NCBI GenBank assembly: GCA_964016885.1
Contig: OZ024745.1
Span: 96,534,001-96,598,000, forward strand
Length of the DNA stretch: 64,000 bases
From: Eledone cirrhosa
Lineage: Eukaryota
Direction of reading: 5' to 3'
Under the pieces are notes generated by a model. The model was given only the letters and a program-made list of their open reading frames with translations, did not search any database and had not been told where the DNA came from. Position numbers and translations under genes: made by a program. Below are positions 1 to 64,000 of this stretch, piece after piece (within the stretch, counting starts at the first letter, position 1; every line of letters begins with the position of its first letter).

Positions 1-499
1 ACATGCACACATATACACACAACCGAACGGGGCGAAGACTTCAAGAACATCATCTTTGTCAGTTCCCTTGTCGTTTTAAATTGGATTGCCTCGAGAACGG
101 AACCTTATTATGTAAGAAGCTGTTTGATGAGATCATGCTACTGGTCAGGCGGTATCGCGTAGCTACTGTCGTCATTGAAATATGTATTACAGCCTTATCA
201 ATAAAGGACTTCAACATCTGAAACTACTTGGCATTTTCTTATTATAAATTCCAACCATTTGGGATGTTAATATGGACTTTAGAAATCTGACAATGAGAAA
301 TGAACTGAGATAGACTGTGATATTATCTTAAATCAGGCATGCCGTGAGAATACAACCGGGATATAAAAATTACCGCTTATGTATGAGTATATCATAAATA
401 GAAATTTCAGAATATTGGGGAAAATATATATAGCATTAGAATATAGTCTATAATACTGTGTTTATGAAGTTTGCTTGGTACTGTATGATATTTTCCGTG

Positions 500-720
500 T
501 CATTTACCATAGCCACGGGTTGACCCATACCTTGTGAGTGATATTGAGTTGATGGAAACTGTGTGGCAGCTCGTCGGGTCACCCTTGACACACAGTATCA
601 CGCTAATCTCCCTCCCTGAGAATTACATTAAGGGTACACAAGTCGTGGGAATGTTTAATTTCATGAACAAGTTGTTTTGCTGAACTAACAACTGGAATGT
701 TCATCGCCGAAACGGACGGA
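500..720 (+). mobile_element. Degenerate SINE-like dispersed repeat, related to 13335-13580
   Basis: Colinear shared motifs in both copies: cgggttgac..ccttgt.agt, gaattac...agggtacac, aatt(t)catga.ca, ctggaa...tca.cg.cgaa. Non-coding; family not identified. Confidence 0.45.
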
Positions 721-1091
721 GATTCATTCTACGATAATGTACTGATAATGTACTGTCTACGGTAATTTAGTTAATATCTAAATAAATGAAAAATACTCAA
801 CGTTTGTGAACTTGAGAAAAAGAATTAAAGAGAACAAGTCGTAAATAAGAATTTGTAAAAATTTTAAGATTCGTAGACAAAAATTCTCTAGTGCCGATCT
901 TGCAATAACTTACGACAAGAAAATGGGAAATAAAAAAAGACAGTGGAAACGTAGAAATAAATATAAAAATAAGAAAGGTAAGAAAAAAAAGCACAAAAAA
1001 AAACAACACAGAAAGTTGCAAAGAGAGAAAATAACAGTTTTCTTATTTCTTTTTTTTTCTTGTCGACTCCACATAGTGGTGGTGAATGTAT

Positions 1092-1215
<124 letters not shown>

Positions 1216-1298
1216 AGCAACTAGGTTCTTTTTCGTTTTGGTTTTTCCACATTACTGATTCTGAATGAGTAAGAGAGAGAGAGGGCTAGAAAGAGAGT

Positions 1299-1367
<69 letters not shown>

Positions 1368-2065
1368 ATATATATATATATAGTTAGAGAAAGGGGAATG
1401 AAGGAGGAGACATTTTTTCATGAAGATAGTTGATAATTATTTTGCTTCGGTTTTTGGTTAGTTGTACAACTCTCCCTTGTGTCTTGGAACAACATTTTTT
1501 TTACAATATTTGCAAATCTAAAGCTATTATTATTAAGCATAGCTTAGCCTCAGCCTGAAGTATTTCGAAACTAGGGCAAATATACAATATGCTCGTTGGA
1601 AATCAATGCAAACTGGATCAGGAATGCAACATGAAATACATAGATCCAAATTCTATCAATTTGAATATTTAGATTCCATATTTCCCTAAGTAGTGTTAAC
1701 CACAATGACTACTATAATGATGATGATGATGGTTAAGCCAATGATATATACGTAGAAAATCAAATTTGTCTTAAGTATATTTTCTCTACTCCATTTTCAC
1801 ATCCTTACTCTTATTATGAATAGCGCGCAGGAATGCAAGAACCTTTATAGAAAAAAAATCGATGAGGATTGCTGTACAATTTCTTAGATAAATATAGGAT
1901 TATAGATATTTGGAAATATTTCATCTGTTAACCTCATCCCTACCGAGTTGTAAAACAGAACATTTTGAAAGGTTTGAAGGTTGTTTAATATCAGTCGCCG
2001 TTTCTAAAAAGGTTTATATAAAACTACTCTGTGATTCAGTCCACGAAATTAAAGATTTGTGGAGT

Positions 2066-2470
2066 GAATCAGAGCGGCTTTGAAGGCTCTCATGTACTAG
2101 ACCATCTAATACTGATCACAAGAGGCTTTCAAATATCTCTACGACTAGACTATATAATTCTGATTGGATATTAAACCATTGAATCACAGCGGTTTTGAAG
2201 GCTCTCATACGCTAGACTACCAAATACTGATCGAAGATTAAACCATTGAATCACAGTGGTTTTCAAGTCTCTCATACACTAGAGCACCAAATACTGATCG
2301 GAGATCTGACCATGGAATCACAGTGGTATTTAAGGATCTCATACACTGGAGCACCAAATACTGATCGGAGATTAAGCCATTGAATCAGAGAAGTTTTCAA
2401 GGATCTCATACACTAGACCACCAAATACTGATTGGAGATTAAACCATTCAAAATATAATGGTTTTCAAAT
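2066..2470. repeat. 67-bp minisatellite, about 6 degenerate units
   Basis: gaatcacag/gaatcagag recurs at 2181, 2248, 2315 and 2382 (period 67). Unit is approximately gaatcacagtggttttcaaggatctcatacactagaccaccaaatactgatcggagattaaaccatt. Confidence 0.9.
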
Positions 2471-2563
2471 GGGTTTATACATAATGTAAAGGGTGGTATG
2501 CTGAATTACATATGCCAAAACTTCCCAGTTTTCTGAAATTTCCATGCTGAAAATCTCTCTATC

Positions 2564-2699
<136 letters not shown>

Positions 2700-2734
2700 A
2701 TATATATGCACAGATAGAGAGATTTTCAACATGG

Positions 2735-2793
<59 letters not shown>

Positions 2794-2794
<1 letters not shown>

Positions 2795-2986
2795 ACAAAG
2801 AGGGTGTGGTAAGATACCAAGTGGACCTAACGCACCAGAGTACTCAATACTTAGGTTAGTAGAGGGAGTAATAGGAAGAGAGTCGGGACCCCGACGCTGA
2901 GCTCCGGCCGTTTCGACAGCTAGATCCGAGTTCGGATCTAGCTGTCGAAACGGCCGGAGCTCAGCCGTCCTGGTCCCGACTCTCTT

Positions 2987-2990
<4 letters not shown>
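2794..2990. mobile_element. Penelope-type terminal remnant with fold-back hairpin, inserted in (TA)n (family copy 1)
   Basis: 2794-2890 matches 22747-22844 and the reverse complement of 63121-63202. Near-perfect palindrome 2872-2990 contains the hammerhead 3' half GAAAC-GGC..GCC-GTC. Confidence 0.7.
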
Positions 2991-3031
<41 letters not shown>

Positions 3032-3453
3032 AATGTAAGCTCTTGAGACGGAAAAAAAGTGGACAAAATAACCTGCCACATTCTTCCAGTATACTGGAAG
3101 GGCTTCTTACCGTGCCTTACGGCAGAGGGCTGATTGGATTTGTGTGGGTGATTCTGTGCACTTCTTCCATCTCAGGGGGGTATATCCCTGATTTTATTGA
3201 ACTATTTTATAATTAGCACATAGTGAAGTAACCTTGGCAAAAGAACAAAACTATATTCATAAATTTCAATCTTACTACATGCTTCCTTCTATTATAAATC
3301 AATATGCACACGAAGAACTTGAGATAAAGAACAATCATTTTACTATATGGTGTTTAATGTAGTGATATAGAAGTGTGTGTGTATATGTGGGTGAAGATGG
3401 GAGGAGATTAGGATTACGCAGGCAATATTTAGATTTTGTTTTTTATTTGTGCA

Positions 3454-3584
<131 letters not shown>

Positions 3585-3759
3585 TGAGAGAGAGGGAGAG
3601 AGAGAGAGCGAGAGAGAGAGATTATCAATATAACAATCGTGAAAGTTAATGTTTGTTTTGAACCAGCGCGACTATTTCGCAATGCATCTTTAGAGATGTT
3701 CTGATACATATCCATATCTATCCCAGATTAATCCAACGGTAAAAAAATATATAGTTGAT

Positions 3760-3815
3760 TAAATCAAAGTGGTGCCTCAGCATGGCCGCAGTCTAATGAT
3801 TGAAACCTGTAAAAT
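3760..3815 (+). mobile_element. SINE 3'-end fragment
   Basis: gtggtgcctcagcatggccgcagtctaatgattgaaacctgtaaaa resembles a cephalopod SINE tail; recognised from memory, not searched. Confidence 0.45.
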
Positions 3816-4090
3816 AATTTTAAAAAAAAGTTAACAGACTATATGGTAGGATGTAAATGAGTTATATTTTTTGTTCGTATGAATACTAATTAGTGATGTC
3901 TTTACAGAGATTCTTGGGCTACCTAATATATCAAATCCAATAGCTTCATAACAAAAGATCACCCAAAGTTATATTCGTCCTACGAAAAATAACAAGATGC
4001 AAATATGTATACAGTATATAAATACAAATAATGTACGTAAGCTGAATTTTTGAACTTTTAAGTGTTGAGTATATATATATATTTATATTT

Positions 4091-4237
<147 letters not shown>

Positions 4238-4320
4238 CACATACATACATACACTGTGAAACTGGTCAAGTAAAAAAATGAATATTCTTAAAGATTCCAG
4301 TTGCATTTTCAATTTATTTT

Positions 4321-4801
<481 letters not shown>

Positions 4802-4861
4802 CACACACATATACATACACACATACACACATACACACACACATATCTATAATATATATAT

Positions 4862-5661
4862 AAATGAAGTATTTCCGAGGGAAAGGTAAAGGCAAAGAGA
4901 GTGCTCTATGTAGGCTACAGAGCTTTCTAGTTATGTAATAAACAACATAAGATAATTATTTCATTTACCATTGGTTTCTTGAAGACAGATATTTATATCT
5001 GTCTTCAGTCGCCAGAACGAATAAAATGGTGTGTTTATTGAATATGAATTTGAAAACAAAATTTAGGAAATATGAAAGTGAGGCTGAAATCGAATAACGG
5101 GCAAAAAATTGAGGGGAAAAATATATAAATGAATATCCATAACATAAACATACACACACTCAAACACCTGCTTATACGTAATTGCACGTAGTAGACACAC
5201 ACAAATATATACATACACACACACATGCACATACATATACGCACTCATATATATATTTGTGTATATGAGTATGGAGAGATGTGCATGTGTGTATATATAG
5301 ACTTTACGTTATTATTGAGTACATGTGTGAGTGTGAGCCTGTGTTTGCGCATATCTGAGCAAAAGACCACACGTTTTATGTGTCTGTTCGTATGTCCATG
5401 TAGACGCACATACGCTTATGTGAGAATGTATACTACTACGTGCAATTACGTATAAGCGCGTGTTTGAGTGTGTGTATCTTTATGTTCTGGATATTCATTT
5501 ATATACATATTTTTCCCCTCAATTTTTTGCCCGTTATTCGATTTCAGCCTCACTTTCATATTTCCTAAATTTTGTTTTCAAATTCATATTCAATAAACAC
5601 ACCATTTTATTCGTCTTCAAGAAACCACTGGTAAAAGAAATAATTATCTTATGTTGTTTAT

Positions 5662-5667
<6 letters not shown>
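4862..5667. mobile_element. (TA)n-flanked inverted-repeat element (Penelope-type inverted pLTR)
   Basis: Arms about 4934-5195 and 5432-5666 are reverse complements; unpaired tail 4862-4933; hammerhead in the left arm. Confidence 0.7.
4960..5021 (-). ncRNA. Type I hammerhead ribozyme motif with one core substitution
   Basis: Minus strand: TTCGTT CTGGCGA C TGAAGACAGATAT AA ATATCTGTCTTCA A GAAAC CAATG GTA AATGAA. Stem I TTCGTT/AATGAA, 13-bp stem II, minimal stem III; core CUGGCGA versus CUGANGA. Confidence 0.7.
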
Positions 5668-6198
<531 letters not shown>

Positions 6199-6902
6199 AA
6201 ATAGGGAGAAAATGACTATTATTAGGAAGAAAAATATTTTTTTTCCCTTTATTTTTTTCTCTTTTTTTTTCTGGGTTAGAAAATGTTTAAAACAAAATAT
6301 TTTACTTTGTGTGAAGTATTAAAAATATTTTACTTTGTGTGAAGTTCATTTATTTATTAATTAACAATGGCATTTATTTATTTATTTATATATTCAATAA
6401 TTGTCTATTACCGGTTTCAGCATTTTATGCATTATCAAAGGGAGGACTTGGTATAAAATTGGTATAAAATGTTGGAGAGAAGATAAGGTGATATTGAACA
6501 TGTTAAGGAAATGGGAAAGAAAGAATAATATTATTTACAAACAAGGTTTGTCTTTTCTCTCTCCTCAAAATTCGCCCGTTCTTATATTCTTTACGTTGCT
6601 TCACACTTCGGGTCTGTTTACATGTTAGTATCTCCCCCCCCCCCTTTCTTTTATCCCAATAACTTATTTTAGTTATTGTTTCGCCCTAGGCTGAGGTATA
6701 TTGTCTCTAACGCGAAGAAATATCTATGATTCCTAGTAGACAACTGATGACGGATACTCCTCCCTTTCGCCCGTAACTTTTATTTTTCATTATATATATA
6801 TATATATATAGTGAAAAATGGAACGGGAACAAAACAGAGAGGTAGTACAAACAAAGGTTTATTAGTTTCACGCTCTTGAGAGTGGGGGTGGCGTTGGGGA
6901 AC

Positions 6903-6930
6903 GACGTTTCGGGCATAAGCTCTTCTTCAG
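6903..6930 (-). ncRNA. Minimal hammerhead ribozyme core of the Penelope pLTR
   Basis: Minus strand CTGAAGA AGAGC TTAT GCCC GAAAC GTCG, the typical PLE minimal hammerhead layout with one stem II mismatch. Confidence 0.75.
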
Positions 6931-8443
6931 GAGAAAAGTGGGTGGGAAGAGAGTTCCGAGGGTGTGTGGGGCAGTGGTGGAGAGACATTTAGAAAAGGGG
7001 GGAGGGAAGGGAGGAAAAACGGTGGAAGGGGTACAAATAAAAATTAAAATAAACATGAAGATAAACAAGTGGTGGAAGGGTGTGGGGTGTGTAAGGGTGG
7101 TGACGGGTGGAGTGGGGAGAGGGAGGCAGGGTGTCCGAGCGGGGAGGGCTGAAGGTGGTGTATGTGTGTAGGTGTACCTGTGTGTGTGTGTGTATGTGAA
7201 TGTGAGAGTTGGGGGTAGAACGAGGTTCGATGTTCAGGAAAAGGTGTGTTGTGGGGTGGAGTGTAAGACGGTGTGTGCGTGCGTGTGGATCGGGAGGGGT
7301 CATAGGGGGGAGGGAGAGGTGGGGGAAGACGATTCCGGAGGCTGAGTGTGTATATATTTGGGAGTACGCACGTGTGTGTTGGTGTTTATACGTTTTGTGG
7401 ATGTAGGTGGCGTGGTTCGAAAAGAAATTGTGAGTGTATGTCCGTGGGTAAGTTCTTAAGGTAGTTCCGTAGAGGGTGTGAAGAATTGCCGGGTATTTTC
7501 CATGTTATGGAGTGGATAGTGGGAACGATGGGTAATGGTGTGTAATCCGTGGTTGTGGTAGTCGGAAGAAGGGAGATGTGGTGTGCGCGCGCAACAGGAA
7601 GTAGTCAGAGGGTCAAGGCAGGATGAGGGTAGAGGAGAATGACAGGTGGAGACGACTGTGTGTCTGTGTGTGCGGAGATGTGGTCAGAGGGTCAAGGCAG
7701 AAGGCATAGCAGCAGTAGAGGAGAATGGCAGGTGCAGAAAGTCAGTGTGTCAGTGTGTGCGGAGGTGCGGTGGACAGGGAAGATGATGGGTAGGTGTGAA
7801 AGGTGGAGTGAGGAGGGGGTCATGCGGGGGATGGGGTGTGTATTAGTAGAGGTGTTAGTGGGAAGTGTGTGTGTGTGAAGGGGTGTGGGTGGAGCGGGGA
7901 GAGGGAGAGAAAAGGTGTGGTGGACGGTTGAGGGTGTGAAGTGTACTGGTGTGTGTGTGCGTGTTTGGATGAGTGTTTGTGTGGTGAAGAGGTGTTAGTG
8001 GGTGTTAATATACTGGTGGTGGGGAATGGGTTGAATGCGGGTGTGTTAGTGGGGGTCAGTGGTGGTAGGGTGTGTAGAGTGGGTGGTGTAAGTGGGTGTG
8101 GGTGGGTGGGTGTGTTCGTGTGCGTGGGGTCGGGGGATGTTAGTGGTATTAGTTGTGAGTGGTTGGAGTGGATGTGTGGGTGAGGGTAGGTGGTGGTAGT
8201 AGGGTGTGTGGATAGTGTGAGTGCGTATATTATGTACAGGTGGGTGTGTGCGTGATAGGGGGAGGGGTGAGGATGTTAGTATTGTTAGTTGGGGGAGGGT
8301 GGTCGGGGTGGGGTTGGGGTGTTAGTATTGTTAGTTGTGGGGTGGGCCAAGGGCGTGGGTGGTGAAAAGGAGGAGTGTGTTAGTGGTGTTAGTGGGGGAT
8401 ATGTGTGTGTGTGTGGGGGGGGGGGGACAAGGGCGGTCGAAGG

Positions 8444-9670
8444 CTAAAGGAATAGGGGTGCGGAGACCAGGCCGCGGGGAGTGTGGGTCTGTAGGGTGAA
8501 GATGGTGCGTTGTTCGACCCTGAGGCGGGTGGCGGGTGTTCCGTGGCATTGGAGTAGGCCACAGACTGTGAGGTGGTGCGCGAAATGTCCAGGGGAGCCA
8601 AGGTGGCGGGCGATGGGGAACTCCCGCCGAGACGAATATCCCGGAGGTGTTCGGTCAAACGGTCCGCCAGGCGCCGTCCAGTCTGTCCGACGTAGGTTGC
8701 GCTGCACTCCGTGCAGCGAAGTCCATAGACTAGGTTGGAGGTGGTGCCGGTCAGAGAGAGAGTGGCCGTTGGGACCCTGGAAGGTGGTGGTGTTGGTGAT
8801 GTGTGGACAGGTGTTGCAACGAGGCCTGGAACAGGGAAGGGAACCGGGGGGGGAGTTGGGGGGAGGTTGGAGCTGCGGACGAGGAGGGTGCAGAGAATGC
8901 GTGCGCGTTTTAAAGGAGGGGAGTGGTGGGGATGGGAAGATGTGGGAGGTGGAGGGGTCGGACTGGAGGCGTCGGAAGAGGCGGAGGGATGGGTAGGGTG
9001 GAGGGGTGGTAGGTGATGGGGAAGGGGAGACGGTGGGTGGGTGTGCGGTGGCGTGGGGTGAGGGTGGTGGAGCTCTGGACAGCACGGGCGCGAGTGAGGG
9101 CGGTGTGGCGAGGAGGGGTAACCTCGCCGGATGAAATGTGTGACTAGGGAAAGGCCTGCGACTCAAAGTCAGCATCTCGGCTGCAGAGGCGGCGGATCCT
9201 GAAGAGTTGGGAGTAGGGAATAGAGTGTTTAGTGTGTGTAGGGTGGGAGGAGGTGAAGTCGAGGTAGGAGTGGGAGTCGGTTGTTTTTGAAGAAGGAGGA
9301 GGTGATGAGGGAGTGGTGGTAGGGGTCGCTGGCGATGGAGATGTCTAAGACGTGGACGTAGGTGGTGGAGATATAGGTGGTGAAGTGGAGGGAGGGGTGG
9401 AAGGAGCAGAAGAAGGAGAGAAAGGAGTCGAGCTGTTCTCGGGTGAGGGTCGTGGCTCCGATACAGTCGTCGATGTAACGACCGTACAGTTCGGGCGTGG
9501 GGCTGGTGTACTGGGCAAAGATTTGGGTCTCAACATGGCCAACGAAAAGGTTGGCATAGTTTGGGCCCATTCTTTTGCCTATGGCTACCCCCGTGACCTG
9601 TTGGTAAAACTCACCCGTGAAGGAGAAGCAGTTGAGGGTGAGGACCAGCTCGGCGAAGCGAAGGAGGGTA
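8444..9670 (-). pseudogene. Penelope RT/GIY-YIG ORF remnant, frameshifted
   Basis: ORF-track pieces 9229-9780 (RT motifs), 8444-9175 and 8389-8658 (EHLRDIR). Confidence 0.85.
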
Positions 9671-10033
9671 CATAAATTCGCATACCTTTTGATGTTTATA
9701 GATATACACGTGCCGACACGCACACATACACATACGCACACATGTATTGCACATTGATGGGTGCATTCATATTTGTACACAAGTATCCCATACAGTAGAG
9801 CCTAATGGATTCCCCTTGCAGTACGTACAATCTGGACTCACACACGCCTTGTTGTTATGACAATACTATACATCATTTCACCTCTTCTATTGTTGATGTT
9901 ATTGATGTTCTTTTGAGACAATCGTTTTTGCAAATGACTGAAAATATCGAATAATGTACGCCATTTTTACCAGTACCACAAAAATACTGGTCCATCCATC
10001 CACACACACACACACATGCACACGCGAACACTA

Positions 10034-10091
<58 letters not shown>

Positions 10092-10816
10092 CTCCGTATA
10101 AGACAAGAGCTGAAAAATATGTTTCAACATCTTAAAATAAAGCCCCCCCCCCCCACACACACACACGTACACACACATTCCTACTGACCGATTCATTTTC
10201 ATTATCACAACAATGAACCACTTTGCTACACACACACACACTCACACACACAGATACACAGACACAAACACATATTTGTCTTAATAGGCACCTGAACTGT
10301 TGACCTCTCAACATGACTGCAACTCAATCAAGCGGAAAAGGACACTCTTCGACAAACCTACATTTGGCACGAAACCAGTTCGCGCTAAAATCAATTTAAA
10401 CATTCACGTGACTTCTACCGACCAATCAAAATTGTTTTGACTACAAGAATTTTTGCAACACGAATTGGCGCGAAATTTATAGTGCTTATTCACGTGACAT
10501 TCAACAACCAACCAAATCTTAATACCCCCCCCCCCTCCCCCCGCAAGCCACTTTTTTCACATAAAACAGCAAGAATTTCCAAAACTGATCAGATTAGAGC
10601 AAAAATCACGAGCACTCTATCTCAAAATTACTTTTGAAAAGCATAAGAATTGCGCAACCGGTAAAAACTTAAAACTAAAACTGAATACTAACTAATACTT
10701 ATTACTAATTTATACTTATTCCTAATTAAACTATTTTTCACTGGGAAAAATTTGTCAGCATTTTCTTTTCCTTTTTACTAATATATCACAACTCGTGTGT
10801 CACACCTCTATTAAAA

Positions 10817-10850
<34 letters not shown>

Positions 10851-10856
10851 TATAAA

Positions 10857-11246
10857 TGTAATTTGATTTTTTCGAATATTTATAATATTATTTCATTCGT
10901 TTGCATTTATGCAAACAGCCTCTTTAAGTTATGTCAGTTGAATGACCCCGCATTCTTCCTCTTGTGTTGGCATATAAGCAGAACGGCAGACACTAATGTT
11001 TCTGGTTGATTACACTTCATCAGTACCTTATACTGCTTACCTGCCAACTGTCAGAGCTAATGAAAATATATGCAGTGTACGGTACTGGTGAAGTGTAATC
11101 ACCCAGAAACATTAGTGTCTGTCGTTCTGTTTATATGCCAACACAAGAGGAAGAATCACGGAGTCATTCAACTGACATAACTTAAAGAGGCTGTTTGCAT
11201 AAATGCAAACGAATCAAATATTATTAATATTCGAAAAACTCATATT

Positions 11247-11249
<3 letters not shown>
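10857..11249. mobile_element. Fold-back element with about 180-bp arms, each carrying a hammerhead motif
   Basis: 10857-11036 and 11072-11249 are reverse complements. GGTA CTGATGA..GAAAC ATTAGT GTC TGCC on minus (10985-11027); CTGGTGA variant on plus (11081-11123). Flanked by (TA)n/(CA)n. Confidence 0.8.
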
Positions 11250-11292
<43 letters not shown>

Positions 11293-11987
11293 CTAGTTTC
11301 AAAACGAATAAGGTACCACATACCAACAGCCTACTTGAACCATTTGAGGAAGACCTCTTTAAAATGATGACCTCCACCCATCCCAATCACCACCCTCTCC
11401 TACCACCAGAAAAGATATAAATACCACCATATTACTTGGACAGTCGGCTTCCTGATGATTTCTCTCGAATGAAACAGTTCTAGTCCTGTAGAAGCCATTT
11501 CTATATTAAATATATAAATATATATATATATTTGTGCGTGTGTGTGTGTGGACATACACCCACATATGTGTATGTGTGTACACACACACACACACTTGAG
11601 CGTGTGTGGCATGCAATAGCTAAAATATTTAAATGAATAAGAGGAATCCTGGAGAGTTATTCATTCATACATTCATAAGTTCATTCTTCTTTTATCCAAT
11701 TATCCGTTCATTCAGCCATTGTTTTCATTCTTCTACAGTCTGCCACACACACAGAAAAAAAGGAAAAGAAAATAGATATGATGTGAACACACTATTTATG
11801 TACCTTTTAAGATGGGGGAACTTTTGTAATTGTGTTTAATCTCTTATTACAAGAAGAATTAGCTATAATTGATGCGGCAGAATTTACTATCCCCCCCCCC
11901 CATCTCTCTCTATTTTTCTCGCTAGCTCTCTCACTCTCACACACACCATCTCTCTCGCTCTCTCTCACTCACTCACTAGCTCTCTCC

Positions 11988-12029
<42 letters not shown>

Positions 12030-12042
12030 TTCACTCTCTTAG

Positions 12043-12074
<32 letters not shown>

Positions 12075-12717
12075 CTCCCACTCACTCATTAGCTCTCTCA
12101 ATATATATATATATATTTCTCTCACTCTCTTACCACCTCTTTATCTATCTCTCTCTCTACATATATATAGCTCTCAGTCCCTATCACTAGCTACCTCCCT
12201 CTCTCTCTTTTAACTGTCACTCCCTCTCTCTCTATATATATGTGCCCCTCTTTCACACAAACACGTATATGCACCATCTTTTTGTCTCTCCCCACTCTAG
12301 CTCTATCTTTCTGACACACATTGGCTCTCTAAGAGTGCAATCGACCTTACGTTTCGCTTCTCTAATTAACAGTGAATCAGACCTGTTCTGAAATACTTTG
12401 ACACTCACATTTCGTTCCTGTTGAAAAGCCGGGTTTGGCCTCGGTCTTTGCTGATTGAACAGTTGCAACAGCAGCAGCAGCAGCAGCAGCAGCAAAAACA
12501 ACAACAACAATAATAGCAGCATGAGAAGCAGCAACAATTTTAGAAATATCATGTTACTTTTCGTGATAATTGTTTAAAGTTAGTTAATATTTACCTTACT
12601 TAATGTCAATAAATTTATAATTTCTATAGTTTATCTTAGCAATCGCCGCTGAGAGTTTGCTGCGGTGCTATACACAGATATTTGTTCGAATTTATTGTGC
12701 TTCTTTTTACAGTTATA

Positions 12718-13290
12718 GTTTATATATGGATGTAGCATGTTGCCGAATTTATATATGGATGTAGCATGTTGCCGAGTTTATATATGGATGTAGCATGGTG
12801 CCGAATTTATAAATGGATGTAGCATGTTGCCGAGTTTATATATGGATGTAGCATGTTGCCAAATTTATAAACGGATGTAACTTGTTGCCGAGTTTATATA
12901 TGGATGTAGCATGTTGCCAAGTTTAAATATGGATGGAACATGGCGCCGTATTTATATATGGATGCAGCGTGGTGCCAAGTTTATATATGGATGCAATATG
13001 GCGTCTAATTTATATATGGATGCAGCAAGCTACCAAGTTTATATGTGGATGCAATATGACGTCGAGGACGTCGAGTTTATATAAGGACACAATATGGCGT
13101 CGAGTTTATATATGGACACAATGTGGCGTCGAATTTATATATGGTTGGAGCATGGCGTCAAGTTTATATATAGACGTAGCATGTTGCCGAGTTTATATAT
13201 GGATGTAGCATGAGATCGAGTTTATATATGGATGTAGCATGTTGCCAAGTTTATATATGGATACAATATGGCGCCGAGCTTATATGTAGA
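12718..13290. repeat. 29-bp minisatellite, about 19-20 units
   Basis: Unit gagtttatatatggatgtagcatgttgcc repeated with increasing divergence. Confidence 0.92.
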
Positions 13291-13836
13291 CACAGTAGGG
13301 TATCGATGGCAAGTGACATTTATGATACAATAATCTCGGGTTGACACACGCCTTGTCAGTAAAAGAGAATAAATAGAAAATGTTTGGAAGCCTGTTTGGT
13401 GGACGGTGCTTGTGATTCAAACTACCCCGTTTTGGCACATATTGTGTTATGTTGAATCTTCCTGCGAATTACGATAGGGTACACGTGTTTGTGCAAAGCC
13501 CAGTCCCTTACAAGCCAATTCATGAGCAGCCTGTCCTGTTAATCGATCCTCTGGAAAATTCACCGTCGAATCCGACAGAAATCCATTCATCATCATAGTT
13601 TATATATTTTATATTTAGCTTTAAACTTTTTTCGTGAATTTCCTCGTTTGAGGAATTCCTTGATAATATTTTCGCTATCTCCGTCTCCGTCTCTGTAGAC
13701 ATTCTTTCTCTCCCTGATACATTACTCACCCCCCCCCCCCACACACGCACACATACATATGTGTTTGTGGGTACATACATAGATATGTATCTATAAATAC
13801 ACTCATATACATTATATATACATACATACATATTCC

Positions 13837-14762
13837 AGGGGGATATTCCAGCACCGAGCCTGTTTGCCATATACTTTGCGATGGTTTTCTATATTGCATT
13901 CAGGAATTGCGAGCATGGTGTTTACATCCGATATCGAACCTCAGACAGCATATTTAACATAAGGCGCTTTGCTACAAAAACAAAAGTATTTACATCAATC
14001 ATAACAGACCTCTTGTATGCAGATGATTGCGATCTTGTAGTGCACACAGGGAGTGATATGCAGCACATTTTGAATGCATTTTCTGATGCTTGCACTGCTG
14101 GATTGACTGTCAGTCTCAAGAAAACCGTCGTCATGTACCAACCTGCCACTGGTAAGCAGTACAGTGAACCAAATATCTATGTGTATGGTAAACGACTTGG
14201 AGTGGTTGATCAGTTTGTCTACCTGGGAAGCACTGTCAATCGATACAGCAACCTTGATAATGAAATACCACTCAGGATTAGGAAAGCATGTGATGCTTTC
14301 GGAAAGCTAGAAAGGCGAATCTGGGGTCGGCGAGACATATGCAAGAACACAAAGGTAAAAGTGTACAAGACATGTGTGCTCTCTTATCTTCTTTATGCCT
14401 GCGAGACCTGGGTCACATATCAACACCACCTTAAGCAATTGGAGCGTTTCCGTCGGATGTGTCTCAGACGGATCCATGGCGTTCACTGGAGGGACCACAT
14501 CAGTGATGTCGATATTTTGGAAAGCTTTCTGTGTGACAGTATAGAAGCTCTTGTGCTTAAACAAAGACTCGTTGGAGTGGTCACCTTGCCAGGATGAAGG
14601 ATTCTAGAATACCAAAACAACTCTTTTATGGAGAGTTAGTTAAAGGAAAACGACCTCCACATAAACCCCCAAAAGAGGTATAAGGATTCCTTGAAAGCCT
14701 CTTTGAAAGACGCTAACATCTCTGCTGATACATGGGAAAATGTTGCTGCTGATCGTAATCAG
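13837..14762 (+). pseudogene. RTE-clade (BovB-like) LINE RT fragment, truncated at both ends
   Basis: APSLFAIYF, DLLYADDC, GLTVSLKKT, FVYLGS, LLYACETW and RIPKQLFYGEL motifs; ORF 13881-14597 plus a frameshifted tail. Confidence 0.9.
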
Positions 14763-15092
14763 TTGTTTCAAATTGCCATTTACGGAAAATGTTTGTTGTT
14801 AAGTGTTTATAAGATCACATATATTGCTTTCGGAAAAGGACACTCAAAAAGATTGGGGCCTTGAGGCCAAAATTTAAATTTTTATAATTATCAAACAAAA
14901 GATTTCTTTGAAAAAATCATGGACGACTCACAGTTACACCAAGCTGACAGCCTCCCTCACAAACTAACACCTCACACCAACACCACCATTGTAAATATTA
15001 CTACGTTGCCAACACTAAAAATACAAGCAGTAGCAATAATTTAAATTTGTCTCATGTAAACATTCATTTCCCGCCATTACCAAAAACTGCAA

Positions 15093-16863
15093 GTGTTAAA
15101 GCCGCCACCCCCACCACCACCACAGCGACAACAGAAAAAAAAATTATTATCTCGTGACATCGAAATGGATTCACCCAGAATCGACTCTTCCACACCGAAC
15201 ACCACTGACGCCACCACCACCACAATTGGAACTAAAAATAACAATAACAAAAATAACAATAACAACAACAACAACAACAACGACAACAATGAGAATAACA
15301 ACAAAAACATCAACACCACCATGTCATTTGCCAAAGCAGCCAAAAAATCCGAAACAATCCAGGTAACTCAGGAGGAATTAGATGAAGCCAAGGGAATGGT
15401 AAAGAAAGATGGGTACAGAGTCAGCCCCCCACCCCCACCTAATAAAATGGACCATCGGCGCCTATGCACCATGTCTTATCGGACGATTAACATAAAATCG
15501 CGCCGAGTGGAACGGGCATCTGAGTCTCAAAACCAAAAAGCTTTGGGACATGTGTGGGCACAAAAACCCCACATCAGACGTGGGCAGAAATATGGAACCA
15601 TGGACGTGTTCTTTGGAACACCACAGGAGGTTAGAGAGCACTCCTTGGCCCCATTAAGAAGCGACGACTTCACACTCGTCCAAAGCTATTGTGGCCAGAG
15701 ACTCGTAAAGATCAGGGTGACCCATGTTCCACCGGCCATCGAAATTCCCTGGCTAATGGCTGCCGTCCTCGCCGGCATCGAGGCCAACACCAAAATAATC
15801 GAAATAGCAAGAGAAAAGCAGGAGAACCGGTCCGGATCTGGGATGGAGCTCATGATCCAAGCGAACCAAAACACATTGAGGAGATCCCAGAGGTAATAGA
15901 CCTCACTGACGGCAGCCACCTCACCGTAATCGTCGAGGGTAGAAGGCCTAGGTGTGTCGTTTGTGGTGAAGGAACCCACTTAAGGGATTTTTGCCCTCAG
16001 GCTAAAAAGTTGAGGCCACCTCTCCTACCCACCCCAGTGACTCAACCATCAACACCACCAGCAGCTGAAATGGCAGCAACAACTGTAGCAGCAACAACAG
16101 AAGCAACTCTAGCAGCAACAACCCCAGCAACAGTAGCAAAACCAACACCACCACCACCCGACGCGCCAGAACTAGCACCAGCGCCTACACCATCCACCAC
16201 GCCACAACCAAAAACCAACGCCTGTGGAGGATTTTCCACTCCCCGACCTATCGCAACTGGAGAGAAATTGTGACGACGAGGAGTGGGAAACGGTATCAGG
16301 AAAAAAGAAAAAAAGAAACCAAAAAGAAAAAATTCTCTTCCCTCCCCCTCTAAAAACAAAATACAGAGGGAAACAAATAAACTATCAAACAAAAAAGTTA
16401 GAACAGATATGCCACCATCCACACCAGCATCACCAACCCCCATCACCACAAACACCAACACCATCACCATCATTAACCCCAACACCACCATCACCAACAC
16501 CACAAAAGTCACCAAAAAGCGAAACAGAAACAAACCCACAACAAACGCAAACAAAACAAAACAACCAAATCGATACACACTACACAGCATTAAATTTGAA
16601 CAACCAATTATTACACTACATCCAACACCAGCATCACAGAAAAAGACTACACAATACCTAAAAAGTTTACACCATCTCCACACATACAAATCACTCGCAT
16701 CACACAGAAAACGTACACGACACTAAAACAAAAATTCCCCAAAGACATCGGAGACTTCCGACAAGCACTCTCCAGGAGGATTTATAAGGACATCCTTCCG
16801 GAGGAGGCCACAAGCAGTGAAAAGGATGGAGAAACCATCCTTCCTATACGAGAAGTAAGGTAA
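15093..16863 (+). pseudogene. Tx1-A ORF1 (Asn-rich N-terminus, gag-like knuckle), frameshifted
   Basis: VEGRRPRCVVCGEGTHLRDFCP knuckle; pieces 15093-15896, 15689-16273 and 16283-16726. Confidence 0.85.
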
Positions 16864-16897
16864 GTGGTCTTTCCCATCTTTTCCACTCCATTTAAAC

Positions 16898-19800
16898 ATG
16901 ACCTCACTCAGAATAGGCAGCATAAATGCGCGTGCCTTGGGGTCGTCATGGAAGCAGGGCCACCTGCTCAACGATCTCAGGTCACTAAACATAGATGTAG
17001 TGGCCATCAGCGAGAGAAGAATCTCCGAAGCACGGGCCTTCTCACCGACTTTCGGTGGCTACGATGTGTACGCATCTCCCAGCCGCCCTGGATCGGGGGG
17101 AGGAGTTGCTGTGCTTTTTCGGAGAGGCTTGGACCTCGCCATACGGGACATCTTCCTGGACCCAGAGGTAAGTTGGTGTTGCTGGAGGTGACCAGCGGAG
17201 ACGGGCAAGCTTTCAGGCTAGTGGCCGTCTATTCCCCGACAGGAGCAGGGCAGCCTGATTTCTTCCGGTGTCTGGAGACCTTTCTTGGAACGTTTTCTTT
17301 TTAGAGTTAGTGGGCGACTGGAATGGGATCTTAGATGCACGTTGGGACTGTGTGGGATTAGCGGATAGGGGAGGGGGGTGCAAGAGCCTCACCAACCTGC
17401 TCAGGCGTTTTGAACTGTCTGACAGGTACCGATTGTATTTCCCGAATGTGCCAATGTGGACTTGGACAAACCGTATCGGGTCATCCAGATCATATCTAGA
17501 TAGAGTATTTTGTAGGGAAATAGATAGGTCTAGCATAGGCTGTCCACAATTCAAGATAATCAGCTACACGGACCACAAATTCGTGATCTGTGTGATTGAC
17601 TTAGATAGGCTTCATAGACGAGGAACCGGCTACAGAGACCGGATTAGCGAACTAGTTAAGCGGGCGTTGACGGGGGCCATCGTCAACAACAAATGGTGGT
17701 TTGCTCTGAAAAGAGCGATTAAAATAGAGTCCATTAGGTTTAGTAAGGCTTTAGCTATAGAGAAAAATAGACCAGAGGGAGAACTAGTTAGAAAATTAGA
17801 CGAGGCGCTTAACAAAGGCATCGCAACCGACGTACTTGCGGCGAAATTGGCCCTTGACCAATTCTTCAATGCAAAGCACGAAGGCAGCGTTGTCAGAGCT
17901 AGGGTGTGTGCTCTCAGACACGAGGGGACTAAAGCCGTTCAATGGGCCCGAGTGGCGGAGGCGCGTCGTGGCAACAAAGCCACGATCCGGTCTTTGGTGG
18001 ACCACGACGGGCGCATGCTACTCGATCCCGGGCAAATGTGTGAAGCTTTTCAGCGACACTTCGCCCAGCTGTTCGGGGGCAGCGGCGAGACGAATGGAGG
18101 GATGGACTTTAGTGTCTACCTCGACGGACTGCCGCGGCTCTCGGCCACTGAGGCGGAGTGTTGCGAAAAGCCGATAACAGCCGCTGAAGTACGGGAGGCA
18201 ATGACTGGCTGCACAAGGGTTAAATCGCCTGGTTTGGATGGTCTGCCCTATGAACTTTACGCACAGATGCCAGACTTGTTCGGAGGCCTCTTGGCGGACG
18301 TCTACTGCAACTGGCAACAGAACGGGCGAATTCCCAGTTCTGTGAGCCGAGGAGCGGTGGCGCTGCTGAGAAAGGATCCGAACAAGGGGGATAACATAGA
18401 TAATTTCAGGCCCATAACTCTGCTAAACACAGAGTTCAAGATTTTGGCCAAGGTGCTAGCAAAGAGGTTGGCGCTTGTCGTTGGTGGGAGAGGCGCAGAC
18501 ATGCGCCATTCCCGACAGATCCATCCACGACAACCTCAATCTAATGCGATACATCGTGGAGAGGGTAGCTAGGGAACCTGGCACGGGTGGGTCCTTGATA
18601 AATTTAGATCAGTCGAAAGCTTTCGATAGGATCGAGCATCGTTACCTAGCGGCAGTCCTGAGGGCGGCTGGCTTTGGGCCCGTCTTCAGAGGCTGGATCG
18701 CTGCCATGCACAGCGACATCTACTCTGTGGTGAGAGTGAACGGTCACCTTTCGGAACCGTTCAACATCATGCGCTCGGTCCGCCAAGGATGTCCCCTCTC
18801 GTCCCTCTTGCACGTATTGACTCTCGAGCCATTACTGCACAAACTGGAGACGTTGAAGGGGATCCCGCGCGAACTAGGATGCGGAAGATCCGAGTCAGCC
18901 TATGCGGACGATGTCACCGTAGTGGTGTCGAACGCCAAACACATCGAGGCGATCGGCACTACACTAAGAGAATACGAAGCGGTGACAGGAGCAATGATCA
19001 ACCAGGAAAAGTCAGTGGGCCTGCAGCTCGGCACCTGGAGAGGCAGGTCCATGCCGTCCAACAGCGTCGTCGGGCGCTGGACGGACGGACCGGTTAAATT
19101 GCTAGGGGTCTGGATCGATCCGGACCTCCAGACGGACAAAAACTGGGATGAGGTGACGAGCAGGGTGTCTTCTCTCACCCAGAAATGGGCGGAGAGGAAA
19201 CTATCCCTGAAAAGTCGAGCGGAGGTGGCTAATGCGTACATCGCATCCGTCATCTACTACCGCCTGACCGTCGTACCTTGTCCTAAGCCCCGCCTGAATG
19301 CGCTGGAGCGTTTGCTCTTTCGCTTGTTGTGGAAGGGACGCGCTCCGATGGTCAGGCGGTCCATCTGCTGTCAACACCCGCTACGTGGAGGGCTGGGCAT
19401 GCCGTGGCTGATGATGCGCAGACACGCGCTCAGGCTACGACATCTCCATCTCTTCCTCGACGGGGATCAGGTGTGGTCGCCGTTTGCTAGACGCGTCTTT
19501 CCCCAGCTCGTCTCCTTGACGGAGCTGCAGAGGGAGCGCCTGGAGACTGGAATGTCTTCAGGCGCTCACAGCCCTCGACCAATCGGGCAATGTGATCGGT
19601 GGAAACTCCACCTTGGCGTTCTATAGAGGATTAGTGGAGGGGATGAGCGACGACGTATTTGGGGAAACTCTAGGCGTCGACGAAAATCAACTAGCCAATC
19701 TCTTCGGAAGAACTTTCGGGCCGGGGCCTATGGACAACTTCCAGAAATCCCTGGCCTGGCAGTGCTACCGAGGGGCTTTGCCAGTTCGGGATAAACTCTA

Positions 19801-20243
19801 CAGGTATGGAGGTGCCGTCAGCCGGGCATGTCCGAATGCGCGCAGGGAGACGAAACCGTCCTGCATGCACTCGTCCAGTGTCCGAGCATTGCTGACTTGT
19901 GGGTTTAAGTCGAACACCTGCTGCCGCGTGTAGGACGGATCCAGCTATCAGCTGAGTTCATCGTGAGGATTGCCCCGCCCTCTTCCTTTAGCCGGGAAGG
20001 GCAGGCAGTTTTTATCTGTCTGGTGGCAATGGCGAAAGTGATAGTATGGGGGACACGTTTGAAAGGGCTGAAAACGAGCACTTACCTCTTCGGTGATGCT
20101 CTGATTAACTTTTTCAAATTTCATTTGAAAAGGAAAATCAGGGTAGAGAGGAAGTGCTCTCTTCCCAGCATTTTGTTGAAAGATGGGTGAGAGAAGCATG
20201 TATGGCCCGAGTGAATGGGCCTACTCTGAGTATGTGTCTGTAA
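16898..20243 (+). pseudogene. Tx1-A ORF2 (APE endonuclease, RT, zf-RVT), multiple frameshifts
   Basis: SINARALG, GDWN, SYLDR, TDH (APE); KSPGLDG, NFRPITLLN, KAFDR, RQGCPLS, AYADD (RT). Confidence 0.93.
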
Positions 20244-20931
20244 ATTAAAGGTGGAAAACTGAGAGAGGCCACTTGCTCTGGTGGTCAGGGTCACTGTGCC
20301 TTTTTAATGGGCTTTCTCCACGAATGTCCCTCGGAAATCTCCCCCGTTTGCGGAATTTTTCATTGTTATTTTTTTGTTACATACTCTGTTTTTGTTTTTT
20401 ACACGCAGAAATGCCCATCTGTACCGTCCTGTATTGTCCTGTACTGTCCTTAATGTCTACTTTATGTAAACCCTTGTGGTTAATAAAGAAATCATTATTA
20501 TTATTATTATGTTTTTTTTTTCTCGTGCAATGGCAATACTCGATAACGAGGAGGCAGCCATCATACGTATACATACATATATATATTTGTGTGTGTGTAT
20601 GGGATATTTATAAAAAGTCTAATGCAAATTTAATTCATATATATTTTTTCAGATAGCTTACCTCTTCTATATTAAAACTATCATAAATACAAGCAAAGCA
20701 ATAACAATCTAGATATAGTGAACATTTCGATAAACTACGTATATTTCTGACTAATACATCTAATAGGAAATAACATTAAAAACTACAAAGACCGGTGAAT
20801 ATTATTGTGTACTCATATTTCGTTGCACATGTCTATGTGAAGCTTGTTTGTATGTGTGTACGTAACAATAACACAAATGAGTAAGCTTGTTTTCATTTTC
20901 ACATCTTACCAGTATCAAACATCACAGGAAC

Positions 20932-20934
<3 letters not shown>

Positions 20935-21012
<78 letters not shown>

Positions 21013-21019
21013 TTACACA

Positions 21020-21114
<95 letters not shown>

Positions 21115-21311
21115 GGGGGGGGGTATGTATTATATGTGTGTGTATGTGTGTGTACATATATATGCACATCTATTTAGCAATATAAATATACATATATGTT
21201 TGTATAAAGATACGAGGTCACACTTTCACTTTTTCGCCCTCACTCTCTCTCTCTCTCTCTTCCTCTCTTTCTCTTTCACACATCACACAAACACACGCAC
21301 ATAAATACCCC

Positions 21312-21367
<56 letters not shown>

Positions 21368-21439
21368 CATACGTGTATTTAATATAATGTATATACTATA
21401 TATTGGGTACGTTGATATTAACATATCTGTACGTGTACT

Positions 21440-21510
<71 letters not shown>

Positions 21511-21517
21511 TTACACA

Positions 21518-21612
<95 letters not shown>

Positions 21613-21809
21613 GGGGGGGGGTATGTATTATATGTGTGTGTATGTGTGTGTACATATATATGCACATCTATTTAGCAATATAAATATACATATATGTTTG
21701 TATAAAGATACGAGGTCACACTTTCACTTTTTCGCCCTCACTCTCTCTCTCTCTCTCTTCCTCTCTTTCTCTTTCACACATCACACAAACACACGCACAT
21801 AAATACCCC

Positions 21810-21865
<56 letters not shown>

Positions 21866-21937
21866 CATACGTGTATTTAATATAATGTATATACTATATA
21901 TTGGGTACGTTGATATTAACATATCTGTACGTGTACT

Positions 21938-21941
<4 letters not shown>
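20935..21941. repeat. Tandem duplication of a microsatellite-rich unit, period 498 bp
   Basis: Near-identical unique spacers and repeat lengths, e.g. 21169/21667 and 21441/21939. Confidence 0.9.
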
Positions 21942-21986
<45 letters not shown>

Positions 21987-22383
21987 ACATGACTAAAGTG
22001 ATTTGAGTTTTGATTATAGGTAGAAAGAAATCAATATTCCTTCACTGTTTGACACAACAGATCAAATGGTGACCTCTCAATAGACTCATAAAATGTAATC
22101 TTTTTGAAGTTTTCTTGTCGTCAATATTGCTGACTAATGAATACCAGCCATCATTAAAGAGCTACCGTAAGTAGCATATGTTTGATATGGCCCGACATAT
22201 TTGTGCACCAGGAAGTTCTCTACGAATATTAATGACTCACTCTTTTCGCACGTTCTTATGATGGAGGAACAATGAAAGAACTTCTCACTAACTGTTCATT
22301 TTTTTACCTTTACATTTCGACGTCATTGTGCAGTACCTTTATATATATATACACACACACATATGCATATATACATACATCGC

Positions 22384-22479
<96 letters not shown>

Positions 22480-22507
22480 GTAATCCACTAAGTTTGAATC
22501 TATATAA

Positions 22508-22560
<53 letters not shown>

Positions 22561-22716
22561 CAGTATTTACGTATCGAGAAAGAGAAAAAAAGGGGAGGAT
22601 AGGTGATACATACAGTTATTTGCCAAGTAGCGTATGCCAAAGGTGTTCGATACTAGTGCCGGCAGTATTAAATATTAGAAGTGTTAATAGTTAGTGGGCT
22701 AGAGAGTTATTCCCAC

Positions 22717-23289
<573 letters not shown>

Positions 23290-23387
23290 GTAATCCACTA
23301 AGTTGAGTGTATATAAGTACATATATATATATATATAGCAAAATAGTGAAGAATAACGTGGTCGGCTGAACAAGTGGGTTTATTTAA

Positions 23388-23498
23388 AGTATTAACAATT
23401 ATTTCATTAGTCCGGTGTATCTAAAAACCGGTGATCGTTAGAAATCACGTCACTCGATTTTAATTACAGTCGATACCCGACCAAATCATCAGAATACT
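23388..23498 (-). ncRNA. Type I hammerhead ribozyme with intact core and extended stem II
   Basis: Minus strand AGTATT CTGATGA T TTGGTC...GACTAA T GAAA TAATTG TT AATACT: perfect 6-bp stem I, near-palindromic stem III, GUU triplet, AATAAA downstream. Confidence 0.7.
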
Positions 23499-23587
23499 GA
23501 ACTGTGTACATGATACAGTGCACTAGTATTTAGGGATTACCTTAAACGATATCTTATTATATATATATAGAGATATATATAAGCACA

Positions 23588-23612
23588 GAGATAGATAGAT
23601 AGATAGATAGAT
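23588..23612. repeat. (GATA)n tract at the 3' end of Tx1-B
   Basis: gatagatagatagatagatagata directly abuts tgtttctttatt. Confidence 0.95.
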
Positions 23613-23851
23613 ATGTTTCTTTATTAGCCACAGGGGCACAAAAGAAGGGGACAAATACAAAGGGGGAAGTTTACATACAATAAAAACGTGTAAAATGTTA
23701 TCACAAATGGAATTTAAAAAGTTAGTCGATTTTCCCCAATAGGGGAGACAGTTTATATGGGTAACACATACCCCCGAAAAAATGTGCAACCCTCGTCTCC
23801 AGGAGTACGAAGAGTTTGTACTCCTTTCCTCCCCTCCTCCTTTTCCTCAAC

Positions 23852-26800
23852 CTACAGGCTGATATAGAGAGAAGGCCCATTCACTCGGGCCATTCTCGCC
23901 ACTTTCACCCACCTTTCATAAAACTTGCTGGGGTACAGCACCTCTCTCTCCATCCTGATTCTTCTTCTAAAGTGGTATTTGAAAAAAAGAATCAGTTGTT
24001 GGCCGGAGAGAAAGGTGTCTGATCTCAGCCCTTTCAACCTTGTCCACCATACAACCTCTTTCGCCATAGCTATCACACAAAGGAAAACCGCCTCTCCTTC
24101 GTTTTTGAAGGAGGGTGGCGGTTTGATCATGACAATGGACTCGGTGGTCAACCGGATTGGTCCCACCCGCGACAATAGTCGTTCTACATAGCCCCACAGG
24201 TGAGTGACGCCCGGGCACTGTATGAATGCGTGCGCGACGGTTTCTTCGTCTCGCACGCACCTCGGACAGATCTTTTTTGCAGGGTCCCTGCCCGGGCGCC
24301 CATGTCTGTAGGGCTTGTCTCGAACTGGTAGAGCTCCTCGGTAGCACTGCCAGGCCAGGGACTTTTGGAAGTTGTCCATCGGTCCCGGGCGGAAGGTCCT
24401 ACCGAATAGACTGGCCAGTTCATCTTCCTCTACGCCTAGAGTTTCACCGAGCGCGTCATCGTACTTGCTGCGGACCAACCCTCTATAGAATGACGAAGTG
24501 GAGTCTCCACTGATCGCCGGGTCCGCCTGCCAGAGGGCTGCGAGCGCCTGAGCACATTCGATGTGCCAGTCGCCCATTTTCCTCGGTCTTTGCTTGACCC
24601 AGGACTGCTTCTCGGTCAGCGAGACAAGTCGTGGGAAGGCTCGCCTCATGAACGGGGCCCACACCGGTTGTCCGATGAGGAATACGTAGAGATGCCGCAG
24701 CCTGAGCGCGTGTTTGCGCATCGTCAACCACGGTATCCCCAGCCCCAGTTAGAAGGTTGTTGGCAGCAGATGGATCTTCTCACCAAAGGAGCCCGCCTCT
24801 TCCAAAGGAATTGGAAGAGCGCGCGCTCCATTTTGGCGAGCGTTTTGGCTGGACAAGGCACGACGGTCAAGCGGTAGTAGATGGCGGACGCTAGAAAAGT
24901 GTTCGCCACCTCCGCTCGACCTTTCAAGGATAGTTCGCACTCGGCCCACTTCTGGGTGAGTGCAAACACCTTGGCCGTCACTTCGTTCCAGTTCTTCTCC
25001 ACCTGGAAGTCTGGGCCAAACCAGACCCCGAGCAGCTTTACCGGTCCTTCCGTCCAGCGTCCGACGACGACATCGGAAGGCATCGGTTTGCCTCTCCACG
25101 ATCTGAGTTGCAAACCGATGAACTTGTCCCGGTTCAGCTTCGCTCCTGTGAGACTTTCGTATTCCTTCAGTAAGGTGGCGACTTCCTCGATTTGCGAGGC
25201 GCTCGACACCATTACTGTCACGTCGTCAACGTAGGCCGACGCCACTTTCCGCAGTCCCGGTTCCAGAGGGATGCCCTGCAATAGCTCCAGCTTCCGTAGT
25301 AGTGGCTCGAGAGTCAGTACGTACAGAAGGGAGGAGAGAGGGCATCCCTGTCGAATGGATCGCGTAATATGGAACGGCTCCGAGAGGTAGCCGTTCACCT
25401 TGACCCTTGAGCAGATATTGCTGTTGTGCATTGCAGCAATCCAGCCCCTGAACACGGGTCCGAAGCCTGCCGCCTCGAGCACCGCATCCAGGTAACGATG
25501 GTCAACCCTATCGAAAGCCTTAGACTGATCCAAGTTGATCAGGGCCCCACCGAAGCCGGGTTTACACCCTACCCTCTCTATGATGTATCGCATGAGGTGG
25601 AGGTTGTCGTGTATGGACCTGGTCGGGATTGCGCATGTCTGCGCTTCTCCCACCAGGTTCTCGACGACAAGCGCCAGCCTCTTTGCCAACACCTTGGCCA
25701 AAATCTGTAACTCTGTGTTTAGCAGAGTTATGGGCCGGAAGTTGCCTATGTCATCCCCCTTATTCTTGTCCTTCCTGATTAGTGTAACCACGCCCCCGGT
25801 TACACAACTGGGAATTCTCCCGTTCTATTCCAGGAGACCGGAGAATAAGTCCGGCATTGCTACGTAAAATTCGTAGGGTAGACCGTCGAGACCTGGAGAT
25901 TTGCGTTTGCCGCATTGGCTCAGCGCGTCCCCTATCTCAGTGGCTGAAATCGGCTTTTCGCAGAACTTTGCCTCGCTGTCCAAGAGTTGCGGTAGGCCGT
26001 AGAGGTATGGACCGAAATTCATAGCCTCCCCCCCCCACGAACAGTTGAGCAAAGTGCCGCTGAAAAGCCGCACACATCTGCTTCGGCTCACGTATTACGC
26101 GTCCGTTTTGGTCCTTCAAAGACCGAATCGTGGACTTGTTGCCACTTTTTGCCTCCGTCACTCGGGCCCAGCTAACAGCTTTGGCTCCCTCGTTTCCCAA
26201 AAGCACGTGTTTTGCTTCTGACAACGCAGCCCTCGTGCTTTGCGTCGAAGAACTGGCCCAAGGCCGTTCTCGTTGCTAGCACGCTGGCTACGTTGCCACT
26301 TCTAATTACCTCTTCTACTTTATCTACCAGTTCCTTCTCGGTTCTATTTCTATCTAACGCTAATTCTTTACTAAAGACTATCGAGTCTAATCTAACTGCC
26401 CTCTTGAGAGAGTACCACCATCTATTGTTGACAATGGCCCCTGTCAAGTGCTGTTTAACTAAAGTGCTAATCCGTCTACTGTAGGCTTTGCTTGTCGGTA
26501 ACGACAAGTTCAGCTTCCAGTAGCCGGGTCCTTGTCTATGGGTTCTATCAAGGTTGGCCATGCAGGTCACTAGTTTGTGATCTGAATAGGCAACCATGAA
26601 CATTTGTGGGCAGCTTAACATGTCCCTATCCTTATTTCTAACTAGAACCCTATCTACGTACGATCTAGATGTTCCGCTACGATTACTCCACGTCCACAGT
26701 GGCGCAGTCGGAAAATCTAGTCGATATCTATCGGCCAAGTCAAATCGGTCGATTAACTGTTTGAGGCTGTTACACCCCTCTTTATCGGGACATGCTCCCA

Positions 26801-26875
26801 CATAGTCCCAACGTGCATCTAGGATTCCATTCCAGTCCCACGTACGTTCACACATCCAACTCTTATATTGGCCAT
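23852..26875 (-). pseudogene. Tx1-B ORF2, frameshifted, most of APE deleted
   Basis: Starts MANIRVGCVNVRG and is joined directly to DWNGILD; RT with YVDD; C-terminal CPRC..ETVAHAFIQC. Confidence 0.92.
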
Positions 26876-26912
26876 GTTGGTGCTGAAAAGTTAAAAGAGG
26901 AAAAGAGATCAC

Positions 26913-28804
26913 TCACCTCTTCGTCTCCTGGGGACCAGGCCGCACGATTTCCATGGGGGTGTTGGAGGGGTTGTCTGGATGGGTGGTGGTTTCCGGCGGG
27001 GTGGGGACGGAGATGTTTGGTGGGGTGGGGTCTGGTGAGATGGGGGTGTCTGGGGTGGGGAGACATTTGAGAAGGACGCGGTTGAGTGGTTTCACGCAGG
27101 AATTCCCCACATCCTTCTCAAATGTTTCTTTTAGGGACCTATAAGTTTGTATAGGGACCCTAATCAGTTTTAGGTTCAGTTTTTTGCTATTTTTAATAGA
27201 GTGGGCGAAAGTTTTCCCTTCGGTTTTCACCGAAGGGTCGTTCGTGATGGTCTCCATTAGTGTTTTGTTTTCAGTGTTTATGTAAGTGTAAGTGTAATTT
27301 TCTTGTGTTGTGTTTGTTTTTGTCTGTAGTTCTTGTGTGTGCTTTCGTTTTGTTGTAGGTATTTTGTTTTCAGGAGGTGGGGGTTTTGTTTGTGATGTTT
27401 TTGTTGTTTGTGTTGGTGGTTGTATGTTTGTGGTAGTGTTTGCTTGTTTTTTGCTTTTGTGATGTCTTTTCTTTCTTTTCGAGCGATGGGGTTCTCCCTC
27501 GTCTTCACTGGGTGATGGCGAGATAGCCTCATCCTTTGTATCGTCTGTGTGATTGGGGAGGGGTATGTCTTGGGGAGCTGTTGTGTCTGTATGTGATTTT
27601 GCAGTGGTTTTAGGTGGAATGGGGTTGGGTGAGACTGTGTTTGTTGTGGTTACTTTTGTGTGTTGGTGTTGTTGTTGTTGTGGTGGTGTTGGTGGTTGTG
27701 TTGTTTTGATGGGTGTCGGCAGAAGAGCCTTTTTTTATTCATTAATTTAGGACAGGAAGCCCTCAGGTGACCCCTGCTAAAGCAATGGTAACATGAAGGC
27801 CGCCTACCCTCAACCGAAAAGTTTATGTAGGTGAGTTCGTCCAGGAGTACACGTTGTGGGATCATAGCTATTCGCTCTGGGCTCATTTGCACCAGAACTT
27901 CAATGCTAGTCCCATTGAATACATCTCTGGAGGACTTTCCTACTGACAGTATTCTATCTTCATCAAAATTGATGAAGCCGCACAGTATCCACCATATGTT
28001 CACCTTTGGTGTGACACTCGTGATTCTGATCTTTTGTGTCCTTTTTCCCATGTATGTAGGGAAAAAGGTGTACAGGTTGGATACAATTGGCGACACAGAG
28101 TAATTTTGGGCCGTCAATTGATCCTTCATGAGTACCGAAATGCTCCCAAAAAGTTTGCTTCTTTGAATGAATGCAATATCATTCATTGAATTTTTGAAAA
28201 CCAGTTCAATTTCTTTCTGTGACAATTGGACTGGTTTTCGGGTAGAATTGGAAACTGTCCTAAAAACTATCGTTTTGCGAATTTCTACCGGAGAATTGAT
28301 GCTGAAAGCACCATTTTTTTCGAAAGTGACATATCTCCTAGCGTCCTTTAAAAGTTGTTCAGCATTTGTTATGTCGAGATATATCAATTCCTCCTTCTTT
28401 TGAACTTTCTCTGCAAAGGAGATTTTTGGTTTCTTTGTGGAATACGTTTTGTTGGTGTTGTCATTATTGTTGTTATTGTTGATGTTATTCTTGTTGTCAC
28501 CGATGTTGATATTATTTTCCTTGGTGTTGTTGTTATCTTTGGTGCTGGTGTTATTGGTGTTGTCTTTATTTTTTTCTTTGTTGTTGTTATCATTGTTGCT
28601 TTTATCATCATTATTGGTGTTGCTGTTATTTTTGTTGTCATTGAACTGTTTGGTGTCATTTGTGTTGTTTGGATATGAATTCGTTTTTACATTTTCATTT
28701 CGTCTTTCCATCTCTATAGTATCTAGTGAAGAAGACGTTGTTGACTGCGAGCTTTGTAGTCTTACCCCCTCTCCACCACCATTATCGTTGTTCGCAGCGT
28801 TCAT
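26913..28804 (-). pseudogene. Tx1-B ORF1 (main piece 27650-28804)
   Basis: Asn-rich N-terminus, ISFAEKV, VEGRRPSCYHCFSRGHLRASCP knuckle; frameshifted Pro/Thr-rich tail. Confidence 0.88.
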
Positions 28805-29019
28805 AACGTAATCAAAATTTTACAATATTTTTTCCAAGATTCGATTGAGAAAAATTTTTTAAATGGATATTCCGCCCCTGTAGGGGCGAAAATGAGTTGA
28901 CCCACCACCTGAATGTCCAGACGGGGTCAAGTTACACAATGATATAAAATTTAACTAAAAACTCACGTTTTTTTCTTACATAAATTAACGGAAACTTCTC
29001 CGCGAAGTTACACACGTCT

Positions 29020-29026
29020 GATAGAG

Positions 29027-29065
<39 letters not shown>
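29020..29065. repeat. (GATA)n spacer between Tx1-B and Tx1-C
   Basis: About 11 GATA units. Confidence 0.95.
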
Positions 29066-29066
<1 letters not shown>

Positions 29067-32000
29067 TTCTTTATTTACCATAAAGGCATAAAAAGAAGGG
29101 ACAAATACAAAGGGGGAGTTTACATATAATCGAGTAAAAAGGGTGTAACATGAAAATAATCGAAAATAACCTCAAAAGGGAGGGGACGTGATGGGGGTTG
29201 CACACACCCCCGAAAAAGTGTGCAATCCTTTGCCCGGGGAGCACATGGAGAAGGTGCTCCCCTCTCCTTTACTTCTTTACCTACAGGATGGTATACAGAG
29301 AAGGCCCATTTACACGAGCCATTCTCGCCACTATCACCCACCTTTCATAAAACTGCCTGTGGCCAAGCACCTCTCTCTCCATTCTTATCCTTCTTCCGAA
29401 GTGATATCGGAAGAAGTAGACCAGACTATGGCCAGAGAGGAAGTTGCCTGACCTCAGACCTTTCAATCGTGTCCACCAAACAACCTCTTTCAACATGGCT
29501 ATTACGCACAGAAAAACCGCCTTTGCTTCCTTTGTGAAGAGGGGAGGCGGTTTGATTGTCATCACGGACTCGGCTGTCAATTTAATCGGCGCCACCCGCG
29601 ACAGCAGTTGTTCGGCGTAGCCCCACAGATCAGCCACGCCCGGACATTGCACCAATGCGTGCGCCACGGTTTCTTCGTGACGCACGCATCTAGGGCAAAT
29701 CTTTTTTGAGGGATCCCTGCCCGGGCGCCCGTGTCTGTAGAGCCTCTCTCGAACGGGTAGAGCCCCTCGGTAGCACTGCCAGGCCAGTGACTTCTGGAAG
29801 TTGTCCATTGGTCCTGGGCCGAAAGTCCTACCGAACAGGCTGGCCAGTTCGTCTTCTTCCATGTCCAGCGACTCTCCAAGGGTGTCATCGCCCCTGCTAG
29901 CCACCAGCCCTCTATAGAATGATGAGGTGGATTCTCCACCGATGGCCCGGCCCGCTTGCCAGAGAGCCCTGAGCGCCTGAGCACACTCAGTGTGCCAGTC
30001 TCCCAGTTTTCCGGATCTTTGCTTGACCCAGGACTGTAGCTCGGTGAGTGAGACGAGTCTCGGAAAGGCTCGTTTCACGAACGGAGCCCACACCGGTTGA
30101 CCAGTGAGGAATACCTGTAGGTGCCGTAGCCTTAATGCGTGCCTACGCATCATCAACCACGGCATCCCCAGCCCTCCTTTCGAAGGTTGTTGGCAGCAGA
30201 TGGATCTTCTCACCATAGGAGGACGCTTCTTCCAAAGAAATTGGAAGAGCATGCGTTCCATGGTGGTGAGTGTTTCCTTAGGGCAAGGCACGACAGTCAG
30301 GCGGTAGTAAGTGACGGACGCTATGTAAATGTTCGCCACCTCCGCCCGGCCTTTTAGGGACAGCTTACACTTGGCCCATTTCTGGGTTAGTGCAAACACC
30401 TTGTTCGTAACCTCGTTCCAGTTCTTTTCCACCTGGAGGTCCGGTCCAAACCAGACCCCAAGCAACTTTACCGGGCCCTCCGTCCAGTGTCCGACGACAC
30501 CATCGGGAGGCATCGGTCTGCCTCTCCACGTTCCGAGTTGCAGCCCGATGGATTTTTCCCGGTTCAGTTTCGCTCCTGACAACCTTTCGTACTCCTCCAG
30601 TAAGGTACCGATCGCCTCGATCTCCGAGTCGGTTGATACCATTACTGTTACGTCATCGGCGTAGGCCGACACCGCTTTGCTCAATCCTGGTTCCAGGGGG
30701 ATACCCTGCAACAACTCCAACTTCCTCAGTAAAGGCTCGAGAGTCAATACGTACAGAAGGGAGGAGAGAGGGCACCCCTGTCGAATGGATCGTGTGATTT
30801 CGAACGGCTTCGAAAGGTAGCCGTTCACCTTGATCCTAGAACAGATGTGGTTGCTATGTAGGGCAGTGATCCAGCCTCTGAAAACAGGACCGAACCCAGC
30901 CGCCGCTAGCACCGCATCCAGGTAACCATGGTCGACCCTATCGAAGGCCTTAGACTGATCCAAGTTGATCAGGGCCCCACCGAAGCCGGGTTTGTTGCCA
31001 ACCCTCTCTATGATGTATCGCATGAGGTGGAGGTTATCGTGAATGGACCTGGATGGGATAGCACATGTCTGCGCATCTCCCACCAGGCCACCCACGACAA
31101 GCGCCAACCTCTTTGCTAACACCTTGGCCAAAATCTTTAACTCTGTGTTTAGCAGGGTTATGGGCCGAAAATTATTTATACTATCCCCCTTGTTCTCGTC
31201 CTTCCTCACCAGCGTGACTACGCCCTTGGCTACAGAACAAGGAATTCTCCCGTTCTGCTGCCAATTGCAGTAGACCGCTTCGAGGAGTTCGGAGAAGAAG
31301 ACCGGCATTGCTAAATAAAGTTCGTAAGGTATACCATCGAGACCTGGAGATTTGCGTCTGCTGCATTGGCTCAGCGCATCTCCGATCTCATCAGCCGAGA
31401 TTGGTCCCTCGCAGGACTCCGCCTCTTTGTTCGAGAGACGCGGCAGGCCGTCGAGGTATGGACCGAAATCCACGCCCCGGCCCGGACCCTCGCCTCCCCC
31501 GAACAATCGGGCAAAGTGCTTTTGAAAGGCCTCGCACATCTGCTTAGGCTCCCGGATCACTCGTCCATCTTCGTCTTGCAACGACCGGATGGTGGATCGA
31601 TTTCCACTTTTAGCTTCTGTCACGCGGGCCCATCCAACGGCTTTGGCCCCCTCATTACCTAGAGCACGTATTTTACTTCGAATGACGCAGCCTTCATGCT
31701 TTGCATCGAAAAACTGGTTCAAGGCCGTCCTCGATGCCAGCACTCTGGCCACATCTTCGCTCTTGATTGCCTCTTCTAATTTACCTGTTAATTCTTTCTC
31801 GTTTCTATTCCTATTGGCAGCTAACATCTTGCTATAACTTATTGATTCTGTTCTAATCTCTCTTTTGAGAGATGCCCACCATCGGTTGTTGACGATTGCA
31901 CCCGTCAACCTCTCCTTAACTAATCTGCTAATCCGGTTTCTGTAAGTCTCTTTTGCCGGTAAAGACAAATTAAGTTTCCAGTAACCGGGACCCTGTCTAT

Positions 32001-32107
32001 GTGTTTTCTCGAGATTGACCACGCAGGTCACTAATTTGTGATCCGTGTAGCCAACCGTGCGCATTTCTGGACAGCTTAATATGTCCCTATCCTTACTTCT
32101 AACTAAG

Positions 32108-32109
<2 letters not shown>
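29066..32109 (-). mobile_element. L1-Tx1 LINE copy C, 5'-truncated within APE
   Basis: Uninterrupted ORF2 portion; truncation point joins (GATA)n. Confidence 0.95.
29281..32064 (-). CDS. Tx1-C ORF2 open frame (927 aa: end of APE, RT, CCHC); 5'-truncated, so not autonomous
   Basis: TDHK, KSPGLDG, NFRPITLLN, RQGCPLS, AYADD, CPRC...ETVAHALVQC; no internal stops. Confidence 0.9.
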   Translation of the reverse strand: MRTVGYTDHKLVTCVVNLEKTHRQGPGYWKLNLSLPAKETYRNRISRLVKERLTGAIVNNRWWASLKREIRTESISYSKMLAANRNRNEKELTGKLEEAIKSEDVARVLASRTALNQFFDAKHEGCVIRSKIRALGNEGAKAVGWARVTEAKSGNRSTIRSLQDEDGRVIREPKQMCEAFQKHFARLFGGGEGPGRGVDFGPYLDGLPRLSNKEAESCEGPISADEIGDALSQCSRRKSPGLDGIPYELYLAMPVFFSELLEAVYCNWQQNGRIPCSVAKGVVTLVRKDENKGDSINNFRPITLLNTELKILAKVLAKRLALVVGGLVGDAQTCAIPSRSIHDNLHLMRYIIERVGNKPGFGGALINLDQSKAFDRVDHGYLDAVLAAAGFGPVFRGWITALHSNHICSRIKVNGYLSKPFEITRSIRQGCPLSSLLYVLTLEPLLRKLELLQGIPLEPGLSKAVSAYADDVTVMVSTDSEIEAIGTLLEEYERLSGAKLNREKSIGLQLGTWRGRPMPPDGVVGHWTEGPVKLLGVWFGPDLQVEKNWNEVTNKVFALTQKWAKCKLSLKGRAEVANIYIASVTYYRLTVVPCPKETLTTMERMLFQFLWKKRPPMVRRSICCQQPSKGGLGMPWLMMRRHALRLRHLQVFLTGQPVWAPFVKRAFPRLVSLTELQSWVKQRSGKLGDWHTECAQALRALWQAGRAIGGESTSSFYRGLVASRGDDTLGESLDMEEDELASLFGRTFGPGPMDNFQKSLAWQCYRGALPVRERLYRHGRPGRDPSKKICPRCVRHEETVAHALVQCPGVADLWGYAEQLLSRVAPIKLTAESVMTIKPPPLFTKEAKAVFLCVIAMLKEVVWWTRLKGLRSGNFLSGHSLVYFFRYHFGRRIRMEREVLGHRQFYERWVIVARMARVNGPSLYTIL

Positions 32110-32157
<48 letters not shown>
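32110..32157. repeat. (GATA)n spacer between Tx1-C and Tx1-D
   Basis: 12 GATA units. Confidence 0.95.
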
Positions 32158-32158
<1 letters not shown>

Positions 32159-32389
32159 ATTTCTATTTATTTGCCACGAGGGCACAAAAGAAGGGGACAT
32201 TTACACAGTGGGGGAGTTTACATAAATCGAGTAAAGAAAAAAGGAATAACAATAATAATATAACAATAAAAAGTCCTCAAAAGGGAGGGGGCGTGTTGGG
32301 GATTGCACATACCCCCGAAAAGTGTGCAACTCTTTTCGCGGGGGAAGCCCAGAGAGGAGGCGCTCCCCCCTTCCTCTTCACTTCTTCAC

Positions 32390-35300
32390 CTACAGAACAA
32401 TGTAGAGAGAAGGCCCATTTACACGGGCCATTCTCGCTTCTTTCACCCACCTTTCATAAAACTGTCTGGGACCAAGCACTTCTCTCTCCATCCTGATTCT
32501 TCTTCCGAAGTGGTATCGGAAGAAGTAAACCAGGTGGTGGCCGGAGAGAAAGTCACCCGACCTCAGACCTTTCAGGCGCGTCCACCACACAACCTCTTTC
32601 ATCATGGCTATTACGCACAGAAAGACCGCCTCTGCTTCATTTCTGAAGGGAGGAGGCGGCTTGATGTTCACCACAGACTCGGCGGTTAATCGAATCGGCG
32701 CCACACGCGACAGCAGTCGTTCGACGTAGCCCCACAGATCGGCAACGCCTGGGCAGTGTACCAGTGCATGCGCAACGGTTTCCTCGTCGCGCACGCATCT
32801 GGGACAGATCTTTTTCGCGGGATCCCTGCCCGGGCGCCCGTGTCTGTAGAGCTTTTCTCGAACGGGCAGAGCCCCCCGGTAACACTGCCAGGCTAGGGAC
32901 CTCTGGAAGTTGTCCATGGGTCCCGGGCCGAAAGTTCTACCGAACAGGCTGGCCAGTTCGTCCTCCTCCATGCCTAGCGACTCTCCAAGGGTGTCGTCGC
33001 CCCTGCTAGCCACCAACCCTCTATAGAATGTCGAGGTGGATTCTCCACTGACAGTCGGGTCCGCTTGCCAGATAGCCGTGAGCGCCTGGGCACACTCGGT
33101 GTGCCAGTTGCCCAGTTTTCTCGGTCTTTGCTTCACCCAGGATTGCAGTTCGGTGAGCGAGACGAGCTGTGGGAAGGCTCGCCTCACAAACGGGGCCCAC
33201 ACCAGCTGACCGTTGAGGAATACCTGTAGATGCCGTAGCCTCAATGCGTACCTACGCATCAACAGCCACGGCATACCCAGCCCTCCTTTCGAAGGGTGCT
33301 GGCAGCAGATGGATCTCCTCACCATGGGAGGCCGCTTCTTCCAGAGGAACTGGAAGAGCATGCGTTCCATGATGGTGAGCTTTTCCTTGGGGCAAGGCAC
33401 GACGGTCAGGCGGTAGTAGATGACGGACGCTATGTAAGCGTTCGTCACCTCCGCCCGACCTTTCAGTGATAGTTTGCACTTGGCCCACTTCTGGGTCAGC
33501 GCAAACACCCTGCTCGTCACCTCGCCCCAATTCTTCTCCACCTGGAGGTCCGGTCCGAACCAGACCCCGAGCAGCTTCACCGGGCCCTCCGTCCACCGCC
33601 CGACGACACCGTCTAACGGCATCGGTTTGCCCCTCCACGTTCCGAGTTGCAAACCGACTGACTTGTCCTGGTTCAGCTTAGCCCCCGTCAGCCTTTCGTA
33701 TTCCTCCAGTAGGGTGGCGATCGCCCCGATTTCCGAGGCGTCCGCCACCATTACTGTTACGTCGTCGGCATAGGCCGAGACCGCTTTGTGCAATCCCGGT
33801 TCCAGGGGTATGCCCCGCAGCAACTCCAACTTCCGCAGCAGTGGCTCGAGAGTCAATACGTACAGAAGGGAGGAGAGGGGGCACCCCTGTCTGATGGATC
33901 GGGTGATTTGAAACGGCTCCGAGAGGTAGCCGTTTACTTTAATCCTAGAGTAGATGTTGCCACTGTGCATGGCAGAAATCCAGCCCCTGAAAACGAGTCC
34001 GAAGCCCGCCGCCGCTAGCACCGCATCCAGGTAACCATGGTCGACCCTATCGAACGCCTTAGATTGATCCAAGTTGATCAGGGCCCCACCAAAGCCGGGT
34101 TCGTAGCCAACCCTCTCTATGATGTATCGCATGAGGTGGAGGTTGTCGTGAATGGACCTGGACGGGATATCGCATGTCTGCGCGTCTCCCACCAAACCAC
34201 CCACCACAAGCGCCAACCTCTTCGCCAACACCTTGGCCAAAATCTGTAACTCTGCATTCAGCAGAGTTATGGGCCTAAAGTTACTTAAGTCGTCCCCCTT
34301 GCTCTCGTCCTTCCTCACTAGCGTGACCACGCCCTTGGTCACAGAACAGGGAATTCTCCCGTTCTGTTGCCAGTTGCAATAGACAGCCTCGAGGAGTTCG
34401 GAGAACAAGACCGGCATAGCTAAATAAAGTTCGTATGGTAGACCATCGAGACCCGGGGATTTGCGTCTGCTGCATTGGCTGAGCGCTTCCCCGATTTCAG
34501 TGGCTGTGATTGGCCTTTCGCAGCACTCCGCTTCGCCGCTCGAAAGACGCGGTAGACCGTCGAGGTATGGACCGAAGTCCACATCCCCGTCTGGCCCCCC
34601 GCCACCTCCGAACAGTCGAGCAAAGTGCCTTTGAAAGGTCTCGCACATTCGCTCAGGTTCAAGGATCACCCGTCCATCCTGGTCTCGCAAAGACCGAATG
34701 GTGGATTTAATCCCACTCTTGGCTTCTGTCACGCGGGCCCAGTTAACAGCTTTGGTCCCCTCGTTTCCTAAAGCATGTATTTTACTTCGGACAACGCAGC
34801 CTTCGTGCTTCGCGTCAAAGAACTGGCTCAATGCCGTTCTCGTCGCTAACACTCTGGCTACGTCTCCGCTCCTAATCGCCTCTTCTAGTTTATCTGTTAA
34901 CTCCCTTTCCTTCCTATTTCTATTCGCCGCTAGTTCCTTACTGTAACCTATCGAACTTACTCTAATCTCTCTCTTTAGAGATACCCACCACCTACTGTTG
35001 ACGATCGCTCCCGTCAACCGCATCTTAACTAAGCTACTAATCCGGTTTCTGTAATCTTTCTTTGTCGGTAAGGACAAGTTCATCTTCCAGTAACCGGGAC
35101 CCTGTCTATGCGTTCTATCAAGGTTGACCACGCAGGTCACTAATTTGTGATCTGAATAGCCAACCATGATCAGTTCTGGACAACTAAATACGTCCCTATC
35201 CTTACTCCTAACCAAAAACCTATCTAGGTACGATCTAGATTGTCCACTGCGGTTTGCCCAGGTCCAGGTTGGCGCAGTTGGACAATCTAGTCGAAATCTA

Positions 35301-35829
35301 TCGACCAGGTCGAATCGATCGAGTAACCCCTTGAGGCTGCTACACCCCCCTCTATCGGGACATGCCCCTGCATAGTCCCAACGCGCATCTAGGATTCCAT
35401 TCCAGTCCCCCACTAAAAGCAGGGAACGCGACGTTCCTAGAAAAGTCTCCAGACGCTGGAAGAAGTCGGCTCTTTCCGCCCCGAAGGGAGCATAAAGACC
35501 GACCAGTCTGAAAGCCCCGCCTTCACCGCCTCCGACGTCCAGCACCAGTAATCGACCCCCCGGGTCCGAGTGAACAATCTGTACGTCGAGAGTCAGACGT
35601 TTATCCAGCAGTACGGCAACTCCCCCCCCCCACCTCCGGGTTGACAGAGAGATGCGTGCATCTCAAAGTCATCGAAGGCGGGCGCCAGCTGTCTCACGCT
35701 GCTGATCCGACTCTCGCAAACAACCATCACATCTATACTTTGTGACCTGAGGTCACTTAGAAGCTTTGCTTGCTTCCAAGCTGAGCCCAGGCCACGCGCG
35801 TTCAAACAGCCAACTCTCAATTGATCTAT
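32390..35829 (-). CDS. Tx1-D ORF2 (APE-RT-CCHC); 1051-aa open frame 32390-35545 plus N-terminus 35593-35829 across a poly-G frameshift
   Basis: CLNARGLG, VCESR, GDWN, SYLDR, SDH; all RT motifs; start appears as ATA; 1-nt shift in the G run near 35622-35631. Confidence 0.92.
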
Positions 35830-36334
35830 TTTGGTGTTGAAAGTGAAGAAAGAAAAGCACTTACCTCTCCGGGTTGCGTAATTTCCATGGCATCAGGTGT
35901 GTTGGGTGGAGGGATGTTTTGTGGTGGTGTGGGGGTACACGTGTGTGGTGGGGTTGGGGTATTTGGAGTTGTGTCAGGGAGAGGAGCGGTTATGGGGAAA
36001 TCTTTCAAGAGGACGCGATTCAACGGTTTTAAACAGGGGGGGGGGCTCACGTCCCGTCTAAATTGTTCTTTTAAGGAACGATAAAGGTCCAGAGGGACCT
36101 TTATCATTTTTAAATGGGTGAAGTTCTCTGTTGAGATAAAGTTTGGCCCTTCGGTCTGCACCATAGGGTTATTGTTTATTAATTTAACCAGTTTTTTGTT
36201 TTCTTTATTTATATATGTGTATTGCAACGTTTTTTTTTGTGATGCTGTCAATGTTTCGGAGAGGGGAGGCGCAGATTTATTTTTGTTTGTTGAGGGTGGG
36301 GTGTTTTTGATTGGAGTTGGTGTTTGTGTGTGGG

Positions 36335-37693
36335 TTATTTGTGGTGTGCTGGGTGTGTGTTTTCTTTTTTTTCTTTTAACTTGTCTGAAGGCTTCTCCTC
36401 CTTCTTCTTCAGAAGTTGGGGGAAACTCTTCAGCGCTAGGTGGGAGGGACGTGTTGTGTGGTTGTTTTTTTTTGCGGGAGGGGTAGATTTGTTACTGTTT
36501 TTTTTATTATTTGTTTGGAATGGGTTTTGTGGTGGTGGTGGTAATGTTTGTGTCGTGCTTGTGGTTGGTGATGGTGGTGGTGATGTTTGTGTTGTGGTTG
36601 GTGGTGGTGATTTTTGTGTCGTGCTTGTGTTTGGTGCTGGTGGTGGTGATGTTTGTGTTGTGTTTGTGGTTGGTGGTGTCTGTATTTTGTTTGCTGTGTG
36701 TGGTATTAGTGTATTTTTGGAGGTGGGTGGTGTTGGTGTACTGTTTGTGGTGGGTGTGGGCAATAGTCCTTTTTGGGGGATACGTTTCGGGCAGTTAGCC
36801 TTAACGTGTCCCCTTTCCATGCATAAATAGCATGCTGGTCTTCTCCCCTCTACAATTATGTCTATTGGGGTAAGGTCATCCAACCAGATGCGATCCGGGA
36901 TTTGTGCTATTCTTTCGGGCCTCATTTGGACTAGTATGTCGAGGCCCATTCCCAGGAACGCATCTCCAGTTGCCTTCCCCATTGACAGCATTGTGTCTTC
37001 GCCCATATCAATGAAGCCAGCAATAGCCCACCAGAAGTCCATTGTGGGCAGCATTGTTTTTACTTTTACTCTCTGTGTTCTTCTACCCATGTAGGAGGGA
37101 TAGAAGCTATATGTTGTCGATGAGAGTGGGCTTAGGGGAAGCTTCTCCGCCGTTTCTTTGTCTCTTGTTAGGACCGAAATGCTGCCATAGAGTCGGTCCT
37201 TTCGTATGAAGAGAATATTCTTCATATAGTCTTTTAGGACTAACTCTATTTCCATTTGGCTGGGCTGTGCTGGCTTTCTTGTCTGGTTCAGTATAGTTCT
37301 GTAGAGAACTGTGTTTTCTGCTCTGGCTTTCTTGAATTCTGGGGGGGGGGGGGAGTTAATGGAAAACATTCCGTTCTCCCCCAAAACAATGTGTTTCTTT
37401 GCTTCAGCCAGTTTTTCTCTGGCGGCAGTTAGGTCAATTGGTGTGTATGTAATGGATTGTTTTGTTTTCTGGGCGAAAGTTGCCCTGTCGTTATTTGTAT
37501 TATTTTCTGTTTGTTTGTTTTCTGTTTGCTCATTTTCCTTAACATTTGTTTTTTCCTTTTCTTTGTTTGTTTCAATGTCTAATTTTGTTGTAATTATTTT
37601 TTGTTCTTCAGACTTGGGGGGCGTGGCAGAGCTAATGGCAGACATGTCTGCCATCTTTTCCGCCATGCTGCCAAGAAAGAAATTTTTCGGCAA
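36335..37693 (-). CDS. Tx1-D ORF1 nucleic-acid-binding protein (continues 35826-36251 after a frameshift)
   Basis: ATFAQK, VEGRRPACYLCMERGHVKANCP zinc knuckle, TTQTSPPP repeats; homologous to B ORF1. Confidence 0.9.
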   Translation of the reverse strand: MPKNFFLGSMAEKMADMSAISSATPPKSEEQKIITTKLDIETNKEKEKTNVKENEQTENKQTENNTNNDRATFAQKTKQSITYTPIDLTAAREKLAEAKKHIVLGENGMFSINSPPPPEFKKARAENTVLYRTILNQTRKPAQPSQMEIELVLKDYMKNILFIRKDRLYGSISVLTRDKETAEKLPLSPLSSTTYSFYPSYMGRRTQRVKVKTMLPTMDFWWAIAGFIDMGEDTMLSMGKATGDAFLGMGLDILVQMRPERIAQIPDRIWLDDLTPIDIIVEGRRPACYLCMERGHVKANCPKRIPQKGLLPTPTTNSTPTPPTSKNTLIPHTANKIQTPPTTNTTQTSPPPAPNTSTTQKSPPPTTTQTSPPPSPTTSTTQTLPPPPQNPFQTNNKKNSNKSTPPAKKNNHTTRPSHLALKSFPQLLKKKEEKPSDKLKEKKENTHPAHHK

Positions 37694-38081
37694 AAATAGA
37701 TATTTATTTTACCCCCTAAAAAGGGGGTAAATGCAAAAATGTTTCCCTAAATAACAGGGGTTAGTGTTCCAAATGTGTTGCACTAAAAAATTTATCCGGT
37801 ACTTACAATAGTAAGGGTAAATCCCGATGGAATAGCGGAGCCGATGCGAAGCGTGTCTTACTCTATCAAGATAGATAGATAGATAGATAAGTCCAGTAAA
37901 TCATGTCCACAGGGATGATAGTATGAACGAACATTATAGTGAATTTACGATCAATCAGACGTTTAGTGTAAATGTTCTACAATATTTTAATCCTCTAGAC
38001 GGTTTTAAACGATTTGCTATGCGATAAAGAAATAAATGAATAATTAAATAAATAAAATAAAATAAATAACATAAATAGAGA

Positions 38082-38270
38082 AATAATTGTTTCTATATTT
38101 GGCACAAGGCCAGCAATTACCCAGTACATTACTGGTACTTTATTTTATCGACCCCCGTAAGGATGAAAGGCAAAGTTAACCTTGGCGGGATTTGAACTCA
38201 GATCATAAAGGGACGTAACTCTATGCTTCAAAGCATGGTGTCCGACTCTCTACCGATACTGCCAATCCAC
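38082..38270 (-). mobile_element. tRNA-derived SINE with Nin/Deu-like central domain
   Basis: A-box-like TGGCAGTATCGG, B box GAGTTCAAATCC, core gccaaggttaactttgcctttcatccttacggggtcgataaaataaagtaccag; at least 8 copies in the window. Confidence 0.85.
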
Positions 38271-38279
38271 CTAAATAAT

Positions 38280-39700
38280 GGTTTCATTTATTGGCCACAA
38301 GGGCCGAGATATAGGGGACAATACAAAAGAGAGGGACAGTGGGGGTTTACATATACAACGTGTAAACAATATGAATAACAATAACAAAATAACAATAAAA
38401 ATACAAGGAAAATTCCCCAATAGGGGGGATAACCACCCAGGGTTCACTCAGGTACCCCACCAATCCTGAACCATCCGACGCTTCGAGAGCACCCGGGAAG
38501 GGCACCCCCTCTCCTCCTCAAATTCACCCACCTACAGGCACATGGTCAGAGTAGGCCCACTCACACGGGCCATTCTCGCCACATCCATCCACATTTTAGC
38601 AAATGGGGGGGGGGGGGGAGGCATCACTTCTCTCTCCACCCTCACCTTCCTTTCCAGGAAAAATTTGAAGAAGTTGATGAAGGATTGGCCGAAGAGAAAA
38701 GTGTCTGCCTTCAGTCCTTTCAACCCGGTCCACCATACAACCTCTTTCGTTACAGCCACCAGACAGAGGAAAATTGCTTACTCTTCCTGGCCAAAAGAAG
38801 GCGGCGGGTCGATCTTCACTATGGACTCGGCCGATAGCCGGATCCGTTCTAAACACTACAACAGCTGTTCGACATAACTCCACAAGTCAGTAATGCACGG
38901 ACATTGGACGAGTGCGTGCAGAACGGTTTCGTCGCTTTGCGCGCATCCCGGCCAGGTCTGTCTGACAGCCCTTCCGTTTCTGTTTAGTTTATCTCGAACC
39001 GGCAGTGTCCCCCCGCCCCGATAGCACTGCCAAGCGAGGGATTTCTGGAAGTTATTCATCGTCCCCGACTCGAAAGTCCTCCTGAACAGACTGGTCAGTT
39101 CGACCTCGTCGACGCCCAGAGCCTCCCCGAGTGCGTCGTCGCACTTGCCCGCCACTAATTCTCTATAGAACTCGAGAGTGGAAGTTCCACTGACCGCATT
39201 GCCCGCCTGGTAGAGGGCGATGAGTGCCTGGCAACATTCCAAATGCCAGTCACCTAGTCTTGGTCTCTTCTTAACCCAGGACTGGAGCACAGTCAAAGAG
39301 ACGAGCTGCAGAAAGACCCGTCTGATAAACGGCGACCACACCTGTTCACCGTTTAGACAGAATATCTGGAGATGCCGCAGCCTCAGCGCATGTCTGCGCA
39401 TCATTAGCCACAGCATTCCAGCCCTCCGTGTAGAGGGTGCTGGCAGTAGATGGACCGCCTCACCAACAGGACCCGTCCCCTCCACTGGAATTTGAAGAGG
39501 ATCCGCATTCGCTACCTCCGCCCAACCTTTCAGTGATAGCTTCCTCGCAGCCCATTTATGAGTGAGACTGGCAACCTTGCTCGTTACCTCGTCCAAATTC
39601 TTATCCACCTAGAGGTCTGTTTCGAACCAAACCTCGAGCAACTTTACTGGTGCGTCAGTCCATCGCCCAACGACGCTGTTGGACGGCATGGACTTGCCTA
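38280..39700 (-). mobile_element. L1-Tx1 LINE copy E, 3' fragment of the A/F subfamily
   Basis: Homologous to the C-terminal part of A ORF2 (NFQKSLAWQCYRG, ARVSGPTLTMCL); AATAAATGAAACCATTATT end; 5' junction next to taatagtaataataa. Confidence 0.9.
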
Positions 39701-39886
39701 TCCAGTAATAGTAATAATAAAGCCGGAAAGATATGGCAGTTCCTTGTTCAGGTTGTATGACGTATTGTCTAAAAGAAAAGTTTTTTTATGCAAAGTTTTG
39801 TGTTTAGATATCTATCTCGCCATTCCGGAATTCTAGACATTTTAATCCAAGAAATATTGAAATATATAAAAGTCCTTATTATATGG

Positions 39887-40206
39887 CAGTGATGTTCAAC
39901 GTGGGGTGCACGCCCCACATGGGTGCAATTTGAATATTCAAGGGAGGCAATTTGAAAATGATGTTAATCAAAGCAAACTTCAGGTTTTACCTTATTACTT
40001 TTACACCAAGACAACTTTGGAACAAATTGCTGTCGGACTCTCCTGTCTCACCTCCTCCACACATGTTATTGCGCATCTAGCATCACCCATACGCCAATTT
40101 ATTTACACATTGTAGTTGATCATCACTGCTTTTATATCAAAGTGGGGCATATAAATGTTTGCGATGTTGAGGTGGGGCATGGAACACAAAAGGTTGAGAA
40201 CCACTG
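39887..40206. mobile_element. hAT-like MITE
   Basis: TIRs cagtgatgttcaac / gttgagaaccactg; 8-bp TSD ttatatgg / atatatgg (7 of 8 match). Confidence 0.8.
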
Positions 40207-40357
40207 ATATATGGTTCAGTAAAAAACAAAAAAAAAACAAACACGTTTTGATTTGCTTCGAATGTTTATTTTTATGAGCAACTATATAATTTTCATAACA
40301 TAGGCAACATATTACTACATGTACGAAGCCAATATTTTAATCAATTACTCCCTATAT

Positions 40358-40571
40358 CAGGCGTGACAAACATGCGGCCGCGGGCTGCATGCGGCCCTTT
40401 ACAAGCACACCTGCGGCCCGCACAAAGGTTTTTATAGCGCGAGCATGTTTTATCTTCGTAATATACAATAAAAAAAGTTGTAATGTGTGCAATTAGTTGT
40501 CGTGTGTGGCCCTCAGACAACACATATGTGACCCATGTGGCCCTCGGGGCAGGTTCAGTTTGATATGCCTG
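40358..40571. mobile_element. hAT-like MITE
   Basis: TIRs caggcgtgacaaac / gtttgatatgcctg with gcggccc subterminal motifs; TSD not preserved. Confidence 0.7.
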
Positions 40572-40814
40572 ATCTAGACTATATTTTAACCTGTAATCCA
40601 TGTTTCATTTCTGTCGCACCTCATTTCTCCCCGCTCCCTCTCTCTCTTTTTCTCTGTGATATTTGAATCAACTATGATTAATTAGAGGAATCATAGACGG
40701 TGGCGATCCTGGTATGAAGTTTGATCCTGGTCGGGAGTAGGGTTTCGGGTAAACCTTTTCAGTTTTTTTCTGTATGATGTAAATAAAAACTGAAAAATAA
40801 TTACATGTACCTTT

Positions 40815-40888
40815 TGACTAGGATTGAACCCAAGCTCAGGATCTCCACCGTCTATAGTACGAAACACTAGGCCACTGAGGCAGCTACG
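40815..40888 (-). mobile_element. tRNA-derived SINE head; inverted partner at about 40690-40735
   Basis: Minus strand ...CAGTGG...ATAGACGGTGGAGATCCTG..GGTTCAATCC (B box); the same atagacggtggcgatcctg occurs on plus at 40693. Confidence 0.5.
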
Positions 40889-41118
40889 AACATCTATTCA
40901 AAATTCATACTGATAAACCTACTTTCAAAATTTTCAGTACAAAATGATGTGGTGTTGTTAATGCCTTTCTTAATGTTATTGCCCTACTTAAGGTCGATAT
41001 CTAAATCATTTGGATGTTCCATAAACTACAGCCTTGTTTTGTTTCTCATCTATCTAGACTATATTTTAACCTGTAATCCATGTTTCATTTCTGTGACACC
41101 TCATTTCTCCCCCCCCCA

Positions 41119-41150
<32 letters not shown>

Positions 41151-41602
41151 GTGATATTTGAATCTACTATGATTTGGGCTTAACCTACTCATATATATAT
41201 ATGTTTTTGCATGTTTGTTATATTCAAACTTACAATGATTGGCATATATAATATTTGTTAAAATAATTAGATTAAATTAATTCAACAGTTAAACACACAT
41301 AGGAATAATAAGGTTGTTACCAATGAGCCAGAATATTGACTACTCAGCCCTAAGTATGACTAATAGCGTGAGGAAAGCCATGAGTGACACCACATCTGTT
41401 TAACTTTGATTTTGAAAGTAGGTTTATAATTATTAATTTTCTTTATACTTTTAGTAGATGTCTCGACGGTCTAGTTGGAGGAATCATACACGTTGGTGAT
41501 CCTGGTCAAAATTTTCAATACAAAATGATGTGGTGTCGTTCATCATTCATGTCTTTCTTAATGTTATTGTATACATACAATACAATATAATATAATATAA
41601 TA

Positions 41603-41648
<46 letters not shown>

Positions 41649-41775
41649 GGAGGTGAGTTTTATTGTAGTACAATAAAGCAATGCAGATATCGGATAAGAA
41701 GCACTCTACAGTTTGTAGGACTGGAGTATACATAATATATAAGAACATGGAACTCTTTTAACCATCTTTTGTTCT

Positions 41776-41866
<91 letters not shown>

Positions 41867-41990
41867 TAAGAGGAATTCCAACTTTGTCTGATTTACTCGT
41901 TTTACAAAGTTGGAATTCCTCTTATTAATATAATCTTCTATACACAATCATACACACCTGTGTATATTTACCTATCTATATCTATATCTA

Positions 41991-42032
<42 letters not shown>

Positions 42033-42035
<3 letters not shown>

Positions 42036-43335
42036 ATAATAATAAATTTGAAGACTAAAATCCAAAGAGGGCTCGATAAGGATAAATATATATCAAATAT
42101 ATAAGAACCGTAGAGAAAATATTTATTAAAATAACAGATAAAAGTTAAAGCAAAGAATCGCTGCTTTCACCCTTAACGGGATCTTCTGAAACTAAAAAAA
42201 ATCAATCTGTGAACGCAGAAGTAAATATTTCGAAAACCATTGCAACCGAAGGAAGACAGGAAGACGATACTTTGGTTCGTGGAAACGTTCCCTGGCAAAG
42301 AACGAAAAAAAAAACGAAGATAATACGTCATTATTTGGAGCAGTGAAATCCCGCCGAGGTTAACTTTGCCTTTCATCCTTCCGGGATCGATAAAATAAAG
42401 TACCAGTAATGCACTGGGTATTTGCTGGCCTTGTGCCAAAAGTAAAAACAATTATTTGGAGCAGTGAAAACAATTACACGCATAAACAAAACCACGTTTA
42501 TGGTATAAATAAAGTCGTAGACTAATATTCTATTAGATGGTTCGTGGAGACGTTTTCTGGCAATGAACGGCAAAAACGAAGATAATACGTCATTACCCAT
42601 GGCGGGTGTTTTCGCGTATGCATGTGTATGTACGTTTATGGATGCGTGCATGTATATATTTAATTTTTGTTGATTTCAATTACCTCTGTAATTTCTTTAC
42701 ATTATTCTTAACTCTTTGCAGCAAAGAGTTACCTCCCTTTACGGACTGAGTTCAAATACTGCCGAGGTTAACTTAGCCTTTCATCCTTACGGGTTCGATA
42801 AAATAAAGTACCAGTAATACACTGGGATAATTGCTGACCTTGTGCCAAAAAGTAGAAACAATTATTCTTAACTCTGAAGCCGAGTATCATTCGGTTTCCT
42901 AAATAGAATTTTAAATTACGACTTCAGTTATACCATAAACGTGGTTTTGTCTTTGCGTGTAATTGTTCTCAATGATTCACATAATGACGTATTATCTTCG
43001 TTTTTTTCCGTTCATTGCAAGAGAACGTCTATAGGAACGACCTAAAAGAATATTAGTCTACGACTTCATTTATACCATAAACGTGGTTTTGTCTTTGCAT
43101 GTAATTGTTTTCACCGGTCCAAATAATGACGTATTATCTTCATTTTTTTCCCCGTTCTTTGCCAGGGAACGTTTCTACGAACCAAAGTAACGTCTTCCTA
43201 TCTTCCTTCGGTTGCAACGTTTTTCGAAATATTTACTTCTGCGTTCACAGATTGATTTTTTTAGTTTCAGAAGATCCCGTTAAGCGTGAAAGCAGCGATT
43301 CTTTGCTTAAACTTTAATCTGTTATTTTAATAAAT
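42033..43335. mobile_element. 1.3-kb (TA)n-flanked fold-back element with unpaired tail and two internal SINE fragments
   Basis: Arms about 42121-42595 and 42930-43335 are reverse complements; hammerhead-like CAGAAGA tccc gttaa ggg/gcg t GAAAG; SINE pieces 42347-42457 and 42745-42865. Confidence 0.75.
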
Positions 43336-43367
43336 AAATATATATATATATATAATAAAAAGGTCGA

Positions 43368-46300
43368 TTATTATTATTATTGTTTTTATTTTCTTTCATT
43401 ATTGTTTCTGAGATATATGCCGAGTGTCTTCCTGACACCTAGGGCAAATAAATTCACAGTGTGCATTGGTAAGCCAGTTAATACAGCACATTGATTATAA
43501 TAAAAAAAAAAAAAAATAAAATACAGCCATGTATACTCATGTGCATATGCATATGTAAATACAAGGAGGGAATATCAATCTTACAGAGATAGTGCTCTTC
43601 TCAAAACGTGTGCAGTACCAGTCAAAACAATTTTTTGTACCTCGTCCAGAGAGGGTAAATCAGGAATCATTAGCATATTTTTTGCTCTCCTTCAAGATAG
43701 AATGAAGCTTCTTACTTCTCTCATGCTTTTCAACAAGTTTCAGCATATAGTCGTTAGTTGTTTCAAGGTATTTGGCCAGTCCAATGATGGTGGTCTTGTA
43801 AGCAAGTTCAAATTGGATCAAGCCACGGCCTCCTTGAGTTCTAAGAAGGTAAAGACGATCCACATCTGCTTTTGGGTGGTGCATCCTATTACAGGTCAGT
43901 AGCTTACGGACTTTGGTGTCGATTCTTTTGATTTCACTCATATTCCAGTTCAACACACCGAAGTTATAAGTGACAACTGGGACTGCCAAGGAATTTATGG
44001 CTAGCACCTTCTTAGGAGTGTTTAGTTCTGATCTCAGAACTGCACGTACTCTCCTGTAACATTCTTTCCGTATCCTCTCTTTTATACTTGCATGCTGTAT
44101 GCCAGAGCCCTCATTAATTCCTAAGTATTTATAGGTTTGTTCCTGCTCAAGTTCCTTTATGATTGTTTTAGTATCCAATTCAACTGAGTCTGAGTTGACA
44201 AGCTTCCCCTTCTTGAAAGTGGCTTTTGCACACTTGTCAAGTCCAAACTCCATCCTGATGTCATCGCTAATTGCAATATAGCTTCAAATCATCCATATAA
44301 AACAGGTGGCTTATTTTTTGTTCTCAATTCTATAACCATACCCTGTTCTATTAAGCTCGGATGTAAGGGGTATTAAAGCTATGCAGAAAAGCAAGGGTGA
44401 AAGTGAGTCAACCTGGAATATACCACAATTGATGTTTATATTCCTAGAGCACAGTACCCCAGTGGAGTGAGACAATTGGAGATTTGTGTTCCATAATGAC
44501 ATATTGTGCTTCAGGAAGTTTGAGATCATAGGTGAGATTTTGAAGATGTCCAGTGATTTCAAAATCCATGAGTGTGGTATGCTGTCAAAGGCTTTTTTTA
44601 TAATCGATCCATGCAAAACTGAGATTTCTGTGTTTATTATGACAGCTCTCAAGGATCATACGATTAATCAAAAGTTGATCTTTGCAATCATATGAACCTC
44701 GTCAGCACCCTTTTTGTTCAATGGGGAAAAGATTGTTCTCCAAAAACACGTATACTTTTTCCATAGTTTATAAGTAGTGGACAAGCAGGTTATGGGCCGA
44801 TAGTTTTTTGGGATCTTTGGTTTCGTTGTTCTTTGGTAGAAGGTAGGTAATGCCCCTTTCTATCCAATCAGGTGTATTTTTTGGATCTTTCATAATTCCA
44901 TTAAACAGCTTGACCAATATATTGTGAGTGCACGAGAGTGAGGAAAGCCAGAAATTTGGCACCCTGTCTCTACCAGGAGATTTCCATTTATGAGATTTAT
45001 TGAGTGCTGTCCTTAAGTCCGCTATAGAGATGTCTTCCCATGCCTGTTCTTCTAAATTTGTGTAGGATTTTTCAAGGCGACTAATCCAATCTACATTAGT
45101 ATTATATGTCTTCTCATCACTCCAAATCTTACTCCAGAAGTTTTCAACTTCTTCTATGGACGGGGGAGGGGTCATCAATAATTATTTTTTCCTTCCCTAC
45201 TTCTCTATAAAATGACTTGGCATTGGATGAAAACAACTTATTTTGCCTGTAGAAGTTGTTTCGCTTCTCGAATCTATGAATTCGTTGGGCTTTTACTTGG
45301 ACTTTTTGTTTCAGAGATTCTTTTGTTGAAACTATTGCTTCTCTAGAAGACAGTCTATATTTCCTCTTTAGCTTTCTTACCTTCTTGGATCTTATATCAT
45401 TTCCAGCGGTTAACTGCCCCAATAAAGATATTTCTCCTCTCATTACGTCAATCTCCTTTTCGATTCTACTCCACCAAATTGGTTTACCTCGAAGGTTCGA
45501 CTTTTTTTGTTTCTTTGGTGGTAAACAACTTGTTTCAATTACTCTAGCAGCTGCATAAATGATTTCATTTAACTCAGTAAGATCAGGTTCTAGTTCTTCT
45601 ATGATTTCTTTTGTCACAGAATTACCAATCATTATTTGTTTTCTATTTTGGATTGTATTTGGAGTTTTTGAAGTGGTTCTCTATCATTTATATTAGAGTG
45701 TATTGCTACTGCAAGCTCATTCAGTATTTTTTGCTTTAAGTCCTTCATAGTCTCCCTGTGTTCTTCAGCAGATGTTTGGTTTTCAATTACTGTTTCTAAG
45801 TCCCTCTCCTGGCTATTTTCAGCGGGTTCAATAGGGCTTCTCATTTCTACAAACCTATTTGTGATTTGGTCAGATGGAGGTCTTTCAGTAAAGACTTGTG
45901 ACTGGTTACTATCTCCAGGAGATTCTTCAGTTCTTTCATGATTTATATTTATGTCATTCTCCACAGCCTGCTTCATCGCAGTTAGTTCAGTGTATGTGAG
46001 TCTATTATTTCTGAAGATATACCTCCTTACATTTGCCAACTTATTTCCATCCATATCACGTCTGCTAGCTTGATTCCGAGTTTTCCAGATTTTGTAGGAG
46101 TTTAAAGTGTGTCTGTCTTGTGATGGCTTACCTAATGCATAGTAATATGCATATATTACTTCTTTATAATCTTCTTGGGTCCATTTCATCCTTTTAGGTT
46201 TTTCTTTTTGAGGTGGTTTGGGTGGTGGATCTGGAGGGCCCGAGTTGGGGCATCCCCGATCAAGTGACCATCCAGGTCCATAATTGGAGAAGAGTTTGTG

Positions 46301-46505
46301 CCAGAGGAGGACTTTTCGATCTCAGGTTGGCATCTTCCTGAGGGACGCGATTCCTGATTAACCATAGGAAAAGCGATTTGGTATTGTGTATTAATTTTTA
46401 TTTGTTCATCTCGCAGTACATGTTTGCGTTACGCATGGTATTGGACGTACATAGGAAGTTGCCCGGCTCTTTGGGTAGTGCATTTGCTGGCTGGCACTGA
46501 GATCA
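43368..46505 (-). mobile_element. R4/Dong-clade non-LTR element, degenerate, RLE domain deleted, (TAA)n at both ends
   Basis: KWKSPGRD..NFWL, KAFDSIPHSWI, GIFQ.DSLSPLLFC, MEFGLDKCAK, GGRGL; C-terminal QKIVLTGTAHVLRRAL* (stop 43581-43583); 3' tail (TAA)n at 43368-43382. Confidence 0.88.
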
Positions 46506-46542
46506 TTATTACTATTACAACAGTATAGTTATGGTGGCTAAA

Positions 46543-47290
46543 TTATTATTATTATTATTATTGTTGTTCTTTGAGTCTCAGTCATTGATGTTATTTAACT
46601 GGAAAGTTTGTTGAAATAAATATCAAGCCACTACCTGCAGCCTCAGATATTCAGGACGTATCGGAAGGTACTTGCTGTTCCCAACAAGCATGCCTTTTGA
46701 AGTGTTCCAAAAATCGGGGCGGGGCCAATTTTCTTTAACCATCCCTGGAAACTCATTGAGATATTACCTAGTGCGCCTATGACAATCGGGACCACTTTGA
46801 CTTCATGGCAGTTCCAAATCCTTTTTACCTCCCACTTTAAGTCCTGGTATCGGTTAATTTTCTCCCTCTCCTCTTGCACTCTTGTGTCGAATGGGCAGGC
46901 TACATCCACAATCAGGCACGATCTTTTTTCCTTGTCCAAAACCACCAGGTCAGGTCTATTGTGTTCCAGTTTCTTGTCCGTCTGTATCCTAAAATCCCAC
47001 AGCACCTTCACCTGATCGTTTTCTATCACCGACTCTGGCTTATGCTCATACCACTTCTCAGAATGTGGTAAATTGTTTACTTTGCATAGGTGCCAGTGGA
47101 TCACCCTGCCCATTACATCATGTCTCCAGCCTTTATAGTGAGTCTGGGCTAGGTGTTTACACTCGGATAAAATGTGAGCCACAGTCTCCTCTCTCTCTTC
47201 ACAGATCCTGCACAGTGGGCTAGCCTCCTCCTTGTAAATATGGTGTTTCAACCACTTCGTTTTGAGGGCATGCTCTTGCGCAGCCATTAA
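46543..47290 (-). mobile_element. Second R4/Dong-clade 3' fragment: CCHC plus restriction-like endonuclease and (TAA)n tail
   Basis: CRICEEREETVAHILSEC, RHD, VLWDFRIQTD, RPDLV..IVDVACP, QKACLLGTA; stop 46643; (TAA)n at 46543-46562. Confidence 0.92.
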
Positions 47291-49287
47291 CATTTCCCGC
47301 ATCCTAGTTCGCGTGGGACGCCCCTCATCGCCCCCAGTTTGTGCAGTAACGGCTCGAGAGCCAATACGTACAAGAGGGACGAGAGGGGACAACCCTGGCG
47401 GACTGAGTGCATGATGCTGAACGTCTGTGACAGGTGACCGTTCACCCTCACAACTGAGCAGATGTTGCTATACATTGCTGCGATCCAACCCCTGAAAAAG
47501 GGCCCGAAATCGGCTGCCTCGAGGACCGCCGCCAGGTACCGATGGTCGACCCTATCGAATGCTATGGATTGATCCAAGTTGATCAGGGCCTCACCCGTGC
47601 CAGATTCCTTAACCACCCTTTCTATGATGTATCGCATGAGGTGGAGGTTGTCGTGTATGGATCTGTCCGGAATGGCGCATGTCTGCGCCTCTCCCACCAG
47701 ACCCTTGACGATAAGCGCCAACCTCGTTGCTAACACCTTGGCCAAAATCTTGAACTCTGCGTTTAGCAGGGTTATGGGCCTGAAATTATCGATGACATCC
47801 CCCTTGTTCGGGTCTTTTCTCAGCAGCGCCACTGGTCCCCGGCTCACAAAACTGGGAATTATCCTGTTCTGCTTCAAGTTGCAGTAGACCTCTGCCAAGA
47901 GGTCACCGAACAAGTCTGGCATAAATGCATAAAGTTCGTAGGGCAGACCATCCAAACCTGGCGATTTACCCCTTGTGCAGGTAGCCATCGCTTCCCGTAT
48001 TACACCGGCTGTTATTGGCTTTTCGCAACGCTGTGCTGCGGTCGTCGAGAGCCGAGGCAGTCCGTCGAGGTATGCACTGAAGTCCATGCCCCGATCCGGA
48101 CCGCCGCCGCTCCCGAACAGTTCAGCAAAGTGCTGCTGAAAAGCTTCACACATCCGCTCGGGTTCGAGCATCACGCACCCGTTTTGATCAGACAAAGACC
48201 GAATTGTGGCTTTGTTGCCACGTCGCGCCTTTGCCACCCGGGCCCATTGGATGGCTTTTGTCCCCTCGTGTTTCAGAGCACGCACTCTAGCTCTGACAAC
48301 GCAGCCTTCGTGTTTTGCGTTGAAGAATTGGTCGAGTGCCAATCTCGCCGCAAGCACGTCGGTTGCGATGCCTGTCCTAAACGCCTCTTCTAGCTTTCTG
48401 ACTAGCTCTCCCTCTACTCTAATTTCCTCTATCACTACTCCTTTGCTAAACCTAATCGACTCTACTTTAATTGCCCTTTTCAGGGCGAACCACCACCTGT
48501 TGTTGACGATCGCTCCCGTCAACGCCCGCTTAACTAATACGCTAATCCGGTCTCTGTAGGCTTTGCGCGACGGGAAAGACGCGTTCTCCAGTAACCGGGC
48601 CCTTGTCTATGAAGTCTGTCTATGTCGATCTCACAGATCACAAACTTGTGGTCTGTGTAGTCGACTATTTTAAATTGTGGACAACTTATACTAGCCTTAT
48701 CTAGTTCTCTGCAGAATACCCTATCGAGATACGATCTGGATGAACCGATGCGGTTTGTCCATGTCCGCATTGGCACATTCGGGTGATCCAGTCGATATCT
48801 GTCAGACAGTTCAAAACGTCTGAGCAGGTTGGTGAGGCTCTTGCACCCTCCTCCCCTATCCACTATCCCCACACGATCCCAGCGTGCAACCAAGATACCG
48901 TTCCAGTTGATCACTAACACTAAAGAGCGGGATGTTCCAAGAAAGGTCTCTAGACGTCTGAAGAAATCTGGCCGACCTGCCCCTGATGGGGCGTAGACGG
49001 CTACTAGCCTGAAAGCATTGCCTTCGCTGCCGGTCACGTCCAGCACCACCGACTTACCTTCTGGGTCTAGGAAGATGGCCCGTATCGCGAGATCCAAGCC
49101 TCTCCGAAAAAGGACGGCAACCCCTCCCCCCGAAGATCGGTGCGAAGGCTTGTGCTTCGGAGATTCTGGTTTCACTGATGGCCACCACATCTATGTTTAG
49201 TGACCTGAAGTTGTTGAGCAGGTGACCCTGCTTCCAAGATGACCCCAGGCCACGTGCATTTATACTGCCTATTTTGAGTACGGCCAT
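47291..49287 (-). pseudogene. Tx1-F ORF2, frameshifted and 3'-truncated
   Basis: MAVLKIGSINARGLG; pieces 49054-49323, 48534-49190 and 47287-48522. Confidence 0.9.
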
Positions 49288-49319
49288 GTTGGATGAGAAA
49301 TGGGGCAAGTGAGAAAGGG

Positions 49320-51147
49320 TCACTTACCTTGATCGTGTGGTGAAGGGACAGTAGAACCGTCCCTTTCGCTGGTCATGGGTGTTTCCAAGAGGATGTCAGT
49401 GTATATCCTCTTGGTAACCGACCCCCTGAAATCTCCAGCTGCGTTGGGGAATTTTTGTTTTAAAGGTTTGTACTGTTCTATTGAGATTTCGATGATGCTT
49501 ATGTTTGTCGGGAGAGTTCTTGGTGTTGGTGGAGTGTAGTAGTTTTTTTCTGTGATGTCTGTGTGCTGCTTTATATATTGTATCAGTTCTTTTTTTGCCA
49601 TGTTTATGGCTGTGTACTTTTTGGGGGGAGGGGGGATTTTGTTGCTGTTTTCTTCTTGTTGCTGTTTGGTGTGTGTGTTTTGTTGTTTGCGTTGTTGGTG
49701 TTTTTGATGATGCTGGTGGTGGTGTTGTTGCAAGTTTCCTTGCTGCCTTTACCCCTCTTTGTATGCCTTCGCTTTTGGAGGGTGAATCTAAGGGTTTTTT
49801 GTTTTTTGTTTTTTGTTTTTTGTGGCAGACCGTTTGCCACTTCACTCCCGCCTCAAACTCCATGTCGGATTATGTGGTGTCTGGGAGGGCTATGTGCTCC
49901 ACGGCTGTTGGTGGTGGTAGTGGAGCCCTCTTCGGCAATTTTGTTGCTGGTGTAGCTACTTCAAATGTAGCTATTGGTGTTGCCGCCACTGATGATGCTG
50001 CGTTAGTTGTCCGTGGCCTTGGTACGGGTGCTACGGACGTTGCCCTCCTACTCACCGTGGAAGGGGCTTCTGCGTTTGTTTCCTGTCTATGATATCGGGG
50101 ATAGCGTCGATACATTCATGGTCAGTTTGTATAAGCATTTGCATGCCTATACATGACCAGTTCTCTCTCCCTATTTTTTCTACTTGTAGCATGGTCGTCC
50201 TGTTCTCGATTCCAGCAAGGACAGACGCGGCCAGCCAAGGTATGGGCACGTCGGGTGGGACCTGGGTCACTTTGACCCTCACAATTTTCTGCCCGCAGTA
50301 GGAGGGCACCAAGACTATCTCCTCACTCTTTAGGGTTTCCAAAGAGTGAGACTTTGCTCCTGGGGGTGGCTAAAAGTACGTCTACTGTGGCGTACTTTCT
50401 GCCTCGGGTGATGTGGGTTTTGCGTGCCCAGACGCACCCCAAGGCCTTTTGGATTTGAGCCTCCGTGGCTCTCTCCACCCGATGTGAGATTTTGCTTACG
50501 GTGCGGTAAGTCACCGTCCGTAGCTGCTGGTCCTTGAAAAAATCGGGTGGAGGTTTCAGGGAGACTCTATTTGCGCTTCTTGTCACCATGCCCCTTGCGA
50601 CTGCCATCTCCTCCTCTGTGACTAACACTGTCTCGATATTTCGGGCGACACCTGCAAAAGAAGTGGTCCCTTTTTCAGCAGCACTACTATTGCTGCCGCT
50701 ACTGGTCTTACAGGTATCGGTGTCATTGTTGTTGTTTTCGTTGGTACAGTTGTTGGTGTTGTTGTTTTTGTTTTCGTTGATACTGTTGCTGTTGTTACTG
50801 TTATTGTGGCTGTTGTTATTATTGTTGTTTTTGTTGATACTGTTCCTACTATTATTGTTGTTGTGGCTGATGTTATTGTCATTGTTATTGTCGTTCTCGA
50901 CCTTACCTCTGTTATTTTTGTTGTTGCTGTTGTTATTGATGGTGTTGTTGTTGTTGTTGGTGTTATTGTTGGTGTTGTTTGTGTTAGAACTATTTGTAAA
51001 TTTTAAATCTGTAACAATCTTCTTTTCCTTTGTAATATTTTCGTTTATATTTACCTGCGCTGGAACGCTGTCTTGTTGACATGCTGATAAAGTCTCCCTT
51101 TCTCTGTGTTGTCTGACAGCGCTCTCTCTCTTTCTTGTGTTATCCAT
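49320..51147 (-). pseudogene. Tx1-F ORF1, frameshifted, knuckle apparently deleted
   Basis: Asn-rich N-terminus; QKALGCVWARK and SYCGQKIVRVKVT match A ORF1. Confidence 0.85.
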
Positions 51148-51813
51148 GTTGTAAATTCCCTTAAGAAATACAAGGGAATTTACAATCTAGCCATCTGCTC
51201 TGAAGAATTGGTAGGATGAAGAGCATTTGAAAATTGAGTATCTGTAAATAAATAACTACCAATTTGCATATAGCATGACTAGGCTGTGTAACTACTAAAG
51301 AAACATTTGTCAACACTCGGAATAAAATACCTTTTTATGATGTCTACCTGTTTTATTAATCATTCTTTATCTACATTCCGGAATACAGAAGAATCGGAAA
51401 CCAAGTTACTTTAACTGTTCTTTCATAACTCGTTGAGTAACCCCTCACCGTACGTCGACTCTATCTAGTGTAGTAATTAACCATTACTGCATTTAGAATA
51501 ATCCTAAGCATTTCTTGCATAACCTAATATAAATATATATATATATATATATATAAATACACAAACACAATTTGATATGTACTTACATATTTAATAACCT
51601 CTTTAAATATTTCGACTGAAACATATAATTTAAATAATTCTCAACGAAACAATACAGTATACACAAACACAATTTGATATGTATACTGTATTGTTTCGTT
51701 GAGAATTATTTAAGTTATATGTTTCAGTCGAAATATTTACAGCGGTTATTAAATAGGTAAGTACGATTTTAATGTGTGCATATATGTGGCTGTATGTAAC
51801 GAGGTACAAACAC

Positions 51814-51998
51814 GTGGATTGGCAGTATCGGTAGAGGGTCGGGCGCCATGCTTTCCAGCAGAGTTACGTCCCTTTACGATCTGAGTTCAAATCCCGCCGA
51901 GGTTGACTTTGCCTCTCATCCTTACGGGGTCGATAAAATAAAGTACCAGTAATGCACTGGTTATTGCTGGCCTTGTGCCAAAAGTAGAAACAATTATT
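51814..51998 (+). mobile_element. Nin/Deu-domain SINE copy
   Basis: Same sequence as 38082-38270. Confidence 0.85.
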
Positions 51999-52574
51999 TT
52001 AGTATATGTGTGTAGTTTTGTTCCTGGTGGCGTCTACGTTTTTGTGTGTGTTCATGTGTGTGGGTTCATGTGTGTGTGTTTATGTGTGTGGGTATATGTG
52101 TGTGGGTTTATGTGTGTGTGTTTATATGTGTGTGAATTATCAGTATGTGTTTGTGTGTGTGTAGTTCACTATTGTATATATAGCCAATGAGATTATCTGT
52201 GTGTTTCTATGTATGTGTGTTCGTATGGATGTGTTTGTTTACCAAGCGGTACGTGTATGAGTTAAAATGTTTATCTGCTCCACGTGTTTGTGAATGTATG
52301 TGTATATATGTATGTGTTTTAGTAGTGTGTGTTTTATGTGTGTGTTTTGTTGTGCAGAGCCGGGTTGTGGGTATATATGTACGACTGTGTATGAGAGAGG
52401 TTGTGTATTTGTGCATGCTTGTGTGCATGTGTGTATGAGCAAGTGTCCGTATGTGTGCATTTTTACGTATATCCGCGTGTATACATGCATATACATACAT
52501 GCATACATTCATACATATATACAGACATTTATACTTACATGCATATATACATTCGTACATACATACATGCATAC

Positions 52575-52930
52575 ATGATGGCTGCCCCCTCGTTATCGAG
52601 TATGGCCATTGCACGATATAGCATTATTAATAATTATTAATTAATTCTATCGTGCAATGCCTGTGCGTGAAGATATTTTTTAAAGTGAGGAAAGACTGTG
52701 CACTGAGCCAATCCCACTCTCTGAGCGACAGTAGCTATAACCCGAAAAGAAGAAAAGATCAACATCATCGGTAACTTCTGAGCCGCAGGTTTTATATCGG
52801 AGTTATCCCAGTTTCCTAAGTTGCCTTCTCCCTGAAGAATGCCCTGACAAAGGCTAGGGTTCCTTCACTCCCAGTGGTTTAACCGCGCGATCAGGTGTCC
52901 AGCCCGACTTTTTCTATGTCCCCGCGCATA
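52575..52930 (-). mobile_element. Non-autonomous RTE-derived element with internal hairpin
   Basis: 3' end TCGTGCAATGGC.ATACTCGATAACGAGG.GGCAGCCATCAT also occurs at 20523-20564; GGAGAAGGCAACT resembles RTE 5' UTRs (recall). Confidence 0.45.
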
Positions 52931-53644
52931 TACATACACATGCACCCATGTATATACACACATACATATACATACATATGTACATGTGTATATACATATT
53001 TTCACACTTTTGGATGGCCGTTGACTCTTATGAGTTCTTCCGCCCTGTCAGGTTTTGTTTTTTGTCCTGCAGGGTGTCCAAAATCACCCTCCTCACCAAG
53101 TAAACTTGGTGGGGTTGCCGGTTTAGTCGCCGACGACCCGACCATGCGACAGGTTGTACTGGGTTACATGTTACCAGTAGCACCCAAGAGTGACCCGACA
53201 TGCATACATACATGCATACATACATGCATACATGCATACATTCATAAATACATACACATATGCACACACACATACATACGTACGTACATACGTACGTACA
53301 TACATACGTACACAGATACATACATACACGCATGCATAAACATATATATGTACTTATCAATGTGTGTGAGTGTGTGTGTGCGTGTGCATGTATGTATGTG
53401 TGTGTGTGAGCATGTGTGTGAGTATGTGTGTGTGTATTTGTGAGTGTGTGTGCGTGTGTGAGAGAGTGTGTGTGTGTGAGTGTGTGTGTGAGAAAGATAG
53501 ATAGATAGATAGAGATAGAGAGAGGGGGGAAAAAGTGTGTGTATGTGTGTAAGAGAGAGATAGATAGATAGAGATAGAGAGAGAGGGGAGAGAGAGTGCC
53601 TGTGTGTGAGTGTGTGTGTGAGAGGGAGATAGATAGATAGATAT

Positions 53645-54870
53645 GTTTCTTTTATTTGCCACAAGGGCATCAAAAGTGGGACAAGTACAATGGGGGGAGT
53701 TTACAAAACAAGGCGTCCTCAATAGGGAGGAGGCAATAACAATATATAAAAATAAAATAAAATATAACAAAAAATAGAATTATAACAAAATCCTCAATAG
53801 AGGATTTTGTTATAAAATATAACAAAAAATAAAATTTATAACAAAATCCTCAATAGAGAGGAGGCGCCTTGGAGGGTCGCACACACCCCCGAAAAAAGTG
53901 TGCAACCCTTTTCCTCAGGAGCACAGAGAGGGGGTGCTCCCTCGTTCCTTCCTCTTTTCCACCTACAGGCTTATGTAAAGAGAAGGCCCATTCACACGGG
54001 CCATTCTCGCCACTTTCACCCACCTTTCATAAAAACGACTGGGGTGCAGCACCTCTCTCTCCATCCTGATCCTTCTTCCGAAATGATATCGGAAGAAACG
54101 GACCAGTTGTTGGCCAGAGAGAAAGGTGCCTGACCTCAGTCCTTTCAGACGCGTCCACCATACAACCTCTTTCGCCATGGCTATTACGCACAGAAACACC
54201 GCCTCTGCTTCATCGTTGAAGAGGGGAGGCGGCTTGATCATTACAATAGACTCGGTGGTCAACCGGATCGGTCCCACCCTTGACAGCAGTTGTTCGACAT
54301 AACCCCACAGATCGGCTACGCCCGAGCAGTGTACCAATGCGTGTGCAACGGTTTCCTCGTCGCACACGCATCTGGGACAGATCTTTTTGGCGGGGTCCCT
54401 ACCCGGGCGCCCGTGTCTGTAGAGCCTTTCTCGAACGGGTAAAGCTCCTCGGTAGCACTGCCAGGCCAGGGACTTCTGGAAGTTGTCCATAGGTCCCTGG
54501 CTGAATGTCCTACCGAACAGGCTGGCCAGTTCGTCCTCCTCCATGTCTAGGGCTTCTCCGAGGGCGTCGTCGCACCTGCTGCGTACCAGCCCTCTATAGA
54601 ATGTTGCGGTGGAGTCTCCACTGATAACCGGATCCGCCTGCCAGAGGGCGGTGAGCGCCTGGGCACACTCAGTGTGCCAGGCGCCCAGTTTTCTCGGTCT
54701 TTGCTTGACCCAGGATTGCAGCTCGGTGAGTGAAACGAGTCTGGGAAAGGTTCGTCTCACAAACGAGGCCCACACCGGTTGTCCGGTGAGGAATACGTAG
54801 AGGTGCCGTAGCCTTAATGCGTGTTTACGCATCATTAGCCACGGCATCCCCAGCCCTCCTTTCGAAGGGT
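53645..54870 (-). mobile_element. L1-Tx1 LINE copy G, 5'-truncated (B/C/D subfamily), (GATA)n at both ends
   Basis: Open ORF2 C-terminus HPSKGGLGMP...ARVNGPSLYISL (stop 53963); junctions gatagata|tgtttctttatt and gaagggt|gatagataga. Confidence 0.95.
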
Positions 54871-54912
<42 letters not shown>

Positions 54913-56322
54913 GATAGAGAGAAGGGGAGAGAGAGTGTTGTGTGAGAGTGTGTGTGTGTGTGTGAGAGATATATAGATAGAGATAGAGAGGGGGGTGTGA
55001 GTATGTGTGCATGTATGTATATGTGTGTGAGCATATGTGTGTGAATGTGTGTGTGTGTGTGTGTGTGTAAGAGATAGGGATAGATAGATAGAGATAGAGA
55101 GAGAGGGGGAGTGTGTGTGTGTGAGAGAGAGTGTGTGTGAGAGTGTGTGTGTGTGTGTGAGAGAGGGAGATAGATAGATAGATAGAGATAGAGAGAGGGG
55201 GAGAGAGAGAGTGTGTGTGAGAGAGTGTGTGTGTGAGAGATAGATAGATAGATAGAGATAGAGAGAGAGGGGAGAGAGAGTGTGTGTGTGTGTGTTTGAG
55301 CATATGTGTGTGAGTGTGTGTGTGAGAGTGTGTGTGTGTATATGTGACTATAATATATTCACATCAGTTTAAATATCAAATATAAGATCATGTATGTTTT
55401 ATCTATTATGTTTCGCAGTTGTAAGTAGTTGCTATTATATTTCGTGGGAGAAAATATGGCTACTTTTAATGATTATAATTGCAGCTGAGAAGGTGTGCTA
55501 GACACGACCTAAATATCTTTGTTTATATTTTACAGTATTATTAGGTTCATTATTTATCCAATATATATCCAGTAACTAATCGATGTTGGCTAGTTAAATG
55601 GTATCTTTATAAGTGATATAGATCAATATCTAATGAAACTCACTAAATATAACCGAAGCTCAACAGAAGCGTAAAAAATAGAATCGATGAATATTTTTTA
55701 GGACTTGTTCTTCCTTTTAAAAATTACTGTGCAATGATGATAGTTATTCATTACAATGATAAATATCTTCTTTTTGTAACCAATTTATCATCATTTTCAA
55801 TGAAACTGTTCTTTAACGAACACTCAGTAAATATACAGTAAAAGCATCGTCTGCCAGAGTGAACTCTCGCCTAAAAATGATTAATTTTAGAAAAAATCAA
55901 TATCAATAAGTAGCTATATAGATATTTCATTGTTTACTACAACAGATCCTTTATTTAATATTCTGACACTCAACTTCTTTATTGGAGTTCAAACTATTTT
56001 AAGCAGAGTGTTTTAGTCTGTTCTACACAGTTCAAGAATAAAATACTTATCAATATGGAAATAGACAGCTGTTACAAATATGATACCTACCAACTATTTC
56101 AGTAATATTAATCATTCTTGATTTCTTTCATTCGGAACAAAACCTCACAGGAAAACCTATTGGGACTATGTACAGTCCGTGTCTTTTCTATAACCATAAG
56201 GAGTATCAATAAAATGAAATGCTTTCAGCTTCAGTTCGAAATTGCGTTTTGTTCTATTTCATCGGACAAAGTCTTTTGTTGCACTGTGTTCGCCATGATC
56301 TGATATATTAAAACTGTTTAGA

Positions 56323-56483
56323 GTGGATTGGCAGAGTGGTTAGAGTGTTAGATAGGTCAATTTTGCTTTTCCTCCTTCAAGAGTCGATAAAATAAAATGC
56401 CCGTCAAGTACTGGGGTTAATATAATGAACTTTCACTTATCCTCAAAATTCTGGCCTCGTACCAAAATTAGAAACCATCATAT
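56323..56483 (+). mobile_element. Degenerate SINE copy
   Basis: gtggattggcag head, gtcgataaaataaa core, tagaaaccat tail. Confidence 0.7.
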
Positions 56484-56770
56484 TAAAGCTGTTGTATATG
56501 TCGTGTGAAACGTCTGTCAAATGGGATGGTATGAGTGAGTATGTGAGAGAGATAGATAAATAGAGAAAGAGAGTGTATGCGTGTGCCAACCTGTGAGTGA
56601 GAGAGAGAGGGTGTGTGTGTATGTGTATGTGTGTGTGTATATATATATGTGTGTGTGTGCGTGTGTGTGTGAGGGAGAGGGAGAGAGAGAGAGAGAGATT
56701 GGTAAATTGTGGTAAAGGGGGCATTATGAATGTGTGAGTTCGAATTTTTTTTATTATTTTTGTGTGTGTG

Positions 56771-56919
<149 letters not shown>

Positions 56920-56968
56920 TATACATATATACATATATATATACATATATATATATATACATATATAT

Positions 56969-57015
<47 letters not shown>

Positions 57016-57037
57016 CATATATATATAATATTGAATA

Positions 57038-57230
57038 TAATTGTTTCTACTTTTGGCACAAAGACAGCAATTACCCAGGGCATTACTGGGGCTTTATTTT
57101 ATTTATCGACCCCCGTAAGGGTGAAAGGCAAAGTTAACTTCGGTGGGATTTAAAATTTCAGACCGTAAAGGGTCGTAATTGTATGCTGCAAAGTATGGCG
57201 TCCGGCTCTCTACCGATACTGTCTATCCAC
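57038..57230 (-). mobile_element. Nin/Deu-domain SINE copy
   Basis: Colinear with 38082-38270. Confidence 0.85.
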
Positions 57231-57485
57231 CGAATACGAATGATCCGATAATGAATCGATTAAGAAAGAATCTATCAGAAATATTTAAATACATAGACAT
57301 CCACTTAAACATTACTAGACGTAACACTAGACTTAAAATAATGACAATGATTCCCCTACAGATAAATGAAAGAAGACACCATTTATATCTATAATATATC
57401 AAATAACTACCCATCCAACATAATATTGGCAGCTGCAGTTCGAATATGTAGGAGAATCTGTAAGCTATCATCCAATAGGGTTATA

Positions 57486-57710
57486 TCAAATAATGCATCC
57501 CTCTATTGTATTAATGCACAAGCTATGGGTACACATGTTTAACAAGATGGAAGGGTCGATAGTGTAAAAATACACACGCATGTACACCAGGTCCGAAGAC
57601 AAAGGAGCCGAACTCCCACTGTCATCACCTCCGTCTCTCTCGCCTTCATCATCTCTCACTATTATGAGTAAATGGGGTCCCACGCGCTGTCCGCCCCACA
57701 GCCACCTTGA
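57486..57710 (-). mobile_element. 3' UTR fragment related to 58170-58330 (inverted, diverged)
   Basis: Shared ccatt(t)..ctcataa..tgagagatg..gcgagaga.acggagg...gtgacag.gggag...ggacctggtgta. Confidence 0.7.
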
Positions 57711-57984
57711 GTACTTAATACATATGAAAAAAAAAAAAAACTCCCGATCATTCTACAGCAGAATATAACCAAAAAGAGGAAAGTAATCTGACTTAATCTT
57801 CCACACAGCCTAGAACTCACCACGAATATTGCCATGATGATGATGATGATGATTTCTAAGCTCTACTAAAACATTATTTCTCATTCATGTACAAATGCTA
57901 TAAACTCTTCAAATCACAAAACGTTATGACTAGTTATACCTAAATGGACAACATCATTTCCTATATCTTATACTATAACGGCAA

Positions 57985-58345
57985 ACAGCTACGGGTCGAG
58001 CCCATAGCAGTGGAAACTTCTGGTGTCCTTAGCCCTAGTGCCACCTCCCTACTCATCACTATCGGCAGTGGCTGGCTATCCCCAGGTGTGAGTCTTGCGA
58101 GCTGGAATGGCTCTTCCAGCGCGTCTCCCTCACCATTCCTCGGAGAAACGCCTTCTCTATTGTCCACCGGGGCCACGGGGTGGCCAGTGTGTTGGACCCA
58201 TTTTCTCATAAGAATGAGAGATGTGGAAAGCGAGAGATACGGAGGCAGTGACAGCGGGAGCTTGGTTCCATTGTGTTTGGACCTGGTGTATATGTATATA
58301 TTCATTTACCACACCACATTTCCTGTAAACATCACTAGTTTATAT
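57985..58345 (+). mobile_element. CRE-like (RLE) non-LTR 3' fragment
   Basis: VEPIAVETSGVL...(frameshift) EWLFQRVSLTI.R.NA.SI resembles the C-terminus of CRE-clade RLE proteins. Confidence 0.6.
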
Positions 58346-59997
58346 ATCTTCATATATATTCATTATAATTATCTTCACAGTTTTTAAGTGTGTGCTGTCA
58401 TCATATTACCCAACTTGTAACTATCGAAATCCATCCACCAGTCCTCCGAAGAGATCCTACATTTCTACAAAAGTATACCGAGGAACCATAGCACACATAG
58501 GCGACATTAAAGGAAATTATACTGGTCTAACTGTTAATACTGTGAAGAATGATTTCTTTCAACAACTTCAGTTAAGATCAAGGAAAAGAGAAATAACATA
58601 TCTCTGTCACAATTTATTTGGAAACTCACGACCTAAAGACTGTCATGTCTCTCCGCTACCGACAATGAGTTTTACTACTGTAACTCGTACTGCTTGTCTT
58701 TCGATTTCTCTCATACTATTTGTATCTCAGTACATTTGGCGGCAACAGCTGCGGCTATAAATGTTTTGCAAAATATTTTATATAGTACATGAAAAAGAAC
58801 TTTTCAAGAGAAATCCAATAGTGTTCTATTAAATCGAATATGTCTTCATTAAGAAAGATTCTGGTACGCTTGTAGCTACTTTACAACCTGTGCGTGTATG
58901 CGTTTGCGTGTTTGTGTGTGTGCATGTGTGTGTATGTGTGTGTATGTATGTGTGTGTGTATATGTGCGCGTGGGTATGTATCCATTCGGTGTGAATCGGT
59001 ATAAAGTCGTTGGCATCTCTTTAAGGGGCGTAGCTTTGACTAATTTAGTGATTTGATAGAGATCGATAAAATGAGCACCTGATAAACTAATGTTGTTAAT
59101 ATGATTAACAACATCCCTTATAGTTGGTGCTACGGCAAAACTGCAAACCAATGGATAAAACCAGTGAAAGAATAAAAGAAAATATCCCTTCGAAGTACCT
59201 GATGTATATATTTCCAGCATTACGATCTCTTTCTTTCCTCGTGCGAGTTAACAAATATAAGATGCTATACTTCAGTTTTCAATTGAGATTATGATATTCT
59301 AGCACAAAGTTTCATATATTACATTAGCTACAATTGAATAATCACGCTCTATATTTTTCTTCCTGCGGTTCGATTTATAGAAAAATTATTTCCTTGTAGC
59401 ACTTAAAATCAGATTTCTTTTATCACTAATGTCTAAATATGTGAGGAAAAACAAATAAAAGAGTACCAAATATATGTGAAGTGCTCCTGGCTTGGGAAAA
59501 TTTTACATCTATAACACCTTTGATCAGTGATCTGTTCAGCCAAGGATGATATAGGAGAGAAAAACACTATAGCAACATATGCTCTGTAACTGTAAATATC
59601 ACTGAACTTACTTATATGATCACAGTTTTACTGTACTAAACTAATCCTTCGGTAATTTAATAGACTGTAAGTTTATAGACTATATAGATTGTCTCATCTC
59701 TTTGGTGTTTAACACTCAGAATGAAAATGGTTGTACTGCTAGTTAAAGCCTTTCATTAGTTAATAAATATTGTTTCATTGGGTTTTTGACAGACTATATA
59801 ATTAGTAATTCACTTGAGAGTAGCTTGGAGAACTGTAATTAATTGCTAATGTTTGTTGTAAGACAAATTCATCAGTCACACAAAAGTTAATAGTGTAACA
59901 GTTTTGTTGCTGGTTTCATAATTGTTAGGAAGATAGCTTTATTAGTTGTTAAAGAGTACCACGTGAGTGTATTTTATTATTTACTGAAAGGAGGGTG

Positions 59998-60397
59998 GTA
60001 GATTGGCAGTACCGGTAGAGCGTCGGACAACATGCATTGCGACATATAGTGAAATTTGACTTTCATCGTTAAGGGGTCGATAAATAAAGTACCAGTAATG
60101 CACGAGTGTCAATTTAATCATCTTTCCCCTTCCACAACTTGTGCCTAAATCAGAAACCATTATTTAGCGGTGCAAGTCGGTGGATTGGCAAAATCGGTAG
60201 ATCGTCGGACAACATGCTTTGCGGCATAGAGTTGCGGCCCATTATATTCTGAGTTCAAATCCCACCGAGGTTATCTGTGCCATTCATCCTTGTGGGGTTG
60301 ATAAAATAAAGTACCAGTAACGGAGTGGGGGTCGATTTATCCGACTTTCTCCTTCTCTTTCAAATGCTGGCCTTGGGCCAAAAGTAGAGACAATTAT
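59998..60397 (+). mobile_element. Two tandem SINE copies (59998-60163 and 60180-60397)
   Basis: Both have the gattggca..cggtaga..gtcggacaacatgc head and gataaa(a)taaagtaccagtaa core. Confidence 0.8.
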
Positions 60398-62015
60398 ATA
60401 TTTAAGATTTGTTTGTGCTGCTGGAGATATAGTTTTAGCTTTTGAGAAGGTGTTTCAATAGCTAAACTTTATTTGAAGAATGTTCATTTTCAAATAATTT
60501 CTAACTTAGGGCAACACTAAATAAATGAAAACAGAAATGCGATCAAATGACGGAGCTTCTATGCAGTCACTTGATGTGCTAGAAGCAGCGGTCTAATATT
60601 CCTCAAACCACACCTAACCATCACATAAATGAGGTCATACATAACTCAAAATAGATATAAATTGGCATGGCTGCGATGAACTAGCCTTGATTACATGACT
60701 TCTTGATCAGAGTAGATTTGGGGCTAAACAACAACAACTGGAACAAAACATTAATGTTTTCAGTAAACATTTCAATTCATATTGTCGTCACTAATTCCAT
60801 TATTCTTCTTAAAAGCACTAAAATGGCTTTCATTCTATATTTGAATCACTCTAAAAATACAACTAGTAAAGTTAATGATTTCTTTCGACTAGACAATGTC
60901 ACTTAATGTGTTCATACATAAATATTTTGACGTCCAAGCCTTTTTCGGTTGTGATAGGATTACTAAGTTGTCTAGATATTGACAAAATCACACGCACATC
61001 ATATTTACGAACAGCAGATATATAAAATCTTTATATTCTTTTCACATGGTAAGCTTTAGAATATTTAAATAATCTCCTGTTTTAATTCCATCTGCGACAC
61101 TCCATATGCATTAGTCGTATTACAAAGGTTACATTTTCCTCACAGTGTTATAAACTACATTAGCTGCTTAGCTTTTATGAAAAGCGAAATTTGTCCTATA
61201 TTATCCATATATGTTACACTCCTGATTAAAACTAGTTTCATTTACTAACATCTGTTTGTATACGTATACGATGGGATCTTACATCCCATCCATAACCAGA
61301 AAAAAAAAACTGTTCTTGATATAAGCAACCAACGGCATAATAATAACTTTCTCATCATCTAAATGTGTTCCACTTTTACCAATGATACTGGCTTTAACAC
61401 AATTTCTGTTACTTTGAGCCAAGCAATAAAAGTGTCTATATGTTCTTTAGACTCACTGGAAATAACAGCCAAACTCTTTTGAATTACACATTAGATACCC
61501 AACGCAAGATATCAAAAGACAAAATGCTGAGAATATATTTGATCGTATGTCTTCTCGATCAAAGGAGACGCGTGACCATCACCACCAATACCTACACCCT
61601 CCACCAACAACACCTTCATCCCCACCACAATCACCTACACCACCACCAATAACAAGTACAATAACCTCTGTAACTTTGAAATCGTTAACTCAGTTTTATC
61701 TCATCTAGTTTACACTTATGAAAAATACAATTTTCCCAAGTCTGATTTATTACATATAATATCTCACAGGCTTACTAATTATTAAATGAATTACACGATA
61801 TTTAATTTCTAGAACTTCAAATGTATGGCATTAATATCTAGTTCAGATTTTATACCCAGACGGTAACAAGTAATAGAATATTAATATAATATTTATAGAC
61901 CCAACCTTCTTCTATCACCGTTCTTATACACTATTAAACGTCTATGAGCACTGCCTATCTTCTAAAACTGAATAAATAATAAATAGACTACTACAACACA
62001 TTATTTCACAATAGA

Positions 62016-62057
<42 letters not shown>

Positions 62058-62059
<2 letters not shown>

Positions 62060-62821
62060 TAGCATCAGTACCCAGCGTTGCCTGGGTAGGTAAAATAATA
62101 TCTGCTTTGATGAAAAGGTGTTGATCTTAGCGACTGCTTCTCGATGAATCATCTATGGCCACACACAGGCCATGTGGTGGAGGGTGGTGATGACCTCTAT
62201 CACTGATAAAACGCGGGTGACTGACGAAGGGACATGCTGGGGGAGGGCGTTTCGAATTTGAACGAAATCGGTTGAAAAATGTGGGAGCTACAGCCGAAAA
62301 GACAGAATTTTGAGCGAAAAGGTGGTATTTTCGAATATTCAAGCGGCTGCCACGGTGTTCCTGAACAAAAGATCCAAAATGTAAAGCCATTTTAAGACGT
62401 AATATAATCAGATCTAGCATAGTGTAAAATTTGAACAAAGTACGTTGATTAATGTGGGAGCTAGAGCCGAAAAAGTGGAAATTTGAGTGTAAAAGTGGTA
62501 TTTTTGAATATTTAAGCGGCTGCCACACCGTCCCTGAACAACAAATGCAAAATATAAATCCATTACAGGATGTGCAATGATAAATTGTATTTTGCTTTAA
62601 AATTTGAACAAAATCTGTGGCAAAATGTGGGAGCTAGAGTAAAAAATCTTATTTTTCGATACCTAAATAAATAAACGATACGCTGATATATAAAAAAAAA
62701 CACTCCCCGATGACTAATCTATGAGCCTGTAGAGTCTCATGAAAATCGGTCGTAAGATGTAGGCCCATATAGGTAATACACAGACACACACACACACATA
62801 CTTAATTTTATATATATACAG

Positions 62822-62823
<2 letters not shown>
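62058..62823 (+). mobile_element. Helentron/HINE-like non-autonomous element in (TA)n
   Basis: Starts ACTAG..tacccag cgttgc ctgggta hairpin; internal ~175-bp tandem units (aatgtgggagctag/ac); ends aaatcggtc...acagacacac..ttttatatata. Confidence 0.6.
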
Positions 62824-63312
<489 letters not shown>

Positions 63313-64000
63313 GTATGGATATATATGCATCTCTATACATACATGCAAAAATACTCATACACGCACACACCTACTCTCTCTCTCTCTCTATCTCTCATTC
63401 TCTCTCTCTCTCACACACACTTACAACTTATATATATACATATATATATATATATTGGTTTAGATCGATATCCAGAGACTTCGATCTTATTTACAATTTG
63501 CTGTGGAGCAGACGCAATGGAGTAATTGTAATACATCACAGCCAGAAGCCTAAAGCTATGAAAACAATGTAATTATTGTATCGACGGTGTAACATATAAA
63601 AACGTTAAAGTACTCACAATTTCATCAATTGAAACAGCCAGTATCCTCCTAGTTTAGCACACAAAAATACGCCGGACTACAAAAATCCATATCTAAGCTG
63701 GTACATTATACTGTTTCAAATTCCGTGGAGAATCCGCTGGTTATAAATTGATAATAAATCCATAACCAACAAGTTACAGACTAAGGAATTGTCATCAACC
63801 AGCAATCCTATGAAGGATTTCCGAACATCAACCTTATTACTAAATTTTCAGGTCGGTGTTGGTATACCACGTATAGCAGTAACAAATGACTTATATATAT
63901 GCAGAAGTTAAATTTAATTTGTTGGGATTCAACAAGCTTAAAAGTTTTATAACTGATATAAAGCACTCAACAGAAACTGGAGTAAATATTCAATATATTA

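What the first reader, a model, noticed from the sequence alone, without database searches (positions are those of the whole stretch)
32390..35870. Tx1 ORF2 appears bracketed by splice sites: a LINE whose entire ORF2 may be an optional intron
Seen: all four copies retaining the ORF1/ORF2 junction have a consensus donor AG|GTRAGT followed by a pyrimidine tract just upstream of the ORF2 start. Positions are A (GT at 16860, +, 38 nt before ATG), B (26916, -, 41 nt), D (35864, -, 35 nt) and F (49327, -, 40 nt), although surrounding ORF1 sequence is highly diverged. ORF1 ends at or just past the donor. At the far end the ORF2 stop TAG lies in an acceptor-like context: GGGCCTTCTCTCTACATTGTTCTGTAG|GT in D (32390), and ...CTGTAG|GT in B (23852), C (29281), E (38532) and G (53963), followed by purine-rich GAAGAA/GAGGAA enhancer-like sequence. 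A has TAA, with AAG|GT 7 nt later. Inference: splicing would remove ORF2 precisely and give an ORF1-only mRNA keeping the 3' UTR (D would end ...PGE|VKK*), which could set the ORF1p:ORF2p ratio. Splicing to a gag-only RNA is known for plant copia elements; I do not know of this arrangement in L1/Tx1 LINEs.
Basis: partly seen in the sequence, partly recalled or inferred. Interest (0 to 1): 0.9.

Follow-up and report, generated by a model that had tools for sequence, protein, structure and literature searches.

The report
U1 site and zipper bracket ORF2
These abundant jumping genes keep a strong splice-donor signal where their first gene ends, but the apparent acceptor 3.4 kb away is better explained as one strand of a predicted, co-evolving RNA zipper that joins the start and the end of the enzyme gene, so the pair likely controls the uncut RNA rather than routinely cutting the enzyme gene out; no spliced RNA or spliced DNA copy was found.

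Summary
The motifs are at the stated places, except that copy D has ATA, not ATG. The donor is real and selected: six positions are invariant across 14 families (68-93% identical) although ORF1 crosses it in three reading phases, and it is the best U1 match in 13 of 14 elements. The acceptor is weak: its conservation equals that of synonymous sites, it is lost in family A, and 7 of 13 others have an AG just upstream. No precisely spliced genomic copy was found (0 against 3,869 intact donors; a weak test), and no junction in four runs. It buries the acceptor and usually the ORF2 AUG. Best reading: zipper plus U1 site regulate the full-length RNA; ORF2-removing splicing stays possible (about 0.28; early stops match donor phase in 9 of 14). 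The scan noted donor and zipper before on other DNA of this genome.

The parts
32110..37869 (-). Copy D, full-length Tx1-like LINE of a young family, flanked by (ATCT)n repeats
   Evidence: at least 379 copies with the exact donor flank, 461 with the 5' UTR flank
37801..37806 (-). Second donor-like hexamer in the D 5' UTR; in D a pyrimidine tract and AG (37668) precede the ORF1 ATG (37666)
   Evidence: 0 spliced copies against 461 intact
35826..37666 (-). D ORF1 (frameshifted in this copy; 626-aa open frame in L031), weak CCHC knuckle, A-rich 3' half
35859..35867 (-). D ORF1-end 5' splice-site (U1) motif, GT at 35864; ORF1 reads through it in phase 0
35820..35858 (-). D zipper, 5' strand (pyrimidine spacer plus first ORF2 codons), predicted
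   Evidence: (-33.0 kcal/mol)
35827..35829 (-). ATA at the position of the ORF2 ATG of sister families, overlapping the ORF1 stop TAG
32390..35829 (-). D ORF2: APE endonuclease, RT, C-terminal zinc motif (one frameshift in this copy; 1,146 aa open in L041)
32362..32401 (-). D zipper, 3' strand (last ORF2 codons, stop TAG at 32390-32392 = the proposed acceptor, first 28 nt of 3' UTR), predicted
32166..32171 (-). AATAAA near the D 3' end, followed by (ATCT)n
16857..16865 (+). Copy A donor motif; ORF1 stop TAA at +2..+4 (phase 2)
16866..16909 (+). Copy A zipper 5' strand, predicted
   Evidence: -32.0 kcal/mol
20228..20273 (+). Copy A ORF2 end (TAA at 20241-20243, no AG) and zipper 3' strand, predicted
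26911..26919 (-). Copy B donor motif (phase 2)
26864..26909 (-). Copy B zipper 5' strand, predicted
   Evidence: -40.0 kcal/mol
23821..23866 (-). Copy B ORF2 end (TAG at 23852-23854, a CAG 9 nt upstream) and zipper 3' strand, predicted
49322..49330 (-). Copy F donor motif (phase 1, stop at +6..+8); this copy lacks its 3' end
29281..29283 (-). Copy C ORF2 stop TAG (5'-truncated copy)
38532..38534 (-). Copy E ORF2 stop TAG (5'-truncated copy)
53963..53965 (-). Copy G ORF2 stop TAG (5'-truncated copy)

Best explanation
ORF2 of this LINE clade is bracketed by a selected U1-type donor and a predicted 30-45-bp RNA zipper that pairs the ORF1-ORF2 spacer and ORF2 start with the ORF2 stop and 3' UTR start, and together they likely regulate the unspliced full-length RNA rather than routinely excising ORF2. 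Shown from sequence: frame-independent conservation of the donor; complementarity in one register with compensatory changes. Inferred: the zipper forms in vivo, loops out 3.4 kb, hides the would-be acceptor and mostly the ORF2 start, and puts the 3' end about 230 nt from the ORF1 stop, which would shield a bicistronic RNA from nonsense-mediated decay and tie ORF2 translation to ribosomes that finish ORF1 and unwind the helix. Inferred, least sure: U1 bound at the foot of the helix protects the nascent RNA from early 3'-end cleavage in the A-rich end of ORF1, as a retroviral donor does for an upstream poly(A) signal.
For: Donor: positions -2,-1,+1,+2,+5,+6 show 0 changes over 14 families, flanks 3-5 (30 of 140 four-fold sites are invariant); three ORF1 phases; best U1 site in 13 of 14. 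A second donor-like hexamer sits in the first 110 nt of 11 of 15 5' UTRs (1.9 expected), mostly without an AG before the ORF1 ATG, and D's 5' UTR intron-like stretch, whose spliced RNA could be copied in cis, gave 0 spliced against 461 intact copies. Zipper: own-partner energy -34.1 against -27.1 kcal/mol for other families' partners, 0 of 20,000 permutations; z -2.2 to -6.3 against 300 dinucleotide shuffles each; best window of about 500 in the element in 8 of 14. Fixed register: 180 of 280 cells paired against 85-110 when slid, 9 of 20 columns with double changes, 3 of 40,320 permutations with 8 spread families. The +1 G and stop G of the 'acceptor' pair with the CC before the AUG; family A changed C-G to U-A and family K A-U to G-C there. 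With local context the zipper gains 8.5-29.5 kcal/mol over separate folds and pairs stop-G/+1 with mean probability 0.84. Contigs of run X4 (kind not on record) bridge donor and acceptor unspliced. Precedents: U1 blocks premature termination in copia EVD (PMC5580714, passages), HIV-1 donor 195 nt behind a poly(A) signal (PMC3694450, passages), fold-back suppresses NMD (PMC2689704, abstract).
Against: No structure probing, RNA-end or translation data; energies ignore the cost of closing a 3.4-kb loop. The zipper is weak in R and R5 (-21.8, -21.9; 43 and 39 of about 500 windows as good; own partner ranks 13 of 14), and R is among the most abundant families. AUG pairing is low in R, R5 and D (0.07, 0.01, 0.32) and the donor itself is predicted only 0.35 unpaired. 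AATAAA upstream of the donor is not at homologous places and not above composition, and ORF2 has almost none, so a target for U1 protection is not demonstrated. Families are related, so permutation numbers overstate independence. Phase-matched early stops (9 of 14) are what splicing predicts and are only partly explained by pairing. Unspliced contigs are expected under every model.
Confidence: 0.5

Rival explanations
1. ORF2 is an optional intron: the donor splices to the AG of the ORF2 stop to give an ORF1-only mRNA with the 3' UTR. The zipper would then be the switch that protects the genomic RNA when closed or brings the sites close.
For: Strong donor; TAG in 13 of 14 families; stop within 3 codons in the donor-set phase in 9 of 14 against 8 of 28 other phases; A-type ends keep an AG 7 nt downstream in three variants; Drosophila copia has a 3-kb intron of this type (PMC5580714, passages).
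Against: TAG retention equals synonymous background; clean YAG in only 6 of 14; A, B, B2, G, R5 would gain 20-95 residues; the AG lies inside the predicted helix; 0 spliced copies against 379 and 3,490, 0 for K/E types without a denominator, versus about 2% SpIREs in human L1 (PMC5860796, section 7), though an ORF1-only RNA needs ORF2p in trans, so this test is weak; none of the 15 listed joints of 57 is this junction.
Confidence: 0.28
2. The donor is spliced, but to other partners (flanking host or neighbouring-copy acceptors, or a site inside ORF2 followed by early polyadenylation as in plant copia).
For: Donor-only conservation; tandem copies 5.7-5.9 kb apart; each family has 35-51 clean YAG sites downstream.
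Against: No synonymous-constraint dip inside ORF2 in 50-codon windows (sparse data); no shared AATAAA in ORF2; AGs further down the 3' UTR are mostly GAG/AAG and not shared.
Confidence: 0.1
3. A 28-59-nt micro-intron removes the ORF1 stop and fuses ORF1 to ORF2.
For: An in-frame AG lies within 75 nt of the donor in 13 of 14 families.
Against: Absent in D; mostly AAG/GAG supplied by the conserved R-V/I-G codons; tract abuts the donor, not the AG; such RNA would copy in cis, yet none of the 200 listed junctions (by eye) lacks the spacer precisely.
Confidence: 0.04
4. By-product: the donor is an Arg codon plus stop codon plus inherited bases, with no U1 role.
For: +2..+4 vary only among TAA, TAG, TGA and are the ORF1 stop in 9 of 14 families; an A subfamily has C at -2, a synonymous Arg change; the donor is predicted to be partly paired.
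Against: Motif kept in phases 1 and 0, +5/+6 invariant where non-coding, best U1 site in 13 of 14, second such motif in 5' UTRs.
Confidence: 0.08

Closest known systems
Tx1-clade microsatellite-targeting LINEs (Kibi, Koshi; PMC4494074, passages seen)
   Same: Two ORFs, APE endonuclease + RT + C-terminal zinc motif, insertion into simple repeats ((ATCT)n or (ATT)n here).
   Different: The passages seen mention no splice donor or long-range pairing; clade membership by RT tree with named references could not be tested.
Ty1/copia subgenomic gag splicing (Arabidopsis EVD, Drosophila copia; PMC5580714, passages seen)
   Same: A conserved U1 site at the end of the structural-protein gene, better conserved than its acceptor; U1 also blocks premature termination.
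   Different: LTR elements with one gag-pol frame and a demonstrated spliced RNA; here a LINE with separate ORFs, no spliced RNA seen, and a zipper over the acceptor.
Human L1 splicing: SpIREs and SpORF2 (PMC5860796, abstract, section 7, part 1 of 2 of Discussion; PMC2896524, passages)
   Same: A conserved, rarely used donor in a LINE RNA.
   Different: The human donor is in the 5' UTR, is attributed to a RUNX3 site, removes 5' UTR/ORF1 and leaves about 2% spliced copies; here the main donor is at the ORF1 stop and no spliced copy was found.
HIV-1 major splice donor suppressing an upstream poly(A) signal (PMC3694450, passages)
   Same: Splicing-independent U1 action near a poly(A) signal, dependent on distance and RNA fold.
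   Different: There the poly(A) signal is fixed; here upstream AATAAA are scattered and at the composition-expected rate.
NMD escape by 3' fold-back (PMC2689704, abstract) or by PTBP1 bound near a stop codon (PMC4764554, abstract)
   Same: A stop codon with a very long downstream region, followed by a CU-rich tract that can pair with the 3' end.
   Different: In the abstracts seen these concern human cells and retroviral or cellular mRNAs, not a LINE zipper; the NMD role here is inferred.
SART1 and L1 termination-reinitiation (PMC5972666, PMC3894237, PMC11485995, passages)
   Same: ORF2 start close behind the ORF1 stop, RNA structure involved (SART1), AUG dispensable (L1), as family D suggests.
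   Different: The SART1 structure is described as lying downstream of the stop-start site; here the partner strand is 3.4 kb away at the ORF2 stop.

Membership tests
L1/Tx1-type APE non-LTR retrotransposon | ORF2 with APE endonuclease, RT and C-terminal zinc motif | tested here: met
   PF03372, PF00078, PF13966 (last below cut-off); best solved relative human L1 ORF2p, E 1e-50
L1/Tx1-type APE non-LTR retrotransposon | Separate upstream ORF1 with CCHC knuckle (recalled as typical of Tx1) | tested here: inconclusive
   626-aa frame in L031; zf-CCHC E 0.019, below cut-off
Tx1 clade | Target preference for repeats such as microsatellites | tested here: met
   (ATCT)n or (ATT)n at element ends
Tx1 clade | RT phylogeny with named Tx1 references | not testable with these tools
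U2-type intron (ORF2) | 5' splice site complementary to U1 | tested here: met
   (U1 complement recalled)
U2-type intron (ORF2) | 3' splice site: pyrimidine tract and first AG, conserved | tested here: not met
   clean YAG in 6 of 14 families, no AG in A, conservation at synonymous level
U2-type intron (ORF2) | Branch point | not tested
   no host-trained model available
U2-type intron (ORF2) | Spliced RNA observed | tested here: inconclusive
   contigs only, kind not on record, 15 of 57 joints shown, none matching
SpIRE / ORF1-only (HAL1-like) processed copies | Genomic copy with the exact splice junction | tested here: not met
   0 vs 379, 0 vs 3,490, 0, 0 vs 461 for the 5' UTR; family A, F and R5 junctions not searched
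Copia-type subgenomic gag system | LTR element with gag-pol in one frame | tested here: not met
   non-LTR, two ORFs; works like it at most
Long-range RNA duplex | Complementarity with compensatory changes in a fixed register | tested here: met
Long-range RNA duplex | Formation in vivo | not testable with these tools
   needs probing or cross-linking

The most novel reading that the evidence does not exclude
A LINE with an RNA switch: the zipper gates a U1 donor and an acceptor built into the ORF2 stop, so the open form splices out the entire ORF2 to give an ORF1-only mRNA with a phase-matched stop, and the closed form is the protected genomic RNA that also makes ORF2p.
Probability: 0.25. Interest if true: 0.85.

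Novelty: new variant of a known kind. Interest (0 to 1): 0.62.

Why it matters
How LINEs set the ORF1p:ORF2p ratio, translate a second ORF and keep a bicistronic RNA alive is still open (PMC3894237, PMC5972666, passages). Here a large, recently active clade offers two sharply defined, mutable cis-elements (a frame-independent U1 site and a covarying start-to-stop zipper) and a natural AUG-less family, so the question becomes directly testable with a few point mutants. My paper searches (listings only for most) showed no report of a donor at the ORF1 stop of an L1/Tx1 LINE; none of these searches was aimed at long-range pairing, so I make no claim that the zipper is absent from print.

Tried and rejected
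RNA data: no RNA holder listed (four runs, one study, kind not on record); this is no evidence either way. In one search run X4 is small (88 million letters) and its ORF1 contigs are deeper (131, 337) than its ORF2 contigs (13-38), unlike X1-X3; the tool states that contig depth cannot rank parts of a gene and X4's kind is unknown, so I did not use it. Local hairpin across the ORF2 stop: z below -2 in only 1 of 14 families, rejected in favour of the long-range duplex. Conserved upstream poly(A) signal: AATAAA at -400..-200 in 10 of 14 copies (two of them, B and K2, have foreign DNA upstream), non-homologous and near the shuffle rate. Distant homologs: of 80 metagenome loci (22-54% best-segment identity) 49 gave an ORF2 start; none reached the U1 score 8.5 within 100 nt upstream, three reached 8.0, against 8.0-9.5 at the junction here; 22 had both ends, and 3 of 22 had duplex z below -2 (mean -0.43), against 14 of 14 here with slightly different window lengths. 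DNA of the roughly 40%-identical relatives (P0002-P0016) could not be reached, so the earlier notes' claim that a distant relative keeps the donor is untested by me. Viral contigs: no relative. A search of this genome with a P0004 N-terminus returned only known families in its 30 loci. PMC2911113 and PMC13282606 (passages) held nothing on this arrangement; Alisch et al. 2006 was not held. Family L200 (no full ORF2) and copies without a found C-terminus were left out of the 14-family set (29 of 40 junctions had both ends; one per family kept). The host organism was not determined; 'octopus' is a recalled guess also made in earlier notes. Supplements were not read.
Full report
Setting. The window lies in a 3.0-Gb animal genome. 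[quoted passage not shown] ORF2 has APE, RT and a C-terminal zinc motif and its best solved relative is human L1 ORF2p. The Tx1 label fits the microsatellite targeting (PMC4494074, passages) but could not be tested by a tree with named references.

Observation. All nine coordinates are right. One correction: D has ATA, not ATG, in the window and in all 50 loci read; its ORF1 runs through the donor for 12 codons to a TAG that overlaps the ATA.

The donor is under selection as RNA. Patterns on the ORF2 N-terminus that do not contain the donor matched 6,296 and 6,122 places; about 90 and 92 of the 100 listed in each have G|GTRRGT 25-52 nt upstream of the ORF2 start (by eye; distances). I kept one copy of each of 14 families with both ends (68-93% identical in ORF2). 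Positions -2, -1, +1, +2, +5, +6 show no change on the tree, +3/+4 vary only between A and G, and -8..-3, +7 and +8 change 3-5 times; only 30 of 140 four-fold sites are invariant. The obvious confound, that +2..+4 is the ORF1 stop, holds for 9 families, but F and the three K families read it in phase 1 and D in phase 0 after small indels just upstream. By pairing energy with the recalled U1 5' end it is the best of 265-331 GT sites in 13 of 14 elements. A second donor-like hexamer lies in the first 110 nt of 11 of 15 5' UTRs (1.9 expected; some of these UTRs are related), usually with no AG before the ORF1 ATG. None of 49 ORF2 starts of distant homologs scored as well.

The acceptor is not. 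TAG changes once on the tree; 15 of 32 two-fold purine synonymous sites do as well. Family A has TAA, F has TAG followed by T, and 7 of the 13 families with TAG carry another AG 8-9 nt upstream, leaving 6 of 14 clean; D happens to be the best. These are few independent events.

Direct traces of splicing. No genomic copy has the precise junction: 0 against 379 intact D donors, 0 against 3,490 for R, B, S, N and G types, 0 for K/E types (no denominator); A, F and R5 were not searched. Human L1 has 131 of 6,609 (PMC5860796, section 7), but an ORF1-only RNA needs ORF2p in trans, so this is weak. A stronger internal control is D's 5' UTR intron-like stretch, whose spliced RNA would keep both ORFs: 0 against 461 (one search also shows that the IUPAC end letter works). 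In one search, contigs of run X4 (kind not on record) bridge the donor (35644-35990) and the stop (32165-32758) unspliced; none of the 15 listed joints of 57 is the predicted one.

The zipper. The stretch from donor +7 to ORF2 codon 4 pairs with the last four codons, stop and first 40 nt of the 3' UTR at -21.8 to -44.0 kcal/mol; own partners average -34.1 against -27.1 (0 of 20,000 permutations), z is -2.2 to -6.3 against dinucleotide shuffles, and the site is the best of about 500 windows in 8 of 14 elements. In a fixed register 180 of 280 cells pair (85-110 when slid by 1-3), 9 of 20 columns have double changes, and with 8 spread families 3 of 40,320 permutations reach the observed value. 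The changes are telling: the G after the stop pairs with C at -5 of the AUG and family A has U-A; the next pair is A-U but G-C in K; S and D changed a C-G to A-U in coding sequence at both ends of the protein. So the TAG|GT context, the purine-rich 'enhancer' and the pyrimidine tract behind the donor are two strands of one helix. Co-folded with flanks, it gains 8.5-29.5 kcal/mol over separate folds and pairs the stop-G/+1 at 0.84 and the AUG region at 0.72 on average; the donor is 0.35 unpaired. It is weak in R and R5. Only 3 of 22 distant homologs reach z below -2.

Mechanism. Shown: a selected U1-type site and a covarying complementarity that begins 7 nt behind it. Inferred: the helix loops out ORF2, hides the acceptor, and brings the poly(A) signal (187-251 nt behind the stop in 13 of 14) next to the ORF1 stop, the geometry that suppresses NMD in PMC2689704 (abstract); terminating ribosomes would open it and restart on ORF2. 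Family D supports restart without AUG: shared ORF2 substitutions are 9 non-synonymous to 13 synonymous against 177 to 83 for private ones (Fisher p 0.017), and L1 ORF2 is described as AUG-independent (PMC11485995, passage). U1 would protect the nascent RNA as in EVD (PMC5580714) or HIV-1 (PMC3694450); I could not show a conserved target signal. I give this 0.50, precise ORF2 removal 0.28, other splice partners 0.10, by-product 0.08, micro-intron fusion 0.04. The first two are not exclusive: the helix could gate a minor spliced form.

Novelty. A known kind of element with cis-elements I did not find described in ten paper searches, none of which targeted long-range pairing. The scan has noted the donor (several notes) and the zipper (one note) on other pieces of this genome; those notes are not independent evidence. 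Verdict: observation partly confirmed, interpretation partly supported, new variant of a known kind, interest 0.62.

Noticed in passing
window 35827-35829 (-); L001-L050: Family D lacks the ORF2 ATG (ATA overlapping the ORF1 stop) yet its ORF2 is open in several copies and shared substitutions indicate purifying selection.
   Followed up: partly
window 37668-37806 (-): Intron-shaped stretch in the D 5' UTR (donor, branch-like CTAAC, pyrimidine tract, AG right before the ORF1 ATG); never spliced in 461 copies; donor-like hexamer in 11 of 15 5' UTRs.
   Followed up: partly
L198, L199, L208 (B), L195, L210 (K), L197 (K2), L200: These families have a tract plus AG directly before the ORF2 ATG, which could serve an ORF2-only spliced RNA like human SpORF2; other families lack it.
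   Followed up: no
L192, L204, L207; L199, L209: 5' UTR/ORF1 starts appear swapped between families: a B-type ORF2 (L207) has an R/G-type 5' UTR, and B and S share one.
   Followed up: no
window 23567-35870 and G000:C1:423365218-423418069: Copies sit head-to-tail in each other's repeat tails, including a run of ten K-family matches 5.8 kb apart; one clade uses (ATCT)n, the A/F/K clade (ATT)n.
   Followed up: no
window 20945-21984: A perfect 542-nt tandem duplication.
   Followed up: no
window 2537-2739, 4413-4668, 10834-11272, 41768-42046, 51579-51764: Palindromic stretches of 190-440 nt, MITE-like, some with copies elsewhere in the window.
   Followed up: no
window 12716-13294: Tandem array with a period of about 29 nt.
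   Followed up: no
window 13797-14597 (+): Fragment with a weak RT hit, apparently another retroelement.
   Followed up: no
L200: Copy of a further family with about 2 kb of ORF2 deleted but both zipper strands and a GTAATT donor retained (-37.3 kcal/mol).
   Followed up: partly
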